Shown here piece after piece: positions 1-64,000 of a stretch of 64,000 nucleotides of DNA. The translations under genes were made by a program, and so were the position numbers. Position 1 is the stretch's first letter, and each line of letters opens with the position of its first letter. The notes under the pieces were generated by a model, which was given only the letters and a program-made list of their open reading frames with translations, ran no database searches and was not told where the DNA came from. The stretch lies in NCBI GenBank assembly GCA_000165345.1, contig CM000434.1:1024001-1088000 (forward strand). Direction: 5' to 3'.

Positions 1-695
1 AAAATGGCAGACTCCTCTAAGGATGGGAGAGGACTTCTATGCATGAATAGTCTCTTCATTATCATATCTTGAAAAAGTCCATGACTAATTAGAATATTAG
101 TATTTCCTTGATATTCGGTACCTTTTTTTTGCAAATCTTCGCAACTAATTTCCCATAATAATTCTGCAACTTTTTGTGCTCTCTCAGAGGCCTCTTTGAA
201 AGTTTCTTGAGGTTTTCCCCACCACCCTTTTTCTGTGATCCTATCATCTAATTGAAAATTTGGGAATTCTTCCATTATTTCACTCCTTTTTTTCCCGCCA
301 CAAACTTCTTTTGATTCTCTGGGACTATAGACATGTCTTCTGCCTTTAAAAACTCCTCCAACTTCACATAGATCTGGATTTACAAATACTGGAATACTAA
401 GAATTTTCTGGATCTCATTTGCAGTCTCTAATGACCTTTGCATTGGCGAACAATAAATTGCTTTGAATGTTGGACTAGCCAAATTCATTGACTTCTGGTC
501 TTCCCTTTCTTGTTTCCACACCTTAACACTTTCTGAAGCTAAATATAATCCAGTTTTTTCTGCCTGTATACGTCCTAACTCCGTTAATGTTGGATCTGGA
601 ACTCTTTCATCACTATACTTTTCTCCTAAATCTGTTGAATCATTGTTATTGGTTGCATTGTTTGCTGACTCTGCATGCCTAATAAAAAACCACAT
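1..695 (-). CDS. Histidine phosphatase superfamily (phosphoglycerate-mutase-like) protein, N-terminal part only. ATG at 695; the ORF runs off the window start.
   Basis: Minus strand translated by hand (absent from the ORF track because it leaves the window): MWFFIRHAESANNATNNNDSTDLGEKYSDERVPDPTLTELGRIQAEKTGLYLASES...NILISHGLFQDM... An RH[G/A]E catalytic motif follows directly after the start (here RHAE). LTELGRxQA matches the PGAM branch signature. The later ISHG region matches the second catalytic His. An in-frame TAG lies just upstream of the ATG. Confidence 0.55.
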   Translation of the reverse strand, partial: MWFFIRHAESANNATNNNDSTDLGEKYSDERVPDPTLTELGRIQAEKTGLYLASESVKVWKQEREDQKSMNLASPTFKAIYCSPMQRSLETANEIQKILSIPVFVNPDLCEVGGVFKGRRHVYSPRESKEVCGGKKRSEIMEEFPNFQLDDRITEKGWWGKPQETFKEASERAQKVAELLWEISCEDLQKKGTEYQGNTNILISHGLFQDMIMKRLFMHRSPLPSLEESAI

Positions 696-1213
696 TGATC
701 CTATTCTCTAGTCTTAATCAATATTTTAAATTTCTTGATCAAGAAGTTGGCGCCAAATATATGCATGCTTTATTCTTCAAATCTATTAATATTTTCTACA
801 TGTAAATCCTTTTCTAAGCCAAGTCTTTTTTTTGTAATAACTAATATTTTATACTCAAATATAAATTTCCACTCTAACGATATTTTTTGCCTTATTAACC
901 TCTCAAACCTAATCCATTATGTTTTAACAACCCTATCAACTTCATATCCTTCTAATCAAACTCTAGAAACATCAATATTCTATCTCCTAATATACCCAAT
1001 ACCCTCCTATCTAAAGTTATTCCTCTAACTCCAATCTTCCTTGCATGCAAGTTCTTTATTCACTTTCTTTTATTATCCTCGAATTTATGTCTACCACACT
1101 TTAATAGTTTTGGCGGGAAAGTCTACCAACATGTTAAAGGCTTTTTATTAATGGATAAAAGTAAATTTGATAAATAGAAAAGGCTGAATTACCTTTTTGA
1201 AAATTGGGAAAAG

Positions 1214-4200
1214 ATGGATCTCCAGTTAGAAAAAAAGGAAGTTCTAGAGAGCAGAAGTTTGGTTTGGGTAAAGCACCCAAAATTGGCTTGGGCTCCAGCC
1301 ACTATATTAAGAAGAGAGGAACAAGGTTTTGTGGCTAGAGTTGAGGATGGCTTAGAGGTAAAGATTACCAGTGAACATGCTGAGAAGCATTCTGTTCATA
1401 AATCTAGTTTATCTGGTATACCTAATCTTTTAGTTTTGGGAGATTATTGTGAGGGAGCTTTGTTACATAATGTAAGAACAAGGTATTACCAAGATAACAT
1501 ATATACTTGTATAGGAAATCTTATATTAATTAGTATCAATCCATATAAGGTAATCCCAGAGCTTTATGGTAGAAATCTGTTTAATTTATATAGAAATGGC
1601 TTAGAATCTGTGAACTCTATGAATTCTAGCCAAAAATCTGACGAGAATAAAAGTGACCAATACAGTGGACTACCTCCTCATATTTTTAAGATGGCTCAGA
1701 ATGCATATGACTCCTTATTTAAAGATAAGAAGAGTCAGAGCATTATAATTACTGGAGAAAGTGGAGCAGGGAAAACAGAAGCAACAAAGATCATTCTATG
1801 CTATTTAGCAAATATACAAAAATCTACATCCTCTTTTGATTTTACTGGTGGTCGTCCTAATTCTGCCTTAAGTCCCTCAATTTACTCATGTAATGCAAGT
1901 CCTATAAGTTTAGTTTCCCCAAAGACTGATGATTCTTCAATAGAGAATCTTGTGTTAAGAAGTAATCCTATCTTAGAAGCTTTTGGTAATGCAAAAACAA
2001 TAAGAAATGATAACTCATCTAGATTTGGAAAGTTCATAGAAATCTATTTTGATGCAACTGGGAAGTTAAGAGGAGCATCTATTTCGAACTACCTTTTAGA
2101 GAAATGTAGGCTTACAAACCAACAAGAAGGTGAAAGGAATTACCATATATTCTATTGTCTTGCAGCAGGAGTATCCAAAGGGATCTTCCCAGAATCAATT
2201 TCAGAAGAGCTTAATATTAAGTTTCAGGAAGATTTTGAGATCATTAGAGAGAACATTGAGATTCCAGGAAGAGATGATTGTTCTGAAATGAAGGAAGTTT
2301 TAGAGTGTTTAAAGTGTATTGGACTTTGTGAATCTGAAATTTTTGAGATCTTGAGAATATGTGCCGGTATACTACATCTTTGTAACTTTGATTTTATTCA
2401 AGAAAGTGCAAGTGATGCTCCGAAGGTACGAGATGACCAGATGGATTCTTTTAATTCAGCCTATAAATTACTTAAATTGGATCCAAATGAACTTTTGAAT
2501 GTATTTCAATGGAAGAAACTTAAAGATCCTGAGACAGGAAGAATTATAAGGATGCCAGTTTCATTAGAAGCAGCTTTTCAAACAAGAGACTCAATGGCAA
2601 AAGCAATATACTCGAAATTATTTGATTGGTTAGTTTTTAGAATTAATAAATCCATGACAAATGGATTGATGAATAATAATATTGGAGGAGGTACCGGACA
2701 AGATATTTTGTCTAAGAAGAATTTTTCAGGAAGATCAATAGGTCTTTTGGATATTTATGGTTTTGAAGTCTTTGATTGTAACTCTTTTGAACAATTTTGT
2801 ATTAACTTTAGTAACGAAAAGCTTCAACAACAGTTTAATCATCAGATGTTCCAAGAAGAACAACAAGTTTACGAAGGAGAAGGTATCGACTGGACAAGGA
2901 TTGATTTTATTGATAATAAGGTAATTATTGATTCTCTTGAAAAGAAGCCAAATGGTATTTTTCCACTATTAGATTCCGAATGTTTAATGCCTCAAGGATC
3001 AGATTCATCATTCTTAAATAAGATTTTAAAGTTGTCAGGAGATTCAAATAAGACTCATAATAGTAATCAGATAATTTATAAACCAAGTAAGATGTCAAAT
3101 AGCAGCTTTGCTGTTTCACATTATGCTGGTCCAGTAATTTACGATACCAGAGGATTTTTGGAGAAGAACAGAGATCAACTTCATTCAGATGTTACAGATC
3201 TTTTAAAGTTATCAGAATCATGTCTAATAATTGAATTATTTAATTCCAGACAATCAAATGAAAATTTAGCAAAAAGATCTTCAATTTCAAGATCCGGTAC
3301 CGGTATAAAATTGAGTGAAGATCAATCATCAAATGCAAATTCAAATACAATTAATCGACCAAAAGGAATTCTAGTAACAGTTAGTGGAGCTTTTAGAGAT
3401 CAGCTTAATGGACTGATTGAGACTTTGAATAGTACATCTCCAAGCTATATTAGGTGTATAAAGCCAAATAGTAGAAAGGCAGTGCATGAATTTGATAGCT
3501 TGGATGTATTACGTCAATTAAGATGTGCGGGTATGCTTGAGAGTATTAGGATTCGAAGATCTGGATACAGTGTAAGAAGAAAGTTTAAAGATTTTTATAA
3601 TAGATATAAGATCCTTTATCCCTCTTTTGAGTCTCACGACTTTACTGGAGCTAAGAATTACTCATTGATTTGTAGGAAGATCTTAGAGAAGTTTCAGAGT
3701 GATCTTCAGGAGGGTCTAAATGAGGAGGAAAGAAGAAAGTGGGATTATTCTTGGCAAATTGGAAAGACTCAAGTTTTTGTTAAAGATTCTTTACAAACTC
3801 ATCTAGAACATTCAGTATCTGAAGCTTGTCACAAATATTGTACAAGTATCTCAGCAACTTGGAGGATGTACAAAGCAAAGAAAGAGTATAAACAAATTAG
3901 AAAAGCTTCATTTAGTATCCAATCAAGATGGAGGTCATTCCAGATTAGGAAATCTTTCTTAGCAATTTTGGGATCTAGAATTCAAGCTGCAAGGGTTATT
4001 CAAAGGAGATATAGAGATCATTTGAAAATAAAGGAACAAATTAAACAGAAAGAAATCAGAAATATACCCGAATTGAATACGGTACCTAAAGATATTGATC
4101 ATGATCAAAAGGTACCGAAATTATTGGATAGAATTGAAAATCAAGATAATGATCAGAATTTATCGTCAAACTCAGTTCCAACAAATGTTTCAAGACTTTG

Positions 4201-5656
4201 GGAGATTTTGGATTCTTTACAGACAAATAGTGACAAAACTAGACAAGATCTAGAACAAAATAAGGAGGTAGTAGAGAGAAAGGATGAAGAGATTGCAAAT
4301 TCAAAGATAGAAATAGGATCACTCAAAGATAGAATAACTTTATATGAGGGCCAAATTAGCTCTTTAGAGTCAAAGATTAAGTTAATGGAATCTGAGCATA
4401 AAAGAATCATCAGTGATTTAGAATATAAGATGGAGATTTCAAAGATTTCTATGGAGACTGAGACTAGTAGGATTTCAGAATCCTATGAATCACAGAAATC
4501 TGATCTCAATAACAAGATCTTGGTTTTAGAGCAGAAAATAGAGGTTGAGAAGAACAGAGTATTGTATTTGGAAAGACTCTTAGAGCAATCTGATAAGGAT
4601 TTGTCAGCTCTTAGAAAGCAGTTTTCTGCAGAAATTGAGGATAGACAACATGAGAGAGAATATTGTATGAAAGAGACAGAAAGGTACCGTGAAACACAGG
4701 TAAAACTTCAAAGTCAGCTTTCCATTCTAGAGCAGTCCAGATTAGCCTCTTTGAAGAATGTAGAAGATCTGAATAAGTATAAAACAAGAACTCAAGAGCT
4801 TGAGAAGGAGAATTCTGCTCTAAGACAGGAACTTAGTGAAAAGAATGAACGAATTTCCCAGCTAGAGGCAGCAAATCAACAACTAAAGTCCTCAAAACAG
4901 TTGGGATCGCAAAAACTCGACCATAGTTACTCAACCATAATGAGTAGATCTGATATTTCTACATGTGAAGATGTTATTTCTCTAAGCGGAAGCGGAACTC
5001 CAAACTACTACCATATTCACCCTTCACAAAAGTCTTCAGCAAATTCTTTAAGGTTAGCAGAATTAGAAAACCAATACTCTGAACTTGTCGATATCAATAA
5101 CCAATTAAGAGAAAATGTTGATATCTTAGAGGACGATAAAGCAACCTTGCAAAAAAGGATTCTTGAACTTTTTGTTGAAAGAAGAGCATTAATGGACGAA
5201 AATAAGTCTTTAAATGTTAGAGTTCGTCAGAAATCTACACAAGTTGATGCCCTTAAATCTACTCTAACAGAACTCAGGAATACCGCTGAAAACAGTCTAA
5301 ATGAGATCAGAAGTGAATGGGAAAGTTGTGTTCAAAGACTAGAAGCTACTCAATATGCTTTAATGGAATCCAGCAAAGAATTGGAAGTAGTTCGATCAGA
5401 AAGAGACGAGCTTCTAGCTTGTCTAGATGATGTACAACACTTCACTGAAGCTACGATGAAAAGAAGACAAAGATCTCTAACTTCTTGCATCACCGCCAAT
5501 GATCCTGATCATATAACCGCTGAATCTTCTGAAATTCCAAGCTATATTCCTTACGATAACAATATAGACTCCTCGAACAATCTTAATATCATGAATACTC
5601 ACTCTCCTATGGTTAATTCTTATAGAAGAAAACATAATAAAGGTACAGAGAATTAA
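1214..5656 (+). CDS. Myosin heavy chain (unconventional myosin: motor domain, IQ motifs, long coiled-coil tail)
   Basis: Motor motifs: N-terminal YTCIGNLILISINPYK, P-loop GESGAGKTEATK, switch I NDNSSRFGKFIEI, switch II LLDIYGFE. IQ-like motifs (IRKASFSIQSRWRSFQIRK, IQAARVIQRRYRDHLK) are followed by about 450 aa of heptad-like E/K/L-rich coiled coil. Start is a true ATG in the aaagATGg context. Confidence 0.92.
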   Translation: MDLQLEKKEVLESRSLVWVKHPKLAWAPATILRREEQGFVARVEDGLEVKITSEHAEKHSVHKSSLSGIPNLLVLGDYCEGALLHNVRTRYYQDNIYTCIGNLILISINPYKVIPELYGRNLFNLYRNGLESVNSMNSSQKSDENKSDQYSGLPPHIFKMAQNAYDSLFKDKKSQSIIITGESGAGKTEATKIILCYLANIQKSTSSFDFTGGRPNSALSPSIYSCNASPISLVSPKTDDSSIENLVLRSNPILEAFGNAKTIRNDNSSRFGKFIEIYFDATGKLRGASISNYLLEKCRLTNQQEGERNYHIFYCLAAGVSKGIFPESISEELNIKFQEDFEIIRENIEIPGRDDCSEMKEVLECLKCIGLCESEIFEILRICAGILHLCNFDFIQESASDAPKVRDDQMDSFNSAYKLLKLDPNELLNVFQWKKLKDPETGRIIRMPVSLEAAFQTRDSMAKAIYSKLFDWLVFRINKSMTNGLMNNNIGGGTGQDILSKKNFSGRSIGLLDIYGFEVFDCNSFEQFCINFSNEKLQQQFNHQMFQEEQQVYEGEGIDWTRIDFIDNKVIIDSLEKKPNGIFPLLDSECLMPQGSDSSFLNKILKLSGDSNKTHNSNQIIYKPSKMSNSSFAVSHYAGPVIYDTRGFLEKNRDQLHSDVTDLLKLSESCLIIELFNSRQSNENLAKRSSISRSGTGIKLSEDQSSNANSNTINRPKGILVTVSGAFRDQLNGLIETLNSTSPSYIRCIKPNSRKAVHEFDSLDVLRQLRCAGMLESIRIRRSGYSVRRKFKDFYNRYKILYPSFESHDFTGAKNYSLICRKILEKFQSDLQEGLNEEERRKWDYSWQIGKTQVFVKDSLQTHLEHSVSEACHKYCTSISATWRMYKAKKEYKQIRKASFSIQSRWRSFQIRKSFLAILGSRIQAARVIQRRYRDHLKIKEQIKQKEIRNIPELNTVPKDIDHDQKVPKLLDRIENQDNDQNLSSNSVPTNVSRLWEILDSLQTNSDKTRQDLEQNKEVVERKDEEIANSKIEIGSLKDRITLYEGQISSLESKIKLMESEHKRIISDLEYKMEISKISMETETSRISESYESQKSDLNNKILVLEQKIEVEKNRVLYLERLLEQSDKDLSALRKQFSAEIEDRQHEREYCMKETERYRETQVKLQSQLSILEQSRLASLKNVEDLNKYKTRTQELEKENSALRQELSEKNERISQLEAANQQLKSSKQLGSQKLDHSYSTIMSRSDISTCEDVISLSGSGTPNYYHIHPSQKSSANSLRLAELENQYSELVDINNQLRENVDILEDDKATLQKRILELFVERRALMDENKSLNVRVRQKSTQVDALKSTLTELRNTAENSLNEIRSEWESCVQRLEATQYALMESSKELEVVRSERDELLACLDDVQHFTEATMKRRQRSLTSCITANDPDHITAESSEIPSYIPYDNNIDSSNNLNIMNTHSPMVNSYRRKHNKGTEN

Positions 5657-6423
5657 TGCTTTTTTTTTTCTTTATAATCTTTCAAGTTACCTATATGCAT
5701 GCATGCAAATTCCTAGACGAGACGAGACGAACGTGTGAAAATATATCCATGCTTTAAAATTGAAAATTTAACTTTCAGATTTGATAGCTCTTGGAGCTGT
5801 AATATTGAAATGGTGATGACAATATTAATTTTAGAAAATAAATAAGTTTTTTTGATACTTTGTTAGTGAATAAATTAGTAGGAACATTTAGCTTTGATAC
5901 CTTAATCTATTTATATATGTTTTTGAATACGCGCCTTGTTTGAATCTGTCTCATATATTCCTTTTAATTTAAGAAGAAATTAATCAAAAAAAAAAAGGAG
6001 AGGAAGAAAGAAAGAAAACTAATCCTAAATATGTTCAAAAAACAAAAGGGAAATGAATATCTAGTAAACTCAATATTAAAATTACTCCACAAAAATCCAT
6101 TCGCATCCCATTGTTTGCAGTCTCACTCTACTTCCATGCAAGTATTTTTTATGGGCCCGCCATTTTAATCCACCCAATCCCCACACTTAGATAATCTAAA
6201 AAGGGTTTCTCTTTTTGGCGGCAAACCCGCACCCCCCCATAATAATTTCTTTATATCCCACAAAAATTAATTAAATTGGTTAAAAGCTGAAAGAGGGATA
6301 GAGGAGAGGAGGGCGGTAAAAGGGGAAAAAGAATTAAAGAGGAGAAAAAGAAATAATGCAAAGAAAGGTTTGAATCCCAAAGAAAAGAGTGAAAGGAAGA
6401 AATCAAAGGGGAAATAAGGAAAA

Positions 6424-7722
6424 ATGGCAGTAAAGCCACAGATTAAAACAGAAAAAGATGGAGGAAAAGAAGAGGAAGACCAGTCTCGTCCTCTTGATCA
6501 AGTTGATATAGATATAATGAGAAAGTATGGAATGGGGCCATATGTGTCAAAGATTAAACAGGTGGAAACCGAGGTCAAAGATTTAATGTCAGCTATTTCA
6601 AAGCTGAATAGTATAAGAGAGTCAGATACAGGTTTGGCTCCTCCATCTCAATGGGATCTGGCAGCTGATAGACAAAATATGCAAATGGAACAGCCCTTAC
6701 AGGTCGCAAGATGCACAAAAATTATAGATGCTGGTACAGAGGAAGCAAAATATATGATCAACATTAAACAAATGGCCAAGTATGTAGTTGGACTAGGAGA
6801 TAAAGTTGCTCCAACTGATATAGAAGAAGGAATGAGAGTAGGTGTTGATCGTACCAAGTATAAGATTCAGATACCTTTACCACCAAAAATAGACCCCTCA
6901 GTTGCAATGATGACTGTAGAAGATAAACCTGATGTTACTTATAATGACATTGGAGGAGCAAAAGAGCAGTTGGAACGTCTAAGAGAAGTTGTGGAAATGC
7001 CTTTATTACATCCTGAGAGATTCGTACAATTAGGTATTGACCCGCCAAAAGGAGTATTATTGTATGGCCCTCCTGGTACTGGAAAGACTCTAACAGCAAG
7101 AGCCGTAGCAAATAGAACAGATGCATGTTTCATATGTGTTATTGGCTCCGAGTTGGTACAGAAATATGTTGGAGAAGGAGCAAGAATGGTTAGAGAACTT
7201 TTTAAATTAGCTAGAAGTAAGAAAGCATGTATATTGTTTATAGATGAAGTAGATGCAATAGGAGGAGCAAGAGGTGATGAAAGTGCTCATGGAGATCATG
7301 AGGTTCAAAGAACTATGCTTGAAATTGTGAATCAACTCGATGGATTTGATGCAAGAGGTAATATCAAGGTCCTTATGGCAACTAACAGGCCAGATACTTT
7401 GGATCCTGCTCTTCTTAGACCAGGAAGATTAGATAGAAAAGTTGAGTTCGGACTTCCAGATTTGGAAGGAAGAACCCAGATTTTTAGAATCCACGCTAAA
7501 GTAATGAGTATGGAAAGAGATATCAGATTTGAGCTCCTTTCTAGACTTTGTCCAAACTGTACAGGTGCCGATATAAGATCAGTCTGTACTGAAGCTGGAA
7601 TGTTTGCAATTAGAGCAAGAAGGAAAAGTATCAGTGAAAAAGATCTTTTGGATGCCATTAACAAAGTTGTTAAAGGTTACAAGAAGTTCTCTGCAACAGC
7701 AAAGTATATGGTTTACAATTAA
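6424..7722 (+). CDS. RPT1: 26S proteasome regulatory subunit 7 (Rpt1/PSMC2), AAA+ ATPase
   Basis: Near-collinear with my recollection of human PSMC2 ([58 protein letters not shown]). Walker [17 protein letters not shown], Walker [13 protein letters not shown], second region of homology [27 protein letters not shown]. 432 aa, essentially the same length as human PSMC2. Confidence 0.93.
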
Positions 7723-7811
7723 AAATTACAAGGATGATGCAAGTAAATATCAAAAGAAGAAAATAGCAATAATAATAATAAAACTTAAGTTAAATATAAG
7801 AATATACCATT

Positions 7812-8519
7812 CTAGTAGTCATTCATTGCATTGTATCCATAATACTCGTTTTTAAGATTTTGATACTCATACCAAGTATCCTCCTCAAAATCTTTTTCAG
7901 CTCTTAACTTTCTATATCTTTGAGCATATGCAATAAAAGCTACCAACAATAGAAATATACCTCCCAAAGCTATAGCAAATGAGACGCTTGGCTGTGGAAC
8001 TGGATAATATCCAACACTATTGATTATTCCAAATGCTTCGTTCATCAAGAATGCATATAGACATAATGTTAGTGAACATATCAAAAAAGCAGCGAAACTG
8101 AAGGCTGTGGATAATCTCAAGCTTGAAATGTTACTCCTTAAGGAGCAAATCATTGCTCCTGTTAACATTCCGCATGTTATTGCCAAAACTATAGCTGTAG
8201 CATATGAGATATTCTTTACGATTCTATATGCATCACACTTGTGCGAGTACCAAATACATAATGGGGATGAGCAAGTCAAACCAAGTGCAAGCTTTCCTGC
8301 TGTTATACATGCAATTTCCCAAACCTCATTGTGTGACTGTGTCCTTCTGCCTATTACTGTTAAGAGCCCCCAATAACGTGGGTAGGGATAAAACCCCTTC
8401 CCTGCTGCATTATATAGCCAAGAAGATAGAAATATACTCATCATTAAAAGTACCATAGATCCAACACTAGCTGATAGTGCTGCTATATTTAAATCGAACT
8501 TTCCCTTTTTTTTTGCCAT
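7812..8519 (-). CDS. Hypothetical four-pass (tetraspan) membrane protein
   Basis: 235-aa ORF with a true ATG. Four hydrophobic segments of about 20 aa each (SMVLLMMSIFLSSWL, YATAIVLAITCGMLTGAMI, FSFAAFLICSLTLCLYAFL, FAIALGGIFLLLVAFIAYA). Basic and acidic C-terminal tail. An E2F-like GGCGGG motif lies 60 bp upstream, at 8584 on the plus strand. Confidence 0.5.
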   Translation of the reverse strand: MAKKKGKFDLNIAALSASVGSMVLLMMSIFLSSWLYNAAGKGFYPYPRYWGLLTVIGRRTQSHNEVWEIACITAGKLALGLTCSSPLCIWYSHKCDAYRIVKNISYATAIVLAITCGMLTGAMICSLRSNISSLRLSTAFSFAAFLICSLTLCLYAFLMNEAFGIINSVGYYPVPQPSVSFAIALGGIFLLLVAFIAYAQRYRKLRAEKDFEEDTWYEYQNLKNEYYGYNAMNDY

Positions 8520-9140
8520 CTCGAATTACACTCTTCTATTCTTCATTTTAACTTAGAAAATGCATGAGTTAATCAACTGGTGTTTGGCGGGCTTTTCCCA
8601 AGAAAAGTAATATTGGCACACGGAAATAAATTAAATAATAATAATTTTTGTGTGGCCAAAGTAAAAGTTAAAAATGAATGTGTGAAATATCTATTTAGTA
8701 AAATAAAAGGATTTGGTTTTACATTAGTTTTGGTTTTTTTAGTATTTATTATGTACGGTAGCATTGGTAGTGTATTGTACAATCAATAATTATATATTAA
8801 TAGTAAATACCAAATTCCAGAAATGAGTTGATTTTACTCTGTTAAGTTTTCTGAGAGGCTTTTATTGAATAAATTTACTTCATTTAGTTTATTAAAGATT
8901 CTGAAGAAATATAACTTAGGGTCTTATATTTCGAATAATTTTAAATATTAGATGTTCTGAATGAGAATTTAAATATTAGTAGTGAAATAAAATAGTTTCT
9001 GAGTATGTCCAAAGCATTATTATATTGGATTTACTTGATTTTTGGGAAAAAATCAAATAATATTGAATAATTGGTGATCTTAAAATGCTCTCTATAAGAA
9101 GTACCAATAAAAAGAAATAGGAAATAAATGGAGTTAACAA

Positions 9141-10811
9141 TTAACCATCAAGAATTTTGAGGAAAAGCCCACGTAAAAATGACTCAGCTTCAGTGTCAAG
9201 AATTTGAATCAAAATATTAATGGTTTCTTGAATCAAATTTTTTGAAGAGAATTTTTCAATGATAAAATTGGTAATAGTATTCAAAGCATTTGGATCAGAT
9301 TCACCAATAATACGTTTCATTTCCAATTCAACATATTCTTTATAATTCTCAAATTGGACTGATTTTAATATATTTTTCCAATTTTCTGCAGAAAATACCT
9401 CTTCTTTGCTATTAACTAAATGATTAATATCTTTCATCAGATTAAGAGAAGAACTAGAAGACGAGTTGTTATTACTTCCATCAATATTATTAATATTTTC
9501 AAGACTTTCAATAGGATTTTCAAATTGATGTTTCTGAAATTTGGGTAAATTAATAGAAATCTTTTCCATATTAGTATTATTGAAAACACTGTTGTTTTGA
9601 GTTCCAGTATTTAGAGTATTATTTGCTTCTTTTTTAATGGATTTATTAGGACTAAGAATGTTTTCAAAGTATTTGTGAGGTTTATTGGGGCTAAATGAAA
9701 TAGATTCAGCCCTGGACTTTGAGTTAGCATCACTTTCATGATCATAAATTTCTGAATCAATATTATAATCAGAATGAGAATAATCCAGTTGCTTTGACTG
9801 AATCAATTCTTTATCAGATTGAATAATCTCAGAAATCATATCAAAAGTTTTCTTATTGGAGGATGATATGAACTTAAAATTATGATAAGATTCTTGCAAG
9901 ATATCAAGCAAATATCTAAATGTTAAATCATTAGAAATGTCCATCTTTTCTGGAAATAACTTAACAAGTTCATATAGTTCATCATCTAATTCTTGTAGCT
10001 TTTTCTCAAACTTTTTATTTTTTTCCTCAAATCTTTTCATTCTTAATTTCTCCTTTGGGTTTTGTGGGAACCCAATTAGTACTCCACTCTTGTGCATTTG
10101 TGAACTTATCCCTGAGTCATCTAAATTTGAATATGAAATTCTCTTGTTATTTCTTTCTTGATCATCATTGTTTGAACTTTTATTATCGCCATGCTCTGTA
10201 GATGTTTGTTCTTGTTCTGAATCCAATTCAAATGTCATCCCTGCCAATAAACGCTGAATTGATATTCTCAGTTTTGAATCTGAAGTTGAAAGTTCATTAA
10301 GTATCGTTTCAATTGTACAATCTCCCCCTCTATGCTTCAGTAACTCATTAATTCGATTACTTTGCCATTTTGCTATTTCTTTATCAATTCCATGCTGGTA
10401 CTTTACTAACAACTGTCCACCTGAAATCTTTATTCCATTCAAAGCACTAACTGCATTTATAACACCTTCTGGAGAATCAAACTCACATAAACCAAAAGAT
10501 GAAAGCTTCTTTGTTGTTGGATCCTCCTGACGGCTCCATCTCAAAATCGTACCGCATTCACTTAGTAACTTTCGAATGTGTGTATTTGTGACTTGAGCTG
10601 GAATCTTCCCAACATATACCGTTGTCATTCCTGGTGTTGCATTTGAGTCAATTCCAATTTCCTTTGACTTTGAATTAATATTTGACCATTTTGAATTCTG
10701 AAAAGCTATTGATTGACTCTTTATTACCCCCCTTCCTTGGTTTGATAACCCCAATCCATGATAACGAGTTTTTGTCGTTTCATCCTTCTTACTTGGATTC
10801 TGATTTGACAT
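9141..10811 (-). CDS. RRM plus PWI domain RNA-binding protein (RBM25/Snu71-like splicing factor)
   Basis: N-terminal RRM (TVYVGKIPAQVTNTHIRKLLSECGTI...FGLCEFDSPEGVINAVSALNG). C-terminal PWI-like helical bundle (NWKNILKSVQFENYKEYVELEMKRIIGESDPNALNTITNFI...EAESFLRGLFLKIL). Acidic and low-complexity middle region. I could not reproduce the track start coordinate exactly (off by one near 10800); the coordinates given are the track's. Confidence 0.6.
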   Translation of the reverse strand: MSNQNPSKKDETTKTRYHGLGLSNQGRGVIKSQSIAFQNSKWSNINSKSKEIGIDSNATPGMTTVYVGKIPAQVTNTHIRKLLSECGTILRWSRQEDPTTKKLSSFGLCEFDSPEGVINAVSALNGIKISGGQLLVKYQHGIDKEIAKWQSNRINELLKHRGGDCTIETILNELSTSDSKLRISIQRLLAGMTFELDSEQEQTSTEHGDNKSSNNDDQERNNKRISYSNLDDSGISSQMHKSGVLIGFPQNPKEKLRMKRFEEKNKKFEKKLQELDDELYELVKLFPEKMDISNDLTFRYLLDILQESYHNFKFISSSNKKTFDMISEIIQSDKELIQSKQLDYSHSDYNIDSEIYDHESDANSKSRAESISFSPNKPHKYFENILSPNKSIKKEANNTLNTGTQNNSVFNNTNMEKISINLPKFQKHQFENPIESLENINNIDGSNNNSSSSSSLNLMKDINHLVNSKEEVFSAENWKNILKSVQFENYKEYVELEMKRIIGESDPNALNTITNFIIEKFSSKNLIQETINILIQILDTEAESFLRGLFLKILDG

Positions 10812-11693
10812 TTATTATTGCTCTTAGCTTCCTTATCAAAGAAAAATTAGTAACATCCAGTACAAGTATTACAACTATCTCAGTTTCTTTGTTAGTTTTC
10901 CTCTACTCAAAGTCCAATACCTCTTGATATTAATTTCCAAATAAAATTCTCTTTTTTGAATTTAGCTATTTTCAAAAAAAGGATTACCAAATTGTATCAA
11001 TTAGCTCAACTTATTCATTAAAAAATACTGCAAATATAATTTAACTAATTAATGTAAGCATATTGACATTTTTTTGTCGTGCCGCCAAATTTCCATTTGT
11101 ATTTTATTATTTTAAATTATATACACTCGTTGCTGCTAAGCTATTGATTCTTTGACAATAAAAAAAAGTTAAATTTTACAAGCAGTTCTCTGCTTTTGAT
11201 CATACAATCAAGCTTATTCCGCCTTGATATTTCTTTATTATCATTTCTTCTCTTTTTCTTTTTGTTTAATTCACGATTTTTTTTTTCTCTTTTATTATCT
11301 TCATTTAAAATGCCAACATAAATATTTTTATAAAATTTCAAAAATCTGCATTTCCACATTAATACGTAATTATTTCTGCATGCAAACACCGGCACGCTGA
11401 CAATTATTTAATGAAAAATTTTGTTTGTTTGCATGTAATGCCGGTATATTAATTAGGAAAAAAAAAATGTGCGCCTAATTCGAAAATTATTTTCTGTAAT
11501 TTATTATTAATCAGGTTCGATTCCCACACTACCCATTTTTTTATTATTTTGAGTGGATGAGGGGCCACACAGTGAAATTTTGCCCTCTTTATTTTTTGCT
11601 TGTTTACATGTTAAATATTTGGGAGGGTAGGAGGCAAGAAAAAAAAACAATTAAAATAAAAATTGCCTCATTAATAACTTTAATGGAGTCAAT

Positions 11694-13184
11694 ATGAATC
11701 ATGTCACTGCTTTCTTGGAGCGAATGGATGACCTTTCAAGAAAGAATTACATAGAAAGAAATGGAAAGGGAAAATTATTCGATTTACTAAGGAAAACTGC
11801 TACCCAGATTTCTTTAAAAAATCAACTTTTTTATACAGAATATAAAACAGGGAAAACTTTAACTTTCTTTGAGGAACTTAATAGAAGCTTTCCCATTATC
11901 TGTTTGTTATTATTTGAAAGAAGAGTAAGGTCAAAATCAGACGGAATTGTAGTTAGATATAAAGAGTTTAGAAGATGTAGAGATCATTGCCCTGAAATTT
12001 TTAGTCAATTCTTAACCCCGTCTATGTATGCAAAGATGTTCAAAGATTGTTATGGGTTTATTTCTCCAACAAAGTTCATTAATACATGTCTAAAAATACT
12101 TTATACTTTCCAAATCAGATCAGAACTGGGATATATTAATCCCATGGAAGAAGTGATCACATACTACGATTTCTTATATTGGATAAAAAACTCTATTCGA
12201 GAGAATTCTGAGACAAAACTGGGCCTTGTAAGACAATTTTCTATAAATCATCCTAATTTTGAGAACTTTTATGCTAATTATGTAATAGAAAGAATAATTT
12301 TTTTTTCTGGTTCAAAGAATAGTATAATAAGAATTCAAGATCTAATTTCTTCCGATCAATTTGCAAGGTTCCTAGAATTAAGACTTGCTGATACTTCAGA
12401 ATCTGAAAATCCATTTAATCCTCAGCTAATTTTTCAAATATTTGAGTGGTTTGAGTACAGAACCAAATCAATTAATACAGAACAAAATGGTCAATTCACT
12501 AATGAAGATAGTGAAGACCAAAACCAGAATCTATCAGTTGGAAACTTTGAAGATAAGCTATTTTTACCAGAAATGCTTCAGCAATTACTTATGGACTTTG
12601 AATACATTATTCCAATCTTTGTAATTTATAGAATTTTTGAGGTTCATTCAGAAAATTGTAAGTCTATAACTGATTCTAATGGACAAACAAGAACTGCTAT
12701 AGGAATTAAGACAGTTTTTAAAGTATTGTTTTCATTAGAATTCAGAGAATCACCGCAATCAATCAATTGGTTTTGGAATATTTTAGATCTAAATGAGACA
12801 GGATATATTGACCAATCAGTAATTAGCTGTTTCTGGAAGAGTATGGTTGCAAGTATCGAACAAATCTATTCAATTGAATCTCTACCTCTTTTTGAACATA
12901 TAAGTGATGAGATTTTTGATATGATTTGTCCTGGAGAATTGAATGGTAAAATTTACAAGAAGGCTTTTAAAGATTCTCCTATGGCTTCAACAGTAATTTC
13001 CTATCTTTGTGACCCAAAAGCTTTCATTGCAATTGAAATGAGAGAGGAAATTATCGCTCAGAATGCTTCAAGAAATTTAGAAGACAACCAAACCAGTCTT
13101 GATCTCGAAAAACCTTCATATAACGACTCTGAGTCAAATTCAGATACAATAGATTGCTCTCAAGAATCTATCAGTGTTACTTAG
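11694..13184 (+). CDS. Protein phosphatase 2A regulatory subunit B'' (PR72/PR70-like, EF-hand family); tentative
   Basis: The C-terminal half aligns by eye with the PR70 EF-hand region. FWNILDLNETGYIDQSVISCFW.. matches WFRCMDLDGDGALSMFELEYFY. IESLPLF...IFDMICP...GKIYKKAFK matches IEALPFQ...MLDLVKP...GKITLQDLK. Has an EF-hand-like loop DLNETGYID. Start is a true ATG. Confidence 0.5.
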   Translation: MNHVTAFLERMDDLSRKNYIERNGKGKLFDLLRKTATQISLKNQLFYTEYKTGKTLTFFEELNRSFPIICLLLFERRVRSKSDGIVVRYKEFRRCRDHCPEIFSQFLTPSMYAKMFKDCYGFISPTKFINTCLKILYTFQIRSELGYINPMEEVITYYDFLYWIKNSIRENSETKLGLVRQFSINHPNFENFYANYVIERIIFFSGSKNSIIRIQDLISSDQFARFLELRLADTSESENPFNPQLIFQIFEWFEYRTKSINTEQNGQFTNEDSEDQNQNLSVGNFEDKLFLPEMLQQLLMDFEYIIPIFVIYRIFEVHSENCKSITDSNGQTRTAIGIKTVFKVLFSLEFRESPQSINWFWNILDLNETGYIDQSVISCFWKSMVASIEQIYSIESLPLFEHISDEIFDMICPGELNGKIYKKAFKDSPMASTVISYLCDPKAFIAIEMREEIIAQNASRNLEDNQTSLDLEKPSYNDSESNSDTIDCSQESISVT

Positions 13185-13386
13185 ATTTTTTTTTTTTTTT
13201 ACTTTATAATTAGCATAGAATTATTCATTAAACCGTTAATACTTGACTCTTTTTTTAGTGCTAAAATAAAAATGAATCAGATCATTTAAAAAAAAACATT
13301 TTAAATACTCATTTATCAATATACAAATACAAAAAAAAAACTTCAAATAATATTTATTTGATGCATATGAAAATCCTACTTAAACC

Positions 13387-15120
13387 TTACCTAAATGTAG
13401 AGGGAGCAAAATTTGGGTACTGGGGATTTTGTCTTGGGTCAGAGGAATAGTTATTAAACTGTCTTGCAGTAGAAATTTGTTGTGCTTGACCCATTTTATG
13501 AGGTAAATTATTAACTTGAGAAAAATTTGCAATCCTAACATTAACGCTGGGTTGAGGATTACTCGGTCTAAAATTGGTTTCGTAATTGCTAATTCGAATT
13601 GCATTAAATGTGTTAGTACTAACATTTGGATTTGATGAACAAGTTTGGTGATATATATTAGGTATTTCAACTCTTTGATTATTGTTAGAATTGTTCGGAA
13701 AGATTACCTGAGACTTAGGAGGAGCAAGTCTATATGTGATTGTATTGGTAGTATGTGGCTCATTATTTATGGGTATAGAGGTATTATATATAGTAGATTC
13801 AATATCTTGGGTCTTTTTTGGGGTTGCTGCTCTTACTCCGTTTGATTCTGTTTGTACTCTTTCATTATTTGTAGTAGTATTTGTTGCCTTATTGCTTGTA
13901 TGTTCATTAGATTCTTCAGTATCTGCTGATTGCTCCATCTCCTTATACCATTGTGTAATTAATGGATAAGACATAACAGCTTGAAAAAGATCATGTAATT
14001 TTGGGAATTCTTCGAGTAGTTTTTCTGTAGAAACATCATTCTCATTTAGGAATTTGGAATTTTCTTTGATTAGAATAGAATCATCATAAATAATACTGAA
14101 TAAGAAAAGCTCAGAATAGCTTGGGCAATTACACAATTGTCTTGGGACTTCTTTACCTTCTGCTGTAGTAGAATCCAAAGCAATAGCTTCGCCTTTTAAT
14201 GGAATAAATGGATTTGCAGAAAAATTGGACAAAATAGCTTCAACAGATTTAAAGAATTTTCTTCTAGATTTCAGATAATTCTTATAGTAATTATCATCAG
14301 AAACTGCAGCTCCAGAGGTCTTTTTTGTATCTTCAATAATTTTGTTAATATTTCTACTGAAGTTTGTCATTCTAGAACTGTTCAAATCTGTTTCAGTAGC
14401 TTCTTCTTTTGTATCTTGGAACATTTTACTTTCGGAAATTTTCTCAAGTATTGCAAGAAGCAGCTCATTTCTCCACTCAGAAAGGGTTTCAGAAAATATA
14501 TCCAAAGCATAGTCCCTATATGCATCAATTCCATACTCACCTATCTTTTTGGCAATATATCTCAAAGTAGGAACAGTACCAAATAAATGAAACTTATTGT
14601 TATGTATGATCAATGGATAAGAAAATCCAGAATCTTGATCAACTGAGGAAGAATAAACACCAATATTAATGTTCTCATCATTCAATGAAATATTAACAAA
14701 TGAGTGCTTAATTTGCTTGCAAAGCATAAAGAATCGGATTGCCCCACCAAGTCCTACATATTTTCCTAGATCATAATAATGAGCAACAACACTTCCAATA
14801 TCAGTGATAGAAACAATTTGCTTCATTCCAGAAATTGAAGTATATGCTGCAGTTGTAAAGTTTGGAATACTTGGAGAAAATTGGGAATAATCCATTGGGT
14901 TTACAAAATTATTTCCTCTTTGATAAATATCCTTTGGAGAAACCCCATGCAAATTCTGATATGAAACAAATCTATTTCCATTACCTTGTACACCCCAATA
15001 GTGAGGGTCATTGCCTTGATTAGGTATGTTTGCTTCTCCTGTCATATTTTCCCTCTGATTTCTTCCCATATTCAACAAGTTTGCCAGCCCTGAAGTCCAG
15101 GAATTTATTGTATTATTCAT
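13387..15120 (-). CDS. Hypothetical protein with a possible GST-like fold (thioredoxin-like N-domain plus helical C-domain), followed by an N/T/S/P-rich tail
   Basis: The PLIIHNNKFHLFGTVPTLRYIAKKIG motif resembles the GST N-domain motif (P.L..dg..l.eS.aI.rYla.k). The later YPLITQWYKEMEQS matches the GST C-terminal P-x-[LIV]-x-x-W motif. The last roughly 170 aa are low-complexity (N, T, P, Q). Confidence 0.45.
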   Translation of the reverse strand: MNNTINSWTSGLANLLNMGRNQRENMTGEANIPNQGNDPHYWGVQGNGNRFVSYQNLHGVSPKDIYQRGNNFVNPMDYSQFSPSIPNFTTAAYTSISGMKQIVSITDIGSVVAHYYDLGKYVGLGGAIRFFMLCKQIKHSFVNISLNDENINIGVYSSSVDQDSGFSYPLIIHNNKFHLFGTVPTLRYIAKKIGEYGIDAYRDYALDIFSETLSEWRNELLLAILEKISESKMFQDTKEEATETDLNSSRMTNFSRNINKIIEDTKKTSGAAVSDDNYYKNYLKSRRKFFKSVEAILSNFSANPFIPLKGEAIALDSTTAEGKEVPRQLCNCPSYSELFLFSIIYDDSILIKENSKFLNENDVSTEKLLEEFPKLHDLFQAVMSYPLITQWYKEMEQSADTEESNEHTSNKATNTTTNNERVQTESNGVRAATPKKTQDIESTIYNTSIPINNEPHTTNTITYRLAPPKSQVIFPNNSNNNQRVEIPNIYHQTCSSNPNVSTNTFNAIRISNYETNFRPSNPQPSVNVRIANFSQVNNLPHKMGQAQQISTARQFNNYSSDPRQNPQYPNFAPSTFR

Positions 15121-15550
15121 TTTCCCACTTGTAATTATTTTTAAAGATACTGAGCAATGCTTTATAGTTTTTAAAAGTCAAGAAAATCCACAGTCCATCC
15201 ATGTACATGGGTATTGCATCCCCAATGATAATTACTTTAAGTTTAATTTTTGTTTGAGCGCGCTTAGTGTGGATTATAATGTTGAGATCTTTAATTAATC
15301 AATTCAGAAAATTATATATTATTTGTGATTGCACCCCTCCTTGTTCAAATAAAAACTTTCATACAATATTTCAATTATTTACATAAAACTCTTATCTTTC
15401 TTTAATTTCCGTTTTAATATAACCCTTTTTTTTGCTTGTATTATTTTTTTTCTTCTAATTTAATTTAATGTTATAAATATTAATTTAAAAAATCATGTGG
15501 ACATTGCATGAATTTTTCTTTTCAACATGCAATAATTCTTATTGCTAATC

Positions 15551-15632
15551 GCCGGTATAGAAAAAATTCACTTACTCACATTTACACGTATGCAACTGGC
15601 ATGCATGCAATTACAATGCAAGCTCATGTGGA
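15551..15632. promoter_or_regulatory. GCATGCA / CCGGTA motif cluster in the divergent intergenic region upstream of ProRS
   Basis: cgCCGGTAtag ... tatgcaactgGCATGCATGCAattacaaTGCAaGCtcatgtgg, between the divergent starts 15120 (minus) and 15972 (plus). Confidence 0.45.
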
Positions 15633-15971
15633 CAAATAAATTATTAAAAAAAACAATGTACAAGGTTCTAAAAAAATCTTAAATTCAATATAATTTTAAC
15701 TGCTTTATTTATTTTCTATAATTTTTAATTAAACAAGAAAAAACAATTTTTAAGTTTTTTTCAAATATATTTGCAAAGTATCACCTCAAATAATTTGAGA
15801 AAAAAAAATGCGGGAAAGCTGCTTTATATGGGAATTGTCCCAATTTTATTAGTCAAATTGAAATGAAACCCGTAATAATTATTTAAAAAAAAAAAGCCAT
15901 CAAAAAATAAATTTATTAAAAGTACCAAAAGAAATAATAAACAACTAAAAGTTATAGAATTTAAGATAAAG

Positions 15972-18038
15972 ATGTCAGTGGATGAAAAACTATACTCCGA
16001 GGTATTAGATCAATTGAGCAAGCTCTCTATAAACTATTCTAAGTTTGATCATGATGCTACCCCAAATATGGAATCTATGGTGGAAGTGCTTAAAGAGCAG
16101 GCAGAAAAACACAATACTGACTTTGCAAAAAATCTATTAATAAAATCAAAAGGTAACGAAGGCTTATTTTTTGTTTTGGCACACCACGAAACCGATACGA
16201 AAATGAAGAACCTTGGGCAGATCTTTGGTGTGAGTGGAAACAAGCTTAGATTAGCTGATGAAGATGTTTTAAATGATACTCTTAAGGTAAAAAGGGGATG
16301 CTTAACTCCTTTATCTTTAATATTTGAGAAATCTGGAGGAATTCAAGTTTACTTTGATGAATGTCTTAAAGACAAGAAAGTATTTGTACATCCACTAACC
16401 AATACTGAAAGCTTTTCAATCCATATTAATGACATTGTAAAATTTGCTGAATCATGTGGAAAGAAAGTTAAATGGTTTTCTATGGATAATTTAGAGGAAC
16501 AGAAACCTGCAGGAAAGCCTGAAGAATCTAAGGAAAACGAAAGTTTGCTTGGAATTACAGCAGACAAAATAACTTCTTTTGCAGACTGGTATTCCCAAGT
16601 TATAGTAAAGTCTGAAATGATTGAATACTATGATATCTCTGGGTGTTACATATTACGCCCATGGAGTTACTTTATTTGGGAAACAATTCAAAGCGTTTTC
16701 GATCAGAAAATCAAACAACATGATGTACAAAATGCCTATTTCCCCATTTTTGTAACCCAAAAAAAGTTAGAAACTGAAAAAGATCACGTTGAAGGATTCT
16801 CTCCTGAAGTTGCATGGGTAACTAAATCAGGAAAATCAGATTTAGCCGAGCCAATAGCTATCCGTCCAACATCTGAAACAATCATGTATCCATATTTTGC
16901 CAAATGGATTAGATCCCATAGGGATTTGCCACTTAAGATTAATCAATGGACTTCCATTGTAAGATGGGAATTTAAGCATCCAACTCCATTCATCAGAACA
17001 CGTGAATTTTTATGGCAAGAAGGACATACAGCCCATTCTACTAGAAAAGAGGCTTTAGAAATGGTTGACATCATTTTAAATGAATATGCATCTATTTATG
17101 AAGATTTATTGGCAACTCCTGTAGTTAAAGGTACCAAATCTGAGAATGAAAAATTCCCTGGGGGTGATATAACTAAATCAATTGAAGGATTCATTCCAGA
17201 AATTGGTCGCGCTGTTCAGGCTGCAACTTCTCATTTACTTGGACAAAACTTTAGCAAAATGTTTGGTGTTGAATTTGAAGATGAAAAAGGAAACAAAGAA
17301 TATGCACATCAAACTTCTTGGGGCTTAACTACAAGAGCTATTGGTGTTATGATTATGACACATGGAGATAATAAAGGTTTAGTATTGCCACCTAAGGTTG
17401 CACCTGTACAAGTTATTATTATTCCCATCATTTTTAAAACCGTTATCACTGAGGAACAGAAGAAAATCTGCAATGAAGTGGAGTGTATTTTGAAGAAGGC
17501 TGGGGTTAGAGTAAAGATCGATGATAGATCTAACTATACTCCTGGCTGGAAATATAACCATTGGGAAGTTAAAGGTGTATGCTTGAGATTTGAAGTTGGA
17601 CCGCGTGATATCGAAAAGAGAAGTGTTCGTGTTGTTGTTAGAGATAATATGGAGAAAATGGATATTCCAATTTCCGAATTGGAATCAAAGATACCAAAGT
17701 TGTTGGAAGAATTCCAAAATAGACTGTTATTTAAGGCCAAACAACGACAAAATGAATCTATCATAAGAGTTGATACATTTGACAAAGTTATGGATACACT
17801 GAACCAAAAGAAGATGGTTATAGCTCCTTGGTGTGAGGATGTATCATGCGAGGAAGAAATTAAAAAGGAAACTGCAAGACTTAGTTTGGATAATGAAGAC
17901 AATCAGTCCATGACCGGTGCAATGAAATCCTTGTGTATACCTAATGATCAAATATTTAAAATAGAAGAAGGAAAAACAAAGTGTTTCTTCTGTGATAAAC
18001 TCGCAAAGAAATTTACACTATTTGGAAGAAGTTACTAA
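15972..18038 (+). CDS. Prolyl-tRNA synthetase (class IIa, eukaryotic/archaeal type) with an N-terminal YbaK/ProX-like deacylase domain
   Basis: The core motifs collinear with eukaryotic ProRS are IRPTSETIMYPYFAKWIRSHRDLPLKINQWTSIVRWEFKHPTPFIRTREFLWQEGHTAH, YAHQTSWGLTTRAIGVMIMTHGDNKGLVLPP, and a C-terminal Zn-binding C-x2-C...C-x2-C (CEDVSCEEE...KCFFCDK). An N-terminal extension of about 170 aa resembles the YbaK-type domain found on apicomplexan ProRS. Confidence 0.93.
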   Translation: MSVDEKLYSEVLDQLSKLSINYSKFDHDATPNMESMVEVLKEQAEKHNTDFAKNLLIKSKGNEGLFFVLAHHETDTKMKNLGQIFGVSGNKLRLADEDVLNDTLKVKRGCLTPLSLIFEKSGGIQVYFDECLKDKKVFVHPLTNTESFSIHINDIVKFAESCGKKVKWFSMDNLEEQKPAGKPEESKENESLLGITADKITSFADWYSQVIVKSEMIEYYDISGCYILRPWSYFIWETIQSVFDQKIKQHDVQNAYFPIFVTQKKLETEKDHVEGFSPEVAWVTKSGKSDLAEPIAIRPTSETIMYPYFAKWIRSHRDLPLKINQWTSIVRWEFKHPTPFIRTREFLWQEGHTAHSTRKEALEMVDIILNEYASIYEDLLATPVVKGTKSENEKFPGGDITKSIEGFIPEIGRAVQAATSHLLGQNFSKMFGVEFEDEKGNKEYAHQTSWGLTTRAIGVMIMTHGDNKGLVLPPKVAPVQVIIIPIIFKTVITEEQKKICNEVECILKKAGVRVKIDDRSNYTPGWKYNHWEVKGVCLRFEVGPRDIEKRSVRVVVRDNMEKMDIPISELESKIPKLLEEFQNRLLFKAKQRQNESIIRVDTFDKVMDTLNQKKMVIAPWCEDVSCEEEIKKETARLSLDNEDNQSMTGAMKSLCIPNDQIFKIEEGKTKCFFCDKLAKKFTLFGRSY

Positions 18039-18207
18039 TACTTTGGACTTTATGGCTTTTAAAATTGTATTAAAAAGTTAAGGAATTAAAAAAAGCAAAA
18101 ACCATATCAAGCATTACATTTATTAATCATTTTTTTTTCCTTTTCAAATATACAATTTTACTATAACTACCAAAGTGCTAAAGTTTAGCTTAAGAGATAA
18201 AGATATT

Positions 18208-21200
18208 CTACCAATTAAGATCAAGCCTTTTGATTTGCTCCCCAATAGAATTCACATCCTTTCTAACTTTGGTTCTTCTATAAAATATAGGGCAATCTCT
18301 TGAAGTACAAATAATATCTTGGAAAGCACTTCCTTGGCACCTTTGGCACTGAGTCCAGAGTGAATTATATTCAATTTCTTTTTCTCTGAATTCATGAAGT
18401 TTATTAATAAGTACCGAACATTCCATATTTTCTTGTTTGGAACAATCTTTACAAAGTGGACCTTCCTTTATAATTGTTTTACAATTCATACACTGAAGAC
18501 CCTTCTTTACAAATCCTGCTAGAGCGCCTCCTGTAACACTCAAAACAGTTACAGATCTTGTATGGCTTCCTGAAAAGAGTTTTTCAGGATCCTTCATGAC
18601 TCCTTCAAAAACTCGAATTACTGAAGATTTTAGTGTATCTACATAATGTTGTGTATCAATTGCGAGATTATTTTCGAGTACATATAATGGATCTTCAGCG
18701 CGATCATATTGAGGCTGACCTTTAGCACCTTTAATTACTACATAAGAGACTCTGTCTCCAATATTTGGTGCAGATCCTGGGTCTCTTAATTTAAGCCTTT
18801 TTGCTAACTCAACATGAGCGAGTTTTGCAGTATAATCATCTTTTCCAAGACTCTTACTAACTACCAACAAAGACAAGTCTATTTTATTCTTTAGTAAGTC
18901 TGAAATTACATTTCTGGTATATTGTTTGGCTGCTTCAACATCTTTATCAACTAGAATCTTCTTTAAGACAGTATCAACCACTTTTTGTACAAGAAGACAG
19001 TTATCTCTTCTAACAGTCTCAATTCCCTTACAATCAATTCTCTCATGGAATTGTGGATTCTTAAAAAGTACTCCAGCATATCTTTTTTTATTCATCAATA
19101 AGAATGGACAATATACTTTTTCAAATTCTAATTTAATTGGTTTTACAAAGAGCTTACTTATTGAAGTTGCAGCTTCCAAACCAAGTTTCATTGCTTCTCC
19201 AATATCTGATACTCCAAACTGAATCATTACAGAATCTGTGTCACCATAAACAACTTTGGCATCAGCAGAATAACCATTTTCTTTTCTATATATCTTTTCA
19301 ACCTCATTTTTGGTAATATCAATCATTGCTCTACCATATGAAGTAATACTTGTTGAAAGTTCCAAGCATGGAAGTTGGCCTCCAGCCACTGCACCAGTAT
19401 ATCCATAAACACTATTTGCTGAAGTCTTTAAAGCAAGTTGTCTACCATTTAAAATAGAGATTAATGTTGGATCAGTTGCTTCCTCCATTTCTTTTTTGGC
19501 TTTCTTTCTTGCAGCTATAAGCTCTTCAACAATTAATGGAAGTATACCCTTTCTGACTGAAGATAATACAAAAGAATGACCAGTTGGAGAAGTCTTTCTT
19601 AAATCTTCTGGTACATTTTTAAGATTAAGTGGAGGAATTAGTGTAGAATAGCAAATATTGTGAGCAATCATAATTGAGGGATACAAAGAAGCAAAATCTA
19701 AAGTAGAAATTGGGTCCTTATAAAATCCTTTTAAAGGTTCTAATACAGTTGCTCCTTCATATTGGTTATCCCCATCAGATTGATTCTTTACTGTTGGCAT
19801 CAAGAAGTTGGTAGACTTACATTTCCTCAAGATTTGGCTTGTAACTTTAATTTGTTGGCCTCTACTTAGCAAAATATCTATTGTGGTACCCGTTACTCTT
19901 GCCATTTCTATAATATTTGGGAATAATTTCAAATGTTTCATAAGCCTTAATGGAAGTATTGAATCTTTGAGACAATATATTGCAATTCTCTTTCTTGTTT
20001 CAGGATTTCCATCTTGTAAGCCTCTAATCATTGAATAATGAACATCTTCTTTTTGTTCTTTTAGAAAGTTTGTGGAAACGTAGTTCAAAGAATAGCTTTT
20101 TAATTTGTGCTCTCTACGAATAGTCTCCAAAATATCCCATAGAATCCTTCCTTCAATATTAATCAATTTACTCTCATGAGTTCCAAATGCTCTGGATGAA
20201 AATCTGGTATCTTTACTTGTAATTTTTGTTTTAGCTAGCCTTGTAAAGAAGAAAAAATCATTCAATTGGAATAATTTAGCTCTTTCTAATAGGTAATTCA
20301 TATCAAAATTGATGCAATTATAACCTGTAATGACATCTGGATCTAATGCCAATAAAAAATCCTTCCATGCTAATAACATATCTTTTTCAGACTCAAACCA
20401 AAATACAAAAGCTTCAGCTACTGATGCACATTCTTTGAGAGTAAATATTACATTACAAATGGATTCAGGGCTATCTAGAAGTGTTACTACTGAAGATATT
20501 TGGATAACAGAATCTTTATGTGGCTCTGGAAATCCTACTCCAGACTCTGTAATGCATTCAATATCAAAAGAAAGTATTCTTATTGGTGGTAAAGTTGCCC
20601 ATTTCCCTGAGCTTCCAAGCACTATCAAATCGTCATAGAAAAGATCCATTTCTATTTGGCATGAACTAATTCTTTGAAATGGGCTTATCCTTACAAAACC
20701 TGCATCTTTAAAATCAAATTCTTGTCCTCCAAGTCTAATATACGATTTTTGCTTCGGTATCGATACCCATGATCCGGTACTTAAATCTCTATCAATTAAA
20801 TATCTTAGAATAAAAGGTATATTTGCTTCGTAAGCTTGAGGAATACAATCTAAATTCCCATTTTCTATCATAGATCTACAGGTGGGAACTAAGTTTGGTA
20901 GTTGTAGAGTGATTTTGTAGAACTGGGAATCTTCTATTTCTGAATCGCCTTTGTAATGCATTATTGATTCTTTTTTTAAAACTTGTACATTAAGGACATT
21001 TTTTCCTTCTGTTGCTCCTAATCCACTTTCAATTTGAGTTTTAATCTTTTCTGGATTAGGAGGTGTGCTTTTAGGTACTTCACAGTAGAGATAAGGAAAG
21101 AAACAGTGAATATTTATTAAAACTGTTATTCCGGTGCTGGTTGACCCAAATAGTTGTATTATTGGTGTTTCAATGTTGTCTTGGTTAGTCTTATTAGAAA

Positions 21201-21462
21201 ATACATTGTAAGAGCTTGAATTATACTTTTCATAAAACTCAGGTGATGGATTTTGGGAAGGAAATTTCCCAGTTGAAAACTTGGCATCCAATATGCAAAA
21301 GTCTAAATTATCATCTTTTGAAATATTCCCACATTGTGGATCAAGACTAACTTTGTTTCTTCTCCATCTATCCAGACAATTCTCAAAAAGCTTCCGAGAA
21401 GCTTCTGCATTCTCTTGGGTGAATCCTATGGTAGAAATTATTTCTTCCCCCTTTTCCATCAT
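18208..21462 (-). CDS. POLD1: DNA polymerase delta catalytic subunit (family B)
   Basis: Exo I ILSFDIEC, Exo II GYNCINFDMNYL, Exo III YCLKDSIL. Pol motif A DFASLYPSIMIAHN, motif B KTSANSVYGYTG, motif C YGDTDSVMI. C-terminal CysA/CysB metal-binding modules (CMNCKTIIKEGPLCKDC ... CQRCQGS...CTSRDCPIFY). Confidence 0.95.
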   Translation of the reverse strand: MMEKGEEIISTIGFTQENAEASRKLFENCLDRWRRNKVSLDPQCGNISKDDNLDFCILDAKFSTGKFPSQNPSPEFYEKYNSSSYNVFSNKTNQDNIETPIIQLFGSTSTGITVLINIHCFFPYLYCEVPKSTPPNPEKIKTQIESGLGATEGKNVLNVQVLKKESIMHYKGDSEIEDSQFYKITLQLPNLVPTCRSMIENGNLDCIPQAYEANIPFILRYLIDRDLSTGSWVSIPKQKSYIRLGGQEFDFKDAGFVRISPFQRISSCQIEMDLFYDDLIVLGSSGKWATLPPIRILSFDIECITESGVGFPEPHKDSVIQISSVVTLLDSPESICNVIFTLKECASVAEAFVFWFESEKDMLLAWKDFLLALDPDVITGYNCINFDMNYLLERAKLFQLNDFFFFTRLAKTKITSKDTRFSSRAFGTHESKLINIEGRILWDILETIRREHKLKSYSLNYVSTNFLKEQKEDVHYSMIRGLQDGNPETRKRIAIYCLKDSILPLRLMKHLKLFPNIIEMARVTGTTIDILLSRGQQIKVTSQILRKCKSTNFLMPTVKNQSDGDNQYEGATVLEPLKGFYKDPISTLDFASLYPSIMIAHNICYSTLIPPLNLKNVPEDLRKTSPTGHSFVLSSVRKGILPLIVEELIAARKKAKKEMEEATDPTLISILNGRQLALKTSANSVYGYTGAVAGGQLPCLELSTSITSYGRAMIDITKNEVEKIYRKENGYSADAKVVYGDTDSVMIQFGVSDIGEAMKLGLEAATSISKLFVKPIKLEFEKVYCPFLLMNKKRYAGVLFKNPQFHERIDCKGIETVRRDNCLLVQKVVDTVLKKILVDKDVEAAKQYTRNVISDLLKNKIDLSLLVVSKSLGKDDYTAKLAHVELAKRLKLRDPGSAPNIGDRVSYVVIKGAKGQPQYDRAEDPLYVLENNLAIDTQHYVDTLKSSVIRVFEGVMKDPEKLFSGSHTRSVTVLSVTGGALAGFVKKGLQCMNCKTIIKEGPLCKDCSKQENMECSVLINKLHEFREKEIEYNSLWTQCQRCQGSAFQDIICTSRDCPIFYRRTKVRKDVNSIGEQIKRLDLNW

Positions 21463-21695
21463 CTTTGTTTCTTAATACCCCCTGTTTTCTTTTTTTATTT
21501 TGACAAGAGAAAACTCCTTTAGTTTAAGGCAAGCAAAAGGCGCCACCTCCCCACACTATGTTAATTCTTATTGAAATGAATTATTTAAAATATAGTCAAT
21601 TTTATGTTTTTAGGTATTTTTGCATCAAGAAAAAAGGGACAAGAGTATTATTTCTTTTTTCCTTTAATATTGTGAGAAATAATATAACCCAATAA
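21463..21695. promoter_or_regulatory. 234-bp bidirectional promoter shared by DNA polymerase delta (minus) and the RecQ helicase (plus), with an E2F-like GGCGCC element
   Basis: Divergent ATGs at 21462 and 21696. The motif aaaaGGCGCCacc at 21539..21544 is an E2F-type (TTTSSCGC-like) site. Confidence 0.55.
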
Positions 21696-24668
21696 ATGGA
21701 AGATGAATCAGAATTTCAAGAAACTCATAAGAGTAGTTTAGAGTCGGAATTAAGATGGTATAAGGAGAATTTTGAACAAATAAAAAACGATTTACTCTCT
21801 AAATTGAATAAAGGCAGAAGTTCTAACTCAGAAATATCATGTGTGCTGCAAAATGAAACAAACAATATCGGTAAAATCTTTTTCGGAAAACCTATCAGAG
21901 ACTTTTCCTCGTTTTCCAATGTAATTCGAAATGTTTCAAAAAAAATTACCTTCAATAGTGATAGCCATGCATGCACACACCCGCATGCAAACACCGGTAT
22001 TGAAAATACATACGTGGCAGAGATTTCGGATAATCATGTGGACAACATAATTAGTAATCACAAAAAAGTTGAAGAGTTGTGTAAGGAAGAGAATGAAGAT
22101 GAAGTTATAGAATTGAAAGTATTGGGATGTGGAGGAAGGGAAGTAGAGGAGATTGTATCAAGCTCATCTTCTAGCAAGGAGAATTTATATACAATTTTGA
22201 ATATCCTGCCAAATTCTGACTTTTCAACGGTTAAAACAAAGTCCAGAAAGAATACAACAAAGAAAAGCTCTTCAAACGAGAAAAAGTTATTGAATTGCAG
22301 GAGAAAAGTTCAGGTCAATGAGAAGGACCAAGATTGGGAAAGGGAAGATTTTGAATGGTCAGAGGATATGAAAAGAATCAATGAGCAAGTTTTTGGCAAT
22401 GAATCATTTAGGTCAAATCAAAGACAGATAATGAATGCAGTGGTTTCTCAAAGGGACGTTTTTGTTATGATGCCAACAGGAGGAGGAAAGTCACTTTGTT
22501 TCCAGCTTCCTGGCCTTTTAAAATATAACAACCCTGCAAGTGTGACGGTGGTTATCATGCCCTTAGTTGCACTTATGGTTGACCAAATTGAACAGTTGAA
22601 TATACTCGGCATTAAATGTGCAAGTTTGAATAGTAATCAGTCTGCAGATGAGTTGAATCATATTACATCCTTACTGAAGAAGGGAGATCCTGAAACATGT
22701 CCTGCCTTTCTATTTGTAACTCCCGAAAAGCTTAAGCATTCAAAGACTTTGTTTTCACTACTAAAGCAAATTAATGATGAATCAAGATTATTAAGATTTG
22801 CAATTGATGAGGCTCATTGTGTTTGTCAATGGGGATTTGACTTTAGACCTGACTATATTCAACTTTGTAAACTCAGAGAAGAGTTCCCAAATGTCCCGAT
22901 AATAGCATTAACTGCCACTGCCACTCATAGTATTTTGAGTGATGTAATTAAACAACTAAAGATGCGATCTCCTGCTATCTTTAGTCTTTCTTTTGACAGA
23001 CCAAATCTAAAATATGAGGTAAGAGCTAAAAGTGGAAGTAAAAAAAAGATGCTCAATGAGATCTGTGAGCTGCTTAGATCTCCACGGTTTTGTAGATCAA
23101 CAAGTATTATCTACTGTTTGAGCAGAAATGAGTGCGAAGAAGTCTCCAAAGATTTGAACAAGGAAGGAATTTCTGCAACATATTACCATGGATCCATGAA
23201 AGAAGATAAGCGGAATCTGGCACAAAGAAGATGGATGAATGACGAAAAGCAGGTCATGGTAGCAACCATAGCATTTGGAATGGGAATCAATAAAAAAGAT
23301 GTTAGACTTGTGATTCATCTATCCATGCCAAAATCCCTTGAAAACTATTACCAAGAAAGTGGTAGAGCTGGAAGAGATGGACTAGAGTCTAAATGTATAT
23401 TATATTACTCTTACAAAGATGTCTCTAGATTACAAACTTTAGCAGGAGTTAACATTGAAAAACCTTCCAAAAAGTATTATACCTCCAAGAATAACTCTTC
23501 AAATAACAAATCCACAATTGATGGACTTTTAGGTATGGTGAAATATTGTGAAGAACAATATAAATGCAGAAGAACAATGATTCTAAGCCATTTTGGAGAG
23601 GATTTTAAAGGAAAATGTAAGGTTAAATGCGATAATTGTATGAGATCTGAATTAGAAAAGCCGACTAACATTAATGTGGAAGGTCTTGCTCGTCAAGTCT
23701 TTCACTCAGTAAGAATGAGCCTTCAAGAACAGGCAAGAGCTACAAAAACCTATGGATTTTTAACTTTATCTAGCTTAGCAGAAATCTTAAAAGGAAAGAA
23801 AAAGAAAGATAAGCAATCAAAAGGCTCCCTTAAAGACTGTATTGGTCTTCTTAATGATACAAATATTTGGAAGCCAGGAAATCTGCAAAGATTCCTGCAT
23901 TTGTTTATTATTAATCAGCTTTTTTCTGAGAATTTGGTTCAACTCAAAAATGGAGTATCAGTTGCTTCTCTTAAAATTGATAAACAAGCAGAAAAACAAG
24001 ATATCTATGAACTCGACTTTTCTTGTTTCAAAGCCTTACAGTTAGAGTCCATCTACTCTACTCCAATTCCAGAATCAAATAATGTTAATTTGGGCCATAA
24101 TATTAACTCATCTCTTTCCTTGTATTCTTTTAACTCAAAACAATCTTCTTCAGATATTAATTTTGCTAATAATGGCTTAATATCTAACTCTAACAACATA
24201 GAGAACTTGAATCACGATAAGAATCTCAAGGAATCCAGAAGAAAAAGACAATTCATTGATAAAGGATCTCCCCATTCAATAGTTAAGAAGAAGCAGGCAA
24301 ATTTGATGTATCAAGAATCTAACAGTGAAAATGAACAGCTTAAAGATTTTAGAAATCAATTACTTTTACTAAGAAGAAACTTAGCTGCAGAGTTTGGAAT
24401 CTCTAATACCAACTCTATTGCATCAAAGGAAGCTATTGATGCTCTTGTTGAGAATCTCCCGCTTTCATTAGATGCTCTTAAAACACTTCCTGGATGGGGC
24501 GCAAGGCAAAAACTTGAAAGATTTGGTCTCAGATTCATCTCAAAGGTCAGAGATTTTGTTGATTCCAAGTCAACCAATATGTTTTATACCGAAAAGAATT
24601 ATACTTGTCCAATTGACCTTATTAATCCTGAAGATCTGGACAAAGAACTAGATCTTATTTGGCAATAA
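21696..24668 (+). CDS. RecQ-family ATP-dependent DNA helicase (BLM/Sgs1-like: helicase core, RQC Zn region, HRDC)
   Basis: Motif 0/I FRSNQRQIMNAVVSQRDVFVMMPTGGGKSLCFQLP, DEAH box DEAHCVCQWGFDFRPDY, motif III ALTATAT, motif VI YYQESGRAGRDG. RQC zinc cluster CRRTMILSHF...CKVKCDNC. C-terminal HRDC-like helix bundle (LLLLRRNLAAEFGISNTNSIASKEAIDALVENLPLSLDALKTLPGWGARQ). Confidence 0.92.
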   Translation: MEDESEFQETHKSSLESELRWYKENFEQIKNDLLSKLNKGRSSNSEISCVLQNETNNIGKIFFGKPIRDFSSFSNVIRNVSKKITFNSDSHACTHPHANTGIENTYVAEISDNHVDNIISNHKKVEELCKEENEDEVIELKVLGCGGREVEEIVSSSSSSKENLYTILNILPNSDFSTVKTKSRKNTTKKSSSNEKKLLNCRRKVQVNEKDQDWEREDFEWSEDMKRINEQVFGNESFRSNQRQIMNAVVSQRDVFVMMPTGGGKSLCFQLPGLLKYNNPASVTVVIMPLVALMVDQIEQLNILGIKCASLNSNQSADELNHITSLLKKGDPETCPAFLFVTPEKLKHSKTLFSLLKQINDESRLLRFAIDEAHCVCQWGFDFRPDYIQLCKLREEFPNVPIIALTATATHSILSDVIKQLKMRSPAIFSLSFDRPNLKYEVRAKSGSKKKMLNEICELLRSPRFCRSTSIIYCLSRNECEEVSKDLNKEGISATYYHGSMKEDKRNLAQRRWMNDEKQVMVATIAFGMGINKKDVRLVIHLSMPKSLENYYQESGRAGRDGLESKCILYYSYKDVSRLQTLAGVNIEKPSKKYYTSKNNSSNNKSTIDGLLGMVKYCEEQYKCRRTMILSHFGEDFKGKCKVKCDNCMRSELEKPTNINVEGLARQVFHSVRMSLQEQARATKTYGFLTLSSLAEILKGKKKKDKQSKGSLKDCIGLLNDTNIWKPGNLQRFLHLFIINQLFSENLVQLKNGVSVASLKIDKQAEKQDIYELDFSCFKALQLESIYSTPIPESNNVNLGHNINSSLSLYSFNSKQSSSDINFANNGLISNSNNIENLNHDKNLKESRRKRQFIDKGSPHSIVKKKQANLMYQESNSENEQLKDFRNQLLLLRRNLAAEFGISNTNSIASKEAIDALVENLPLSLDALKTLPGWGARQKLERFGLRFISKVRDFVDSKSTNMFYTEKNYTCPIDLINPEDLDKELDLIWQ

Positions 24669-24947
24669 CTTATCATAGTTATCTCTAATTTGCTTAATTA
24701 AACTATTTTTCTTATAAGTCTCTTTAACCAGATAATCATAATATTTATTCTTTACTAGAATCCATTTAATGTTATTAATATGGCAATTTGGCGGGAATTT
24801 TATGCAATTCTTATTTGTTGTGCATGGCCTCGTTTGGCGCCCAGTCTGTGTATAAATGAGGTATAATGTTCAACTTGTATTTTAATAGAAGTTGTTGGTT
24901 CAAATTTGTAGATCCAAAGTTCGTTATGATCTTATTGCATTTCCAAG

Positions 24948-25952
24948 CTAGGGATCAATGGGTTGTTTATTCAACAAGATTCCATTGAAAGATACACATA
25001 GTTTGTTGACGGATTGTCCATGTTCTAAAAAGCTGGTATTTTGTGTTTTAGATCTACTATGATATTTTGGAGCTGGAGAGAACTCTACTAAAGGGTAATT
25101 CTCAAGCTTTTTTCCTCTGAATGAAATGGTTTCTATTGATCTTCGATGTCTAAAATTGTATTTATCTTTAGTCTCAAGCTCTATTCGATCTTTATTTTTG
25201 TTAACTAAATTAGTCTCCTCTTCACTATTGGAGGAATTCTCATCATTAGAAACTTCTAAGCAGCTTGAATCAGAAGTGCAAAGATCAGTGTTTGATTCTG
25301 AGCTTATTAATAAAATTGGCTCTTCGTTCACTTGAGTATATTTACAAACATTAATTTCTTCTTGGATATTATTCGAGAAATAATGTTTAATTTTTGTCTT
25401 GAGATTATTTGCTGAGCTGTTCAGTGAATCTATTTTGTTTAATAAATCTAATTTATCTTTTTGAGAAGGCTTTTCTTTCTTTGAGATTGATATTTCCTTC
25501 AAAATATTATTTGTTTTTTTAACAAGATTGGAGTCACTTTTTCCTTCGAAAAGTTTACAACTAATCCTAAAATGAGTACAATTCTTGAAAATATAGTTTA
25601 ATTTCCTTAGTTCAAGTGTATGAAAGTGGACATCCTCCAACTCACAATCATTCTTAAGACTTATGAAAGCAAGAAACATCTTTGAGTAAGAAAGCACTAA
25701 AAATTTGTAATAAGCATCAAGTTTGTTCATGTTTGTAATTCTTTGTATTTCACTACTCATTGTTATTTTATAAGCATTGGATTCATTTCTCAAGCTAATT
25801 TCCCTGAATATATTTCCAAGTTTATTTTCAATCCTTTCACTGCATTTTTGTGAGCTTTCTGTGACTTTTCTTTCCTTATTATTTTTGAGCTTTTGTAAAA
25901 CTAAATTGTTATGTTTATAGCCATCAAAAGCTATTTTGTCAGAAATCTCCAT
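24948..25952 (-). CDS. Hypothetical protein (K/N/S-rich, no recognisable domain)
   Basis: 334-aa ORF with a true ATG (MEISDK). It is the longest frame in a region lacking alternatives. Composition is typical of lineage-specific low-complexity proteins, and no motif was recognised. Confidence 0.4.
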   Translation of the reverse strand: MEISDKIAFDGYKHNNLVLQKLKNNKERKVTESSQKCSERIENKLGNIFREISLRNESNAYKITMSSEIQRITNMNKLDAYYKFLVLSYSKMFLAFISLKNDCELEDVHFHTLELRKLNYIFKNCTHFRISCKLFEGKSDSNLVKKTNNILKEISISKKEKPSQKDKLDLLNKIDSLNSSANNLKTKIKHYFSNNIQEEINVCKYTQVNEEPILLISSESNTDLCTSDSSCLEVSNDENSSNSEEETNLVNKNKDRIELETKDKYNFRHRRSIETISFRGKKLENYPLVEFSPAPKYHSRSKTQNTSFLEHGQSVNKLCVSFNGILLNKQPIDP

Positions 25953-26012
25953 GTTTTTACTTTGTTCCTTCCTTTCACTCTAAATTAATCCTTGAATTTT
26001 AAAATTTATATG

Positions 26013-26090
26013 TATAAACAAAAATATATGAATATATATATTAACCCAATATATATATTCATATAAATATATATATTGGATTAATATGTA
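26013..26090. repeat. AT-dinucleotide palindromic block
   Basis: atatgaatatatatat-taaccc-aatatatatattcatat has 16-nt inverted arms. It is followed by aaatatatatattggattaatatg, which repeats the arm. The block lies in the divergent intergenic region 25953..26991. Confidence 0.6.
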
Positions 26091-26991
26091 AGTTTATTAA
26101 AAAACATTATTTTTTGAGAAAGCCAGAATGAATTCTAGAGCTTTTCAATTGAAGAAAGAAAGCGAAATGTATACAATTTGAATATTTTGACAAATTTTAA
26201 TCTTCATGTAAGTTTTAATTAATTTACCGGTACTTTTGCCTTGTCATTAATATGTGCACCCGAGTGTGCACACAGCATTGCCTCGATGTGATTTCAAAAG
26301 AATTATTAAAAATAATAATTGAGTGAAAATCTGGCAAATTTAAGACATGTCTACACAAATATTTTGAGTAATCTTTTCTTTTCCCGTCAAATGCTTAATT
26401 TCATATTCATCAACCATTTTCTTTCACCCAAATATGTAATCCTATGTGGGCAATATTAAATTAATTTAATAGAATTTTTCGTATTCAACAAGTAATGAAC
26501 TTTTTAAGACTAAATTAAGTTTTGATATTATTTCTATCGCAAATACCTAAATAAATATTTACTAGCTTACTCTACAATTCGACTTTAGTTGTTTTATCTC
26601 CTATCTTTTTCTCCACCCCAATTTTTTTTTTTATTTAATTGTTGACATTTACCGGTACATGCAATTTTGCTTGCATGAAATTCATGTGGATAATGCATGA
26701 ATTTAGAAAAAAAATATTCAATACCGGTGAAGGATTTAATGTGGATGCATGCAATAATGTTATTATGGGACTAAGTAGAGGAAATTTTCGTCAAATAATG
26801 AATGAGAAAAAAAATAAGTAGAAAGTGGAAAAGGAAAATAGGAATAATTATTGTTAATTTTGTATATTAGTGTAGAAAATAATATACATATATGTAAAAG
26901 AGAACAAAAAGAGTTAGGTTTTTTTTAAGAGTTTAACCATAGTTGTTGATTTTTATTAAAAAATTTGAATAAGATTATTAAAGAAGAGCCA

Positions 26992-28242
26992 ATGTCTGAA
27001 AAGAATATTATACCATTTCAGGAGGAAGAGACGAATAATGAAAAAAAGTTGGGAGTTTATGAAAAACAGGATTTGAGTGAAAGGAGGAAAGAGCTTTGGA
27101 TAATTTCAAAAAGTCTTGGGGCAATTACATTGGTATCTGCAGTAATGAATCTGGTTTTGGTTGGGATAATGATATTTATGGTAAACAGCCTAATTAAAGG
27201 CATAATATCAGAACATTCCAGGCAAATAGCAATTCAAAAGGGGATGTTATCAAACTTTATTGAAAGGAATTCAAGAATAGAAAAAAGTGTTCATAATGAA
27301 AGGATGAATTTTAACGATCATTGGAGGAAAGGAGCTGGAATACTTCCATTAAATATGCTTTACAATGCGCCATTAAAAAGTCTAGAGAATGTAGATGCTA
27401 TCATACTAGAGTTTGATGAACCAGAACAAATCGAATCTGGAAATCAAGAGAAAAAAATTAAAGGAAAAAGGCACCAGCATATGTATCATGTTGAATCCAT
27501 TACAAGAGAAGTTTCAGTAGAAGAGATGGAAGGAGGAAAACATAAAAAAAAAGAGGAAGCTGTATTAAAGTTTAACTTAACCAATCAAGGTACACTCACT
27601 GTTTATAAGGATAAAGCTATTTTAAGAGATAGGTTAGGAAACAAAGTGCATGAACTTTTCTTTGAATCAGAAAATCAAACTCATGAATATCAAAGCAAAG
27701 AAGCGGAAAAATTGCTCAGATCCGACTCAAAAGACGAGGAAAATGAAAAACAAGGTCACATACAACCTAATAATAGAAAGCTTATATCTTCCAATTCACA
27801 CAAGCACTCAGCATCCCATTCTTTGAAAACTCAAAGTGGTTATATGGCAGCTGTATGTAAATATGGATGCGGAGAAATGGGAGTAACCTACCCCTATTAC
27901 TATCGCCCCTTCTTTGGATATGGATTTCCTTTACTAGGTACTGAACCGTATTTCCAAAGTGGATATGGAGGTAATGTTGAAACTGCCATGAATAATAATA
28001 TGTTCAACCCTGAATCAGCTGGTCCTCGTCCTCCAGGAGTACAAGCAACTCCACAAACTTCACCATTTGCAATGGGCGAAAATCCATATAGCTATCCATA
28101 CTCATCTAGCCCAGGAGGAGGATACTATTATTACTATAACTTCTACCCTCCACCTCCCCCAATGCAACCAGAACCGTTCCCATATTACGAAGAAAGCTAT
28201 TACAATATTCCCCAAAATAACACAGAAGAAGAAGAAGAATAA
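26992..28242 (+). CDS. Hypothetical type-II (signal-anchor) membrane protein with a Tyr/Pro/Gly-rich C-terminal region
   Basis: The track ORF starts at a TTG (26965); the first ATG is 26992 (MSEKNIIPF). Single hydrophobic anchor AITLVSAVMNLVLVGIMIFMV near residue 45. C-terminus: YGCGEMGVTYPYYYRPFFGYGF...GGGYYYYYNFYPPPPPMQPEPFPYYEESYY. Confidence 0.5.
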   Translation: MSEKNIIPFQEEETNNEKKLGVYEKQDLSERRKELWIISKSLGAITLVSAVMNLVLVGIMIFMVNSLIKGIISEHSRQIAIQKGMLSNFIERNSRIEKSVHNERMNFNDHWRKGAGILPLNMLYNAPLKSLENVDAIILEFDEPEQIESGNQEKKIKGKRHQHMYHVESITREVSVEEMEGGKHKKKEEAVLKFNLTNQGTLTVYKDKAILRDRLGNKVHELFFESENQTHEYQSKEAEKLLRSDSKDEENEKQGHIQPNNRKLISSNSHKHSASHSLKTQSGYMAAVCKYGCGEMGVTYPYYYRPFFGYGFPLLGTEPYFQSGYGGNVETAMNNNMFNPESAGPRPPGVQATPQTSPFAMGENPYSYPYSSSPGGGYYYYYNFYPPPPPMQPEPFPYYEESYYNIPQNNTEEEEE

Positions 28243-28454
28243 TCCCCTCCTTCTCCCCACATATCCTCTATCAAGTCTTTATCTAAGCAGAATAATAATA
28301 AATTCTCTCTGTAAAACGATTGCCGCCAATACTATGACTACCCATTTTGCATGTACCAGTCATTTGTTAACTTTGACGTGTTTATTATTGGCGCCAAATT
28401 TCTAAGGTTAAAAAAGAAATCGAGGGAATAAAGTTGAAAAGAAAAGGACTAATC

Positions 28455-28742
28455 ATGGAGGGAGAAAAGGAGAACAGTTCTATTCAGGCTATTGAAAAAC
28501 TTCAACTACTGCAAAGAGTTGTAGAATCACAGAAGATGATGGCAAAGTTGACTTCTAGGTGTTATAAGAAGTGTGTTGTGGGAGGATCAGGAGGTGGAGG
28601 AAAGAGTCTAACGAGGAAAGAGAAACTTTGTTTGTGGAACTGTGCCCAGAACTTTCTTGAGAGTTCGGAATTCGTTGCTTCAAGAATCACGATGGTGGAA
28701 GATACGTCTTTATCCAATCAAAAGGACTCGGAGAAGTCTTAA
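28455..28742 (+). CDS. Small Tim family protein (Tim9/Tim10-like, twin CX3C zinc finger)
   Basis: The track ORF begins on a TTG (28434); the first ATG is 28455 (MEGEKEN). Twin CX3C motif: CYKKC-(19 aa)-CLWNC, in the helix-loop-helix context typical of small Tims (...AKLTSRCYKKCV...KEKLCLWNCAQNFLESSEF). A Gly-rich insert (GGSGGGG) sits between the two half-motifs. Confidence 0.55.
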   Translation: MEGEKENSSIQAIEKLQLLQRVVESQKMMAKLTSRCYKKCVVGGSGGGGKSLTRKEKLCLWNCAQNFLESSEFVASRITMVEDTSLSNQKDSEKS

Positions 28743-29013
28743 AGCTAAATAACAAAAAAGCCCAAAAATAGAAATTATCTCAAATCTAATACTTTAATAA
28801 TATAAATAACCTCTTACTACGATTAAATTATTGAACAACCACTTAATAATGTTTGAAAAAAAAGAAAAGCCGAGAGATATGTTCAACAAATTGGTTCGAA
28901 TCTATCACTATGTATCATATTGGTACTTCAACTTAGAGATTACTTATATTCGAGTTATCAAATTCAAATCAAAACAACGGATTCATCAATCGCAGCTCCC
29001 AATATTAAATTAA

Positions 29014-32000
29014 TCAATGGTATGTTGCGGCTTCTCTCCACATGACAAAGTTCTCAATAATTCCATCTCTTTCACTCTTTGATTTTGCTTTTAATGAAAG
29101 TTCCATACCCTGTGGCTGGTCTTCTGATGGTGGCCCAACTACTACAAAGCAAGTAGGTCCAGTAATCTTCCTTGGTTCTACCATATTTGCAGCCTTCAAA
29201 ACCGTACTTTGGAGGCCTTTCCAAATGTTTCTAATCTTTCCAATTGGCAAGGAGTTATTGAAATCATTATCTTTAGTACCAACCTTCCATTCAAGTTTGT
29301 ACAAGTCTTGAGAAGCTCTCCATGTAAACTCATCTCTTGACTTCCCATCCAAAACTATCTTAAGTTTTCCACCGTTTCTCAAGAAGTCTTTGGTCTCCTT
29401 TGGCAAATCTTGTACACCATTTGGATAAGGTTCAACATTCCAATGAGTAATATCGAAGTCAAATTCACCACAAAGAACTGATAAAGCTGAGTAATCACCA
29501 GACATTATGGCTGTGCTTACACCTGTGACGAAGTCCTTTCTTGCTCCTTTTGCTTTAGAAGCTGAATTTTCTAAAGCATTTCTAAAGTCATCATTTACTA
29601 TTCCTGGAACTAAATCTAACGCGTATTTGCTCAAGAATGAAATATACTGACATATCAAAGCAGTAGAATCCATATCAGAAGCAAAAATTGTCATTACTTT
29701 GCTCATTACATTCACAGTTTCACTGTTTGCTATTGATTCAATACATAAATTCTCAGAAAGTAAATAAGCCATAATACCAAATCCAGCTCTCATTAAACGA
29801 AGATGTCTTCCATTCTCCTCCTTGTGAATTGCATGATTCACAGATTTTACAATTGCATTGCAATCATTCACATCCAACTGGCAAACTTGGTATCCTTTTG
29901 GTGCATCAGCTGCACTATATTCTGAGTCTGGGCTTCCTGAATAAAGAAGTCCAAGCAATACACGAATAGCTTCTACAAGAACAAGAGTCTGATCTGAGCT
30001 ATTCTTGATAGATTCACAAATTGACTGTGCTCCACCAATACTAAGGAAGTCTAAAGCATTGCTTGGATCTGACATACAACGACGAAGGAGTCTGAAAGCT
30101 GCAATCTTAAGATCTGAACTACCTTCTTTACCTTCAACAATGCTAATAATAACTCTATATATACCAGCAGAAACCAAGTAATCCATTTGTTCAGGAACTG
30201 AAGTCTGATATGATAAAAGATGAATAGCAGAGGTCATTAATCCTGTATCATAATCGTTCTTTAGTAATTGTTTAATTACTATATCAGTTCCATTTGCCTT
30301 AAAGAAGTCTGCTGCATTACTTGGACTTCTACAAAGCATTGAAAGAACATCGAAACATAATCTCTTGATGTCTGGATCATCTCCTGGAGCGTTTAATACT
30401 AAATTCAACAATGGTTGAATTAAAATATTAAATGAAGCTAATTGACTTGCCTCATTCTCAGATGCAATATTACATAAAGTACGTAATTCCATCAAAATTG
30501 TTTCTTTTGGTAAGTTGGAAGAAACTTCTAATAAATGATTGAAAACTTTCTCTATATGACTTGAAGCGAAAACTGCGATATTTGGAGTGTATAAACACAT
30601 ATTTGCTACAGCTTTTAATACTGACATAAAAGCCCTTGTTGCGATTCTTTCTTGCTCTCCATTATAAGAGTTTAAGAATTGAACAATTAATGCAGGGATA
30701 CCAGAAGATCCAAGTTCTTTCTTTGTTTCGTCTTTCTTGTATCCAAGATTTACAATCAAAACACCCAAAGAATTTATTACATCCCAATAGCCAATGTAAG
30801 AATTAAACAAAGACTTTATAATTTCTGGACCTTTTGATTTGGTAAAGATTTGTTTATTATTGGTATGTTGAATGGTTAAATTTGCTAAAGCTAAACAACC
30901 ATTTGTTACTGTTGGAGAAATCTGTTCTGGTGGCATCTTGATTGAAGCTCTAAGTAACTCACATATTGAATCAATACCACCATTCTCTCCAATTTCTGAT
31001 TTAATATTTGGAATAATTGCAAGAGAACCCAACAAATACAAAACATCTGGAAGAACTCCAATATCATTCTTTGCTTTAATGATTGCAATCAATCTCTTTA
31101 ATACATTTGCATTCAATAAAGCGCTAACAAAGTCATCAGACACAATTCTTCTTAAAGCTCTAAATACATGTCTCAAGATATTTAAAGAGTACTTTTTATT
31201 ATCATAGGCTTCCCAAATTGAAAGCAATATATCAAGCATTGAGGTTCCTACGAAGAGTTGTCTGCTAACAGCAATTTTCTCAACCAGTTGGATGCGTACA
31301 ATCAATAATTCTTCTTTTTTTGCTTCATCCATTGGACTTGCGTGGATTTCCTGAACAAAATCACAACATATCTGAGCAGTACCTGGTGCTGTTGCACATT
31401 GAATCGCTGCTTTATCAGACTTTGCAATATCAATGAGACCACTTGCAATAGCTTGTTTTGTATCACAATCTTGATTTTGAATATTTAATAACATAGTTTT
31501 TGGCCATTGGTTATCAACCAAATATTCAACATCTTCAGGAATGCTTGATATTACTTGAGCAGCCATACATCCAAATTTAAAATCAATGGAAGTTGGTCCA
31601 TCCATTTTTTGAGTAACAAGCTGAGACATTGTTTGAACAAGATACTCTAACTTCTCAGCTACAGCTGTTGACTCTGTAATACTGAGAGAAAGTCCTTCAG
31701 CTTCTCTACGTTTGAGCATATCATACACAACCTTGAGTGAAAGTTCTGCTGGTATATCAGAAGCCATGGTATTTGTAATCTCTTCAACCTTTGCCTTCAA
31801 AGCTTGTCCAAATTCATCACCATAATAATCTCCAAGCTGTGAAATTGCATTAAGTATATCATCAGTACATTGATTTTGGGACATCTCTACACCCATTCCT
31901 TGAATCTGAGCGAGATTAAGCATTAAATCAGCAACTGCATCAGCTGCATATGGATCAGCTGTTACTACTGGTAATGCAGAAGTTGCAAGAATTGGGAGTA

Positions 32001-35000
32001 CTGAGTTATAAGTTAAAGAAGCTGCATTTTCATTTACTTTAAGCATTGGAGTTAAAGCTTTTGTTGCCTCACGAACAACATCTGGAGATGTTGGGTAAGT
32101 TTGAATCATTGATAAGATTTCAGCTGGAGAATCTATACCTTGGATCTTACCATTTTCAGATGATTCTGAAGCTGAAGCTATCAATTTTGAAATTGCTACT
32201 GCTACTCCTTCACGTCTTGCTTCAGCTAATGATTGATCATCATCATAAGCTCTGCATCTCCTAATTTGACGTGATACTAATGACTTATCTTCAAATTGAC
32301 ATCCAGCAGAAATCAGTTTTGTCATAAGATCACATAAAGCTGCATCTCTAATATCAGCCTTGTTTGATCCTTCAGTAAGTCCCTGAAGTTCATTAAGTCC
32401 ATTTACTGAACATATATAAGAAGAATCTGCTCCAGCATTAATTACAAGATTACCAATGAGTTTCATTCCTTCTACAGCAACAGTATCATTCTTACGATGT
32501 TTCTTAATTGTTGAAATAATTGTTGAAATATCTCCCATTGGAGTTTGAGCAACATATTGAGCTCCTGTTGGATCTTCTGCTAAAATTCTCATAAATTCAT
32601 AAGTCTCAGCTGCTACATCTGAATCACTCTGATATTTTTCCAAGATCTCTCCAATATGAGGTAAGAAAGTACCATTATTACATCTTTCAAGAACATAATT
32701 TCTTGTATATGGATTATTTAAACAACCACTAAGAACTCTAATTCCAGAACATACATATCTCTTTGAAGATACTGCTTTACCAGAAGTATCTTCTAAATTA
32801 TCTTCGATATGTTGCATCATTCCTGATGTTGCTACTGCCCAAGATCCAAAGGAATCTTCAGAATTATCAAAAGCTCTATCAGTAATTCTTTGTGTTAATA
32901 CTGCAATTGAAGATAATAATCTAATATCTGTTGGATATTCTGCTGCTGCTGCTACTAAAGATTGTAAACAAGCTTCAGTATATTGAAGTGCATCTTCTGG
33001 ATTCTCTGGTTGAGATGCTACAAATACTGCAAGTTGACGACATAATTGATCAAGATCTCTTGCACAATCTGGTCCATTTTCTTGTTGAGTATTAATTATA
33101 CTCACCATAAGACTCTTAATAGTTTCATCAGCTCCACATTTTGATAAAACTTCACCACATTTTGATATTACTGCAGGATTATCATTATGTACCATCATTA
33201 CATTCTGCATAAGTTCTATTATTGCACATTCTCTTAATATGGTATTATCCATTGAATTGGTTAAATTATTAAGAAGAATTAATAAATCTTCAACAACTTC
33301 TTCATTATTCTTTTGAGCATCTAAAGCTCTTAGAACTACTTCTACACATCTATGAAGATCTTGTTCAAAGTATGCTCTAATATCAACATAATTACCAATT
33401 GAATTCAAAACTCTACAAGCTGCTCTAATTTGAGAAGATTCTGATGGATATTTATCAACAACTCCAAATGCTGCAACAATACTACCAACATCAGTAGTAA
33501 TTTGAATTATAGAAGTATCATGACTACTGATTAAGTCATTAATAGCATTCAAACATTTAATTCTAACCTCAGCTTTTGAACTCTCATTAACAGTATTAAC
33601 AAGTCTGGTTAGTAAATTATTAAAGGATGGTTCAGCTAATAATATTTCAACTCTTTTTGGAGAAGTTGCCATTGCTGCTATAGCAGAACAAGCTGATCCT
33701 AAAATCTTCTCATTATCTTGGAAGTTATCTAAACTAGTACAAATTAATTGTACTGCTCCATTTTCAAAACAAGTCTCAGCTGCTTTAACATCAAATTTGA
33801 CAATATTAGCAACAGCTACTAAATTGTCAACTAATCCTGTTTCAACTTCTTCATTTAATGAACAATTTGCAAGATTTCTGTACATATTTAAAAGTGAAAC
33901 AGTAACATTGTTCTTAACTATTGCAACTTTTCCTGGTCTAGAAGCAGTTAATAAAGAGCAAAGTGTAGAACAAGCTGATAATATATTTTGAGCTACAACT
34001 CCATGTTCTGAAGAATTAATCTTTGAACTTGCTAATTCTTCAATTCTTGGAATTAAAGCTGGAATACCTTCAGAAATTGTAAATTTGCATCCTTCTGGAG
34101 TAACAGCAAGTTCATTACATGTAATAATGGCTTGAAGAATTGTTTTTAAATCACCAGAATCAAGTGAAATCTTAATTTCACCAACTTTTTCAGAAATAAT
34201 CTTTTTAACTTCTCCAACTGGTACTAAAGCTAAAGCTAAAGGAGCAATAATTAATCTGAGTTCTGAACTTCTATTATGAAGTCTCATAGCACCTTGTACA
34301 ATTTCAACAGCACCAGATTTACGTAAGATTTCAATAGATTCTGGAGAATATTTAACTAATAAAGATAAAAGAGTAAAACCTGCAATTTGACATTCCAAGA
34401 GTACTTTTGTACGTTGAAGGAATGCAAGACAAACTTTAATAACACCATTATCAATTTCTGCTTTGGCTCCACTTTCTGTCTCAGCAATAATACAGAATGA
34501 TTTAATACATTGAAGTTGAACAACTCTATTTTCAATATATTTTCTTATTGTTGAAACAAGTGAATTAACAACATTAACAACAGTTTCATCAGATCCAATA
34601 CGTTGTACTTCAATTAAACTTCTTACAGCTTTCATATTTTCAACAACAGGATTATCATTAGTATTCTTTTCAGCAAAAGTCTTCATTTGTGGAAGTGTTG
34701 AAATATCTAAAAGTTGAACAATTGTAGGTCCAAGATCTCCTTGTGCTTCAGAAATTTTAAGAGTACTAGTAGTTTGAAAAGCTGCTGAGATAAGTTTTTC
34801 TTGTCCTTCAAATGGACTTTCTGAGATCCATTTACGTACATATCCAAGAATATCATCACATATATTTAATGAAGAGAATAAAGGAGCAAGAGATGATATT
34901 TTACAAAGACCAGCAATAGCAGCTAAATCTTTATATGCAGCATTTGGATCAGAAAGAGCAACTTTTGGTAAATTGGTTGTATGTAAAGTAACATCTTTAT

Positions 35001-36621
35001 CAGTGGCAATAATTTCTAATATACTTAATCCAGCTTCTTTAATATAATCATTAGAATTATGAACCAACATTGCTTCTAAAACAGCACTAACCATTTCTCC
35101 TTGGCTTAAATAAATTGAACTATCTGATACGGTAGAAAGTTTTTCAACTAATTGAATAGCAGTTGTAACAAGTACTTCATCTTTAACATTTTCAATAATA
35201 GATTTCTCGATACCTGAGATACCACCAAATTCTGAAATGGGTTGTAATGTTTTAATAAATGGTGCTAAATGATTTAAAGCTGCTAAAGAAGCTGATTGAT
35301 ATGCTGCATCATCACAATAATAATTTAAACATGTGGCAAGAATTTCAACACTTTGTACACTAATAAGAGCTTCAGCAAGAGGAGCATGTTGAGATGCGAT
35401 GGATAAAAGATCAGCAGCACATTTAGTAAAATCTTTATCATTTTCAACATTAGAATAGAATAATTGAAGGAGATCTCCCATAATAGAAGCAGCAGCAACA
35501 GCAGTAGTTTCTCTTACAAATAATGGATATAATGATTGACATACAGCTGTAGAGATTTCAAGGTTATTAATACAAGTTGTAAAAGCTGAACAGATTGCAT
35601 CGATACCTCCAATTTCAATTAAATTATCAACATTTGAAGGATTTGAAGCAACTCTAGCAAGAACACGTAATGATCCAATAATAATACGACTAGATTTGGA
35701 AGTATGTTCTTCATTTCCACTTTGAGAATATTCACTAACACCTTGGTTAAGTGCTTCAACAACCATAGAAATACCTCCTTGTCTAACAATTTCATCAGCA
35801 AATGATGATACATAAGCCATAGCTGAAAGCATTGTCAAAGAATCATCTTTTTGAGTAATATCAGAATTTGGGGATTTAATAACAACTAAACATTCCATAA
35901 GTTTTTGAGGATTCATTAATAATTCCAAACAGGCACCTCCTTTTTCTGTGATACCTCTTCTACTACGATATAAATCAATAATATGTACAACAGCTTTAAG
36001 TGCATCTTCTGGTACATCACCATAACTAGCACATAATCTAACAATTTCAAGACAATTTTCTATTAATGCAGCAGATTCATTATCAGATTTGGTCCAGTTA
36101 TGAGCAAAATTAAGAGTTTTTGATCCAATTCCTGCTTGAACTAATGCAGCAATTCCACTTTCTTGGTGAGCAATAGCACAAATTGCACCAGTAACTTTAA
36201 CAAGTTCAGAACTTCCAAGATATTTACTTTCATAGAATTTACCAAGGCAACTTGCAGCAGTTGTAGAATCAAGAGCACCAATACAAAATAGATTTTCAAT
36301 TGTGGTACAAATGGAAGCTAAGATGGCGGAATCATTTGATTCAACAAGACCATTAACAGCCATTGCGACAGTATTGGATCCTCCTCTTGAAATAAACATA
36401 TTAGTTAACTCAGCATCTTGTGATTCTTTCATAAACTCGGAAATACCGAACATAATTCTAACACAATTTGTTGAAATATCTTCATCATCAGGGAATTGTT
36501 GTAATGCTTCACTCATAATTTCTAAAATACCTCTTTGCATTGCATCCAAGGAGTTTTCCTTGTATAACAATGTTGGAGGTACACATAAATCACTAAGGGA
36601 TCTGAGTGAAAACAGCAACAT
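29014..36621 (-). CDS. Very large (2535 aa) armadillo/HEAT-repeat protein of unknown function
   Basis: Single uninterrupted ORF of 7.6 kb with a true ATG at 36621; an in-frame stop lies 20 codons upstream. Repetitive helical repeats of about 40 aa rich in L/I/A/V, with recurring N/G-x-[ILV]-x-x-[LI] patterns throughout (ARM/HEAT-like). The last roughly 130 aa (GGKLKIVLDGKSRDEFTWRASQDLYKLEWKV...) are distinct from the repeats. Confidence 0.8.
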   Translation of the reverse strand: MLLFSLRSLSDLCVPPTLLYKENSLDAMQRGILEIMSEALQQFPDDEDISTNCVRIMFGISEFMKESQDAELTNMFISRGGSNTVAMAVNGLVESNDSAILASICTTIENLFCIGALDSTTAASCLGKFYESKYLGSSELVKVTGAICAIAHQESGIAALVQAGIGSKTLNFAHNWTKSDNESAALIENCLEIVRLCASYGDVPEDALKAVVHIIDLYRSRRGITEKGGACLELLMNPQKLMECLVVIKSPNSDITQKDDSLTMLSAMAYVSSFADEIVRQGGISMVVEALNQGVSEYSQSGNEEHTSKSSRIIIGSLRVLARVASNPSNVDNLIEIGGIDAICSAFTTCINNLEISTAVCQSLYPLFVRETTAVAAASIMGDLLQLFYSNVENDKDFTKCAADLLSIASQHAPLAEALISVQSVEILATCLNYYCDDAAYQSASLAALNHLAPFIKTLQPISEFGGISGIEKSIIENVKDEVLVTTAIQLVEKLSTVSDSSIYLSQGEMVSAVLEAMLVHNSNDYIKEAGLSILEIIATDKDVTLHTTNLPKVALSDPNAAYKDLAAIAGLCKISSLAPLFSSLNICDDILGYVRKWISESPFEGQEKLISAAFQTTSTLKISEAQGDLGPTIVQLLDISTLPQMKTFAEKNTNDNPVVENMKAVRSLIEVQRIGSDETVVNVVNSLVSTIRKYIENRVVQLQCIKSFCIIAETESGAKAEIDNGVIKVCLAFLQRTKVLLECQIAGFTLLSLLVKYSPESIEILRKSGAVEIVQGAMRLHNRSSELRLIIAPLALALVPVGEVKKIISEKVGEIKISLDSGDLKTILQAIITCNELAVTPEGCKFTISEGIPALIPRIEELASSKINSSEHGVVAQNILSACSTLCSLLTASRPGKVAIVKNNVTVSLLNMYRNLANCSLNEEVETGLVDNLVAVANIVKFDVKAAETCFENGAVQLICTSLDNFQDNEKILGSACSAIAAMATSPKRVEILLAEPSFNNLLTRLVNTVNESSKAEVRIKCLNAINDLISSHDTSIIQITTDVGSIVAAFGVVDKYPSESSQIRAACRVLNSIGNYVDIRAYFEQDLHRCVEVVLRALDAQKNNEEVVEDLLILLNNLTNSMDNTILRECAIIELMQNVMMVHNDNPAVISKCGEVLSKCGADETIKSLMVSIINTQQENGPDCARDLDQLCRQLAVFVASQPENPEDALQYTEACLQSLVAAAAEYPTDIRLLSSIAVLTQRITDRAFDNSEDSFGSWAVATSGMMQHIEDNLEDTSGKAVSSKRYVCSGIRVLSGCLNNPYTRNYVLERCNNGTFLPHIGEILEKYQSDSDVAAETYEFMRILAEDPTGAQYVAQTPMGDISTIISTIKKHRKNDTVAVEGMKLIGNLVINAGADSSYICSVNGLNELQGLTEGSNKADIRDAALCDLMTKLISAGCQFEDKSLVSRQIRRCRAYDDDQSLAEARREGVAVAISKLIASASESSENGKIQGIDSPAEILSMIQTYPTSPDVVREATKALTPMLKVNENAASLTYNSVLPILATSALPVVTADPYAADAVADLMLNLAQIQGMGVEMSQNQCTDDILNAISQLGDYYGDEFGQALKAKVEEITNTMASDIPAELSLKVVYDMLKRREAEGLSLSITESTAVAEKLEYLVQTMSQLVTQKMDGPTSIDFKFGCMAAQVISSIPEDVEYLVDNQWPKTMLLNIQNQDCDTKQAIASGLIDIAKSDKAAIQCATAPGTAQICCDFVQEIHASPMDEAKKEELLIVRIQLVEKIAVSRQLFVGTSMLDILLSIWEAYDNKKYSLNILRHVFRALRRIVSDDFVSALLNANVLKRLIAIIKAKNDIGVLPDVLYLLGSLAIIPNIKSEIGENGGIDSICELLRASIKMPPEQISPTVTNGCLALANLTIQHTNNKQIFTKSKGPEIIKSLFNSYIGYWDVINSLGVLIVNLGYKKDETKKELGSSGIPALIVQFLNSYNGEQERIATRAFMSVLKAVANMCLYTPNIAVFASSHIEKVFNHLLEVSSNLPKETILMELRTLCNIASENEASQLASFNILIQPLLNLVLNAPGDDPDIKRLCFDVLSMLCRSPSNAADFFKANGTDIVIKQLLKNDYDTGLMTSAIHLLSYQTSVPEQMDYLVSAGIYRVIISIVEGKEGSSDLKIAAFRLLRRCMSDPSNALDFLSIGGAQSICESIKNSSDQTLVLVEAIRVLLGLLYSGSPDSEYSAADAPKGYQVCQLDVNDCNAIVKSVNHAIHKEENGRHLRLMRAGFGIMAYLLSENLCIESIANSETVNVMSKVMTIFASDMDSTALICQYISFLSKYALDLVPGIVNDDFRNALENSASKAKGARKDFVTGVSTAIMSGDYSALSVLCGEFDFDITHWNVEPYPNGVQDLPKETKDFLRNGGKLKIVLDGKSRDEFTWRASQDLYKLEWKVGTKDNDFNNSLPIGKIRNIWKGLQSTVLKAANMVEPRKITGPTCFVVVGPPSEDQPQGMELSLKAKSKSERDGIIENFVMWREAATYH

Positions 36622-37744
36622 TCTCTTGAATTTCTTGTGTTGATTTGCTGACGAAATAGCCGTTGCTACACCATTATCAGGTGCTCTTTGAGCTAAAGAT
36701 AAAAAAAGTTAAAAAGAAAATTGAGAATGATTAAAAGTAAAATTTTGATATATCAATAGGAGAATTAATAGAGAAATGACAATTGAACATTTATTTTTCA
36801 ATTATCAATATTTTTAATTCTTAAAGCAACATTTTCTTTGAATTGAGTTGATCGGTACCAGATAATTAATAGGCCGGTATGCAATAAAAAATTTTGTGCA
36901 TCATCACCATATTAGAGCGTGTAATAAATAATTTTTTCTTTTTTTTTCTCCCTCTATTTAGAAAAATTTTTTATGTATAAAAAATAATTACCAAATAGAT
37001 AGAATATTGATTGTATTTAAAATTAATAATTTAGATTAAATCAAAGTATTGATATTTCTCAATGTTTGAATTGATTCTGAATATACATTATAACAGTTAC
37101 ATAAATATTAAGATGATTGTATAGCACCGAGTAAATGATTTGAATTTTTCAACATAAGAATTTGTTTAATTGCTTTAAGAATAAAATATCTCTCTTTCTC
37201 TATTTTTTTTCTGATAACCTATTTTCATAATATATCAGAATTTTATAATAATACTTACTTTTATTAATAGCCATGGTTAAATATTATAGCCATATATGAA
37301 TTTCCTAAATGAATTCAATCAAACTTAACTTTAATAGCGATCAAAATTTTGAGAAATATATAGAAATCAATAATATCTCTATATAAATAAATATTTACTT
37401 TGAGTAATATACGATCAGGCAGAATAAGTTGAAAATTTAATGATTTTCTGGTCTTCTGCTTGCTATTTTTGCTAGTTGGCAAATGTCTTTTGAAATTATT
37501 AGATTGAGATATTGCAAGTGATATAATGTAAAAATATAAATATATACAATAATGTTATTTAGGATCTCGGCTTTTTCCTGAATAATCAGTATTAATATAT
37601 ATTTAAAAATTATGTAAATCTTCTCTTTTTGTTAGAGAGTTATTGGATTAATTGTTATTTTTTTTACTTGCTTGTACTGGGGTTGTTATTAGGATAATTT
37701 TCCTTGCCGTATAAAAATAGATTCTTAACCTCGTTAAAAAAGAT

Positions 37745-37840
37745 TCAATTATGCACGCACGCGGTAGCAAAGAAAAATATTCAGAATATAAAAACATGCA
37801 TGCCAGTATGCATGAAACAGGCGGGAAAATGGCAATGCAT
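37745..37840. promoter_or_regulatory. Promoter-like motif cluster 1 in the 2.5-kb gene-free interval
   Basis: atgcacgcacgcgg...aaacaTGCATGCcagtaTGCATGaaacaGGCGGGAAAAtggcaaTGCATGCAatttg. This is a dense GCATGCA plus GGCGGGAAA combination with no annotated gene start within 1 kb. Confidence 0.45.
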
Positions 37841-38462
37841 GCAATTTGTTAATTTACCAGATGGCGCATTTTGGGCAAAATTTGGATACTAAGTATAGGA
37901 ATATGGTCAGTAAACCATTTAAATAATAAAGTATGACGGCTTGTAAATTGTTCAAGGTAGATAATTGTTTACAAGCTATTTTCGACAGTTTGTAGGAGAA
38001 TCGATTTTCTTTTCAAATAATCTGGTATTTCCAAAGTTGGGAGTTAAGACAGTTGAAAATAAATTCTTTTTTTTTTTTTTTGGAAAAGAATTTTATGATA
38101 ATTAATTCAATATTTTACCCTTTTTATATTCTTAAATCTTATTCCTTTGTTTTCTGTTGAACCAAGAAGGGTTAAATTACAATGTTATTTTTTTTTCTCC
38201 CCCCTCCTCTCCTTTACTATAGACTAAATCGACTTTTTATATTTAAGCTGATTTTTAGTGCTAATTAGAAGAAAAAAATATAAATAACGAGCGAAGAAAA
38301 GTGAGGAAATACGTATGTTGTATGAATTTCCAATAAAATTCTTTATATTAATAAAGTAATAATTCAATTAAAAAGAGAAGAAAAAATAATGTTTTCCTTA
38401 GAATTAACTTTCCACATTAAAATATTTATATAAAAAAACATTACGTGTAAATTGATTTATCC

Positions 38463-38556
38463 TATACCGGTATGCAAGTATTTTATGTGGACGCATGTAA
38501 GGACATGCACAAGAAGAAGACCGGTTGCATGTGGATGCACCAGTAAGTCGAATATA
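38463..38556. promoter_or_regulatory. Promoter-like motif cluster 2 in the 2.5-kb gene-free interval
   Basis: taCCGGTATGCAagtattttatgtggacGCATGtaaggaCATGCAcaagaagaagaCCGGTTGCATGtggaTGCAccag. Confidence 0.45.
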
Positions 38557-39118
38557 ACTAGCAAGTACACTAGAAAAAGAAAAGGACTGGAATAAGATGG
38601 GCGAATTAAAAATATAAAAGGTAATTTATCTTCCCTAACTAAAATATGGTCAGCAGAAGTATGGTGAGAATCCACGAGTAACAACTAAACAAGCAAGAGT
38701 TAAATTGGATTGGTATAAAGAAATGACAAATTCCAGGGCATGATACATATAGTATCTGATGATTTGTAAGGAAAAAAATTTTTTCTCCTGTTCCTATTTG
38801 AATTTGTGACCAGATCTAATGTTACTCTTAAAATAACCCAGACGACTTATTTAGCTATTCTGCGCTGAGTAATGAAAAATGTCAATAACGGTAAATTATG
38901 GTAATTAGTATAATAATAAATCTTTATCATTCAGCTCCCACTACTTTCAAATCAGCCCCGAAAGTTACTTAGAATAAAGACCTGGATAAGCCAGCCTCGG
39001 ACTCGAGACTGAACTCAGTTAGCTTGGCTTAATTCAGCTCGATTCAATTCAGCCATTTCTCGTTTCAGTTTAATTTTTGTTCTCGTTTTTATTAAATGCA
39101 AATTACGGCAGAGTTAAA

Positions 39119-41296
39119 TTAGTTAATATTGTACTTGGAATATAACTGGAGTAAATAGTCTTGGTTTTCTCCATCAATAGCGCAAACATAGTCACTAATA
39201 ACAGAGCGTGGATGTTTAAAGTGATCGTTCACTCTAATTCTGGCAGTTGGAGGTACAACACCTAAGCACTTTGACATTGTGTTAACAAGGGAGTTGAAAT
39301 GGTTTACATCAGAAAACTTGATCTTTGTTGTGGAGATGTTGTGGAATGGATCTGAGAATAAGACCTTGTTAATGGATTTTTGTAAGGTATTTTCATTTTC
39401 AGAAATGATCTCAACATGATGTTTAGCAACTGGAACAGGGCAAGTGTTTAATGAGAAAATCTTTGGGTTACCAAATCCGAAAATATGCTTCAAGTCTCTG
39501 AATAAAATTAAATATAATTGAGGATTGTACTTTGCGAGTTGTAAGACGAAGCTGTAAGAAGAGTTCCTAATCAAGTTGTTAATTGAATTTTCGCTGTCGA
39601 ATACTCCACCAATAGTTTTCCATCTCTTCTCATTCTTTGGTATTTGGATTCTCATAAATGAATTATCACCATCTCTTCTTAATAAGGAGTCTGGGAAAAT
39701 ATTGAATGCTACCATGTTAGAGTGATGGAAACTCTCTTCTGATTCACCTTGAGTTTGGTGAGTGAAACAATTCAAAGTGAGTAAACCATAGTAAATTAAA
39801 TGGAGCTCTTCTCCTTGCTTGATTGGAGAAGGTGACTCTTCAATTTCATAATGTTCACTCTCTGGTGCGCTTTCATTAACATTTGCTTCCTCTGTAGAAA
39901 TAGAAAGCTCTGAGGATTTCAATAAAGACTGAATTCCAGACTTCTTTTCTCCAAACTGTAAGAGGGAAATTGGAACATCACCAGTAGCAAATCTGACCTG
40001 GCGTTCCTTTGCCTTGATCCATCTTTCCAAATCCTCGAGCTTATTATCCTTTCTTGAGATCTCCTCAAGTGATTCCAATGGGGCTGGTAAAACTACATGA
40101 GTCTCAGCATGACCTGAATTCCAGAATTTTTCGGCCCATGCTTCAATAGCTTCTTTTTGTGAAGCAACCAAATTATCTGTCTCTTCCTTAGAAAGGAGAA
40201 GATTCAAGAATTCATAAGAATAATCCTGAGATAAAGTCTCAGACCCAGAATAAATTTCATCAACCTTCCATGTATTACCCTCGAAGTACAACTTAGCTCT
40301 AAATTGGAATAATGGAGAGATCTGTTGTTCAAGAGTGGTTGGCATATTTTCTGGTAAGTCAAAGAAGTTAACTTCATACTTTTTCTTCATAAATCTCTCA
40401 AAGGCTTTAACTCTTGCTGAGGCAGTGTTTGAGAAGTCTGCCTTAGAAGAAGCTGTGAGTTCAATTGCAACAGGAGAAGAAACGCTTCTGGCAACAACTG
40501 GATACATCTGAACGAATTTCTCTTTAAGAAGCTGCTCAGTCTTTTCCTTTCTGATGTTTTCAAATATTAAATGCCAAGCTGTCTCAGTACCTGACATTGA
40601 GGAAGCAACTGCTTCACACTTTCCTTTACCAGAGTTAGTCTTAATTGACTCGCTTAAGCCTGAATAGTGACTGGAGTCTTTAGCTGGATATTGGTTGAAG
40701 ATATTTCCTCTGTATGATAATTCAACAAACTCTGTCTTGGAATAAGAGTATTTCTTCAAATTTGAAATTGGTCTCTGGCAAGCATTCTCACAATATCTTT
40801 GACGATATTCCTCATCATTGAAAGTGCTTTCTCCTTCTTTGTTCTTAAATATTAAAACAGCTGGAGTATTATTGTCAATGGCCATTGCAGACTTTGTAAT
40901 GCGGTTAACATTCAAAAAGATCTCATCAAATGATGAAACTAAATCAACCATTGAATGATCTCCAATTGGTTTATCTACTGAAGAAATAGATTTCAAGTCG
41001 AGACCTGAGTTCCATAGCGCAATTGTACCTGTTCTGTATTCAGAAACTGCACCATTTAATGATCTCAATTTTGGCTGGCTATCAGAAAAGTCTAAGATAC
41101 CATCTTTTCCTTCCTGATTTAAAGAAATTGGCTTAATATCAGCAAAATATTCCACTGAATCCAAGCTCATTTTTCCATTCTCAAAAATATATTGAGAAAC
41201 AGAACAGTAACATTGGCATATGAAGCCATTATCTTGTGATAATACCCTCCTTGACAAGAGGGAGAATAAACTAAAAAGTAGTACAAGTCTATACAT
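39119..41296 (-). CDS. Hypothetical secreted protein (N-terminal signal peptide)
   Basis: 725-aa ORF with a true ATG. N-terminus MYRLVLLFSLFSLLSRRVLSQ, hydrophobic with a predicted cleavage after SQ. No further TM segments and several Cys. No recognised catalytic motif. Confidence 0.6.
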   Translation of the reverse strand: MYRLVLLFSLFSLLSRRVLSQDNGFICQCYCSVSQYIFENGKMSLDSVEYFADIKPISLNQEGKDGILDFSDSQPKLRSLNGAVSEYRTGTIALWNSGLDLKSISSVDKPIGDHSMVDLVSSFDEIFLNVNRITKSAMAIDNNTPAVLIFKNKEGESTFNDEEYRQRYCENACQRPISNLKKYSYSKTEFVELSYRGNIFNQYPAKDSSHYSGLSESIKTNSGKGKCEAVASSMSGTETAWHLIFENIRKEKTEQLLKEKFVQMYPVVARSVSSPVAIELTASSKADFSNTASARVKAFERFMKKKYEVNFFDLPENMPTTLEQQISPLFQFRAKLYFEGNTWKVDEIYSGSETLSQDYSYEFLNLLLSKEETDNLVASQKEAIEAWAEKFWNSGHAETHVVLPAPLESLEEISRKDNKLEDLERWIKAKERQVRFATGDVPISLLQFGEKKSGIQSLLKSSELSISTEEANVNESAPESEHYEIEESPSPIKQGEELHLIYYGLLTLNCFTHQTQGESEESFHHSNMVAFNIFPDSLLRRDGDNSFMRIQIPKNEKRWKTIGGVFDSENSINNLIRNSSYSFVLQLAKYNPQLYLILFRDLKHIFGFGNPKIFSLNTCPVPVAKHHVEIISENENTLQKSINKVLFSDPFHNISTTKIKFSDVNHFNSLVNTMSKCLGVVPPTARIRVNDHFKHPRSVISDYVCAIDGENQDYLLQLYSKYNIN

Positions 41297-42456
41297 CTCG
41301 ATCCTCTTCTATTCTCAATTCTATTGCATTAAAAATTCTTGAAGACCTCAGTAATATCCTTCAACTTTTGTTTAAATTTTGTCTTCAGTTGTTAAATTCT
41401 TGTTAAATCTGTTTGGTAATTATGAAGACATAATGGTAACTAAGTTTCCCGCCTTTGTCAGAAATATTTATTATTTAAGTTATACCAGAGAGGATTTTTT
41501 TTATATTATTAAATAATTGTTTAGGCGGCAATTACCCAGAAAACTTCCCTCCAATAAAAATAATAATATGGGGTAATAAAATTTAATAGTAATATTTTAT
41601 TTCTTGGTGTAAATATTACTTAATTTGGAGAAAAAACTCTTTCATTCAAGTTTAAGAGGGAAAGTTCAAAACTTGATGAAAATGATTAAACTATGGAAAC
41701 ATCAAGTAAAATTGTTTGGAATTGGAGAAAGAGGAGTTTTTTTTTTTATCCAATTTTTAGTATCTATGAAAATAAACATCATTATTATCTTCCATGAGGT
41801 TAGAACATCCTCTTTGAATTTGGAAGGTCCAAATCTTAGATTTTTCTTACCTTTTCATTTCTCTTGTATCTTACCTACTTCCATCACTTGTACAGAAATC
41901 TGTACGCCTTTTTCACTTATCACTACTTTGGATTTAATTCCCTAGTTTCTATTCATCCATTCGGATCTAAGCTTAAATCGTAGTTAAATTAGGTACAGAC
42001 TACTGTTTGTATTAGGTTTCAATGGTTTCTCCTATTTTCGTTCCAATGTACTTCATCTAACTAAACTGGGTGAATATTATTAAGCTAAAGTTGACTTCTT
42101 TACTACAAAATAACCAAATATGAGGAAGAAAATATACTCATAAGCTTTTTCTTGTTACAAAAAAAGCTCTAGAATCTAACTATTAATGCAAACCACTTTG
42201 CCCATTCTATTATTCACAATGATATTTTTGCTAATCTTCTAATTTTTACCCCACTTTTATTTATCATTTGAATAATAAATAGTTTAGGCGGGAAACCCCG
42301 TAGCTAGTTTGGACATGAAACAGAAAATTAAAATAAAAGGAGGTTGTTTGATTTATATGGGATTGCAAGAAGTGCAGTAACTGGGTGTAAGAGTTGGATG
42401 TTTGGATAACAAGTGTGTAAGTATTAATTGAGTTAAATCCGAAAGTTAGAACAAAA

Positions 42457-43947
42457 ATGATGGAAATAGCCAAGTATAGAGGGACTAGAGATTCCATTAA
42501 GATCGAGAGCCCAAAAGAGAAATTGGAAATTAAAAGTGGAGAATATATAGGGAGTATAGATGGAGAGTTTGATGAATTAAATCATGAGATTTATGAATTC
42601 ATTCACCAATGTTTGAACACTGACGATTCAGATCTGTTATTTCCAACTTTTGAGGAACAGTTACAAAGTACTTGTATTAGCAATGGCAGTGAAACAGTTA
42701 AAACTGGTGGTACATATATGGATGTGAATCCTCTTCAAGGAGATAGAGAGTCCTTTAGGTTTGGGTTTGAGAACGAAAATAATTCTCAGTATATGAATAT
42801 TAAACAAGAGTGTATGAATACAGCAAGTAATAATGTTGGGGGATTTTCTATGTCACTTGAAAACACTTTTGATTTCAATGGAATATTACTAAAGGCTTCA
42901 TTTCTTGGAAAAACTGACATTATTAAGTCATGTTTAGATAATGGAGCTAACGTCTTACATACCGATAAGGTTGGACGTACTGCATTACACTATGCATCAG
43001 CTTGTGGATGGCTTCCAACAATGAAGCTGCTTCTCAAGTACAATTGCGATATAAATCGTAGAGATCACAAAAATTGGACAGCTCTCCATATTGGAGTTTC
43101 AAAGAAATTCCCAGAAGTTGTGGAATTATTACTTTCTTCTGGAGCAGATTTAAGTTTGGGACTTCCACATACATGTGCACCATGTAGGGGGGGACCAATT
43201 TCTAGTAAAGCTATTCATTTTGCTGCAATTAGAGGTAATCGTATGATCACGGAGATACTTTTAAAGTATGGGGCTGATATTAATGATGTAGATGAAGATA
43301 ATAAGACTCCTTTGCATTATGCAAGCTTCAGATCAAATTTAGATTACGCCAAATGGGTAATTGAGAAAGGAGCTGACGTAAATGCAAAGGATAAATACGG
43401 GAGGACTCCTCTCCATATAGCATCCTTGTCTGGTAATCTTGAAATTACGAAGATACTCATAGAAAATGGATCTGAAGTCCGAGCTAGGGATATCTGGGAT
43501 ATGTCTCCTTTAAGCCTTGCATTAACTAGAGAACATCCTGAAATGGTTTCTTATTTGGAGTCAATTTCCGGTGAAAAGTCATCTGAAATCTCTGTTATTA
43601 GAGGATTTGAATTAGATACAATGGAATCTATAGTATTAAATACCATAGTTACTGGATTACAAGAACCAAAAAAAGAATTCATTGCTAGAGTGATTAAGAC
43701 TATTGGATCACAAAGAAGCCTGCAACTTTACGAAAACGCCATGAAGGTTGAGAATTCTGGCGGGCTCTTGACAGCGGACATGTCAAGGAGAAAAACTATT
43801 GGAGGAGTCTTCTGCTACCTCCTTAAACAACTTGTTGCTGAAGATCAAATTACTATTCAGGAATGGAATTATATTCGACAAGAAGAGAAGGAAAGAATTA
43901 ACGCTAAGAACATTCTAAAACGTAATAATAGACGATGTCAGGTCTAG
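42457..43947 (+). CDS. Ankyrin-repeat protein
   Basis: At least six tandem 33-aa ANK repeats, for example GRTALHYASACGWLPTMKLLLKYNCDIN, NWTALHIGVSKKFPEVVELLLSSGADL, NKTPLHYASFRSNLDYAKWVIEKGADVN, GRTPLHIASLSGNLEITKILIENGSEV. True ATG in the aaaaATGatg context. Confidence 0.85.
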   Translation: MMEIAKYRGTRDSIKIESPKEKLEIKSGEYIGSIDGEFDELNHEIYEFIHQCLNTDDSDLLFPTFEEQLQSTCISNGSETVKTGGTYMDVNPLQGDRESFRFGFENENNSQYMNIKQECMNTASNNVGGFSMSLENTFDFNGILLKASFLGKTDIIKSCLDNGANVLHTDKVGRTALHYASACGWLPTMKLLLKYNCDINRRDHKNWTALHIGVSKKFPEVVELLLSSGADLSLGLPHTCAPCRGGPISSKAIHFAAIRGNRMITEILLKYGADINDVDEDNKTPLHYASFRSNLDYAKWVIEKGADVNAKDKYGRTPLHIASLSGNLEITKILIENGSEVRARDIWDMSPLSLALTREHPEMVSYLESISGEKSSEISVIRGFELDTMESIVLNTIVTGLQEPKKEFIARVIKTIGSQRSLQLYENAMKVENSGGLLTADMSRRKTIGGVFCYLLKQLVAEDQITIQEWNYIRQEEKERINAKNILKRNNRRCQV

Positions 43948-44289
43948 ATAGGTACTGCTTTATTCTACAAACTCAATTTCTTTATTAATATTTATCTTTA
44001 TATAATGAATTTTGTATTTTACATGTTTCGGCGCCAGTTACATTTTCCACACCACTTCTTTTTAAATATCTTTTGATATGTGGGGTAGTAATGAGATTCT
44101 TAATTAATATTGGATTTTTTTAAATGCTTGTATGGAAGTTTCAGCCATAGAGGCTTTCATATCAGAGTGAGTTGATCCGGGTTGCACTTTTTTCTTTATT
44201 AATTTGAAATCGGAAAGGAGGACTTGAGTCATTTTGGTTCTTGAGCCAGTATATAACTTTATTCTTTTAGTGAAGCCGAATACTAGTTA

Positions 44290-44362
44290 GCACTCGTGGC
44301 GCAATGGATAGCGCGTAGCCCTCCTAAGGCTGAGGTTGAGGGTTCGAGTCCCTCCGAGTGCG
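44290..44362 (+). tRNA. tRNA-Arg (anticodon CCU)
   Basis: Hand-folded cloverleaf. Acceptor GCACTCG/CGAGTGC. D-arm GCGC-AATGGATA-GCGC. Anticodon arm TAGCC-CTCCTAA-GGCTG, with U33 and A37 flanking CCT. Variable loop AGGTT. T-arm GAGGG-TTCGAGT-CCCTC. Discriminator G; no encoded CCA. A T-rich run (tttctttatttttt) follows immediately, as a pol III terminator would. Confidence 0.85.
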
Positions 44363-44364
44363 CT

Positions 44365-44381
44365 TTCTTTATTTTTTCTCT
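44365..44381 (+). terminator. Pol III-type T-run downstream of tRNA-Arg
   Basis: A T-rich run (tttctttatttttt, ending in T6) sits directly 3' of the tRNA. Confidence 0.5.
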
Positions 44382-44799
44382 TTGCCAGAACTTTTTTGAA
44401 TTTAATTAGGAAAAGTTGTAAAGGCGGTTTTTTTTTAAATAAAATTAACTTCGGGTGCATAAGACCATCGAAATTTGGACTAGTATAATATATACCAGAT
44501 CCGTTGGCATATTTTTTCCTCCCAAAGCCATCTTCTTGCAAAATTGTCTCGAATGACCACACTACTAAGCTTATACAGTGTAAGAAAGGCAATGAGTAGA
44601 GAAGCTCACTAAGAATAGTAATATAAAGCAGAAAATTGCAGTTAATACGAAAGGGTCATACAATATTATTACGAAAGAGAAGATACAAAGTAAAGAGAGA
44701 GTTTAGATTCTTTCTTATATAAGCAAAATATTTAATCAAGGATATCTTTAAATTTATATATATATTTATTTATTTATAAATATCTTTTAATTAAAGAAA

Positions 44800-45441
44800 A
44801 TGAGTATTTCGAATAGAATTCCTGAAATACAGCCAATTTATGAAAGAAACCAGGAAGCCACACTGTATTGTGGGAATTTAGAAAACAAAGTAGATGAAGA
44901 AATGCTAGCGGAGCTATTTTCACAGTGTGGGCCTGTAAAATCAGTTCATATTCCAAGAGATAAAGTAACAGGACATCATTCGGGGTTCGGTTTTATTGAG
45001 TTTGAATTTGTTTCAGATGTTGAGTATGCACAAAAGGTAATGAACTCAATAAAGCTATTTACTAAACAAATCAGGTGCTGCAAAGCTTCAAACGACAGGA
45101 AGCCGCTGGATATTGGGGCAAATTTATATGTTGGAAACTTATCTCCGGAAATAGATGAGAAATTCCTCTTTTATCTGTTTTCTAATTTTGGCAAGATCTT
45201 GTCACTAAAGATTGTAGGCAATGATCAAAGCAGTCAAAGCCCTAAAAATAGTGCTTTTATAAACTTTTCGTCATTTCAGGAGTCTGATTCCGCCATTCAA
45301 GCTCTAAATGGCCAGTTCTTCTGCAACCAACAAATCTCAGTTTCTTATGCATTTAAACAAAATTCTAAAAACGAAAAGCATGGTAACTACGCTGAAAGAC
45401 TATTGGAATCCAAGTCAAAGACCAAACCCATACAAGAATGA
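44800..45441 (+). CDS. SF3B4: Splicing factor 3B subunit 4 (SF3b49/SAP49/Hsh49), two RRMs
   Basis: Collinear with human SF3B4 from residue 9. [32 protein letters not shown] matches [105 protein letters not shown] and HGNYAERLL all match. Confidence 0.93.
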   Translation: [213 protein letters not shown]

Positions 45442-45621
45442 CAATGTGGGGTTGCCGCCTACCACGTGTCAATTGCATGCATGCGTGTTTGCTTGCAAAC
45501 ACCGGTATTTGATTTGCGAAATAGATTTTTAATGTGGATAGCACATGAATTAAAAGGCGAATTAGTAATATATATATATAATTAGTTGGATAGTTATTAA
45601 ATAATTGAGTTTTTTTCTAAT

Positions 45622-48495
45622 CTAAAAAATAAATGTCCTTACTGCATTTGAAGATTTATTTTGGTTCTTAAGTTTCTCTCTCAGAGAAGGTGATGCAACG
45701 GGGGAGTTTGAGTTGGTGACTTTTTGCCTAGGTGAAATCTCTGGCCCCCGTTTCTCTTGAAATGAATTGGGTTTTAACACGGAATTTGAGTCGAGGTTAC
45801 CACTTTTAAAGTTTAGACTAATATAGACTATGGCACATGTTAGCCCGACTGAAATAGCAAATATAAGCGTAATATTGTGTTTAATGTAATAAAGAGTGAA
45901 TCTTGAAATACCAAAGTATACAAAAAGGTCTGACAGGTGATGTGAGATGGTTTCGCCAGCAACTCCAAGCTCTATTGAAGAAAATAGCAGTACTGAAGCA
46001 ATAAATGATAGAAATACTACTCCTAATACTAGCTTGGAGTTATTTTTAAAGAGGGTAATAAAAGTAATTATTGTGAATATAAGTGAATAAAGTAAATATC
46101 GCACAATCATGAAAATCTGGTTCCTTACAAATCCTTTTCGAATCCCAGAAAGGTCCATTTCTATCCAAAGCTCAACGACTCTATCTTTAGTTTTGCTGTC
46201 TAAATTAATGGAGCCCCAATTATCAGAGTCTTCAAGAGAGTTTTGAGCTAAAATTGTGGCTTCTCTTACAAAGTTCATCCAATTATAATGTTGTTTGGCA
46301 ATTTCTATTGCATTTTTGAGAGCGTATTTGAGAGGTCTATGGAGTAAGTTCTTAAGAGCTATTAAATTCTCCTTCATCAGCTGCTCTTTATCATCCTCTA
46401 TTACGTTCATAAGCTCCATTAAGGCATCTTTCCAGGATTCCTCATTTGAGCAGTATATACCATTCATCTCTTTAATCACGTTATCCTTTAAATCTTCGAA
46501 AGATTCTAAAATTACAGAATCAACTATGGGAAGGGTCAATTTATTTCTTATTGAGATGTTTTTTCTAATTGCAATGGATTTAGCAAAGTTGTATGAGTAC
46601 TTTCTACAAACTTTCTTCCAGTCTACCATTTTTCTTTCAATAAATTCATCCAGTTCTGAGTTAAGCCTCTTCCAGTATTTTAAATGAAGATCAGTCTCAT
46701 TAATTATGGTAATGTGGGTATTAAAAACAAGTTTGGACGAATTCTTCATTTTCTCCAACTTCTTTTCAAAGTCTTCCTTGCTAACTTTGTAATAAGAATC
46801 GTCCACTTCTTCTAGAGATCTAATCACATTCAAAGCTTGTTCGAAGTCATCTAGTAAAATCTTCTCAATCTCTTCTTGGTTCCTCTTTTTAAGTTTTGAA
46901 AGAGCTGATTCAATCTTTTCTTGGGTTAATGACCCATCAATATTACAACAAGGACTATTTCTATAGGAACTTATATCAGACTCAAAACTTCCAAAAGATT
47001 TATTTAAGGCCATTTCTATATCATTCAGCGTACTAGCTACCAAATTATTGGTAAATTCTATCAGCATAGATTGCGGAATTGGAATCTTCTCATGGAACTG
47101 CTCAATCTGGTGGGTTGCATGAGAAATATGGATATCAATTACATCACTACAGTGAGATCTTATTAGTTCACAATTTTTACTTAAGATAGACTTATACTGC
47201 TTCTCGAAGTGAGGTTGGACACTCTTTAGCAAGCTACTAAAGTCAAAATAGTCAAACTCCGAAATGGATGACCAATATGATTCGATATCTTTCAAAGTTT
47301 TGTTATATATTGCATCAGCTTCTATCTCCAGTAAAGGATATATATTCTCATTCAAAAGTTGGTTTTCTAACCTAGTACCAAAAATAAGTAATGTATTCTC
47401 GACCAAGTTACTTGTTTTAAGATCGCCTTTTGTAATCCCAAGGTTCAAAGATTTAAATGAATTGAAAATATACGAATGTTCAGAAAATAGTTCCAGTAAA
47501 TCTGCAATTTCTGCTCCAGTTAATCTACGTTCCTCACCTGAGCTAGGCTTAAAGATATCTAAAAATATGGATCTATTGTTTCCTTTCCCAAATTGATGAT
47601 CTTGATCTCGATCAAGATCATCAATTTTATTTTGGTACCGGTACCCATTATATTTTTTTTCAGTTCCGAAATATGGAATTTTATAAAAATTGAATCTTTC
47701 AATAAATGAATCAAGGTTTTTAAATATCTTACTTTGGGATGTTTCTGGCCAAATATACTTTTCTAATTTAGACTTGAGCAAGTCTTTATATTTTCTAGAA
47801 AACTTTGCTGGTTCTTGTTCATCCTTTAAATCAAGATTCCTGTGTAGAATCCAAGAAATATTTGTTTTATGAAGATTCTCAACCAAAAAAATGAGGTTTT
47901 TCTTTAAGCTCTTTTTATTCGGGATACTTGACTCATTGAGTTTTCTTACAAATAAGCTAGAAAACATCACTGCTTTACTGATTAAAAGCCTTGTGAAGTC
48001 AATAAGCAGGATATCTATCTCATTAATTGAATTAACTAAGACATAATCTGAAAGAATAAGAGACAGTATTGCTAATTTAATTGACGAGTTGATCCCCCTC
48101 CCAATTACTAAAGACTCAGTATCCAAAAGAATATAATCATTATTTCTTGAAGAATTAGCAAATATGGATCCATCTCCATTAGCTTGGACCCATCTAACTC
48201 CATCAGATTCCTTCTCATTTACATCTTCAAAGGATGGTGACTCTCCTGAAATCAAGCTAACCAAAGTTGTTTTTCCAGATCTGGTCAGACCTAATGATAA
48301 AACAAATGAAACTGGAGATTCAATTTTTCTAATTTTTTCAATGGATTCAATAGGTATCTTAATATTACCTTCATGATCAATCTCAAATAGCTTATAATGT
48401 TGTTTGTCTGAAATTGGCTGATTATTACTCACTCCAAACAAACTAACAGCTACCACACAGAAGGAGATAACAAACTGGAAGAATGATCTTCTCAT
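45622..48495 (-). CDS. GBP/atlastin-like large GTPase (dynamin superfamily) with an N-terminal signal/anchor and C-terminal TM helices
   Basis: G1 GLTRSGKTTLVSLISG and G3 LLDTESLVIG (hDTEG-type), as in GBP/atlastin/Sey1-class GTPases. A long helical middle domain. At least three hydrophobic helices near the C-terminus (IFMIVRYLLYSLIFTIITFITLF, LVLGVVFLSFIASVLLFSSI, LIFAISVGLTCAIVYISL). The track ORF starts at an ATG at 48729, but its first 78 codons are F/L-rich and look non-coding. The preferred start is the ATG at 48495 (MRRSFFQFVISFCVVAVSLFGVS, signal-like). Confidence 0.6.
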   Translation of the reverse strand: MRRSFFQFVISFCVVAVSLFGVSNNQPISDKQHYKLFEIDHEGNIKIPIESIEKIRKIESPVSFVLSLGLTRSGKTTLVSLISGESPSFEDVNEKESDGVRWVQANGDGSIFANSSRNNDYILLDTESLVIGRGINSSIKLAILSLILSDYVLVNSINEIDILLIDFTRLLISKAVMFSSLFVRKLNESSIPNKKSLKKNLIFLVENLHKTNISWILHRNLDLKDEQEPAKFSRKYKDLLKSKLEKYIWPETSQSKIFKNLDSFIERFNFYKIPYFGTEKKYNGYRYQNKIDDLDRDQDHQFGKGNNRSIFLDIFKPSSGEERRLTGAEIADLLELFSEHSYIFNSFKSLNLGITKGDLKTSNLVENTLLIFGTRLENQLLNENIYPLLEIEADAIYNKTLKDIESYWSSISEFDYFDFSSLLKSVQPHFEKQYKSILSKNCELIRSHCSDVIDIHISHATHQIEQFHEKIPIPQSMLIEFTNNLVASTLNDIEMALNKSFGSFESDISSYRNSPCCNIDGSLTQEKIESALSKLKKRNQEEIEKILLDDFEQALNVIRSLEEVDDSYYKVSKEDFEKKLEKMKNSSKLVFNTHITIINETDLHLKYWKRLNSELDEFIERKMVDWKKVCRKYSYNFAKSIAIRKNISIRNKLTLPIVDSVILESFEDLKDNVIKEMNGIYCSNEESWKDALMELMNVIEDDKEQLMKENLIALKNLLHRPLKYALKNAIEIAKQHYNWMNFVREATILAQNSLEDSDNWGSINLDSKTKDRVVELWIEMDLSGIRKGFVRNQIFMIVRYLLYSLIFTIITFITLFKNNSKLVLGVVFLSFIASVLLFSSIELGVAGETISHHLSDLFVYFGISRFTLYYIKHNITLIFAISVGLTCAIVYISLNFKSGNLDSNSVLKPNSFQEKRGPEISPRQKVTNSNSPVASPSLREKLKNQNKSSNAVRTFIF

Positions 48496-48930
48496 CTGCA
48501 GTAACTCTATTGTATCTAAGAAAACTGGCCTAGGGGTCTTTTTGACTAAAGGCCTCTTTTTTACCCCCCCCAATTTACATTTACTTCTAAAAGGATCAAA
48601 TCCCAATCTTAAAACCCAAATATAATTCAAATCCAAAAAGTATACAAAACTAGAGCATAACCAATTTGCAATCTCACAATAGCAATCATCAAAAAATGAT
48701 GAGAAAAATAAAAATTGGGATCCCCCCATTTGGTTGGGAAAATGATATTATGAATTTCCAGTATGGCGGGAACATTTTTGGGAAAAAAAAATCCAAATGC
48801 CAAATTTATTTGTTATCAAACTAAGGAGAAACAGAGAGGCGATTTTTGTAGGGTTTTGAGATTAATATAGACCAAAAATAGAGGAAAACTCGCCCGATCT
48901 GACTTTTTAATTGATGTATGCTTGTAAGGA

Positions 48931-50880
48931 ATGAGCTCGGCAAATGCTAAGAGCTCCATTTCAAGTGGTCCTGTAAAAAGTGATTCCATCAATGATGATA
49001 CGAGGATTGAGGCAGAGCTCGTACAACGAGGGAATTTAGTTGGGGAGGCATCACTGGAATGGTCTCTTAATTTTCTGACTCGAAATTGTGATTTTTTAAA
49101 TGAAAGATCAATGTCTCCACTTTCAATTTACGCAGTCCATGTATGGACGGGATCACAGAATTGTGAATTTGCTAATAAGCTTTCTTTTCAAGGAAAGATA
49201 AGAAATATGTTGTTTAAGTTGTTAATTCATCCTGTTCACGAGTTAGTAAACAATTTAAAGACTAATGCTTATTATATTGCAGCTTTGAGTTCCAAAAAAC
49301 CTTTTGATTTTGAACAAAATATGTCCTCACATGGGCTTGAGATCCCCTTAATATCGGGAAAATACTTTGATGGAGATTTTATTCTGAACCAGATGAAGTG
49401 GATCTACAAGTTGTTCCATAATAAAGAGGAGGATGTAGGAAAGCTGTCATTAGAACTCGAAGAAGACGATGAGTTTTTTGATATTACGTTTTCAGATGAT
49501 TTAATAGAGTTTAGCAAGGTTTTCAGCTCAAAGTTGATTTTTCATTGGCTAACTCACCATATTCTCACAAACTTTTTGTATAATCCTAACGGTCCTATTT
49601 CTCTTCTAAGCTTCAACATTCTAATTGAAAAGCTTTCACCCTTCTTTTCCAAATATACAGAGTGCTCACAAATTATGTACTCGGATATTATTGCCTTTTT
49701 TGACTCTGTTTGTGGGATTTGGAGAAATATGAAGGAGAAAAATATCAACAACTTGCTTTCAGTTGCTAATTGTTTAGAAAAATATACTTCAGAGAGCGAA
49801 ACCTTCATGAAATGTCTTACTGATGTTGTTTTAAAGCACTCCCTTGATGAGTTACTTGACAATCTTTCTGAGTTTATTATTGCAATTAATGACGCACTTT
49901 CATGTACAAATTTACATGCACCACTGCCCAGCTCAGCCCGCTCAAACACGTCATCTATGGAGGATAACAAAAAAAAAACAATTCCCCCTGACGTGGATCC
50001 CAAGGAACCATTTAATTCAATTTTTGAGGCAACTGGGTTTGAGCGAGCTGTGTCGGTTTGCAGAGAGTTTCCAGATTTGTTGAGACCCAAGGCGAGGTAC
50101 AGTGAAAAGGTCGTCAAGACGACGCAATTGGTTTTGAACTACTGTTTAAGAAATAACCTAGCAGACCTTAAGTATATAAGGAATATGGGCCACAGAAAAA
50201 AGATAGATGGGGAAAGCTCTAGTGATACTTCAGATTCTCGAAGCAGGGCTAGCTCCTTTCAGGAATTAGACAACAAAAGTTTAGAGGAACAGAATACTGT
50301 TTTGGATGAGAGTGAGGCAATCAGACAATATTTAGCTGGTGGTACATCAAAAAATAGTTTGAATAGTTCTAGTAATGAGAGAAGTAGAGTTCTTTTAGAG
50401 AAGAGTAGCTTGAAGAGGAAAAGCCTTTTTAAGGACGATGACCTAATAGAGTCTGAAAGGCCAAAGAGGTTGAATTTGTATTCAAATGATAAGGGCAAGA
50501 CTGGGAGAAAAATTTCCGTAAGGGGAATTTCTGAGAGCTCAGATTCATCTGAAGACTTTACCCCAAAGCCAATAGTTTCTGAAAAGAGAAGAAACGATGA
50601 GCAGCAATCTGTTCCAAAAAGAGCCCCCAATAAAAGAGCTTCAGCAAGTCCCAATACTGGAGTCTCAAGACAATACCGTCGTTGGAGTGATGAGGAGACA
50701 AGCTTGCTTATTGATGGTGTTAATAAGTTTGGATTAGGAAAATGGAGAATCATCCTAGCTACCTCCAAGTTGACCAACCGTGATGAAGTGGGGCTCAAAG
50801 ATCGTTGGAGGAATCTTGTCAAGGGTGGTCATGTTACTTGGGATCCACAAACTAAGATGTATCGCTCTGTTAAAGGATAG
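48931..50880 (+). CDS. Myb/SANT-domain protein with a single C-terminal telobox-type Myb (TRF/Tbf1-like)
   Basis: C-terminal RQYRRWSDEETSLLIDGVNKFGLGKWRIILATSKLTNRDEVGLKDRWRNLVKG resembles my recollection of the human TRF1 Myb (RKRQAWLWEEDKNLRSGVRKYGEGNWSKIL...RTSVMLKDRWRTMKK), including the LKDRWR telobox core. The remainder is serine-rich and low-complexity with basic patches. Confidence 0.6.
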   Translation: MSSANAKSSISSGPVKSDSINDDTRIEAELVQRGNLVGEASLEWSLNFLTRNCDFLNERSMSPLSIYAVHVWTGSQNCEFANKLSFQGKIRNMLFKLLIHPVHELVNNLKTNAYYIAALSSKKPFDFEQNMSSHGLEIPLISGKYFDGDFILNQMKWIYKLFHNKEEDVGKLSLELEEDDEFFDITFSDDLIEFSKVFSSKLIFHWLTHHILTNFLYNPNGPISLLSFNILIEKLSPFFSKYTECSQIMYSDIIAFFDSVCGIWRNMKEKNINNLLSVANCLEKYTSESETFMKCLTDVVLKHSLDELLDNLSEFIIAINDALSCTNLHAPLPSSARSNTSSMEDNKKKTIPPDVDPKEPFNSIFEATGFERAVSVCREFPDLLRPKARYSEKVVKTTQLVLNYCLRNNLADLKYIRNMGHRKKIDGESSSDTSDSRSRASSFQELDNKSLEEQNTVLDESEAIRQYLAGGTSKNSLNSSSNERSRVLLEKSSLKRKSLFKDDDLIESERPKRLNLYSNDKGKTGRKISVRGISESSDSSEDFTPKPIVSEKRRNDEQQSVPKRAPNKRASASPNTGVSRQYRRWSDEETSLLIDGVNKFGLGKWRIILATSKLTNRDEVGLKDRWRNLVKGGHVTWDPQTKMYRSVKG

Positions 50881-50952
50881 CTGTTACTTTTTAGGCTTCA
50901 TTTTCACTTAGATGAAGTTAATTCGTTCTTTTCTGTTATTTGACTGTGGGGT

Positions 50953-51026
50953 TGGCGCCTTTGCATGTATTATTTCACGATAATAATTTGTCGCGCCCCC
51001 GAGATTGCATGCATGCATGCATGCGG
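50953..51026. promoter_or_regulatory. Upstream motif cluster for gene 51167: TTGGCGCC, GTCGCGCCC and a (GCAT)4-5 / GCATGCA repeat
   Basis: gttGGCGCCtttGCATGtatt...tGTCGCGCCCccgagatTGCATGCATGCATGCATGCggtg, 140-210 bp upstream of the ATG. Confidence 0.5.
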
Positions 51027-51166
51027 TGATGTTCTAAAATTAGTTTTTCGAGAAATGAAAGCAATGATTAGCTGCATATCATCATTAATCTGCAGTATTT
51101 ATGAGCATCTTGAGTAAGAAACAGCTTTGCTCACACAATTTTTCGTGAGTTAAAATAGAATTAAGG

Positions 51167-53279
51167 ATGTCTCAGAGTTCAACACTTTGGAACCAATCCT
51201 ACTCTAGGGAGTTAATAATGGATCATTCGGAAGGGATTGATTGGATTAGTGGCGATGGTTGCCTGGAGAATATTAAAGATTCACATTTTGTGGATTATAG
51301 TGATCCAAATCAAGTTAATATGGAAGATCCTTTAGGAAATAACTTTTATGATTGTACTGATCTTGATGATAGCTTCCATAATTACTTGATGAAGGGTTTA
51401 CTGGGTGAGAATGTTGAAGGTGGCTCAGGCTCTAATAATTTGAATGATGTTTCCTCCGTGAACAGCATCAGAGGTCAAAGTAATGTTGGCGTTACTATTA
51501 GTCACAACAATGATGCCATTTGCCACAACATTGACCACAGAATTGATAGCGTTGGTATTGGAGTGGGATCTCTTGGGGGGGAAGTTGGAGGAGCTTTAGG
51601 GGTGGGTTTAGGAGGAGTGGGAGGAGGAATAGAGATAGGTTTGGGAGTACAAGTAGGAGAGGTGAGAAATCAAGGGGAGAAGGAGTTTGAGAACATAAGC
51701 TGCAGTTACACGGGGAACTCACATTCCCATCAATTGGAGCCACCAAATGAAGATCTCGTAGAAGATCAGAGTAACTGTTACAGGATATCAGCAACTTCAA
51801 ACAATTTGGGTATTTCCAGTAATCATGGACTGTTATTGGGGGCATCTTCCTCTAGCAAAGTCTTGGGAGCTACGCCATCAGCTCAAATATCATCTTCTTT
51901 GTCATCCTCTTCATCATCATCCTCTTCTTCGTTAGCTTCATCTTCATCGTCATCATCTTCATCACCATCATTAACATTGAATTCAGGGCTTCCACCAATA
52001 TCACTACCACCACGAGCTATACCTCCTATAAACTTATCTCAGAGTTTGATGACTCCCACTACATCTGCATCCTCATCATCAGTTAGCCCAATTTCCTTTT
52101 CTCCAAATTCAATGCAATCAGGCCAAAAGCTGATGGGATTTGATCATTCATTCCCAATGGAAAATACACAAAAGAGAGTTCGAATAGAGCCGGAAGAAAG
52201 GATTAGAATGGGTATTTTCGACGATAGTTTAGTGGAATCTGATGTCAAGTTTGCAGATCACCAGATTGTTGAGTTGGATTCAAGTAAAGGAAGAAGGTGG
52301 AGTAACAATTCAACAACTTCAACAATTTCTTCAAACTTTTCAATAAATACAAGTGATGGCGGATGTGTTAGCCATATTAATGATAGCGTAAACAATGAGA
52401 ATCTTGGATTAATGAGCCATGATTTTCAGCAAGACAAGTTTTGTAATACAGAAGATTTAGGATCCCAGAAGCCGAAAATGGCGGACCAAAGCTATGAAAT
52501 GGGAGTAATTGAAGACGAGAACTATTCAATGGGAGGCCAAATGGAGGGGGAATTTTTTATGAACTCGGATAACTACTTAACTGAAGAGGAAAAGCTCAAG
52601 TTAAGGAGGCGAGGAAGGAGGAGAAGACCAGGTAAGTTAAATATTTCTAAACAATTAACAAAGGATCTGACTCTTTATTGTTTTAAATAGGCGAAATAGA
52701 AGCTTGGAAGACTATAATACCTAGAACTACTGTGGATGAAGCTGAGCACTTTGTACAGACAAGTCAATATAGAATGAGACATGTATATAGAGATCCAAGA
52801 GCTGTGAGCTTCGTTTATAGGTAAGTTAAAGATTATGAAAATCATTCAGTATAAGGAGTTTTTTTCTCATTTGGAATCAATTATTTATAGATGTGTACAA
52901 CATGTGGATTGCCAGTATGAGATGAGGATTTACTTAATATCTCACGAAACTTGTTACGTTCAACACAGAGGTTACCATACAGAGGAGAAACAAAAGTACA
53001 AGAGGCCAGGTAAGTTAATTGTTGAAGAGAGGATTTTTCTTAAATCCTTTCTTTTTTTAATTTAGTGTGGATTTGAGTAATTATCTTTTAGGACTCCCTC
53101 AACACACTTTACCGCTCATTGATGAGCTAATAAGAAAAGGCCTTCCTCCAAAGTCAGTAATTGACCATGCAATTCAAATATATCCAGAGGTAGCCGACCA
53201 ATCAAATATTTCAGTACTTTATAGGCAGATTACGAATAGACAACAATATATTAGAAAACGCCAGAGAAATTATGTTTGA
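51167..53279 (+). CDS. Four-exon gene: S/G-rich low-complexity protein whose C-terminus (Arg-rich RRRGRRRRPG stretch plus Cys/His-patterned region) is encoded by three short exons. Exons are 51167..52631, 52691..52820, 52891..53009 and 53092..53279.
   Basis: Track ORF 51167..52690 (507 aa) runs into GGTAAGTT at 52631. Three consecutive GTAAGT donors (52632, 52821, 53010) are matched by TAG or AG acceptors (52690, 52890, 53091). Each junction restores the frame (phases 1, 2, 1). The joined segments are open to a TGA at 53277..53279, consistent with track fragments 52835..53065 and 53067..53279. Joined C-terminus: ...RRRGRRRRPG|EIEAWKTIIPRTTVDEAEHFVQTSQYRMRHVYRDPRAVSFVYR|RCVQHVDCQYEMRIYLISHETCYVQHRGYHTEEKQKYKRP|GLPQHTLPLIDELIRKGLPPKSV...RKRQRNYV. 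Confidence 0.7.
51889..51970 (+). repeat. Coding (TCN)n serine microsatellite (SSSLSSSSSSSSSSLASSSSSSSSSPS)
   Basis: tcatcttctttgtcatcctcttcatcatcatcctcttcttcgttagcttcatcttcatcgtcatcatcttcatcaccatca. Confidence 0.7.
52632..52690 (+). other. Intron 1 (59 nt, GTAAGT...TAG) of gene 51167..53279
   Basis: ccaG|GTAAGTTAAAT...TTTTAAATAG|GCGAA. Joining gives a GGC (Gly) codon and an open frame. Confidence 0.65.
52821..52890 (+). other. Intron 2 (70 nt, GTAAGT...TAG)
   Basis: tttatAG|GTAAGTTAAAG...TTATTTATAG|ATGTG. The alternative acceptor at 52849 gives an immediate stop; this one keeps the frame open. Confidence 0.6.
53010..53091 (+). other. Intron 3 (82 nt, GTAAGT...TAG)
   Basis: aggccaG|GTAAGTTAATT...TCTTTTAG|GACTCC. 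The nearer acceptor at 53065 leads to a TGA after three codons; the 53091 acceptor joins in phase to the final 62-codon exon. Confidence 0.55.
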
Positions 53280-53759
53280 TGGAATTTAATAAAATTTCTG
53301 GCAAAACTTTTTTTAATACCGGTAGAAAGATTGCATGCAGAAAGTTTGCATGCAATAAATTTGAATTATTATCCACATAGAATATAATCACTTTTAGTTT
53401 AGAATAAGCTAAGTATTTTGTAATTTCAAAATAGATCTGACTCTTTGATATTATTGATGATGAAGTTAAAGAGATAAGGGGAATAGTAATGAAAATGGGT
53501 AAATCTGAAAAAAATAAGAAAAGAAAAAGAATAAATAATGAAATTTTCAATAAAATAAATTAGATTTATTTTTCCATCTTAAAGAATTTTTTTTTTGTTT
53601 CTGCAGATAGTTAACAGGAAATTAGTCATGCAGTTGTTTTGGCGCGCAAATTCCTCACAAATAATTTAGTGGAAGGGTAATAAAGATAATAATAAATAAA
53701 AAGTGGAAATAAAAATAAAGGTGGTAGGAAAGGGAGAGAAGAGATTTAAGTAAATTTAC

Positions 53760-53876
53760 ATGGGAATTTTTGGTTTAAAGACGTATGGGTCTGTTTTGGG
53801 TCCAAGAGGAGTGACCCTCAAGGGTTTGGTGGTTTACCTATTAGTAGCATTGGCATTAATGGGAGAGCGAGTCAGG
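53760..53876 (+). CDS. Putative exon 1 of the 54025..56745 gene (39 codons; signal-peptide-like)
   Basis: ATG at 53760 in a relatively GC-richer patch: MGIFGLKTYGSVLGPRGVTLKGLVVYLLVALALMGERVR. It ends exactly on a codon boundary at GTAAGTTG (53877). The acceptor ...AATTAG at 54024 joins in phase 0 to SENIHVFSFEDDEHE... A TTGGCGCGC motif lies 120 bp upstream (53644). Confidence 0.4.
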
Positions 53877-54024
53877 GTAAGTTGAGTTTTTACCATTCAC
53901 ATTTGTTTCCCTCTTCCATTAATAGAGGTTGGGAAAGGTCTGGTGTGAAATTGGAGTAATAATTATTCTTGATTAACTTTTATTTCATAACTTTTTCTTA
54001 ATTAACTATCTAATGAATAATTAG
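53877..54024 (+). other. Putative intron (148 nt, GTAAGT...TAG) between the signal-peptide exon and the main ORF
   Basis: Donor gtcagG|GTAAGTTGAG. The nearer acceptor at 53925 leaves only 16 codons before TAA. The acceptor at 54023/54024 gives a long open frame. Confidence 0.4.
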
Positions 54025-56745
54025 TCAGAGAATATTCACGTTTTTTCCTTCGAGGATGATGAGCATGAGGCTGGAAACCAATACGTCTTTGATAACTTGA
54101 CAAACTCAAATTCAGAACATGAGTTGAACTCCCCCTTTGGAATAGTTCCTTCAAATGAACATCATACCGGCATTGATGCGCATGTGGACAATTCTGATGA
54201 ACACATTTTACAGAAATCCGAGCATAGGAGTTTGTCTGGTCTGGGTGAGGTCGGTAGTTCTAAAAAAGTTTTTGGAGAAGGGGCTACTAGAAGGGAGGTT
54301 GGAGATGAAGTGGAAAGCATCTATAGTGAAGAAGACGGGGGAATATATATGGATACGGAGCAGGATGAGGAAATTGGGGATATAGAGAGTTTTTTAAGCT
54401 TTGATAGTGAATTTGAGAAAAATGAGATGGAAGAGGGGATTATTGGCAATGCTGCTGATAAAGTGAACAAAGTAGCAGTTGGTTTAGATACTGCTCGGGA
54501 AGGTCAGACCGAAGACAAGCAAGAGATAGTACGTAGTACGGAAGAAGTGAGTAAAGGAAAGGCTGATATAAAAGTTAAAAAGAGGACAGGAGAGGAAACC
54601 AAAAAGGAAACTGAGGCAAAAGGAGATGCAGAAGTTGGGATTGAGGGGAAGGAGCACCACCACGTGGCTCGGGAAGCTGTTCAGCAAAAAGGTGAGGCTA
54701 AAGTAATGGGTGAGAAGAAGTCTCAGGAGAAATCCAAAGCGTCTGGGGTTAGTTCTTTGGGGAGATCGAAAAGAAAAAGTGAAGGAGAAAGTGAAGATGG
54801 CGAGGCAACAACAAATAGTAATAGTAGTGAAGAGAAGAAAAAGCCAGAAAGCGGAGTTATTGAGGACTCAGATACCTTATCTGACAAAGTTAAGATAAAG
54901 ACGGAAAATGTTCATATGAAGAAGCATATTAAAACAATTCAAACTCCTGGACAGGAACCTAAGGAGGGGAACCAAACCCAAAATACTCCATATGTTTCAG
55001 TTAGTGCAAATGACTCAGCTAATGCTAATAATTCGGTTAGTGCTAATATTAACGGTTCTATTTCTTCAGTAGTTCCAATTATGAAAGCTGAGGCAGATTT
55101 TTATACAAAAAATACCAATGAAACTTTAAATATAGGAGTTGAAAGTTCTGGGAAGGTTGCTGACGTTCCTAGCGAAGCAACAGCCTTAGGAGAGGGATAC
55201 GTAGGTTCTGGAAAGAATATCACAACAGAAGCAACGAGACAGGGGCCAAGCACTAATATCAAGCAAAAGTCACTAAAGAAAGCAGCGTCTTCAAGCAGAG
55301 ATAAAAGCAAAAGAAAATCAAGCAGGACGGATGATTCTGCTCTAAAAAAGGTTTCTAGAGAATCAAATAAAGGGGAGGGCCTGGAATCTCCTAAATCTGC
55401 TCGTCTAGGATCTAGTAGAGGAGATAATCCCAAGACGACTAAACATAAAAAGCATAAACAATACAAAGATTTGAAATTTAATTCAAAAGAAATAGAAGAT
55501 TCTGAAGCACGTTTCAAAGACAGGTACCGATGTTTGAATGTAAATACAAATATTTTTGAGTCCCTAAGAGTTTTAGATCCTTCTTCTAACCAGACTTGCC
55601 TAACAAATTCAGAGTTTGATGGTTTGAATGTCACGAGAGGTCTCACAGAAGATGATAAAGAACAGAGAAAGGAGTCTAAGCAGAGATTGGGGCCTTTAAA
55701 GAAGATGGAAACAGAAAAGAAAAATTGCTCTTTTTATTCTATTTGGCAGGAATTTACCGATCAAGTGAATAATATGTGTACTCAATTAGAACATAAAGTC
55801 GATTCCAGTTCAAAAAAACCATTAATTGCGGATCTACAGACATCCATTGCCAACATAACCAGTAACTTAAACAATACTGCTACTACTTCTACTACAACGG
55901 TAGCGTTTAATATTACAGAAATTACGACTGAAAATATATCTGGGATAAGAGAAAAGAAAGAAATCAACTCCTCTTCAACTGAAGAGAAGCCAAAAATATT
56001 GAATCTTGCTGGTACTGAAAGAATGGTGGAAGTTCCACAAAATTATTCTAATCCAATAAAGTCAGATGGTGCAAAAAGTGAGAGGAGTAAGATGAATTCC
56101 AAAAGTAAAGTAAGCTGGACAAGAATTCTTCAGAAGATTAGAATATTGAATATTCCTGATATTTATATTCAAGCTACTGCTAAAAAGATACTCAAGTTCA
56201 ATATATATATTTACAGGATATATACGGATAAATACAAGAGAAAAATAATTAAAAGAGTACAGGGAATTCTGAGAAATTTAAAAATAGTAAATAAGTCTCA
56301 AATGATCAAAGATAGGCACTTTTTGGGAGCTTACACGATCTTTGGATCACTATTAACTGCATTATTACTCCTATCTATTGCAACATTTCACGGAAGACAA
56401 TATGCTGAGAAATCTGAAGATATACTGGTTGAGGCAGAAACTATTAAAAAGCTTGGATTTGTGGGAGGTAAAATTAAGATGATAAGCAGCCATCTATCAA
56501 ATTCAGATACAGGAATTGAAAGAGTGGTATTCTCTGATGATCCAAGCTCTATCTGTCAAATGATCTTGAAAAGTAAATCAATTGTAGCCCAGAATCCCAG
56601 TAATATTGATTATACTGAAGAGATAACCGATTCTAAAGACTTAAATTCTATTTTGAACTTAACTACTAGATTGGAAGAGAATAATGAGATTTTACTCCAT
56701 CTCTCAAATGGATTAGCTAAATGTGCTCAGTCTCTTACAATATAA
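54025..56745 (+). CDS. Acidic, K/E/S/T-rich low-complexity protein with a single TM helix near the C-terminus; 5' end uncertain
   Basis: The track ORF begins at a TTG (54097). The frame is open from 54025, the first codon after an in-frame TAG that also forms the acceptor AG. The first in-frame ATG is only at 54349 (MDTEQDEE). The open 108-codon stretch upstream of that ATG in an AT-rich genome argues that it is coding and is fed by the upstream exon. C-terminal hydrophobic helix LGAYTIFGSLLTALLLLSIATF, then a roughly 120-aa tail. Confidence 0.6.
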   Translation, partial: SENIHVFSFEDDEHEAGNQYVFDNLTNSNSEHELNSPFGIVPSNEHHTGIDAHVDNSDEHILQKSEHRSLSGLGEVGSSKKVFGEGATRREVGDEVESIYSEEDGGIYMDTEQDEEIGDIESFLSFDSEFEKNEMEEGIIGNAADKVNKVAVGLDTAREGQTEDKQEIVRSTEEVSKGKADIKVKKRTGEETKKETEAKGDAEVGIEGKEHHHVAREAVQQKGEAKVMGEKKSQEKSKASGVSSLGRSKRKSEGESEDGEATTNSNSSEEKKKPESGVIEDSDTLSDKVKIKTENVHMKKHIKTIQTPGQEPKEGNQTQNTPYVSVSANDSANANNSVSANINGSISSVVPIMKAEADFYTKNTNETLNIGVESSGKVADVPSEATALGEGYVGSGKNITTEATRQGPSTNIKQKSLKKAASSSRDKSKRKSSRTDDSALKKVSRESNKGEGLESPKSARLGSSRGDNPKTTKHKKHKQYKDLKFNSKEIEDSEARFKDRYRCLNVNTNIFESLRVLDPSSNQTCLTNSEFDGLNVTRGLTEDDKEQRKESKQRLGPLKKMETEKKNCSFYSIWQEFTDQVNNMCTQLEHKVDSSSKKPLIADLQTSIANITSNLNNTATTSTTTVAFNITEITTENISGIREKKEINSSSTEEKPKILNLAGTERMVEVPQNYSNPIKSDGAKSERSKMNSKSKVSWTRILQKIRILNIPDIYIQATAKKILKFNIYIYRIYTDKYKRKIIKRVQGILRNLKIVNKSQMIKDRHFLGAYTIFGSLLTALLLLSIATFHGRQYAEKSEDILVEAETIKKLGFVGGKIKMISSHLSNSDTGIERVVFSDDPSSICQMILKSKSIVAQNPSNIDYTEEITDSKDLNSILNLTTRLEENNEILLHLSNGLAKCAQSLTI

Positions 56746-56960
56746 AAATATTGGTTACTTTTCAAGATTGATTGAAACCTAAATATAGATAAGAATTAAG
56801 ACGACTCTATGGAAAATAAATTTATATATAGTATAGTAGAAAGTAGAAAATAAAGAGGTATGTATCATTTAGAGTAAATATATATATAAGTTAGAGGCCC
56901 TACAAGGATTGATTCTAATATGTTTCGTTTAGAATTGACAAGTTAGTAGTTCCCAATTAG

Positions 56961-57932
56961 CTATAGTTGATGATATACTCCACTATTATTATAGGGAGAA
57001 AGATTCTGGTGGCCATGATAAGTATTTCTATCATTAATATTTTGATGGCTATAAATTGGAATTTGCCCCATTTCAAGATCATCTACTTCAGGGCACCTAA
57101 CTGGCCACCTTACACCATCTCCAACAGGCCTTGATGACTTAGTGTTGAATGGACAAAACCATTGCATAGGATTATGCCCAAATGCTTGTTGTATATTTCT
57201 CTCAGGCCCTAGATCATATCTCCCATATTCAGGACTTTGAGGGCTTAAGCTTTCAATAGTGGTTAAATTTCGAACAATAAAGCCAATATGTAGTCTTGAG
57301 AAGGGGAATAATGCAAGTAATAGTGGTGTAACAAAAACTAACATAACAATAATAGATGTAAGCTTTATGGCTTCAATAGATCTTCCAAGCGGAGTTGGAT
57401 CAGTACCATGATTATATGGCCATAAAGTAATATATTGCTCAACTAGAAACATTGTACCTTGAACAAATAAAAACAAAAGAGAAAGTTGAGCATATATTAA
57501 AAGTTGAATAAAGAACTTCCGATTATAGAATCCAACACAATTATTGATCCATGGACAATGGTGATCCATATTCAAAACACATTTTCCACATTCTGAGCAA
57601 TGATGGGTTCTATCAGGTTTCCAAACCTGACAGACTTTGCAATATCTTCTTCTTTTGGATTCATCTCCAACTCTAAATCCCCATTTTGCTGGAACTCTTC
57701 CTGGCTCTGTATTTGTGCATTGGTAGAAAGATATCAAAAACAAAGCAAAAACAAGATGGAATGCTGCTGATACTGATGCTCCTATATAGTAAATCTCAAA
57801 CAATGGCTGTAATAGAATCACAAAATAACAAGCATACAGCAAAGCAATCATAGTCATAATGAATAGCAGAAAACACGCACCATTTTTGCGTTTTCTAGCT
57901 GAATAGCTTGCCGGCAAACCTCCAGAATTCAT
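56961..57932 (-). CDS. DHHC-type protein S-palmitoyltransferase
   Basis: DHHC-CRD: CKVCQVWKPDRTHHCSECGKCVLNMDHHCPWINNCVGFYNRKFF. Four TM helices flank the domain. True ATG. Confidence 0.92.
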   Translation of the reverse strand: MNSGGLPASYSARKRKNGACFLLFIMTMIALLYACYFVILLQPLFEIYYIGASVSAAFHLVFALFLISFYQCTNTEPGRVPAKWGFRVGDESKRRRYCKVCQVWKPDRTHHCSECGKCVLNMDHHCPWINNCVGFYNRKFFIQLLIYAQLSLLFLFVQGTMFLVEQYITLWPYNHGTDPTPLGRSIEAIKLTSIIVMLVFVTPLLLALFPFSRLHIGFIVRNLTTIESLSPQSPEYGRYDLGPERNIQQAFGHNPMQWFCPFNTKSSRPVGDGVRWPVRCPEVDDLEMGQIPIYSHQNINDRNTYHGHQNLSPYNNSGVYHQL

Positions 57933-58191
57933 CAGAGTGAGTATTGGCTAACTATTTATTATTTACCTGCTATACTAATATTATTAATTTCATAAGCTTT
58001 GTAACTCGCTAGTTTTGTTTGTGCTCTTCCACCTGAACTTTATGCGGAGAATTTGTAGTCCGGAATATTAAATTCAGAATATTCCAAAATTATCCTGCAT
58101 TAGAACCGCTTCCTTTAGTTTCTTTTTCTTTTCTTCTCTATTGCGACTTTTTTTGATCCTCACATTCAGCATGTAACCCCACCCTACAGCT

Positions 58192-58223
58192 GTGGCGCCA
58201 CACGCTGTTTTGTCTTTGGCGCC
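58192..58223. promoter_or_regulatory. Perfect 10-bp palindrome GTGGCGCCAC plus a second TTGGCGCC in the divergent DHHC/USP5 intergenic region
   Basis: GTGGCGCCACacgctgttttgtcttTGGCGCCtat. A second cluster at 58733..58755 (attGCATGCGCCGGTGtac) lies nearer the USP5 ATG. Confidence 0.5.
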
Positions 58224-58873
58224 TATATGGTTACAAATTGTGTGATTGAATTAGGAGTAATAGAATTAAATAGGGTAATAAAGAAAAGAAGGGGAGAAGT
58301 ATTCTCAGTAAGAGAACGCAGAAAAAGTATATGTGAATACATATCAGCACTGTAAGGAAGGAATAGATTAAGGGATTAAATATAAAGCTTAGCAGTCGCA
58401 TATCCTACAGTGACTATTGTTTCTGTTGTTGGTATATTTTTCACTATTTGAATACCAATTCTTTTTTTTTTTTGTGCAAGAGACATTTAAATAAAAATAG
58501 CATTAGTAGCTTTGTAATGCTAATATTAGTATTCAATTTCTCAGAGCTGAAATTGATCGAGAGGGGGGAGAGGAGTTAAATGTTTTAGACAAATTACGAA
58601 TAGAAAGATTCTGGAAAATATTTACTCAAAGGATAATTAAATTAATAATTTTTTTTGAAATTTAAATTTATAATTCATAATTTGGCAATTACGTGTAATT
58701 TTTTTGTCAGATTTTGAATTACGTGTCAATTACATGCATTGCATGCGCCGGTGTACACAAAAGAACCCCACACTTGCAGATATTTAAATCACTTAATTAA
58801 ATTTGGGTGAATTTTTTAATTTATTAATTTTTTTTTCTTCGTCCTAAAAGTCTTTTTTAGGGGAAAAAAAAGA

Positions 58874-61639
58874 ATGAATGAACTTTTTGAGGAGTATTTA
58901 AAGCTTATTGGAAGTAAGATAGAAAGAAAGGATCCGGTTTACAAAGCACAATGTCAATTGTCATTTAAGGATTCTTTCTCTGAAGGGGGGCTCTACGTTA
59001 ATTTGAAGAATTTTGAAGCATATAGTAGGGATTTTCTTGAATGGGATTATAGTCAGAGTGGCTGTAGGCTTTATTTGAGTATTAAAGGCACTAGAAAATA
59101 TCACCCAGAAAATATTGATAATCCCACAAATTTGTCAATAGGCAAAGAGGGAGGATACTTTCCAGAGAAGCCATTTTTTGAGGACTTATTCCAATACGGT
59201 TTGGTATCTTTTCCAGATATGGAAGTAATGGAATTGACGGATAGCCGGGTTCATAAAGAACTTTCTGAAAGGCTTAATTATATAATCCAATACGACCAGA
59301 ACATGGAATTAAGCAAAGATACGGACTCTTTGGTTGCCTGGGCTGAAGAAAGAAAAGTTTCAAGGCATGCTGAGAATCTTTTTCAGGTATCTTCTCCTAA
59401 GCAAATTTCTCCTAAAGGTTGGACATGTGAGACTTGTGGAGCAAGTACAAATTTATGGTTAAATTTATCAGATGGATTTATTGGATGTGGAAGAAGGTTA
59501 TACGGAGTTGGAGGTGGTTGCTTTGATGGAAAGGATGAAGGAGCGGCTTTACTTCACTATCAACAACATACAGAAAGACCTTTGGCAGTTAAGTTGGGAA
59601 CAATAACTCAGTTTGGAAATGCGGATGTGTTTTCCTACGATCCACAAGAGGATGATTTGGTTCTGGATCCTCATCTAGTAAAACATCTTTCAGTATTTGG
59701 AATAAATGTTGGGCAACTTGAAAAGACTGAAAAAAGTTTAACAGAAATGCAAATTGAGCAGAATAACAAGTTAGATTTGACAAGTGGAACAGAATCTGAA
59801 GAATGTGGTAGTTTTTTACCAATGAATAAACTATTTAAAAAAGGTGATTTACTAACAGCTCTTGTAGGACTTGAGAACTCTGGTAACTCTTGTTATGTTA
59901 ACGTAGTTTTGCAACTTCTTGCATCTATTCCAGAAGTAGGAGAGCTTTTTTCAATCCATTTTCAAGATTTACTGGAAATTTACTCCAAATATTTTATTCA
60001 AAAAACAAGGCCAAGAGAAAGTATTGTAATTCAGTTTTCTAAAGTAATTAAGGCTTTACTTACAAATGATGTAATTAATGATCGTAATTATAAGATTTCA
60101 TCTCGTTCTAAAGATATTCAAAAAGCTATTTCTGAGCTTAAAGAGAAAGGTATTAATGAAAATATCATTGAATCTTTAACAGAAAGTGAAGTCAATCCTT
60201 GTTTAGTGCATATTCTTCCTTCAATACTAAAAAGAACTATTTCTAAAGGTAATCCTGAGTTTTCTTCATCCCACCAGCAAGATACTCTTGAATATTTTAC
60301 CTTCCTTCAAGAAAAGCTATCTGATGATCTTAAAAAGTATTACAATCATTCTTCACAGGAAATTCAGAAGTTAATTCAACAATTTATTAATCTTTTCAGT
60401 TTCTTCATTGGAGAAAGACTTGAATGTAAACAAACAGGATCTGTAAAGCTTACTTCTCAGTTAAATAATGTATTATCACTACCAATACCTAAGGATTTAA
60501 TTACTTATAGTTCAGACACTAGGCAAACCAAAAAGCCAAAACATGCCTTTGGTGAGGATGGTGAAGATTTAGCTACTCCTAAATCTAATCATCTTAAAGA
60601 ACAAGATATGAATGATGATCACGAATGTTTTAGCGATATTTCCCTCTTACTTTCCAATTGGAGGCAAGAAGAGATAGTAGAAAGTTTTCTCTCTCCTTGT
60701 ACAAATCAATTGGGTAAGGCTGGAAAATCAAATTTTATTAAATCTATGCCAAAATACCTCATTATACATATGCAAAGATTCTATTTATCAGAAGATTGGA
60801 GACCTAAGAAAATTAACTTAAGTGTTAAAGTCCCAAATTTCTTAGATTTAGAATCTTTAAGAGATTCTGAAGAGCTAAAACCTGGTGAAAAGCCTTTCCC
60901 TGAAGGAGTAGATGAAGTTAATAAATCTTTAAAAGAAGAAGTCCAGGTTCCAGAATCTCTGGTGAATTCTGTTTTGGATTTGGGATTCACCAAATCACAT
61001 GCTGAACTGGCTGTTAAGAATACTTTCTCAACAGATATAGATATATGTATTAATTGGATACTGACAAATATTGACTCAATCAATTCTATGGATTTGACTT
61101 CATCCGATTCATCATCATCATCTTCTTCCTCATCTGCTTCAAATACTTCCAAAACCAATAATTCAGCATCTCACCAGGATCTAGAAGCTATTGAGAATAT
61201 TATTTCAATATGTTGTTGTTCAAGAGATATTGCAGAGAAAGCATTCAAAATTTCAAATCAAAACTTAGAGAGAGCTATACAAATGATTTTTGATGATCCT
61301 TCAATTATTGAAAGTTTTGAAGATACACAATTACAACAACAAGTATCAGTTGGGCCAGATCTTTCTTCAAAACTCATAGAACTTGATGATGGACCAGGAA
61401 AATATGAATTAATTGGAGTTATTTGCCATCTAGGAAAAAGTGTTCATAGCGGACACTACATATGTTATAATAAAAGAAAGATTGATTCCTCTATTAATCC
61501 ATCTAACCAGCCAACTGAATCGTCCTGTTCTTCCTCTATATGGGTAAGATTTAATGATACAAAAGTTTATTTAAGTAAAGAGGATGATTTTCCCCATAAG
61601 GAAAAAGGGTATATCTATCTATATCGCAGAACTAACTAA
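58874..61639 (+). CDS. Ubiquitin carboxyl-terminal hydrolase 5/13-like (isopeptidase T): ZnF-UBP, USP catalytic core, two UBA domains
   Basis: ZnF-UBP WTCETCGASTNLWLNLSDGFIGCGRR...HYQQHTERPLAVKLGTI. Cys box GLENSGNSCYVNVVLQLL. UBA1 ESLVNSVLDLGFTKSHAELAVKNT...INWIL. UBA2 ENIISICCCSRDIAEKAFKISNQNLERAIQMIF. His box GKYELIGVICHLGKSVHSGHYICY. Confidence 0.92.
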   Translation: MNELFEEYLKLIGSKIERKDPVYKAQCQLSFKDSFSEGGLYVNLKNFEAYSRDFLEWDYSQSGCRLYLSIKGTRKYHPENIDNPTNLSIGKEGGYFPEKPFFEDLFQYGLVSFPDMEVMELTDSRVHKELSERLNYIIQYDQNMELSKDTDSLVAWAEERKVSRHAENLFQVSSPKQISPKGWTCETCGASTNLWLNLSDGFIGCGRRLYGVGGGCFDGKDEGAALLHYQQHTERPLAVKLGTITQFGNADVFSYDPQEDDLVLDPHLVKHLSVFGINVGQLEKTEKSLTEMQIEQNNKLDLTSGTESEECGSFLPMNKLFKKGDLLTALVGLENSGNSCYVNVVLQLLASIPEVGELFSIHFQDLLEIYSKYFIQKTRPRESIVIQFSKVIKALLTNDVINDRNYKISSRSKDIQKAISELKEKGINENIIESLTESEVNPCLVHILPSILKRTISKGNPEFSSSHQQDTLEYFTFLQEKLSDDLKKYYNHSSQEIQKLIQQFINLFSFFIGERLECKQTGSVKLTSQLNNVLSLPIPKDLITYSSDTRQTKKPKHAFGEDGEDLATPKSNHLKEQDMNDDHECFSDISLLLSNWRQEEIVESFLSPCTNQLGKAGKSNFIKSMPKYLIIHMQRFYLSEDWRPKKINLSVKVPNFLDLESLRDSEELKPGEKPFPEGVDEVNKSLKEEVQVPESLVNSVLDLGFTKSHAELAVKNTFSTDIDICINWILTNIDSINSMDLTSSDSSSSSSSSSASNTSKTNNSASHQDLEAIENIISICCCSRDIAEKAFKISNQNLERAIQMIFDDPSIIESFEDTQLQQQVSVGPDLSSKLIELDDGPGKYELIGVICHLGKSVHSGHYICYNKRKIDSSINPSNQPTESSCSSSIWVRFNDTKVYLSKEDDFPHKEKGYIYLYRRTN
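61100..61142 (+). repeat. Coding Ser-tract microsatellite in the USP5-like gene (SSDSSSSSSSSSAS)
   Basis: catccgattcatcatcatcatcttcttcctcatctgcttc. Confidence 0.65.
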
Positions 61640-61842
61640 GCTAAATTACCGACTAAAAATTATCTTAATAACAATAAATATGGCGATACCTATAAATATA
61701 GTAAAAAAGGTAACTCATTATGCATCATTAATAATACATAAAATAGGCAAGCGATTTAGCTAAAACCGTTGTAAACAAAATTTTAAGTTTTATTAGGAGT
61801 AGAAAGCCTTATTATAACTAATTTCTAATTCATCCTCTTCCT

Positions 61843-61855
61843 CCCCCCCCCCCCC
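61843..61855. repeat. C13 homopolymer in a convergent 3' intergenic region
   Basis: ctcttcctCCCCCCCCCCCCCaaaatc. This is exceptional in an approximately 30% GC background. Shorter C7-C8 runs occur at 6226..6233 and 48549..48557. Confidence 0.8.
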
Positions 61856-61907
61856 AAAATCTTCTATATTTTTATTGAGATAAGTACCTGTTCTAAAGTC
61901 CACATTC

Positions 61908-64000
61908 TTATGATCTTGAAGAAAACCTTCTCCAAATTATGACAATTCCATCCGCATCCCCACTTGCTAACAGTGTTGATGATGCATTCACTGCAGTACT
62001 TATTACTGGAGCGGAGTGACCAACTAAAGCTAAATTCTCTTTTTCGCATGAATCATTATTTAACTGGAAAACCCTTACAGAACAATCCTCTGCTGCAGAT
62101 GCTACCCATAGACCATTCCTAGATGAAAAACATGACCTCAAAGGCATCAATGAATGAGGATTCGGAATCCTGAACCTCACCTGTAAAACTACATGAGGAA
62201 CATTCGAAATATCTATCTGACCAGTTGGAGCTTGCAACCGAATATCTATTATAGTTATTGTTGAATCTGCTGCATTTACCACTAATACCGGTAATAATGA
62301 AGAAAGCCCGCCAAATCCCGCGCCGATAGCACTATTTGCATGCGTTTTTCTGACATTAGAATAGTCAGATGATCCATGGACATAAAGCATATTTGTTATA
62401 GCTCTGCTACAAACCTGCATTCCCCTCTTATCAGTAAATCTGAAATCAGTTTCTGTTGAAGTTCTTGATGAAGACTTTGCTGCTATGTTTACAAGAACAT
62501 AAATCCTTCCTTCTTTGCATGCAGCAAAGCAGTAAATTCCAGTACTATCAAAACATAAAGCTCTGATAGTTGAATCAGTTTTAATCTTTTGAGCAACTCC
62601 GACATCTACATTCACAATTCTAAGCAGTGGCTTAGAAGATGAGACAATAAATAGAGATGGTAGAAATGGTAAGTAGGAGCCAACAAGTACTGGAGAGTTG
62701 TCTGAAAATAAGCTAATAGCATGACCAGTAGCTGTTAGGAATCTCCTTACTGTCATATCAATGGATGTAGATAAGAATTCAGATTCATCTGGAGAAAGAG
62801 CTAAAGAGGTGATTGCTCTATTATGCGCTTTTCTTGAATATGCTTCTTCTACTCTTCCGGACCATTCCAAAGATGAATTTTCATCAGCAATACTGTCTTC
62901 TAAACGAGTCTTGTAGCAATAATATGCGTGAATTACCCCATTCTTTCTTGCAACCAAAAGCATTGTATGTGGTTCAGTTGGTATATCTCTACAAAATACA
63001 ATATGAGTAACTGAACTATTCTGATCATCTTTAATATTAATAACTGGCCCAATTCCTCCCTGTTTTTCAACTTGAGTAATGTTAGCTGCTTCTTCCAAGT
63101 CTAATGTTGGAATTAGAAATTCATTTCTATCTAATGTTATTTTAGGTACCGGGAATTTTGGAATTCTAAGACCAAATGCTCTAATTCCATCATTAAATTT
63201 GGAAAAGAGAGAATTATTTAACTGTTTTTGTTGCATTGTATTTCTTTCTAGTGTTAAAGCCAGTTCATCTTTATCAACCATTTCACCTCTGAGGGTGTTA
63301 TTTTCAGCTCCAAATGGGATTCCTTCAGTTTGTTGTGTAATTTTTATATCCAAATGATTTCTGGTATTAATAATCCCCACAATTGATGAAATTAAAGACG
63401 AAATTGAATCTGACTCTATTGATATTATATCCAAATCGCTGGAGATCTTTCTTACTTGTTCAATATCAACCTCTATTTTTGCTGATTCGTGTATTACTCT
63501 ATATAGACTTCCAAACAAAACTACCTTACATCCACTTTCTATAGCTTTTCTAAATATCAAAAAATCATGATTACCAGTACCTTCTTCTAAAGCTTTGAAA
63601 GATTCAATGTTTGCCACGTCATAAACAAAAATTGCAACTCTTGTTCTTGTTAGAAAGCTTTCAATTTGTTGACGTGATTCATCTTCTTCTAAGGCTGTAA
63701 TACTCATTATATTTAATGGCCATCTCTCTCCAACACTTGATTCCCTAACTCTATGGTTAGAACCTTCTGGACCATTGTAAGCATTTTTTAGATATTCTTG
63801 TGAAGAGATGACATGGGCTCCTGGGATATTTGATAACTCAATTGTGAATACCTGTAAGTTATTTTCGTCAACTGAACCTGCGCCAATTTCATCCATAAAC
63901 TTCTTAAGAAGTTGTTTGTCACCACTCCCTGAAGATCCTGCTAACAAAAGTCCGATCTGTCTATCCTGGTAATTTAATACAATTGAGCGAGAATCACGAG
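61908..64000 (-). CDS. WD40-repeat protein with a degenerate P-loop/Ras-like N-terminal region; N-terminus lies beyond the window end (partial)
   Basis: The track ORF starts at a TTG at 63947, but the frame stays open upstream to position 64000 (RDSRSIVLNYQDRQIGLLLAGSSGSGDK...), so the gene is truncated by the window. N-terminal region: G-x4-G-[DK] (AGSSGSGDK) and a Rab-like VAIFVYDVANIESFKAL segment. C-terminal half: WD40 blades (...LASGDADGIVIIWRRF, SAAEDCSVRVFQL). Confidence 0.55.
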   Translation of the reverse strand, partial: RDSRSIVLNYQDRQIGLLLAGSSGSGDKQLLKKFMDEIGAGSVDENNLQVFTIELSNIPGAHVISSQEYLKNAYNGPEGSNHRVRESSVGERWPLNIMSITALEEDESRQQIESFLTRTRVAIFVYDVANIESFKALEEGTGNHDFLIFRKAIESGCKVVLFGSLYRVIHESAKIEVDIEQVRKISSDLDIISIESDSISSLISSIVGIINTRNHLDIKITQQTEGIPFGAENNTLRGEMVDKDELALTLERNTMQQKQLNNSLFSKFNDGIRAFGLRIPKFPVPKITLDRNEFLIPTLDLEEAANITQVEKQGGIGPVINIKDDQNSSVTHIVFCRDIPTEPHTMLLVARKNGVIHAYYCYKTRLEDSIADENSSLEWSGRVEEAYSRKAHNRAITSLALSPDESEFLSTSIDMTVRRFLTATGHAISLFSDNSPVLVGSYLPFLPSLFIVSSSKPLLRIVNVDVGVAQKIKTDSTIRALCFDSTGIYCFAACKEGRIYVLVNIAAKSSSRTSTETDFRFTDKRGMQVCSRAITNMLYVHGSSDYSNVRKTHANSAIGAGFGGLSSLLPVLVVNAADSTITIIDIRLQAPTGQIDISNVPHVVLQVRFRIPNPHSLMPLRSCFSSRNGLWVASAAEDCSVRVFQLNNDSCEKENLALVGHSAPVISTAVNASSTLLASGDADGIVIIWRRFSSRS

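What the first reader, a model, noticed from the sequence alone, without database searches (positions are those of the whole stretch)
21463..21695. Head-to-head DNA polymerase delta and RecQ helicase sharing a 234-bp promoter with an E2F-type site
Two replication/repair genes diverge from a very short interval containing aaaaGGCGCCacc at 21539..21544. E2F/DP factors control S-phase genes, and GGCGCC-type palindromes are the candidate E2F sites in this lineage. One element could co-regulate both genes. This would be a compact replication regulon unit.
Basis: partly seen in the sequence, partly recalled or inferred. Interest (0 to 1): 0.5.

Follow-up and report, generated by a model that had tools for sequence, protein, structure and literature searches.

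The report
Conserved E2F/G-box site, PolD–RecQ promoter
The short spacer between the Cryptosporidium parvum DNA polymerase delta and RecQ/BLM helicase genes holds a GGCGCC (E2F-type) site fused to a G-box that is kept across the genus, but this motif class and this very upstream region are already published, and the motif marks most promoters here, not a replication-specific switch.

Summary
The window is C. parvum chromosome 6. Pol delta catalytic subunit (cgd6_4410, 18208-21462, minus strand) and a BLM-type RecQ helicase (cgd6_4420, 21696-24668, plus strand) diverge from a 233-bp spacer. GGCGCC sits at 21539-21544.

The site is not chance:
- GGCGCC occurs 8 times in the window against 0.8 expected, and all 8 are non-coding.
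- It is the only contiguous invariant block in a five-species alignment of the spacer.

Four bases downstream lies CCCCACAC, the reverse complement of the published G-box GTGTGGGG (an ApiAP2 site). CCCCAC is kept in all 8 other Cryptosporidium species examined. GGCGCC is kept in 6, replaced by the E2F variant CCCGCC in C. andersoni, and degenerate in C. serpentis.

The "replication regulon" reading is weak:
- E2F-type hexamers lie in 11 of 14 promoter-containing spacers of this window, next to myosin, proteasome, Tim10, DHHC and other genes.
- The two genes fall in different published expression clusters. Their correlation (Spearman 0.86) is matched by 9-26% of neighbouring gene pairs, depending on the measure.

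The E2F motif in C. parvum promoters, its link to replication genes, and this exact 234-bp upstream region were published in 2003-2013.

Verdict: real and conserved, but ordinary and already known.

The parts
18208..21462 (-). DNA polymerase delta catalytic subunit gene (cgd6_4410), 1084 aa
   Evidence: Pfam DNA_pol_B, DNA_pol_B_exo1 and zf-C4pol. Best PDB match is human POLD1 6s1m_A at 943 bits, against Pol zeta at 312. Gene id and annotation come from Oberstaller 2013 Table S2.
21696..24668 (+). BLM-type RecQ helicase gene (cgd6_4420), 990 aa
   Evidence: Pfam DEAD, Helicase_C, RecQ_Zn_bind and HRDC. Best PDB match is BLM 4cgz_A at 384 bits, with RECQ1 at 348. Non-Cryptosporidium homologues are BLM/RecQ4A types. 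Annotated 'RecQ bloom helicase'.
21463..21695 (.). 233-bp divergent spacer between the two start codons; inferred bidirectional promoter
   Evidence: The same head-to-head pair is present in 8 other Cryptosporidium species, with spacers of 188-682 bp. No Rfam family matches and the RNA fold is unremarkable, z = -1.86.
21539..21544 (.). E2F-type palindrome GGCGCC; with the following A it forms GGCGCCA, the only contiguous invariant block of the spacer alignment
   Evidence: invariant columns G77-A83. Kept in 6 of 8 other species, CCCGCC in C. andersoni, CCCGCT in C. serpentis. It lies 76 bp from the PolD ATG and 151 bp from the RecQ ATG.
21549..21556 (-). G-box: GTGTGGGG read on the minus strand (CCCCACAC on the plus strand), 4 bp from the E2F-type site
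   Evidence: CCCCAC is the only 6-mer of the spacer found in all 8 other species, and CCCCACAC is found in 6. It matches published motif 2 DTGTGGGG / G[T/C]GGGG, which C. parvum ApiAP2 domains bind on protein-binding arrays (PMC3734150, PMC4117751).
21528..21535 (.). Flank GGCAAGCA, semi-conserved only in the four closest species (GGCA-N2-CA)
   Evidence: Visible in the local views. Function is inferred only.
21594..21623 (.). Second, weaker conserved block (aGTCAATTTTatGTTTTTagGtATTTTTgc), 70-100 bp upstream of the RecQ ATG; possible RecQ-proximal or CAAT-like element
   Evidence: Alignment A1 columns about 170-210. Seen only in intestinal-clade species. Function is inferred only.

Best explanation
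The interval is an ordinary Cryptosporidium bidirectional promoter. Its functional core is an 18-bp composite cis-element, GGCGCC-N4-CCCCACAC (21539-21556).

Inferred mechanism: an E2F/DP dimer binds the GGCGCC palindrome, and an ApiAP2 G-box binder (such as cgd8_810) binds the adjacent GTGGGG on the opposite strand. Together they keep the spacer nucleosome-free and promote transcription outward into Pol delta (76 bp away) and RecQ (151 bp away).

The E2F-type site acts here as a general promoter and open-chromatin element, used by most genes of this genome. It is not an S-phase-specific switch. Expression timing is probably set by the partner motif(s) and other layers of control. That would explain why the two genes share a late-rising trend but not the same profile.

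Shown: the sequence anatomy, the non-coding enrichment, the genus-wide conservation of element and arrangement, and the loose co-expression. Inferred: which proteins bind, and that transcription starts in both directions from this one element.
For: Anatomy and gene identities.

Enrichment:
- GGCGCC occurs 8 times against 0.82 expected, all non-coding.
- E2F-type hexamers: 20 non-coding against 0.86 expected, and 4 coding against 7.5 expected. Density is 1.32 per kb non-coding against 0.08 per kb coding, binomial P = 1e-9.

Footprint:
- The spacer alignment has 55% mean column identity, yet GGCGCCA is the only contiguous invariant run.
- The only non-low-complexity k-mers shared with most species are CCCCAC (8 of 8) and GGCGCC (6 of 8).
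- The composite survives a three-fold expansion of the spacer in C. ryanae and C. xiaoi, where the gene starts were verified.
- Other E2F-type sites of the same loci are not kept beyond the nearest relative, so this one is under unusual constraint.

Generality: 11 of 14 promoter-containing spacers and 1 of 8 convergent spacers carry an E2F-type hexamer, next to unrelated genes.

Literature:
- E2F motifs dominate ATAC-seq peaks, more than half of which are bidirectional promoters (10.1101/2025.01.17.633476).
- A G-rich motif was found upstream of all replication genes tested, including this 234-bp region (PMC1779779).
Against: - No binding, transcription-start or per-locus chromatin data could be read here.
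- E2F/DP binding to this motif has never been validated in Cryptosporidium (PMC12246861).
- The C. parvum flanks (AAAA-GGCGCC-ACCT) are not the canonical TTT...AAA. The match to published motif 3, DTTGSCGCCH, is 9 of 10 on the minus strand (read by eye).
- C. serpentis has only CCCGCT, so the E2F half can degenerate while the arrangement persists.
- The composite lies closer to PolD and has the same orientation relative to PolD as the one other tight composite (50946) has to its downstream gene. It may therefore serve PolD mainly.
Confidence: 0.65

Rival explanations
1. One reading: a dedicated cell-cycle (S-phase) E2F switch. One E2F/DP site co-regulates Pol delta and RecQ as a compact replication regulon unit.
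For: - Both genes act in DNA replication or repair.
- The site and the gene pairing are conserved genus-wide.
- Both transcripts are near zero at 2-6 h and rise later, Spearman 0.86.
- E2F-like motifs were reported as over-represented at DNA-replication genes (PMC3734150 citing PMC1779779).
Against: - The motif sits upstream of most genes in the window regardless of function, and upstream of 161 of 200 published clusters.
- The two genes are in different published clusters.
- 9-26% of random neighbouring gene pairs correlate as well. RecQ tracks cgd6_4440 (r = 0.98) far better than it tracks PolD.
- The pairing lies inside a fully syntenic block and is absent in Neospora and Eimeria. Its conservation may simply reflect general synteny within the genus.
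Confidence: 0.15
2. The composite is essentially the Pol delta promoter element. RecQ is driven by its own proximal sequences (the conserved block at 21594-23), and the two genes merely share a spacer.
For: - The composite is 51-93 bp from the PolD ATG in 7 species but 131-204 bp from the RecQ ATG.
- The orientation GTGGGG-N-GGCGCC followed by the gene is the same for PolD as for the composite at 50946 upstream of ORF 51167.
- A second conserved block lies nearer RecQ.
- The expression profiles differ.
Against: - There are only two oriented examples, so the orientation argument is weak.
- In C. ryanae and C. xiaoi the element is roughly central, 295-297 bp from PolD and 376-381 bp from RecQ.
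- More than half of ATAC peaks in C. parvum are annotated as bidirectional promoters with one E2F motif.
Confidence: 0.15
3. GGCGCC is recognised by a factor other than E2F/DP, or acts only as part of a longer site for the G-box-binding ApiAP2. The 'E2F' label would then be a resemblance only.
For: - No experimental E2F binding data exist for Cryptosporidium.
- The G-box half is more conserved than the E2F half: 8 of 8 species against 6 of 8 exact.
- The flanks in C. parvum are non-canonical.
Against: [quoted passage not shown]
- Cryptosporidium, alone among apicomplexans, retains E2F and DP genes (PMC3734150, PMC12246861).
- C. andersoni replaces GGCGCC with CCCGCC, which is the other classical E2F core. 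That is the substitution expected for an E2F site.
- No tested AP2 domain was reported to bind this motif.
Confidence: 0.05

Closest known systems
C. parvum 'E2F-like' upstream motifs 3 and 4 (DTTGSCGCCH and TTTGGCGGGAAV; consensus TGGCGCCA) of Oberstaller et al. 2013, first noted on chromosome 6 by Bankier et al. 2003
   Same: Same [C/G]GCGC[G/C] core. Non-coding location within a few hundred bp of a start codon. Strong non-coding enrichment in this window. 9 of 10 match to motif 3 on the minus strand. C. andersoni carries the motif 4 core at the orthologous place.
   Different: Nothing essential. The C. parvum flanks are less canonical than TTGGCGCCAA. The cross-species footprint over 9 species is an addition I did not find in the papers read.
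Apicomplexan G-box (G[T/C]GGGG; motif 2 DTGTGGGG), bound by ApiAP2 domains such as cgd8_810; the 'G-rich motif' upstream of all C. parvum replication genes in Mullapudi et al. 2007
   Same: Exact GTGTGGGG on the minus strand at 21549-21556. It lies upstream of a replication gene whose 234-bp upstream region was in the 2007 data set.
   Different: Here it is fused to an E2F-type site at a fixed 4-bp spacing (3 bp in C. felis, 8 bp in the gastric clade), and the pair is kept across the genus. The papers read describe motif co-occurrence per cluster, not this fixed composite.
Metazoan and plant E2F-regulated bidirectional promoters of replication genes (general knowledge, not tested here)
   Same: A short divergent spacer with an E2F core between two DNA-metabolism genes.
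   Different: [quoted passage not shown] The motif is near-ubiquitous in promoters, not restricted to G1/S genes. The expression data do not show tight co-regulation.

Membership tests
E2F/DP binding site (C. parvum E2F-like motif) | Symmetric core [C/G]GCGC[G/C] | tested here: met
   GGCGCC at 21539-21544.
E2F/DP binding site (C. parvum E2F-like motif) | T-rich 5' flank and A-rich 3' flank (TTTGGCGCCAAA; motif 3 DTTGSCGCCH) | tested here: inconclusive
   C. parvum reads AAAA-GGCGCC-ACCT, a 9 of 10 match to motif 3 on the minus strand (by eye). Orthologues read GGCGCCAA[AT] in 4 of 6 species, which is a canonical half-site.
E2F/DP binding site (C. parvum E2F-like motif) | Over-represented in, and largely confined to, non-coding upstream sequence | tested here: met
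   8 of 8 GGCGCC and 20 of 24 E2F-type hexamers lie in the 23.7% of the window that is non-coding. 11 of 14 promoter-containing spacers carry one, against 1 of 8 convergent spacers.
E2F/DP binding site (C. parvum E2F-like motif) | Purifying selection on the site (phylogenetic footprint) | tested here: met
   GGCGCCA is the only invariant run in a 5-species alignment. It is kept in 6 of 8 species, with an E2F-variant core in C. andersoni and a degenerate core in C. serpentis.
E2F/DP binding site (C. parvum E2F-like motif) | E2F and DP proteins encoded by the organism | not tested
   Taken from the literature: two E2F genes (one on chromosome 1, one on chromosome 6) and two DP genes are annotated in C. 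parvum (PMC3734150, PMC12246861, 10.1101/2025.01.17.633476). They lie outside this window.
E2F/DP binding site (C. parvum E2F-like motif) | Physical occupancy by E2F/DP | not testable with these tools
   The 2025 review states that most regulatory components lack functional validation.
E2F/DP binding site (C. parvum E2F-like motif) | Target genes show cell-cycle (S-phase) co-expression | tested here: inconclusive
   In the bulk qRT-PCR series both genes rise late (Spearman 0.86), but 9-26% of neighbouring gene pairs do as well, and the genes sit in different clusters. Asynchronous cultures cannot resolve S phase.
G-box (ApiAP2 site G[T/C]GGGG) | Core G[T/C]GGGG, extended DTGTGGGG | tested here: met
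   The minus strand at 21549-21556 reads GTGTGGGG. 7 of 8 TGTGGGG/CCCCACA copies in the window are non-coding.
G-box (ApiAP2 site G[T/C]GGGG) | Conservation at the orthologous position | tested here: met
   CCCCAC is present next to the E2F-type core in all 8 other species.
G-box (ApiAP2 site G[T/C]GGGG) | Bound by an ApiAP2 domain | not testable with these tools
   Protein-binding array data for cgd8_810 and other domains exist in the literature for the motif class, not for this site.
Bidirectional promoter | Two divergently oriented genes with start sites less than 1 kb apart | tested here: met
   233 bp between the ATGs. The spacer is 188-682 bp in 8 other species.
Bidirectional promoter | One accessible region with transcription starts in both directions | not testable with these tools
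   Genome-wide ATAC-seq results are published, but no per-locus data are held.
Bidirectional promoter | Correlated expression of the gene pair beyond background | tested here: not met
   Log-Pearson 0.68 and Spearman 0.86, which 26% and 9% of 231 control pairs reach or exceed. Different clusters.

The most novel reading that the evidence does not exclude
The tightly spaced, oriented composite GTGGGG-N2-8-(GGCGCC/CCCGCC) could be a distinct bipartite module, rather than two independent motifs that happen to be adjacent. In it, the ancestral eukaryotic E2F/DP would cooperate with a lineage-specific ApiAP2 G-box binder. The module might mark the DNA-replication programme across the genus.

It is rare: 3 in the 64-kb window at a gap of 12 bp or less, only 2 of them at 4 bp or less. 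It is usually unique in each 13-kb orthologous locus. The G-rich motif was reported upstream of all replication genes tested in 2007. This reading cannot be tested here because only this window of the genome is available.
Probability: 0.15. Interest if true: 0.45.

Novelty: already known. Interest (0 to 1): 0.2.

Why it matters
Cryptosporidium is the only apicomplexan genus that kept E2F/DP factors, and how they are used is still untested. This locus adds no new kind of element.

It does offer a compact, well-footprinted test case. It is a 233-bp bidirectional promoter with a single 18-bp E2F + G-box composite, kept across the intestinal clade, with a variant in the gastric clade. That makes it convenient for EMSA, CUT&RUN or CRISPR promoter dissection of E2F and ApiAP2 cooperation.

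It does not by itself reveal a replication regulon.

Tried and rejected
- Chance occurrence: rejected by shuffles, by composition-matched hexamers and by the footprint.
- Structured RNA or a small gene in the spacer: rejected. The only Rfam match was a sub-threshold lncRNA model lying inside PolD coding sequence. The fold z-score is -1.86, with 11 of 200 shuffles folding as well. The only repeats are A/T-run matches.
- Mis-called gene starts as the cause of the 680-bp spacers in C. ryanae and C. xiaoi: rejected. tblastn with the C. parvum N-termini lands at the annotated starts.
- Deep conservation of the gene pairing beyond the genus: not found. The Neospora and Eimeria stiedai RecQ orthologues have other divergent neighbours.
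- Better expression and chromatin data could not be obtained. The single-cell atlas paper (Walzer 2024) is not held. The ATAC and long-read preprint has no supplements held. Oberstaller 2013 Tables S3 and S4 (motif occurrences per cluster) appear to lie beyond the stored part of the truncated supplement, judging and from cluster 112 falling at part 18 of about 24.
- The 507-aa ORF downstream of the second composite, checked as a possible replication protein: no Pfam or PDB match.
- A genome-wide test of the composite against replication genes was impossible, because only this window and the 13-15-kb orthologous loci are available.

Full report
**What is there.** The window is Cryptosporidium parvum chromosome 6. 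The 990-aa ORF at 21696-24668 is found letter for letter on BX526834.1 and CP029785.1.

On the minus strand, 18208-21462 encodes a 1084-aa family-B polymerase with exonuclease and C4 zinc-finger domains. Its best solved relative is human POLD1 at 943 bits, against Pol zeta at 312 and Pol alpha at 163.

On the plus strand, 21696-24668 encodes a helicase with DEAD, Helicase_C, RecQ_Zn_bind and HRDC domains. Its best solved relative is BLM at 384 bits.

Published identifiers are cgd6_4410 ("DNA polymerase delta catalytic subunit") and cgd6_4420 ("RecQ bloom helicase").

The start codons are 233 bp apart (21463-21695). GGCGCC is at 21539-21544 in the context aaaaGGCGCCacctccccacac.

**Is the motif more than chance?** Yes.
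- GGCGCC occurs 8 times in the window against 0.82 expected from dinucleotide shuffles, and no shuffle reached 8.
- All 8 copies lie outside ORFs.
- Taking the published E2F-type cores ([CG]GCGC[CG], GGCGGG/CCCGCC), 20 of 24 copies lie in the 23.7% of the window that is non-coding. That is 1.32 per kb against 0.08 per kb, with mononucleotide expectations of 0.86 and 7.5.
- Among all twenty 3G/3C hexamers, GGCGCC is the outlier, at 8 non-coding copies against 2 or fewer for the rest.

**Conservation.** I fetched the orthologous loci from eight other Cryptosporidium lineages:
- chipmunk genotype I
- an unnamed species from a sequencing run (74% protein identity)
- C. canis
- C. felis
- C. ryanae
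- C. xiaoi
- C. andersoni
- C. serpentis

All keep the order ProRS(+), PolD(-), RecQ(+), unknown(-).

In an alignment of the five closest spacers, mean column identity is 55%. The only contiguous invariant run is GGCGCCA.

A k-mer survey shows that the only non-low-complexity words of the C. parvum spacer shared with most species are CCCCAC (8 of 8), CCCCACAC (6 of 8) and GGCGCC (6 of 8).

The conserved unit is therefore a composite: GGCGCC, 4 bp (3 in C. felis), then CCCCACAC. In the gastric clade, C. andersoni has CCCGCC, 8 bp, then CCCCAC, and CCCGCC is the other classical E2F core. C. serpentis has CCCGCT in the same place.

In C. ryanae and C. xiaoi the spacer has tripled to about 680 bp. 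The gene starts there were checked by tblastn. The composite persists in the middle of it.

As a control, other E2F-type sites in the same loci are not kept beyond the nearest relative. These include the two in the RecQ 3' convergent spacer and the one upstream of Tim10. In C. xiaoi and C. andersoni, the PolD/RecQ site is the only E2F-type hexamer in the whole 13-kb locus.

**What the second half is.** CCCCACAC is the reverse complement of GTGTGGGG. This is the published G-box (motif 2 DTGTGGGG; G[T/C]GGGG), which C. parvum ApiAP2 domains such as cgd8_810 bind on protein-binding arrays (PMC3734150, PMC4117751).

Mullapudi et al. 2007 used this very upstream region ("DNA pol delta, 234, cgd6_4410") in their DNA-replication set. 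They reported a G-rich motif upstream of all genes in that set. They could not do the C. hominis comparison for this gene (PMC1779779).

**Does the site define a replication regulon?** The evidence is against that reading.
- In this window, 11 of 14 spacers that must contain a promoter carry an E2F-type hexamer, against 1 of 8 convergent spacers.
- The neighbouring genes are a myosin, a proteasome ATPase, an RRM protein, Tim10, an ankyrin/PHAX protein, a Myb-domain protein, a DHHC palmitoyltransferase, a ubiquitin hydrolase and several unknowns.
- Another short divergent spacer, 48730-48930 (201 bp), has the same one-site architecture between unrelated genes.
- This agrees with the literature. 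E2F-like motifs are over-represented upstream of 161 of 200 expression clusters. They dominate ATAC-seq peaks, more than half of which are bidirectional promoters.

Expression was read from the Mauzy 2012 qRT-PCR series (four replicates, seven time points). As a percentage of maximum at 2, 6, 12, 24, 36, 48 and 72 h:

| Gene | 2 h | 6 h | 12 h | 24 h | 36 h | 48 h | 72 h |
|---|---|---|---|---|---|---|---|
| Pol delta (cgd6_4410) | 0 | 20 | 11 | 52 | 89 | 63 | 100 |
| RecQ (cgd6_4420) | 0 | 0 | 4 | 5 | 19 | 38 | 100 |

Spearman correlation is 0.86 and log-Pearson is 0.68. Among 231 pairs drawn from 22 neighbouring chromosome 6 genes, 9% and 26% respectively do at least as well. RecQ tracks cgd6_4440 (r = 0.98) far better than it tracks PolD.

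Oberstaller 2013 placed the two genes in different clusters, 45 and 112.

These are bulk, asynchronous cultures, so S-phase co-expression is not excluded. It is not supported either.

The gene pairing is not ancient. The RecQ orthologues of Neospora and Eimeria stiedai have other divergent neighbours. Within Cryptosporidium the pair sits in a fully syntenic block, so its retention needs no special explanation.

**Most likely mechanism (inferred).** The 18-bp composite is the core of a shared, nucleosome-free bidirectional promoter. E2F/DP would bind the palindrome and an ApiAP2 G-box binder would bind the adjacent GTGGGG.

The E2F half would act as a general promoter element. Timing would come from the partner motif and other layers of control.

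A weaker conserved block at 21594-21623, nearer RecQ, may be a RecQ-proximal element.

One rival is that the composite mainly serves PolD. It is closer to PolD in seven species. Its GTGGGG-then-GGCGCC-then-gene orientation matches the only other tight composite in the window, at 50946-50959 upstream of ORF 51167.

Nothing suggests a structured RNA or a hidden gene in the spacer.

**Comparison with what is known, and novelty.** The motif class was noted on chromosome 6 by Bankier 2003, according to Oberstaller 2013, which defined the motifs. Its association with replication genes and this specific upstream region were published by Mullapudi 2007. The prevalence of E2F motifs in bidirectional open-chromatin peaks was reported in 2025.

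What I add is small. First, a nine-species footprint shows that the E2F-type core and a G-box form a fixed composite, with the G-box half the more conserved. Second, the published expression data do not support tight co-regulation.

E2F binding in Cryptosporidium remains unvalidated. The locus would be a convenient test case, but it is not a discovery.

**Verdict.** Novelty: already known. Interest: 0.2.

Noticed in passing
window 24669-24947: The convergent spacer between the 3' ends of RecQ and the 334-aa ORF carries two E2F-type hexamers, GGCGGG at 24790 and GGCGCC at 24836. It is the only one of 8 convergent spacers in the window to have any. Only GGCGGG is kept in chipmunk genotype I. C. 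felis has GGCGCC plus TGCATGCA in its own convergent spacer, and the other species have none. This could be a promoter for an antisense or long non-coding transcript.
   Followed up: partly
window 50946-51024: A second tight G-box + E2F composite, GTGGGGttGGCGCC (50946-50959), is followed by CGCGCC (50992) and a run TGCATGCATGCATGCATGC (51006-51024, ApiAP2 TGCATGCA-type). It lies 150-220 bp upstream of an unknown 507-aa ORF (51167-52690) that has no Pfam or PDB match.
   Followed up: partly
window 25953-26991: This 1-kb divergent spacer has no E2F-type hexamer, but several of its blocks recur in the chipmunk genotype I spacer, and the first and TGCATGCA also in C. canis: GCACCCGAGTGTGCACACAGC (26256-26276), an AT-rich palindrome (26041-26084), and ACCGGTACATGCAATTTTGCTTGCATGAAATTCATGTGG (26651-26689) near TGCATGCA (26746). 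It looks like an AP2-type promoter. One flanking gene is probably cgd6_4440, which peaks sharply at 48-72 h, though the gene-id assignment was not verified.
   Followed up: partly
window 48730-48930: A 201-bp divergent spacer with a single E2F-type site (GGCGGGAA at 48765) lies between an unknown 1035-aa gene (-) and a Myb-domain gene (+). It has the same architecture as the finding, with unrelated genes.
   Followed up: no
window 36622-39118 and 52691-54348: Two long stretches (2.5 kb and 1.7 kb) have no ORF of 100 aa or more. Each has one E2F-type hexamer (37820, 53641), and TGCATGCA sites lie nearby. They may hold intron-containing or small genes, or non-coding transcripts.
   Followed up: no
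window 58177-58223: Two GGCGCC copies lie 24 bp apart (58194, 58218), preceded by CCCCAC (58177), in the 941-bp divergent spacer between a DHHC palmitoyltransferase (-) and a ubiquitin hydrolase (+).
   Followed up: no
L012 (Neospora caninum FR823385.1) and L013 (Eimeria stiedai): The RecQ/BLM orthologues of these coccidians are not paired with Pol delta. Their divergent neighbours are a 3871-aa protein and a CTP_transf_1 protein. The head-to-head pairing is therefore specific to Cryptosporidium among the lineages checked.
   Followed up: yes

What the first reader, a model, noticed from the sequence alone, without database searches (positions are those of the whole stretch)
36622..39118. 2.5-kb gene-free interval in a compact genome, with two separated promoter-like motif clusters
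Neighbouring intergenic regions are 0.1-1 kb. This interval has no ORF longer than 75 codons on either strand. It contains two dense GCATGCA/GGCGGGAAA/CCGGT clusters about 700 bp apart (37745..37840 and 38463..38556). These are the same motif grammar seen directly upstream of protein-coding starts elsewhere in the window. A GC-richer patch with reiterated TCAGC/TTCAG units lies at 38975..39050. This suggests one or more unannotated non-coding transcripts, for example a lncRNA, snRNA or snoRNA host, or a small spliced gene missed by ORF finding.
Basis: partly seen in the sequence, partly recalled or inferred. Interest (0 to 1): 0.55.

Follow-up and report, generated by a model that had tools for sequence, protein, structure and literature searches.

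The report
Hidden 5' end of ARM-repeat gene
The apparently empty 2.5-kb stretch of Cryptosporidium parvum chromosome 6 is mostly the overlooked front end of the neighbouring large ARM-repeat gene cgd6_4460 (promoter, probable long untranslated leader, a 16-base first coding exon and a 566-base intron), so it is largely ordinary and already in some public annotations.

Summary
36622..39118 is the largest ORF-to-ORF gap in the window, has no ORF over 75 codons, and holds two motif clusters that keep their positions in seven related Cryptosporidium species.

The interval is not gene-free. The left 653 bases belong to the minus-strand ARM-repeat gene cgd6_4460:
- a 16-nt coding mini-exon (37274..37259);
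- a GTAAGT...TAG intron of 566 nt (37258..36693);
- 71 more coding bases of exon 2.

This reproduces the public 2564-aa protein (MAINKTQRAPDNG...) and is conserved in eight species.

Upstream lies a 503-nt stretch with no ATG on the gene's strand only. Four other species conserve this, so I infer a long 5' leader. It begins at a 27-mer invariant or nearly so in nine species, just downstream of cluster 1. Cluster 1 is therefore most likely this gene's promoter.

The GC-richer patch is probably the 3'UTR of cgd6_4470.

I found no structured RNA (Rfam, fold z-scores, covariation) and no hidden coding frame.

Cluster 2 (about 38400..38556) is a conserved regulatory module whose target is unresolved: a distal start site for cgd6_4460, an upstream enhancer-like module, or the promoter of a poorly conserved lncRNA.

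Verdict: mostly known gene structure, low interest.

The parts
36622..36692 (-). First 71 nt of exon 2 of cgd6_4460. It codes for (T)QRAPDNGVATAISSANQHKKFKR, upstream of the internal Met that ORF finding takes as the start.
   Evidence: This is the only place in the interval with frame-specific conservation: tblastx frame -2 gives 92-100% identity with C. bovis and C. ryanae. It matches residues 6-29 of the public 2564-aa protein P0022.
36693..37258 (-). Intron 1 of cgd6_4460, 566 nt, with a GTAAGT donor and a pyrimidine tract plus TAG acceptor, in phase 1.
   Evidence: Sequence read. Donor, acceptor and phase are conserved in 8 species, with intron length varying from 248 to 566 nt. ATG content is at expectation on both strands. 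Conservation is low.
37259..37274 (-). Coding part of exon 1: ATG GCT ATT AAT AAA A (MAINK plus 1 nt). The start codon sits in a strong context, aaccATGg.
   Evidence: One search shows ATGGCTATTAAYAAAA|GTAAGT in the intestinal clade, and MAINR or MAVTR variants in C. felis, C. bovis and C. ryanae. Public gene models of C. meleagridis, C. bovis and C. ryanae start exactly here: their offsets of 628, 341 and 370 nt equal 16 + intron + 71.
37264..37293 (-). Short upstream ORF (MAIIFNHGY*), out of frame with the main start codon and overlapping it. Its AUG is the first one after the AUG-free leader and has a weak context.
   Evidence: Sequence. It has the same length and register in C. parvum, C. 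meleagridis, chipmunk genotype I, C. ubiquitum and SRR31860986. It is shorter in C. felis and absent in C. bovis and C. ryanae.
37294..37796 (-). ATG-free stretch on the gene's strand, inferred to be the 5' leader. The true start of transcription is inferred to lie near 37680..37740.
   Evidence: ATG-to-ATG spacing is 504 nt in C. parvum and 492-505 nt in the four other close intestinal-clade species. It is 355 nt in C. felis and about 181-184 nt in C. bovis and C. ryanae. Sense ATG counts in the five close species are 0-1 against 7-10 expected, reached or undercut in 0 of 500 shuffles in each, while the antisense strand is at expectation.
37709..37735 (-). 27-mer AACGAGGTTAAGAATCTATTTTTATAC, invariant or nearly so across the genus. 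It contains the palindrome TTAACgagGTTAA and, on the other strand, TATAAAAA. Inferred to be a core-promoter or transcript-start element.
   Evidence: It is identical in five species and carries 1-2 changes (substitutions, or a 1-nt deletion in C. bovis) in SRR31860986, C. felis, C. bovis and C. ryanae. It occurs once in the window, with 0 expected. In every species it sits right after the last upstream ATG-bearing motif.
37745..37847 (.). Cluster 1: GCATGCA/CATGCA (AP2-type) sites, one E2F-type GGCGGGAAA, and CGCGTGCGTGCA. Inferred to be the proximal promoter of cgd6_4460.
   Evidence: Searches give the motif hits. The most conserved non-coding block in the interval (0.78-0.92 identity to four close species) runs from here into the flank around the 27-mer. 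The motifs lie at -110..-60 from the 27-mer in seven species.
37880..38399 (.). Poorly conserved spacer between the two clusters. It includes a T16 run (38066..38081) and a hairpin found only in C. parvum and, imperfectly, in C. meleagridis (about 37939..37976).
   Evidence: Alignment. Hairpin fold z = -2.0. Sense-strand ATGs are depleted in C. parvum, C. meleagridis and chipmunk genotype I only (2-4 against 8-10 expected).
38400..38556 (.). Cluster 2: TCCACAT x3, ACCGGT x2, CATGCA/TGCATG x2 and ACACGTAAT. A conserved distal regulatory module whose target is unresolved.
   Evidence: Alignment. The motifs lie at -800..-520 from the 27-mer in seven intestinal-clade species, and are not evident in C. 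bovis or clearly in C. ryanae. TCCACAT resembles motif 5 (TTGTCCACATK), and CCTATACCGG resembles motif 4, both reported upstream of C. parvum lncRNAs (PMC7840661 supplement).
38900..39118 (-). Region just downstream of the cgd6_4470 stop codon, probably its 3'UTR. It has AATAAA at 39088..39093 and the GC-richer patch with four GCTGA[AT]T heptamers.
   Evidence: It is moderately conserved in close species (0.67-0.72). It is not a tandem repeat and has no folding signal.

Best explanation
The window is Cryptosporidium parvum chromosome 6. The interval lies between the stop codon of cgd6_4470 (725 aa, minus strand) and the internal methionine of the large ARM-repeat gene cgd6_4460 (minus strand). 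About 1.2 kb of it is the front end of cgd6_4460.

Reading in the direction of the gene:
1. Cluster 1 (AP2-type GCATGCA sites plus one E2F site) acts as the proximal promoter.
2. Transcription starts at or just after a 27-mer invariant or nearly so across the genus.
3. A leader of about 0.45-0.5 kb, kept free of AUG, is scanned by ribosomes.
4. They meet a weak-context 9-codon uORF that overlaps the strong-context main AUG.
5. A 16-nt coding mini-exon is spliced across a 566-nt intron to exon 2.

The remaining 1.2 kb or so holds the short 3'UTR of cgd6_4470, a poorly conserved spacer, and cluster 2. Cluster 2 is a conserved distal regulatory module. I think it most likely serves cgd6_4460 as a distal or stage-specific start site or an upstream element.

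Shown: exon, intron and coding extension; conservation of both clusters and the 27-mer; strand-specific ATG depletion. Inferred: position of the transcription start, promoter function, leaky-scanning control, and the role of cluster 2.
For: - **Identity of the locus.** Exact or near-exact protein matches to C. parvum cgd6_4470 and the ARM-repeat protein. Papers name cgd6_4460 as that ARM protein.
- **Splice model.** My splice prediction from the sequence gives MAINKTQRAPDNG..., identical to the public 2564-aa proteins CAD98262.1 and QOY41334.1.
- **Conservation of the gene structure.** Donor, acceptor, phase and mini-exon are conserved in 8 species. Public models of C. meleagridis, C. bovis and C. 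ryanae begin at the same exon.
- **Coding signal.** Frame-specific conservation appears only in the exon 2 extension.
- **Leader.** ATG-to-ATG spacing is 504 nt on the gene strand (492-505 nt in four relatives). Sense ATGs number 0-1 against 7-10 expected, while the antisense strand and the intron are at expectation.
- **Conservation profile.** It peaks at 37879..37529 and again at exon 1.
- **27-mer.** Conserved as far as C. bovis and C. ryanae.
- **Motifs.** Enriched in the window and positionally conserved.
Against: - No transcript data could be reached, so the start site, the extent of the leader and the use of cluster 1 as a promoter are inferred from sequence alone.
- ATAC-seq peaks in sporozoites were reported to lack AP2 motifs (PMC11761812), so cluster 1 may act mainly outside sporozoites.
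- TATAAAAA within the 27-mer faces the opposite strand.
- Cluster 2 lies about 0.7 kb upstream of the inferred start site, far for this compact genome, where the mean intergenic distance is 504 bp (PMC7840661). Assigning it to cgd6_4460 is the weakest step.
- ATG depletion between the clusters holds only in the three closest species.
Confidence: 0.8

Rival explanations
1. Cluster 2 is the promoter of an independent, unannotated long non-coding RNA. It would run either on the minus strand through the spacer 38400->37900, or on the plus strand towards and antisense to the 3' end of cgd6_4470.
For: - Cluster 2 is conserved in seven species.
- It carries TCCACAT and CCTATACCGG-type motifs like those reported upstream of C. 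parvum lncRNAs (PMC7840661 supplement).
- C. parvum lncRNAs often start beyond the 3' end of a sense gene, and bidirectional promoters are common (PMC7840661).
- The newest annotation lists 766 lncRNAs (PMC12179316).
- The flanking DNA is poorly conserved, as is typical for lncRNA bodies.
- The Logan contig L011 runs from 57 nt upstream of the cgd6_4470 ATG to 1011 nt past its stop codon. That would fit a transcript assembly, if the run is RNA-seq.
Against: - No sequence from this locus was found in the held part of the lncRNA catalogue. The files were truncated when stored, so this is weak.
- The library type of L011 is unknown, and it may be a low-coverage genomic contig.
- There is no structure or conservation signal in the putative RNA body.
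- Sense-strand ATG depletion in the spacer in three species fits a scanned leader better than a non-coding RNA.
Confidence: 0.3
2. The highly conserved block 37530..37790 is a small structured RNA gene (snRNA, snoRNA, RNase MRP RNA, telomerase RNA or similar) sitting next to its own promoter.
For: - Conservation equals that of coding sequence (0.86-0.92 in close species).
- The 27-mer is conserved across the genus.
- C. parvum has dozens of intergenic small RNAs of unknown function (PMC9465071).
Against: - No Rfam family matches even at E <= 10.
- Fold z-scores for 37550..37850 run from about -1.2 to +0.9 on both strands.
- RNAalifold gives -10.3 kcal/mol over 236 columns, with a covariation term of +1.14 and only one compensatory pair.
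- The block is continuous with an AUG-free stretch that ends exactly at the gene's start codon.
Confidence: 0.04
3. The interval hides a separate small protein-coding gene, possibly spliced, or the decayed remains of a lost gene such as the NIPA magnesium transporter that follows the cgd6_4470 ortholog in C. serpentis.
For: - In C. serpentis a NIPA gene sits directly downstream of the ortholog.
- A plus-strand frame at 38654..38743 reads ...QKYGENPRVTTKQARVKLDWYKEMTNSRA*, next to a GT-like donor.
Against: - tblastn of the C. serpentis NIPA protein against the whole window finds nothing (best E = 6.2, elsewhere in the window).
- Outside exon 2, tblastx shows equal scores in all six frames.
- The candidate plus-strand exon 1 has an in-frame stop before the donor, and the donor GT is lost in C. 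ubiquitum.
Confidence: 0.03
4. cgd6_4470 and cgd6_4460 are co-transcribed as a polycistronic or read-through RNA, and the interval is an internal untranslated spacer rather than a promoter region.
For: - Both genes are on the same strand.
- Polycistronic transcripts of 2-4 genes are reported in C. parvum, and their internal spacers are enriched in E2F motifs (PMC11761812).
- The Logan contig L011 continues 1 kb past the cgd6_4470 stop codon.
Against: - The 1844 bp between the cgd6_4470 stop codon and the exon 1 ATG is 3.7 times the mean C. parvum intergenic distance (504 bp; PMC7840661). No spacer-length distribution for the reported polycistrons was obtained.
- ATGs are abundant on the sense strand between the stop codon and cluster 1 in most species.
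- AATAAA lies 26 nt after the stop codon.
- The locus is not named in the paper's main text, and its supplements are not held.
Confidence: 0.08

Closest known systems
Public gene models of the C. parvum ARM-repeat gene cgd6_4460 that include the mini-exon (CAD98262.1, QOY41334.1, WRK33054.1; 2564 aa), and the C. meleagridis, C. bovis and C. ryanae orthologs
   Same: Exactly the same exon 1, intron and exon 2 junction and the same N-terminus MAINKTQRAPDNG.
   Different: Other public models start at the internal Met and give 2535 aa: C. parvum WKS78562.1 and KAL5368326.1, C. hominis, C. tyzzeri, C. ubiquitum and chipmunk genotype I. The leader, uORF, 27-mer and the two motif modules described here were not visible in any record I could read.
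E2F/DP1 and ApiAP2 (GCATGCA) upstream motif modules of Cryptosporidium genes and lncRNAs (PMC7840661; PMC11761812)
   Same: Cluster 1 has the same motifs (TTTCCCGCC, TGCATGCA) found within about 100 bp upstream of transcripts. The same motifs are enriched upstream of other ORFs in this window.
   Different: Here the module lies about 450-550 bp upstream of the start codon. It is followed by an unusually long conserved leader. A second module without an E2F site lies 0.7 kb further upstream.
AUG-depleted 5' leaders with a start-overlapping uORF (leaky-scanning translational control in eukaryotes; general knowledge)
   Same: There is strand-specific absence of AUG over about 500 nt. It ends in a weak-context uORF AUG 19 nt before a strong-context main AUG.
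   Different: Translation control was not tested. The leader is long for this compact genome.
C. parvum intergenic lncRNAs (33 lincRNAs in PMC7840661; 766 lncRNA genes in the CpBGF annotation, PMC12179316)
   Same: Cluster 2 has motif types reported upstream of lncRNAs, and it flanks poorly conserved, non-coding DNA.
   Different: No transcript evidence was obtained. No match was found in the held part of the catalogue.

Membership tests
Spliceosomal GT-AG intron with a 5' coding mini-exon of cgd6_4460 | Consensus donor (GTAAGT) and an acceptor (pyrimidine tract plus YAG) | tested here: met
   AAAA|GTAAGT at 37258 and ttttttatctttAG| at 36693. Both are conserved in 8 species.
Spliceosomal GT-AG intron with a 5' coding mini-exon of cgd6_4460 | Splicing restores one open frame from an ATG into the downstream ORF | tested here: met
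   16 nt + 71 nt in phase 1 gives 29 extra residues. The total of 2564 aa is identical to P0022.
Spliceosomal GT-AG intron with a 5' coding mini-exon of cgd6_4460 | Coding-type conservation of the exons, but not of the intron | tested here: met
   Exon 2 extension: 92-100% in one frame with C. bovis and C. ryanae. Intron identity is 0.42-0.73 with close species and about 0.02-0.39 with distant ones.
Spliceosomal GT-AG intron with a 5' coding mini-exon of cgd6_4460 | Spliced reads or cDNA across the junction | not testable with these tools
   No RNA-seq data were accessible.
5' untranslated leader of an mRNA | Strand-specific depletion of AUG upstream of the start codon | tested here: met
   0-1 sense ATG against 7-10 expected in 5 species. 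The antisense strand and the intron are at expectation.
5' untranslated leader of an mRNA | Mapped transcription start site | not testable with these tools
   Needs 5' RACE, Iso-Seq or CAGE.
Cryptosporidium E2F/AP2 promoter module | Presence of E2F (TTSSCGCC) and AP2 (TGCATGCA) motifs, enriched over chance | tested here: met
   Met for cluster 1. Cluster 2 lacks the E2F motif and any exact GCATGCA.
Cryptosporidium E2F/AP2 promoter module | Conservation of the motifs at orthologous positions | tested here: met
   Both clusters are conserved in seven intestinal-clade species. Cluster 1 is also conserved in C. bovis and C. ryanae.
Cryptosporidium E2F/AP2 promoter module | Open chromatin or reporter activity | not testable with these tools
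   ATAC-seq exists (PMC11761812), but its peak tables are not held.
Known structured ncRNA families (snRNA, snoRNA, RNase P/MRP, SRP and others; Rfam 15) | Covariance-model match | tested here: not met
   Only tRNA-Arg at 44290 reaches a gathering score. The single hit at E <= 10 in the interval is a viral element at E = 4.3.
Known structured ncRNA families (snRNA, snoRNA, RNase P/MRP, SRP and others; Rfam 15) | Thermodynamic stability above shuffles, and compensatory changes | tested here: not met
   z from about -1.2 to +0.9 over the conserved block. Covariation term +1.14 and one compensatory pair.
C. parvum long non-coding RNA | A discrete transcript over 200 nt without coding potential | not testable with these tools
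   There is no coding potential, but no transcript data either. The catalogue look-ups were negative on truncated files.
Independent small protein-coding gene or pseudogene | Frame-specific conservation, or similarity to a known protein | tested here: not met
   tblastx scores are equal in all frames outside exon 2, and there is no NIPA similarity.

The most novel reading that the evidence does not exclude
Cluster 2 is a genus-conserved promoter lacking an E2F site. It would drive a so far unannotated stage-specific transcript, either a lncRNA or a distal alternative start giving cgd6_4460 a leader of about 1.2 kb. The near-invariant 27-mer would be a previously undescribed cis element (a DNA- or RNA-level binding site) controlling this abundant sporozoite/oocyst protein.
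Probability: 0.3. Interest if true: 0.35.

Novelty: already known. Interest (0 to 1): 0.2.

Why it matters
The practical value is for annotation. Many public Cryptosporidium records give a protein 29 residues too short and leave a false 2.5-kb 'empty' interval. These include C. hominis, C. tyzzeri, C. ubiquitum, chipmunk genotype I and two C. parvum assemblies. The conserved mini-exon shows how to correct them.

The locus is also a clean example of a long, AUG-free, uORF-terminated leader and an unusually long intron in a very compact genome. From PMC9465071 Table 1 (1370 introns covering 1.29% of about 9 Mb) I estimate a mean intron of roughly 85 nt.

The two conserved motif modules and the near-invariant 27-mer are ready-made targets for promoter dissection of an abundant oocyst/sporozoite protein. 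None of this changes current understanding of the organism.

Tried and rejected
- **Rfam.** The gathering-score scan of the whole window and the E <= 10 scan of the interval found nothing relevant.
- **tRNA scan.** Only tRNA-Arg, outside the interval.
- **Fold z-scores.** A sliding-window scan on both strands gave isolated weak signals at 37350..37499 (-), 37900..38049 (+) and 38450..38599 (-). The hairpin near 37939..37976 is not conserved beyond C. meleagridis.
- **Consensus folding.** RNAalifold on the conserved block gave no covariation support.
- **Plus-strand spliced mini-gene** (ATG 38597, donor 38621...KYGENPRV...). Rejected because there is an in-frame stop before the donor and the donor is lost in C. 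ubiquitum.
- **NIPA pseudogene relic.** Rejected.
- **Repeats.** Tandem and dispersed repeat searches found only low-complexity A/T matches.
- **27-mer in metagenome contigs.** No match.
- **Literature.** Look-ups by gene identifier and by sequence strings in the lncRNA paper's supplements were negative, but the files were truncated. Supplements of the sRNA and polycistron papers are not held. A search for CpBGF or CPATCC identifiers found nothing.
- **Base-composition skews by strand.** Not discriminating.
- **Logan contig L011 as transcript evidence.** The library type is unknown, so it is left as inconclusive.
Full report
**Where this is.**
The 725-aa ORF at 39119..41296 (-) and the 2535-aa ORF at 29014..36621 (-) match, exactly or almost exactly, C. 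parvum chromosome 6 proteins Cgd6_4470 and the 'ARM repeat-containing protein'. Three proteomics papers call the latter cgd6_4460, a 'large protein with ARM repeats' and ortholog of TGME49_312630. It scores highly in oocyst-wall preparations. The interval therefore runs from the stop codon of cgd6_4470 to the first in-frame Met of the long cgd6_4460 ORF. Both genes are on the minus strand.

**Checking the observation.**
- The 2497-bp gap is the largest between long ORFs in the window. The others are 89-1406 bp. The published mean intergenic distance in C. parvum is 504 bp (PMC7840661).
- No ORF inside the interval exceeds 75 aa.
- GCATGCA occurs 39 times in the window against 4.3 expected. GGCGGGAAA with up to 1 mismatch occurs 14 times against 3.9. 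Dense clusters mostly lie upstream of ORF starts.
- Cluster 1 has this grammar. Cluster 2 has neither an exact GCATGCA nor an E2F site. It carries TCCACAT, ACCGGT, degenerate CATGCA and CACGTAA.
- The GC-richer patch is not a tandem repeat and does not fold better than shuffles.

**The left part is gene, not gap.**
Reading the minus strand, I found these features:
- ATG at 37274 in the context aaccATGg;
- 16 coding bases, then GTAAGT at 37258;
- a pyrimidine tract plus TAG ending at 36693;
- 71 bases that are in frame (phase 1) with the long ORF.

The predicted N-terminus MAINKTQRAPDNGVATAISSANQHKKFKR-MLLFSL... is identical to the public 2564-aa proteins CAD98262.1, QOY41334.1 and WRK33054.1. 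The original Iowa II model (EAK90165.1, 'partial', 2558 aa) begins at exon 2.

I fetched orthologous loci from C. meleagridis, chipmunk genotype I, C. ubiquitum, an unnamed species (SRR31860986), C. canis, C. felis, C. bovis, C. ryanae and C. serpentis. In eight species the mini-exon, donor, acceptor and phase are conserved, while the intron varies from 248 to 566 nt. Public models of C. meleagridis, C. bovis and C. ryanae start exactly at this exon.

In tblastx, the only frame-specific conservation in the whole interval is the exon 2 extension, at 92-100% with C. bovis and C. ryanae.

The 566-nt intron is long for this genome. From Table 1 of PMC9465071 (1370 introns, 1.29% of about 9 Mb) I estimate a mean of roughly 85 nt. 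It shows no conserved or structured element.

**Leader and proximal promoter.**
A MAFFT alignment of nine species shows two conservation peaks in the non-coding part: 37879..37529 and the exon 1 region. Identity to the four close species is 0.78-0.92 between 37879 and 37679, about as high as the flanking coding sequence.

Within the first peak, the 27-mer AACGAGGTTAAGAATCTATTTTTATAC (37709..37735, minus strand) is identical in five species. It carries only 1-2 changes in SRR31860986, C. felis, C. bovis and C. ryanae. It is unique in the window.

From the last CATGCA of cluster 1 (ATG at 37797) to 37293 there is no ATG on the gene's strand:
- The spacing is 504 nt in C. parvum and 492-505 nt in four relatives. 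It is 355 nt in C. felis and about 181-184 nt in C. bovis and C. ryanae.
- Local shuffles predict 7-10 ATGs. None of 500 shuffles had as few as the observed 0-1.
- The antisense strand and the intron are at expectation.

Selection against upstream AUGs is the signature of a scanned 5' leader. I therefore infer that transcription starts at or just after the 27-mer and that cluster 1, 60-110 bp upstream of it in seven species, is the promoter.

The first AUG after the leader (37293, weak context) opens a 9-codon uORF that overlaps the main AUG out of frame. The uORF is conserved in the five close intestinal-clade species. This suggests leaky-scanning control, which is an inference.

The conserved block is not a structured RNA:
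- no Rfam match;
- fold z-scores from about -1.2 to +0.9;
- RNAalifold gives -10.3 kcal/mol over 236 columns, with a positive covariation term.

**The right part.**
Directly after the cgd6_4470 stop codon come AATAAA (39088..39093) and the GC-richer patch. The patch has four GCTGA[AT]T heptamers and is moderately conserved in close species. I read this as the gene's 3'UTR.

Cluster 2, which the alignment extends to about 38400..38556, is conserved motif by motif in seven intestinal-clade species. It lies 520-800 nt upstream of the 27-mer. It is not evident in C. bovis or clearly in C. ryanae.

Its TCCACAT and CCTATACCGG elements resemble motifs 5 and 4 reported upstream of C. parvum lncRNAs (PMC7840661 supplement).

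The spacer between the clusters is poorly conserved beyond C. meleagridis. It shows sense-strand ATG depletion only in C. parvum, C. meleagridis and chipmunk genotype I.

There is no hidden coding frame and no relic of the NIPA gene that occupies this position in C. serpentis.

So cluster 2 is a real, conserved regulatory module whose target I could not determine. It may be a distal or stage-specific start or an upstream element for cgd6_4460, or the promoter of an unstructured lncRNA.

A Logan contig (ERR14760746) spans window 41353..38108. It starts 57 nt before the cgd6_4470 ATG, which would indicate transcription through cluster 2 if the run is RNA-seq. The library type is unknown.

**Comparison with what is known, and verdict.**
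- The mini-exon and intron are already in several public annotations, so the core of the finding is known.
- What ORF-only reading and about half of the public models miss is the 29-residue N-terminal extension.
- The motif grammar is the known E2F/AP2 grammar of Cryptosporidium promoters (PMC7840661, PMC11761812).
- The long AUG-free leader, the start-overlapping uORF, the near-invariant 27-mer and the conserved distal module are details I did not find described. They are ordinary kinds of gene-regulatory anatomy.

Interest is low (0.2). The most novel reading still open is an unannotated transcript or distal start driven by cluster 2, plus a new cis element, at a probability of about 0.3.

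Noticed in passing
window 29014..37274 (-), and loci L001, L010, L012: Public annotations disagree on the N-terminus of the ARM-repeat protein. The 2535-aa version (internal Met) is used in C. hominis, C. tyzzeri, C. ubiquitum, chipmunk genotype I and two C. parvum assemblies. The 2564-aa version with the mini-exon is used in other C. parvum records and in C. meleagridis, and the same mini-exon model (2565 aa) in C. bovis and C. ryanae. The conserved exon suggests the shorter models are truncated.
   Followed up: yes
window 37264..37293 (-): A 9-codon uORF overlaps the main start codon out of frame. It has the same length and register in the five close intestinal-clade species. Its first 8 bases (ATGGCTAT) repeat those of the main ORF, as if from a short duplication.
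   Followed up: partly
L007 5113..6258 (-), C. serpentis: In this gastric-clade species a NIPA-type magnesium transporter gene follows the cgd6_4470 ortholog only 71 bp after its stop codon. The intestinal clade has the long interval and the ARM gene there instead. This is a synteny difference between clades. The contig ends before one can see what follows.
   Followed up: partly
window 28455..28742 (+): A 95-aa Tim10/DDP-type zinc-finger ORF sits in the 771-bp 'gap' between the long ORFs at 26965..28242 and 29014..36621. It is annotated in the matching public record (L012) and translates cleanly here.
   Followed up: partly
window 44290..44363 (+): tRNA-Arg (anticodon CCT). It is the only Rfam or ARAGORN hit in the 64-kb window.
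   Followed up: no
window 41445..41453 (-) and 42287..42295 (+): Exact E2F-type GGCGGGAAA sites lie about 150 bp upstream of the cgd6_4470 start codon and about 160 bp upstream of the ankyrin/PHAX-domain ORF (42457..43947). They probably mark those genes' promoters within the 1160-bp divergent gap.
   Followed up: no
window 38108..41353 (Logan contig L011, ERR14760746): A 3246-nt public contig from another C. parvum isolate (5 mismatches) begins 57 nt upstream of the cgd6_4470 ATG and ends 26 nt before the 16-base homopolymer run (T16 on the plus strand). It could be a transcript assembly or a fragmented genomic contig.
   Followed up: partly
window 37939..37976: A 9-bp hairpin (GCTTGTAAA...TTTACAAGC on the minus strand; z = -2.0). 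It is present in C. parvum and imperfectly in C. meleagridis, but not in more distant species.
   Followed up: yes
window 26965, 54097 and 61908 (ORF starts): Three long ORFs in the mechanical list begin with TTG. For 26965..28242 the public model starts at the ATG at 26992. The other two may have upstream exons, or may run off the window.
   Followed up: no

What the first reader, a model, noticed from the sequence alone, without database searches (positions are those of the whole stretch)
51167..53279. Intron-rich gene in an intron-poor genome: three short GTAAGT introns encode an Arg-rich stretch plus a Cys/His-patterned C-terminal region of unassigned family
All four GGTAAGT hexamers in the 64-kb window lie within 52.6-53.9 kb. 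Three interrupt the 3' end of ORF 51167. Each has an in-phase TAG/AG acceptor 59-82 nt downstream. The spliced frame is continuous to a TGA at 53279 and links three otherwise orphan track ORFs. The encoded tail has an Arg-rich stretch (RRRGRRRRPG). It is followed by TTVDEAEHFVQTSQYRMRHVYRDPRAVSFVYRRCVQHVDCQYEMRIYLISHETCYVQHRGYH, with spacing C-x5-C-x13-C-x3-H-x3-H. It ends in a basic helical segment (LPLIDELIRKGLPPKSVIDHAIQ...RKRQR). I cannot assign this to a known family. The body is an S/G-rich low-complexity protein with a coding Ser microsatellite, typical of nuclear regulators in this lineage. This may be a novel DNA-binding domain.
Basis: partly seen in the sequence, partly recalled or inferred. 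Interest (0 to 1): 0.72.

Follow-up and report, generated by a model that had tools for sequence, protein, structure and literature searches.

The report
Unrecognised WRKY-like DNA-binding protein, Cryptosporidium
The three introns are real and already in the current Cryptosporidium parvum annotation (gene cgd6_4520), and the "unassigned" tail they join most likely folds as a WRKY-type zinc finger plus a helix-turn-helix, so this gene, which is more highly expressed in female stages, is probably a transcription factor that published lists have missed.

Summary
The window is C. parvum chromosome 6. That is identical to the deposited proteins QOY41340.1 and WRK33060.1 (CPATCC_0016150 / cpbgf_6004520, "uncharacterized"). 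The old cgd6_4520 model is the unspliced 507-aa ORF. All three introns sit at the same positions in a very AT-rich relative. So the gene structure is correct, but it is not new.

The added value is the C-terminal 163 aa:
- Pfam and PDB sequence searches find nothing.
- The helical end matches mariner/SETMAR transposase HTHs and homeodomains.
- The only relatives outside the genus are a few small proteins, one of them from the oomycete Saprolegnia.
- Published RNA-seq shows about 19-fold higher expression in females than in asexual stages.

Best reading: a genus-conserved, previously unlisted transcription factor with a divergent, transposase-like WRKY-GCM1 + HTH DNA-binding module. DNA binding and zinc binding are inferred, not shown.

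The parts
51006..51021 (.). Three overlapping TGCATGCA motifs, (TGCA)x4.8, about 150 nt upstream of the ATG. This is a likely promoter element; TGCATGCA is the AP2_1 motif bound by several ApiAP2 factors.
   Evidence: 15 sites in the window against 0.84 expected. The motif identity comes from PMC12246861. A role at this particular gene is inferred.
51167..52631 (+). Exon 1 (aa 1-488 plus the first base of Gly489). It encodes an acidic (pI 4.4), Ser/Gly-rich, low-complexity N-terminal region and most of the Arg-rich arm.
51335..51412 (+). Conserved N-terminal motif GNNFYDC(T/S)(D/E)(L/V)DD..HNYL.KGLLG. Its function is unknown; it could be an interaction or activation motif.
   Evidence: Conserved between C. 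parvum, C. felis and the AT-rich relative L001, while the surrounding sequence is unalignable.
51887..51964 (+). Coding poly-Ser microsatellite (ISSSLSSSSSSSSSSLASSSSSSSSS).
   Evidence: It is absent from the orthologues in L001 and C. felis.
52268..52333 (+). Conserved motif ELDS.(K/R)GRRWSNNS..ST(I/V)SS. The RRxS core looks like a basophilic-kinase site; that reading is inference.
   Evidence: Invariant in four Cryptosporidium-lineage sequences.
52604..52692 (+). Arg-rich arm RRRGRRRRPG (aa 480-489), spanning intron 1. It is a candidate NLS and/or DNA-backbone or minor-groove arm. It is not a canonical AT-hook because it has no GRP core.
   Evidence: Invariant across Cryptosporidium orthologues. 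Predicted disordered (pLDDT below 50 for model residues 9-20).
52632..52690 (+). Intron 1: 59 nt, phase 1, GTAAGT...TAG, 22% GC. If it is retained, translation stops at 52688-52690; that read-through is the old 507-aa model.
   Evidence: An intron sits at the same position in L001 (72 nt).
52691..52820 (+). Exon 2 (130 nt). It encodes the N-terminal strand-helix and the first two core strands of the zinc finger.
   Evidence: The exon length is identical in L001.
52705..52978 (+). WRKY-GCM1-like zinc-finger domain (aa 494-561), spanning intron 2. Predicted topology is beta-alpha-beta-beta-beta-beta. Conserved candidate ligands are C533, H536, C539 and H561.
52821..52890 (+). Intron 2: 70 nt, phase 2, GTAAGT...TAG. 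It lies immediately before the codon of the first conserved Cys (C533).
52891..53009 (+). Exon 3 (119 nt). It encodes the Cys/His knuckle, the last two core strands and the basic linker KQKYKRPG.
53010..53091 (+). Intron 3: 82 nt, phase 1, GTAAGT...TAG. It lies in the linker between the zinc finger and the helical domain.
53092..53279 (+). Exon 4 (188 nt including the TGA). It encodes the helical domain.
53009..53276 (+). C-terminal helical HTH-like domain (aa 572-633, pI about 10), spanning intron 3. It has three main helices. The last is a long basic helix carrying the family-invariant Asn620 (Q-x-x-N-R-x-x-Y-[IL]-[RK]).

Best explanation
This is C. parvum gene cgd6_4520 (CPATCC_0016150 / cpbgf_6004520). 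It is a four-exon gene whose three short 3' introns must be removed to join a 470-aa acidic, low-complexity N-terminal region to a basic, 163-aa bipartite DNA-binding module.

The module has three parts:
1. A disordered Arg-rich arm.
2. A divergent WRKY-GCM1-fold zinc finger with an extra N-terminal strand-helix. An N-terminal helix before the first core strand is the feature reported for the versions found in Mutator-like (MULE/FAR1-type) transposases.
3. A three-helix HTH of the homeodomain / Tc1-mariner transposase kind.

The most likely mechanism is a sequence-specific nuclear transcription factor. The exposed first core strand (YRMRHVYR, which is equivalent to WRKYGQK) would contact the major groove. 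The basic C-terminal helix would contact an adjacent site. The Arg arm would serve as an NLS and/or a backbone or minor-groove anchor. The acidic N-terminus would act as the effector region.

Its mRNA is strongly enriched in female gamonts, so it probably acts in female development.

Shown here: the gene model, its conservation, and the absence of any Pfam assignment. Shown by prediction only: the fold. Inferred: zinc binding, DNA binding, nuclear location and regulatory role.
For: **Gene model**
- The spliced product is exactly QOY41340.1 / WRK33060.1.
- The paper describing the CPATCC_ reannotation says its introns are 100% RNA-seq supported (PMC8744675).
- L001, a 22%-GC relative with the orthologous Myb gene immediately upstream, has introns at the same three codon positions and identical exon lengths (130/119/188 nt). 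Optimal global alignment of the introns gives only about 50-58% identical columns.

**Selection**
- Over the last 150 codons, 140 aa are identical despite 78 synonymous codon differences. dN is 0.049 and dS is saturated.
- The N-terminal region is largely unalignable.

**Fold**
- AF2 pLDDT is 78.
- The Foldseek top hits are WRKY18 (E 3e-3, probability 1.00) and a WRKY domain, 9m0k (probability 0.99, TM 0.68).
- hhalign places C533 and C539 on the two WRKY Cys, and G-x-H561 on the WRKY G-x-H (P 0.0036).

**Charge**
- The N-terminal region has pI 4.4 and the C-terminal module pI 9.8.

**Expression**
- log2 CPM is 4.68 in asexual stages, 8.91 in females in vitro and 8.32 in females in vivo. LogFC is 4.23. 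The gene is in the "Female in vitro only" sheet of the top-500 expressed-gene comparison (PMC6877471 supplements).
Against: - No sequence-level membership: hmmscan against Pfam finds no WRKY, FAR1, FLYWCH or HTH family at E up to 10, for this protein or its homologues.
- PDB sequence and profile searches give only noise.
- The hhalign probability against WRKY is only 9%.
- Both AF2 models rest on the same seven-sequence alignment.
- The canonical second His of the WRKY HxH is absent (H561-T-E).
- There is no experimental evidence for DNA binding, zinc binding or nuclear localisation.
- A 2025 review of Cryptosporidium gene regulation does not list the gene.
Confidence: 0.62

Rival explanations
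1. The C-terminal module is a relic or domesticated DNA-binding fragment of a transposase (WRKY-GCM1 finger plus mariner-like HTH). Its function would be something other than promoter-specific transcription control, for example binding repeats, centromeres or telomeres, organising chromatin, or genome defence, as with CENP-B-type domestications.
For: - The finger has the N-terminal helix reported for MULE-transposase versions.
- Among the best HTH matches are transposase DNA-binding domains: SETMAR, Mos1, TnsB, IstA and Tc3.
- Relatives outside the genus are short stand-alone proteins scattered in an oomycete and in metagenomes. That pattern fits a mobile-element origin.
- The upstream neighbour is a telomeric-type Myb protein.
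Against: - No transposase catalytic domain is present in this protein or next to the homologues on their short contigs.
- The gene appears single-copy (the exhaustive search returned one orthologue cluster per Cryptosporidium species), keeps its upstream neighbour, and is under strong purifying selection across Cryptosporidium.
- It has an acidic low-complexity N-terminus typical of activators.
- Its expression is stage-specific.
- This reading also overlaps with the best explanation, because domesticated transposase DNA-binding domains often are transcription factors.
Confidence: 0.15
2. One reading: a genuinely novel DNA-binding fold of unassigned family, built on a C-x5-C-x13-C-x3-H-x3-H metal site.
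For: - No Pfam or PDB sequence match.
- The pattern is present in the C. parvum sequence.
- The fold evidence comes only from predictions based on a shallow alignment.
Against: - C553 and H557 of that pattern are not conserved in the distant homologues, whereas C533, H536, C539 and H561 are.
- Two models and two structure-comparison methods converge on WRKY/AFT2.
- The sequence register agrees with WRKY (YYRC...C...YxGxH against VYRC...C...HRGYH).
Confidence: 0.1
3. The module does not bind DNA. It would be a protein- or RNA-interaction domain that merely shares a small beta-sheet plus helical-bundle shape with DNA-binding domains.
For: - Helical-bundle hits also include non-DNA-binding modules: the NAB2 N-terminal domain, FF domains and Roquin ROQ.
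- The zinc-finger segment on its own is near neutral (pI 6.7).
Against: - Many of the best interpretable hits for both halves are DNA-bound structures of DNA-binding domains.
- The whole module is basic (pI 9.8) and is preceded by an Arg-rich arm.
- An invariant Asn, followed by a largely conserved Arg, sits in the long basic last helix, as in recognition helices.
Confidence: 0.1
4. The unspliced 507-aa ORF (the old cgd6_4520 / XP_627783 model) is the real product, and the downstream ORFs are non-coding.
For: It was the deposited model of the 2004 Iowa II annotation. It is also a continuous ORF.
Against: [quoted passage not shown]
- The paper describing the CPATCC_ reannotation reports RNA-seq support for all its introns.
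- The downstream exons are 93% identical in protein to a relative whose synonymous sites are saturated, whereas the introns align at only about 50-58% identical columns and differ in length.
Confidence: 0.02

Closest known systems
WRKY DNA-binding domains (plant WRKY1/4/17/18/33) and AFT2, within the WRKY-GCM1 zinc-finger superfamily
   Same: - Predicted four-stranded antiparallel core.
- A Cys at the end of strand 2 and a Cys at the start of strand 3, with C-x5-C spacing like the WRKY C-x4-5-C.
- A G-x-H at the end of strand 4.
- hhalign gives the same register.
   Different: - No WRKYGQK strand; this protein has YRMRHVYR instead.
- The second His of HxH is missing. An invariant His lies inside the Cys knuckle (C-x2-H-x2-C) and may replace it.
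- It has an extra N-terminal strand-helix.
- It does not pass any Pfam WRKY model.
- It is fused to an HTH.
MULE-transposase-associated WRKY-GCM1 fingers (the FAR1/FHY3 'insert-containing' family and the HxC family; Babu et al. 2006, PMC1702500)
   Same: [quoted passage not shown]
- A basic Arg-rich arm precedes the finger here; Babu et al. report AT-hook motifs fused to some of the MULE transposase versions.
- Stand-alone versions without a transposase are known to have been recruited as transcription factors.
- The sequence logic is similar: F/W..s.eeA..F beta-alpha, then Y.C...C...H.
   Different: - No Pfam FAR1 hit.
- No MULE catalytic domain or SWIM finger.
- No long insert between the Cys ligands.
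- The C-terminal ligands are not HxH or HxC.
- Babu et al. report nothing from Cryptosporidium or oomycetes.
Tc1/mariner-type transposase HTH (Mos1, SETMAR DBD, Tc3) and homeodomain-like HTHs
   Same: - The C-terminal 60 aa are predicted as a three-helix bundle that superposes on the SETMAR and Mos1 HTHs at 1.5-1.6 A over 49 residues.
- The last helix is long and basic, with an invariant Asn followed by a largely conserved Arg.
   Different: - No sequence-family match.
- There is a single HTH, not the paired bipartite HTH of mariner.
- It sits C-terminal to a zinc finger, an arrangement I did not find described.
Known Cryptosporidium transcription-factor families (ApiAP2, E2F/DP, Myb, C2H2 ZnF) as listed in PMC12246861
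   Same: - Stage-specific expression; this gene is female-enriched, like several ApiAP2s.
- TGCATGCA motifs lie in its upstream region.
   Different: - The DNA-binding fold is different.
- The gene is not in the TF-family tables returned by my term search of that review; I did not read the C2H2 table in full.
- No homologue was detected in other apicomplexans by an exhaustive HMMER search.

Membership tests
Spliceosomal (GT-AG) introns of a real protein-coding gene | GT...AG boundaries that restore a single reading frame. The introns themselves are non-coding (stops or frameshift if retained). | tested here: met
   The introns are 59, 70 and 82 nt long and all carry in-frame stops. The spliced frame is 1902 nt.
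Spliceosomal (GT-AG) introns of a real protein-coding gene | Intron positions conserved in orthologues, while intron sequence and length drift. | tested here: met
   L001 has the same three codon positions, with introns of 72, 66 and 61 nt and about 50-58% identical alignment columns. The exons are identical in length and 93% identical in protein. The C. felis and C. canis deposited models carry spurious insertions exactly at junctions 1 and 2, and diverge (frameshifted tail or fusion) after junction 3 or in exon 4.
Spliceosomal (GT-AG) introns of a real protein-coding gene | Spliced transcripts observed. | not testable with these tools
   No read data are available here. Indirect evidence: the product is identical to deposited proteins carrying CPATCC_ and cpbgf_ gene names, and the paper describing the CPATCC_ reannotation states that its introns are 100% RNA-seq supported.
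WRKY-GCM1 zinc-finger superfamily (fold level) | A four-stranded antiparallel beta-sheet core that superposes on WRKY, GCM1 or AFT structures. | tested here: met
WRKY-GCM1 zinc-finger superfamily (fold level) | Two N-terminal Cys ligands, one at the end of strand 2 and one at the start of strand 3. | tested here: met
   C533 and C539 are conserved in the full-length family members (C533 is absent only from the fragmentary P0031). hhalign aligns them to the WRKY Cys pair.
WRKY-GCM1 zinc-finger superfamily (fold level) | A C-terminal HxH or HxC ligand pair. | tested here: not met
   Only the first His (H561, in the conserved G-x-H) is present. The +2 position is Glu in C. parvum and varies in the homologues. 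The invariant H536 may substitute, but its geometry could not be examined.
WRKY-GCM1 zinc-finger superfamily (fold level) | Zinc is actually bound. | not testable with these tools
   This needs metal analysis or a structure.
Pfam WRKY (PF03106), FAR1 (PF03101) and FLYWCH (PF04500) sequence families | A hit to the family HMM at or above its gathering score. | tested here: not met
   hmmscan at E up to 10 returned no such family for the C. parvum protein, its 163-aa tail, or seven homologues.
MULE-type WRKY-GCM1 fingers (FAR1-type / HxC) | [quoted passage not shown] | tested here: met
   Model helix 33-42 precedes strand 47-53. The P0025 model shows the same arrangement. The feature is defined in PMC1702500.
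MULE-type WRKY-GCM1 fingers (FAR1-type / HxC) | Linkage to a MULE transposase catalytic (RNase H-fold DDE) domain. | tested here: not met
   The protein ends after the HTH. No such domain was found in Pfam scans. Nothing transposase-like was seen by eye among the ORFs on the short contigs of the homologues; those ORFs were not scanned against Pfam.
AT-hook | An R-G-R-P (GRP) core flanked by basic residues. | tested here: not met
   The sequence reads RRRGRRRRPG and KYKRPGLP, with no GRP tripeptide. There is no Pfam AT_hook hit.
Homeodomain-like / Tc1-mariner HTH | A three-helix bundle with a recognition helix, superposable on known HTH DNA-binding domains. | tested here: inconclusive

The most novel reading that the evidence does not exclude
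cgd6_4520 is a Cryptosporidium-genus-specific, female-gamont transcription factor. It would use a previously undescribed bipartite DNA-binding module: a WRKY-GCM1 finger with a C-x2-H-x2-C...H metal site, fused to a mariner/homeodomain-like HTH. Among detected sequences, the module is shared only with small oomycete-type proteins. That would mean either an ancient SAR-lineage DNA-binding domain lost from all other apicomplexans, or a transposon-derived or horizontally acquired module domesticated at the base of Cryptosporidium. It would be a regulator of female development or oocyst formation missing from the current ApiAP2/E2F/Myb/C2H2 picture. A further, more speculative layer concerns the three introns. 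They bracket or interrupt the segments that encode the DNA-binding module, in a genome that is otherwise intron-poor. Regulated intron retention could therefore switch between a form with the DNA-binding domain and a form without it.
Probability: 0.3. Interest if true: 0.72.

Novelty: new variant of a known kind. Interest (0 to 1): 0.52.

Why it matters
Cryptosporidium has a small known set of transcription factors. Only a few of them (Myb-M, AP2-F, AP2-M) have been tied to sexual development, the stage that produces transmissible oocysts. This gene is genus-conserved and strongly enriched in females, and its product most likely has a WRKY-type zinc finger plus an HTH. It would add a new DNA-binding family to that set. 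It would also give a concrete candidate regulator that can be tested with existing genetics (tagging, conditional knock-down, CUT&RUN).

The case also matters for annotation:
- The DNA-binding module is invisible in the 2004 model still carried by UniProt Q5CWM1 and XP_627783.
- The gene is mis-spliced or fused in the deposited C. felis and C. canis models.
- Domain-based censuses run on those models would therefore miss it.

On the evolutionary side, it would extend the WRKY-GCM1 superfamily, and the link between transposons and transcription factors, to alveolates and oomycetes.

Tried and rejected
- **Pfam.** hmmscan of the full protein, the tail and seven homologues found nothing relevant.
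- **PDB sequence searches.** phmmer and a profile search against PDB sequences gave only noise.
- **First word-indexed homologue search.** It found only an unspliced read-through ORF from a relative. A profile search added only one fragmentary metagenome protein, P0031.
- They accepted it once the identical deposited protein had been retrieved.
- **AFDB.** Foldseek against afdb50 was unavailable, so I could not check for annotated AFDB relatives.
- **hhalign against a small WRKY alignment.** It gave the expected register but only 9% probability. I treat this as weak support, not proof.
- **Context of the non-Cryptosporidium homologues.** The contigs are too short to show a transposase or to identify the organism, except for Saprolegnia.
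- **Literature.**
  - No paper text names the gene under any ID.
  - Walzer et al. 2024 (single-cell atlas) and Iyer et al. 2008 (protist TF census) are not held. I could not check whether either mentions the gene or the domain.
- **Rejected: canonical AT-hook.** There is no GRP core.
C553 and H557 are not conserved.
- **Rejected: the 507-aa unspliced product.**
- **Not possible: metal-site geometry.** Model coordinates are not exposed.
Full report
**Identity of the locus.** The window is Cryptosporidium parvum chromosome 6. An exact-sequence look-up shows that ORF 51167-52690 (507 aa) is the original Iowa II model of cgd6_4520 (XP_627783.1 / EAK90044.1 / UniProt Q5CWM1, "hypothetical protein"). 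The upstream ORF 48931-50880 is the telomeric-type Myb/SANT protein cgd6_4510. The downstream ORF is cgd6_4530.

**The observation**
- The result is one 1902-nt frame ending at the TGA at 53277-53279.
- The 633-aa translation is letter-for-letter identical to the deposited proteins QOY41340.1 and WRK33060.1 ("Uncharacterized protein CPATCC_0016150 / cpbgf_6004520"). C. hominis and C. tyzzeri have 632- and 626-aa orthologues in the same 90% cluster.
- The splicing inference is therefore right, but it is already in the reference annotation.
- The introns are 59, 70 and 82 nt long, 22-24% GC, and in phases 1, 2 and 1. All start AGGTAAGTTAA, end in AG, and contain in-frame stops if retained.

**Errors in the finding**
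- The window holds eight GGTAAGT sites, not four. The count alone is unremarkable (expected 4.6).
- Four of eight within 1245 nt is unlikely by chance (P about 0.002).
- The fourth clustered site (53876) is the donor of the single intron of the neighbouring gene cgd6_4530.

**Conservation**
- A Logan contig (L001, 22% GC) comes from a relative in the Cryptosporidium lineage. The orthologous Myb gene lies immediately upstream of its copy of this gene.
- Manual splicing of that copy shows introns at exactly the same three codon positions. The introns are 72, 66 and 61 nt, with GTATGT or GTAAGT donors. Exon lengths are identical (130/119/188 nt).
- Over the last 150 codons, 140 residues are identical although 78 codons differ synonymously. 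dN is 0.049 and dS is saturated. Optimal global alignment of the introns gives only about 50-58% identical columns.
- The N-terminal region cannot be aligned except for two short motifs, GNNFYDC..DD..HNYL.KGLLG and ELDS.GRRWSNNS..STISS.
- The deposited C. felis and C. canis models carry spurious insertions at junctions 1 and 2. One also has a frameshifted tail, and the other is fused to the downstream gene. The same introns evidently exist there and still defeat automatic annotation.

**What the C-terminal module is: sequence searches**
- Pfam gives no hit at E up to 10, and PDB sequences give only noise.
- An exhaustive HMMER search of 1.84 billion representatives with the 163-aa tail found the Cryptosporidium orthologues. 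It also found five small proteins (122-206 aa) at E 6e-6 to 8e-4, plus one 601-aa repetitive protein at E 7e-4 that I did not pursue.
- One of the small proteins is from the oomycete Saprolegnia parasitica (SPRG_17841). The others come from metagenome or SRA assemblies of unknown organisms.
- No other apicomplexan was detected. None of the homologues has a relevant Pfam hit.
- On their short contigs the two homologues whose ORFs I examined are stand-alone ORFs with no visible transposase.
- In the alignments, the conserved positions are C533, H536, C539, G559, H561, D582, G588, P591 and N620 (numbering).

**What the C-terminal module is: structure prediction**
- An AlphaFold2 model of the tail, built on this seven-sequence alignment, has mean pLDDT 78.
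- The Arg-rich arm and the KQKYKRPG linker are predicted disordered.
- The order of elements is strand 25-32, helix 33-42, strands 47-53, 58-63, 72-77 and 82-88, then helices 105-116, 121-131, 133-136 and 141-162.
- Foldseek independently ranks the WRKY18 DNA-binding domain first (E 3e-3, probability 1.00). It gives another WRKY domain probability 0.99 with TM 0.68.
- A profile-profile comparison with five PDB-verified WRKY domains gives only 9% probability. It does produce the expected register: VYRC on YYRC, C539 on the second WRKY Cys, and G-x-H561 on the WRKY G-x-H.
- Babu et al. [quoted passage not shown] That paper mentions neither Cryptosporidium nor oomycetes.

**Interpretation**
- The product is a modular nuclear-type protein.
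- The 470-aa N-terminal region is acidic (pI 4.4) and rich in Ser and Gly, and it evolves fast.
- The 163-aa C-terminus is basic (pI 9.8). It consists of an Arg-rich arm, a divergent WRKY-GCM1-fold finger of the MULE/FAR1-like kind, and a homeodomain/mariner-like HTH.
- Introns 1 and 3 fall at the module boundaries: after RRRRPG, and in the linker after KRPG. Intron 2 falls immediately before the first Cys ligand. Exons 2 and 3 therefore encode the finger, and exon 4 encodes the HTH.
- The most likely function is sequence-specific DNA binding and transcriptional regulation.
- Membership of the WRKY, FAR1 or FLYWCH sequence families is not met. The canonical HxH is incomplete. Zinc and DNA binding are untested.
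- I therefore file it as a new variant within the WRKY-GCM1 fold class, not as a member of any named family.

**Biological context**
- Tandel et al. 2019 sorted-stage RNA-seq lists cgd6_4520 ("Uncharacterized protein") at these levels (PMC6877471):

| Stage | Mean log2 CPM |
|---|---|
| Asexual, in vitro | 4.68 |
| Female, in vitro | 8.91 |
| Female, in vivo | 8.32 |

- The female-versus-asexual LogFC is 4.23, about 19-fold.
- The gene is in the "Female in vitro only" sheet of the top-500 expressed-gene comparison.
- The gene did not appear in the ApiAP2, E2F/DP, Myb and C2H2 tables returned by my term search of a 2025 review of Cryptosporidium gene regulation; I did not read the C2H2 table in full. 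The neighbour cgd6_4510 is listed (PMC12246861).
- No searchable paper text mentions any of the gene's IDs.
- The upstream intergenic region carries three overlapping TGCATGCA (AP2_1) motifs at 51006-51021. Two more lie just downstream of the stop codon. The window holds 15 against 0.84 expected.

**Limits**
- Two potentially relevant papers, Walzer 2024 and Iyer 2008, could not be read.

**Verdict**
- The sequence observation is essentially correct but already annotated.
- The interpretation "novel DNA-binding domain" is better stated as "unrecognised, divergent WRKY-GCM1 + HTH DNA-binding module".
- The gene is a credible, testable candidate female-stage transcription factor.

Noticed in passing
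window 53760-54100 (donor GGTAAGT at 53876): The fourth clustered GGTAAGT is the donor of the single intron of the next gene, cgd6_4530. That gene starts at the ATG at 53760 (MGIFGLK...GERVR|). Deposited models disagree on the acceptor: one gives 935 aa (...ERVR-DDEHEAG) and another 943 aa (...ERVR-NIHVFSFEDDEHEAG). The Iowa II model is 798 aa and an older one is 962 aa. This could be alternative 3' splice-site use or an unresolved annotation.
   Followed up: partly
window 51006-51021, 53332-53339, 53347-53354: TGCATGCA (the AP2_1 motif) occurs 15 times in the window against 0.84 expected. Five of the 15 flank this gene: three overlapping copies about 150 nt upstream of the ATG, and two 50-75 nt past the stop, which places them upstream of cgd6_4530.
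   Followed up: partly
window 50952-50959 and 53637-53650: E2F-like sites lie in the intergenic regions on either side of the gene. TTGGCGCC is upstream of cgd6_4520. The palindromic TTTGGCGCGCAAA is upstream of cgd6_4530.
   Followed up: no
P0023 (C. felis KAF7455783.1); P0022 and P0032 (C. canis KAJ1605275.1 / KAJ1609954.1): The deposited orthologue models in C. felis and C. canis are wrong at the same three introns. They carry spurious insertions at junctions 1 and 2. C. felis also has a frameshifted C-terminus. In C. canis the gene is fused to the cgd6_4530 orthologue, giving 1178 and 1399 aa.
   Followed up: partly
window 30509, 32094, 40353, 62668 (+ strand): Four further GGTAAGT sites, all on the + strand. 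Each lies in only a short open frame (84-258 nt). I did not determine whether they are splice donors of other genes.
   Followed up: no
window 51335-51412 and 52268-52333: Two short islands stay conserved in an otherwise unalignable N-terminal region: GNNFYDC..DD..HNYL.KGLLG and ELDS.GRRWSNNS..STISS. The second has an RRxS core that looks like a basophilic-kinase site. They are likely regulatory or interaction motifs.
   Followed up: partly
L001 1-40: The end of the Logan contig from the AT-rich relative consists of a tandem 8-mer, (CTTATCCC)n. Its nature is not examined; it could be telomere-like, an assembly artefact or something else.
   Followed up: no
L006 947-1681: Next to the small homologue P0025, on an ENA metagenome contig, lies a 244-aa ORF. 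It contains three imperfect copies of a repeat of about 33 aa (D(A/D)LDLLLTMF(Q/K)AM.LG(A/S)SEVAY...). It has no Pfam hit on record.
   Followed up: no

What the first reader, a model, noticed from the sequence alone, without database searches (positions are those of the whole stretch)
53640..54348. Probable signal-peptide micro-exon plus 148-nt intron feeding the acidic membrane-protein gene
The 54097 ORF has no ATG for its first 84 codons, yet its frame is open for 108 codons from the TAG at 54022..54024. Upstream, an ATG at 53760 opens a 39-codon hydrophobic peptide (MGIFGLKTYGSVLGPRGVTLKGLVVYLLVALALMGERVR). It ends on a codon boundary exactly at GTAAGT (53877). AATTAG|TCA at 54024 is an in-phase acceptor. 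The product would be signal peptide, acidic T-rich ectodomain, C-terminal TM and tail. This is a type-I surface-glycoprotein architecture, plausible for an invasion-stage antigen. The exon sits next to the other spliced gene, so this 3-kb stretch holds all four candidate introns in the window.
Basis: partly seen in the sequence, partly recalled or inferred. Interest (0 to 1): 0.55.

Follow-up and report, generated by a model that had tools for sequence, protein, structure and literature searches.

The report
Signal-peptide first exon of cgd6_4530

Summary
The window is Cryptosporidium parvum chromosome 6 and the gene is cgd6_4530 (CPATCC_0016160, cpbgf_6004530). It is a Cryptosporidium-only orphan encoding a protein of about 945 aa, with an N-terminal hydrophobic signal, a low-complexity ectodomain of about 770 aa, one transmembrane helix and a conserved 115-aa tail.

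Ten Cryptosporidium species, from C. parvum to C. bovis and C. ryanae, share the same layout:
- a short ATG exon of 60-126 nt that encodes little more than a hydrophobic signal;
- a GTAAGT-type donor;
- a phase-0 intron of 134-168 nt with stops in every frame and indels that are not multiples of 3;
- a terminal TAG directly before [S/A]-E-[N/D].

An E2F-type promoter motif lies about 120 nt upstream of the ATG in eight species.

Public models already contain exon 1 and this donor, so nothing here is new. They use three different in-phase acceptors: 54024, 54030 and 54054. The reference C. parvum model uses 54054.

The labels "micro-exon", "T-rich" and "invasion-stage antigen" are not supported. 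Interest is low.

The parts
53615..53759 (+). Conserved upstream block, taken as promoter plus 5' UTR. It contains no ATG between 53651 and 53759.
   Evidence: It is nearly invariant in 5 species and better conserved than exon 1.
53637..53650 (.). E2F/DP-type palindrome TTTTGGCGCGCAAA, 123 nt upstream of the ATG.
   Evidence: It is present 112-143 nt upstream of the exon-1 ATG in 8 species. Its core [C/G]GCGC[G/C] is the most abundant C. parvum upstream motif (PMC3734150), and E2F motifs mark open-chromatin promoters (bioRxiv 2025.01.17.633476).
53760..53876 (+). Coding part of exon 1: 39 codons encoding an N-terminal signal (n-region with K7, R16, K21; hydrophobic core LVVYLLVALAL at aa 23-33; c-region MGERVR).
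   Evidence: The ATG, frame and length (117 nt in 7 species) are kept, together with the hydrophobic core and the positive charges before it, although 75 of 117 sites vary. C. bovis and C. ryanae have a 20-codon version.
53877..54024 (+). Phase-0 spliceosomal intron of 148 nt, GTAAGT...TAG.
   Evidence: It has stops in all frames. Between species it shows indels of 5, 9, 1 and 8 nt and lengths of 134-168 nt. The donor is GTAAGT in 8 of 10 species and GTATGT or GTAGGT in the other two.
53973..53977 (+). TTAAC, the best conserved branch-point-like motif (A at 53976, 49 nt before exon 2). It is followed by a pyrimidine-rich, AG-free stretch.
   Evidence: A YTAAC motif lies 42-57 nt upstream of the TAG in most species. 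The AG-free zone before the TAG is 66 nt here, 49-66 nt in the relatives, and 148 and 162 nt in C. ryanae and C. bovis. This is inference; the genus has no clear branch-point consensus (PMC2483917).
54022..54024 (+). It is also the in-frame stop that closes the exon-2 frame upstream.
   Evidence: It is present in 10 of 10 species directly before [S/A]E[N/D]. It lies inside an invariant 17-mer, AATAATTAGTCAGAGAA (54016-54032), in 5 species.
54025..54054 (+). First 10 codons of exon 2 (SENIHVFSFE). This is the disputed segment, with alternative in-phase AGs ending at 54030 (GAG) and 54054 (GAG) that other public models use, and an out-of-phase CAG ending at 54028.
   Evidence: In 8 species it has 15 variable sites, split 5/1/9 by codon position, and no indels. 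The last 30 nt of the intron have 27 of 30 sites variable, split 9/9/9. The +6 AG is missing in C. bovis and C. ryanae. The +30 AG is missing in those two and in L009.
54025..56745 (+). Exon 2: 906 codons plus the TAA stop.
   Evidence: It matches the annotated Cryptosporidium proteins P0001-P0006 over their full length.
54349..54351 (+). ATG used as the start in the original 798-aa model (XP_627784.1). It is not a conserved start.
   Evidence: The first in-frame ATG of exon 2 falls anywhere from codon 32 to codon 108 across species.
56323..56388 (+). Single transmembrane helix LGAYTIFGSLLTALLLLSIATF (aa 806-827), followed by a conserved 115-aa tail.

Best explanation
The region is the 5' end of the two-exon gene cgd6_4530 of Cryptosporidium parvum.

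Transcription starts downstream of a conserved E2F-type site at 53637-53650 (inferred). The first exon carries a short 5' UTR and 39 codons (53760-53876) that encode only an ER-targeting signal: a positively charged n-region and a 13-residue hydrophobic core.

The spliceosome removes a phase-0 GTAAGT...TAG intron, 53877-54024. It most likely uses a branch point in the conserved YTAAC/pyrimidine region about 50 nt upstream and the first AG downstream of it (inferred). Exon 1 is thereby joined to SENIHVFSFEDDEHE...

The 945-aa precursor enters the ER, and the signal is probably cleaved near the exon junction (inferred). The result is a type I membrane protein: a lumenal or extracellular ectodomain of about 770 aa that is low-complexity and carries N-glycosylation sequons, one TM helix (aa 806-827), and a genus-conserved 115-aa cytosolic tail.

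Shown here: the sequence features, their conservation in ten species, the codon-like evolution immediately after the TAG, and the hydropathy profile.

Inferred: actual splicing, cleavage of the signal, topology, and the promoter.

Confidence is about 0.93 that exon 1 and the donor at 53877 are real, and about 0.65 that 54024 is the main acceptor. The figure given in the confidence field is for the full statement, including that acceptor.
For: Annotated orthologs in C. tyzzeri and C. meleagridis have exactly this junction. All modern C. parvum and C. hominis models share exon 1, and almost all share the donor.

DNA alignment of five species shows an invariant ATG and GTAAGT, no indels in exon 1, and indels that are not multiples of 3 plus stops in the intron.

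A profile search found distant orthologs. Their loci show the same exon-intron-exon plan. In C. bovis and C. ryanae, a 20-codon signal exon is followed by a 166-168-nt intron and then TAG|TCAGAAAACATT or TAG|GCGGAAAATATT, encoding S/A-E-N-I.

The TAG is present in 10 of 10 species. The rival +6 AG is present in 8 of 10 and the +30 AG in 7 of 10.

There is a sharp change of evolutionary mode exactly at 54024|54025. Upstream, 27 of 30 sites vary, spread evenly across positions. Downstream, 15 of 30 vary, with 9 at third and 1 at second codon positions (P about 0.02-0.03).

An AG-free zone of 49-162 nt precedes the TAG in 9 of 10 species.

All three introns of the neighbouring gene are GTAAGT...TAG. 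GTAAGT opens 84% of the genus's introns (PMC2483917).

The exon-2 frame is closed by the TAG in every species, and its first ATG is not conserved.

An E2F motif lies 112-143 nt upstream of the ATG in 8 species.

The protein has only two hydrophobic segments.
Against: No transcript data could be examined.

The manually curated C. parvum IOWA-ATCC and BGF model (P0006, 935 aa) and three C. hominis models end the intron at 54054. Their authors state that their introns are 100% RNA-seq supported (PMC8744675).

That downstream AG follows the best pyrimidine tract in the region (GTTTTTTCCTTCGAG), whereas the TAG at 54024 is preceded by an A-rich stretch. Several of the 'synonymous' changes in 54041-54051 are T/C transitions, which a pyrimidine tract would also tolerate.

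Exon 1 shows no codon periodicity: variable sites split 26/23/26 by codon position. Its coding status therefore rests on the retained frame, length, ATG and hydrophobic core.

No signal-peptide predictor was available, and the n-region is unusually long (21 aa).
Confidence: 0.65

Rival explanations
1. Exon 1 and the donor are the same, but the intron ends at the AG at 54053-54054, giving a 178-nt intron. The mRNA then reads ...ERVR|DDEHEAG and the protein is 935 aa. This is the current reference model (CPATCC_0016160, cpbgf_6004530).
For: P0006 and the C. hominis models P0013 and P0015 use this junction. The annotation paper says all its introns are RNA-seq supported. The AG is preceded by the pyrimidine tract TTTTTTCCTTC, and a YTNAY motif (TTCAC) lies 16 nt upstream (inference).
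Against: The acceptor is GAG, which is the disfavoured -3 base according to general knowledge of acceptor preferences. The homologous AG is absent in L009 (GAA), C. ryanae and C. bovis. The 30 nt it would place in the intron show codon-like substitution, no indels and a conserved peptide S/A-E-N/D-x-H/E across the genus. Three other AGs lie between the conserved branch-point-like region and this one.
Confidence: 0.22
2. Exon 1 and the donor are the same, but the acceptor is the AG at 54029-54030, giving a 154-nt intron. The mRNA then reads ...ERVR|NIHVFSF and the protein is 943 aa. These are the models KAL5368333.1 and WKS78569.1, with C. hominis KAL3127807.1 as the equivalent.
For: Three public models use it. 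It is only 6 nt from the TAG, so it could be used as a tandem acceptor alongside it.
Against: It is also a GAG acceptor. It is absent in C. bovis and C. ryanae, which have GAA there. The two skipped codons behave as codons: TCA, TCG, TCT, GCT and GCG for S/A, and GAG or GAA for E.
Confidence: 0.08
3. There is no intron. The mRNA starts inside or after the supposed intron, translation starts at ATG 54349 (798 aa, the original 2004 model XP_627784.1), and the 39-codon ORF is a chance ORF or an upstream ORF.
For: This was the original annotation. Most Cryptosporidium genes lack introns: about 90% in PMC4637869.
Against: The stretch 54025-54348 is open in all species, has only 3n indels, and holds genus-conserved motifs such as SPFGIVPS and LPFGIPPS. 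The position of the first ATG is not conserved. Exon 1, GTAAGT and TAG are conserved in ten species. The protein would also lose its only N-terminal targeting signal.
Confidence: 0.02
4. The long ORF is a downstream exon of the upstream gene. This is the 962-aa model CAD98269.1, and a 1178-aa fused model exists in the assembly GCA_027243965.1. Alternatively, the two genes share one polycistronic transcript.
For: Two public models fuse the genes. Polycistronic transcripts are reported in C. parvum.
Against: The upstream gene has its own conserved stop at 53277-53279. The 480-nt spacer holds a conserved E2F site and an ATG exon with a signal sequence. The fused models need weak donors. In C. bovis and C. 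ryanae the neighbouring upstream genes are different.
Confidence: 0.02
5. The gene structure is as in the best explanation, but the N-terminal hydrophobic segment is an uncleaved signal anchor. The protein would then be a two-pass hairpin, with both ends cytosolic and the low-complexity region lumenal.
For: The n-region is 21 aa long with three basic residues. The core is 13 residues and is followed by charged ERVR. The -3/-1 positions (A30-x-A32 or L33-x-G35) are not clear-cut.
Against: C. bovis and C. ryanae have a classical 20-aa signal with almost no n-region. This suggests that the function of the exon is targeting rather than anchoring.
Confidence: 0.2

Closest known systems
Public gene models CTYZ_00001657 (C. 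tyzzeri, P0002) and cmbei_6004530 (C. meleagridis, P0004)
   Same: They have an identical exon 1, donor and acceptor, with the junction ...ERVR|SENIHVF or ...ERAK|SENIHIF, and products of 945 and 944 aa.
   Different: Nothing differs structurally.
Reference C. parvum models CPATCC_0016160 and cpbgf_6004530 (QOY41341.1, WRK33061.1; P0006, 935 aa)
   Same: They are the same gene, with the same exon 1 and the same GTAAGT donor at 53877.
   Different: The intron ends 30 nt further downstream, at 54054, so the ten residues SENIHVFSFE are missing. My ten-species comparison favours including them.
[quoted passage not shown]
   Same: It has the same ORF and the same C-terminal TM.
   Different: It has no exon 1, starts at ATG 54349, and lacks the signal sequence and 108 conserved codons.
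The three introns of the neighbouring upstream gene (52632-52690, 52821-52891, 53010-53091)
   Same: They have a GTAAGT donor and a TAG acceptor, are AT-rich, and lie on the same strand.
   Different: They are shorter (59-82 nt against 148 nt), are in phases 1, 2 and 1 rather than 0, and lie inside the protein rather than at the signal-peptide boundary.
Two-exon secreted-protein genes of other apicomplexans, in which a short first exon encodes the signal sequence (for example Plasmodium exported-protein genes). This comparison rests on my own knowledge and is a lead, not a test.
   Same: A short first exon encodes essentially only the hydrophobic signal, and an intron sits right after it.
   Different: There is no RxLx[EQD] export motif in the first 100 residues (read). 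The protein has no detectable homolog outside Cryptosporidium.

Membership tests
U2-type GT-AG spliceosomal intron (Cryptosporidium style) | 5' end GTAAGT, found in 84% of the genus's introns (PMC2483917) | tested here: met
   GTAAGT lies at 53877-53882. It is invariant in 8 of 10 species, with GTATGT or GTAGGT in the other two.
U2-type GT-AG spliceosomal intron (Cryptosporidium style) | 3' end YAG, in phase with the flanking reading frames | tested here: met
   TAG at 54022-54024 is in phase 0 and present in 10 of 10 species. The rival acceptors at 54030 and 54054 are GAG.
U2-type GT-AG spliceosomal intron (Cryptosporidium style) | Non-coding behaviour: AT-rich, stops in all frames, and length changes between species that are not multiples of 3 | tested here: met
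   G+C is 27.7%, there are 5-6 stops per frame, and lengths are 134-168 nt with indels of 1, 5, 8 and 9 nt. At 148 nt it is longer than the annotated mean of 99 nt.
U2-type GT-AG spliceosomal intron (Cryptosporidium style) | Branch point upstream of the acceptor | tested here: inconclusive
   Candidates are a YTAAC 42-57 nt upstream, conserved in most species, and a CTAAT 12 nt upstream. The genus has no clear branch-point consensus.
U2-type GT-AG spliceosomal intron (Cryptosporidium style) | Absent from mature mRNA | not testable with these tools
   No RNA reads are accessible. The only indirect support is a general statement that the annotated CpIA introns are RNA-seq supported, and that annotation uses a different acceptor. 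A scan of metagenome contigs for the spliced junction found nothing.
Sec-type N-terminal signal peptide | Basic n-region followed by a hydrophobic core of 7-15 residues within about the first 40 aa | tested here: met
   K7, R16 and K21 are followed by LVVYLLVALAL (best 11-aa Kyte-Doolittle mean 3.08). The same pattern holds in all ten species, with best 11-aa means of 2.4-3.5, and only one species has an acidic residue before the core.
Sec-type N-terminal signal peptide | c-region with small residues at -3 and -1, and actual cleavage | tested here: inconclusive
   Possible sites are A30-L-A32|L and L33-M-G35|E. No predictor such as SignalP was available, and there are no protein data.
Type I single-pass membrane protein | One internal or C-terminal TM helix besides the signal, with the bulk of the protein on the N-terminal side | tested here: met
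   Only two segments have a 19-aa mean hydropathy above 1.4, at aa 12-38 and aa 804-829. The tail is 115 aa. Orientation is inferred.
Apicomplexan invasion adhesins and mucin-like surface antigens (TRAP/TSP family, gp900, gp40/15) | Adhesive domains (TSP1, Apple, EGF, vWA) or long Ser/Thr mucin runs | tested here: not met
   Pfam gives no hit above threshold. Thr is 6.9% and Ser 11.3% of the ectodomain, with one short TATTSTTT patch. The tail ends ...AKCAQSLTI, without the Trp-containing acidic end that I recall as typical of TRAP-family tails.
Apicomplexan invasion adhesins and mucin-like surface antigens (TRAP/TSP family, gp900, gp40/15) | Expression in invasive stages or location in secretory organelles | tested here: inconclusive
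   The only data found place the gene in expression cluster 69 (membership 0.97) with DNA polymerase alpha and epsilon, XPG, PDI, Sec1 and a Rab acceptor. The time profile was not retrieved, and no localisation data were found.
Micro-exon | Exon of at most about 30 nt (definition from my own knowledge) | tested here: not met
   The coding part of exon 1 alone is 117 nt, or 60 nt in C. bovis and C. ryanae. It is a short first exon, not a micro-exon.

The most novel reading that the evidence does not exclude
The intron may have three in-phase tandem acceptors (54024, 54030, 54054) that are all used in vivo. That would give N-terminal isoforms differing by 2 or 10 residues right at the mature N-terminus, in a genus where only three alternatively spliced genes have been reported. 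Alternatively, the reference C. parvum annotation may simply be 30 nt off at this gene.
Probability: 0.2. Interest if true: 0.3.

Novelty: already known. Interest (0 to 1): 0.15.

Why it matters
The value lies mainly in annotation. The finding shows that reading raw sequence can recover a real signal-peptide exon that the first C. parvum annotation missed.

It also flags a gene for which five different public 5' models coexist (798, 935, 943, 945-type and 962 aa). The ten-species comparison gives a concrete reason to prefer the TAG at 54024. That would restore ten conserved residues (SENIHVFSFE) to the reference model and would fix the predicted mature N-terminus of a fast-evolving protein (dN/dS 0.54 between C. 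parvum and C. hominis) that is found only in Cryptosporidium.

No new biology follows from it.

Tried and rejected
- Pfam scan of the protein: only a sub-threshold Svf1_C hit (E 0.023), dismissed.
- Profile search of 1.84 billion representative proteins: seven hits. The five whose loci I fetched lie next to a DHHC gene as in the window, and two of those are named assemblies of C. ryanae and C. bovis. There is no family outside Cryptosporidium.
- Profile against PDB sequences: no hit.
- AlphaFold2 of the conserved C-terminal 272 aa with a 10-sequence alignment: all-helical but mean pLDDT 48 and pTM 0.17. I ran no fold search because a model this poor gives meaningless matches.
- Full-text search for cgd6_4530: no paper mentions it in its main text.
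- Supplements of the IOWA-ATCC annotation paper and of a 2026 sporozoite proteome are not held.
- Scan of JGI metagenome contigs for any of the three spliced junctions: no match.
- Rfam scan of the whole window: only one tRNA, and nothing in this region.
- Intron RNA structure: a hairpin in the 5' half, but z -1.6 and no covariation, so not pursued.
- The 11-codon mini-exon inside the intron in the chipmunk genotype I model: rejected as a conserved feature. The homologous C. parvum frame starts with TAA TAG, and L008 has no GT at the corresponding donor position.
- Myristoylation of Gly2: rejected, because Leu at position 6 does not fit the consensus as I recall it.
- PEXEL-like export motif: none in the first 100 residues.


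Full report
**1. The observation**

- ATG 53760 is preceded by an in-frame TAA 9 nt upstream. It opens 39 codons, MGIFGLKTYGSVLGPRGVTLKGLVVYLLVALALMGERVR, which end at 53876.
- GTAAGT follows at 53877.
- The next 148 nt (27.7% G+C) carry 5-6 stops in each frame and end AATTAG at 54024.
- That TAG is an in-frame stop for the downstream frame. The frame is then open for 906 codons, to the TAA at 56743-56745.
- The first in-frame ATG is at 54349.

The arrangement is unlikely to be chance.
- 81 of 20,000 shuffles of 53280-54024 contain an ATG-ORF of at least 30 codons ending in phase on GTAAGT.
- 108 open codons have P of about 7e-4 at the window's stop-triplet frequency.
- GTAAGT occurs 17 times on the + strand of the window and 4 times on the - strand. 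Four of the + strand copies lie between 52632 and 53877.

**2. Identity of the gene**

The joined product matches annotated Cryptosporidium proteins over 100% of its length. The locus is C. parvum chromosome 6, gene cgd6_4530 (CPATCC_0016160, cpbgf_6004530).

Public 5' models disagree.

| Model | Length | Structure |
|---|---|---|
| XP_627784.1 | 798 aa | starts at ATG 54349, no intron |
| CAD98269.1 | 962 aa | fused to the upstream gene, acceptor 54024 |
| QOY41341.1, WRK33061.1 | 935 aa | exon 1 and donor 53877, acceptor 54054 (...ERVR\|DDEHEAG) |
| KAL5368333.1, WKS78569.1 | 943 aa | same exon 1 and donor, acceptor 54030 (...ERVR\|NIHVF) |

One C. hominis model (CUV06879.1) even uses a different donor. 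The two-exon structure is therefore already public. Only the 3' end of the intron is unsettled.

**3. Comparative test, close species**

I fetched the orthologous loci of C. tyzzeri, C. hominis, C. meleagridis and chipmunk genotype I and aligned them.
- The ATG and GTAAGT are invariant, and exon 1 has no indel.
- The intron has indels of 5, 9, 1 and 8 nt and stops in all frames.
- A 17-mer around the acceptor, AATAATTAGTCAGAGAA (54016-54032), is invariant.
- Upstream, a block of about 145 nt (53615-53759) is better conserved than exon 1 itself. It contains TTTTGGCGCGCAAA at 53637-53650.
- No ATG occurs between that motif and 53760.

**4. Comparative test, distant species**

A profile search of 1.84 billion representative proteins found five further orthologs and nothing outside the genus. 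I fetched their loci. They include C. ryanae (GCA_009792415.2) and C. bovis (GCA_009768925.2), identified. They also include GCA_027243965.1, which is probably a C. canis isolate judging by its neighbouring accession number (inference), and two unnamed Logan assemblies.

All ten species show the same plan.
- Exon 1 is an ATG exon of 117 nt in seven species, 126 nt in one, and 60 nt in C. bovis and C. ryanae (MFWNYHLLILIIINSVNKSQ and MCWSYYLLIFIIISIANETQ).
- The donor is GTAAGT in eight, and GTATGT or GTAGGT in the other two.
- The intron is in phase 0 and 134-168 nt long.
- It ends in a TAG immediately before [S/A]-E-[N/D]-x-[H/E].

The rival in-phase AG at +6 is absent in C. bovis and C. ryanae. 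The rival at +30 is absent in those two and in L009.

The mode of evolution changes exactly at the TAG (eight species).

| Segment | Variable sites | By position (1/2/3) |
|---|---|---|
| Last 30 intron nt | 27 of 30 | 9/9/9 |
| First 30 nt after the TAG | 15 of 30 | 5/1/9 |

For the second segment, the probability of so many third-position sites is 0.03 and of so few second-position sites is 0.02. It has no indel.

An AG-free stretch of 49-66 nt precedes the TAG in seven species, 148 and 162 nt in C. ryanae and C. bovis, and 21 nt in one species. A YTAAC motif lies 42-57 nt upstream in most. The TAG is therefore the first AG downstream of the most plausible branch region.

The three introns of the neighbouring gene are all GTAAGT...TAG.

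**5. Why the old start is wrong**

The exon-2 frame is closed by the TAG in every species. Its first in-frame ATG lies anywhere from codon 32 to codon 108. The stretch before that ATG holds genus-conserved motifs such as SPFGIVPS and LPFGIPPS and only 3n indels. Translation must therefore enter from exon 1.

**6. What exon 1 encodes**

Its variable sites show no codon periodicity, at 26/23/26. Its amino-acid sequence is therefore hardly constrained.

What is kept is the ATG, the frame, the length, a hydrophobic core (best 11-residue Kyte-Doolittle mean 2.4-3.5) and basic residues before it, with an acidic residue there in only one species. That is how signal peptides evolve. C. bovis and C. 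ryanae have a textbook 20-residue version.

Hydropathy finds only one other hydrophobic segment, aa 806-827, followed by a 115-aa tail. The architecture is thus signal, ectodomain, TM and tail. Cleavage could not be predicted here, and an uncleaved signal anchor remains possible.

**7. Promoter**

TTTTGGCGCGCAAA fits the E2F/DP site, with core [C/G]GCGC[G/C] flanked by T and A. This is the most abundant upstream motif in C. parvum (PMC3734150) and marks ATAC-seq promoter peaks (bioRxiv 2025.01.17.633476). It sits 112-143 nt upstream of the exon-1 ATG in eight species. That argues for transcription starting just upstream of exon 1. This is inference.

**8. The functional guesses**

- The ectodomain is acidic only in aa 40-200 (40 D+E against 10 K+R). 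Overall it is balanced (124 against 121).
- It is rich in K, S and E, with 6.9% Thr and 18 N-x-S/T sequons.
- There is no Pfam domain, no PDB relative and no confident structure (pLDDT 48).
- In the 2013 expression clustering, the gene sits with DNA polymerases alpha and epsilon, XPG, PDI, Sec1 and a Rab acceptor. That does not suggest a typical invasion-stage antigen, although the time profile was not retrieved.
- The gene evolves fast (dN/dS 0.54 between C. parvum and C. hominis).

**9. The acceptor question**

The curated IOWA-ATCC annotation uses 54054, and its authors say that all introns are RNA-seq supported (PMC8744675). That AG also follows the best pyrimidine tract in the region.

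Against it:
- it is a GAG;
- it is not conserved;
- the 30 nt it would remove evolve as codons and encode a peptide conserved across the genus.

I put 0.65 on 54024, 0.22 on 54054 and 0.08 on 54030 as the main site. Mixed use is possible. No transcript evidence was reachable, and a junction scan of metagenome contigs was empty.

**10. Verdict**

The structural interpretation is essentially right and already known. The acceptor is probably right but contested by the reference model. The labels 'micro-exon', 'T-rich' and 'invasion-stage antigen' are not supported. This is an ordinary gene-structure feature of minor curation value.

Noticed in passing
window 52632-53279 (+): The upstream gene (ORF from 51167) has three short GTAAGT...TAG introns: 52632-52690 (59 nt), 52821-52891 (71 nt) and 53010-53091 (82 nt). 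Its stop is at 53277-53279. Public models of its orthologs disagree in length (497-506 aa against 626-630 aa), so some of them miss these exons.
   Followed up: partly
window 53330-53356: There is an inverted pair of GCATGC (AP2_1-like) motifs, ATTGCATGCAGAAAGTTTGCATGCAAT, about 50 nt after the upstream gene's stop. It is conserved in the five aligned species, and GCATGC motifs are also found in the more distant L007, L008 and L009. It could belong to the 3' end of the upstream gene or to the promoter of cgd6_4530.
   Followed up: partly
window 53615-53759: This non-coding block of about 145 nt is more conserved than the coding exon that follows it (90% against 77% identity to chipmunk genotype I). 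It includes the E2F-type palindrome at 53637-53650.
   Followed up: partly
window 53893-53954 (inside the intron): Two blocks, CCATTCACA (53893-53901) and TGTGAAATTGG (53944-53954), are almost unchanged across six AT-rich species (one species has one substitution in each block). They can pair into a hairpin around a second small stem. The folding z-score is only -1.6 and there is no covariation. The chipmunk genotype I public model makes an 11-codon mini-exon out of the second block.
   Followed up: partly
window 54025-54030: Three AGs lie within 6 nt of each other (TAG, CAG, GAG). The best-looking one by consensus, CAG ending at 54028, is out of phase and would truncate the protein after about 23 codons. 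It is absent in four of the ten species.
   Followed up: partly
window 44290-44362 (+): This is the only Rfam match in the window: a tRNA gene (67 bits).
   Followed up: no
   Followed up: no
window 56961-57932 (-): A DHHC palmitoyltransferase gene converges on the 3' end of cgd6_4530, with a spacer of about 215 nt. This neighbour is syntenic in all nine fetched loci, including C. bovis and C. ryanae, whereas the upstream neighbours differ in those two species.
   Followed up: no
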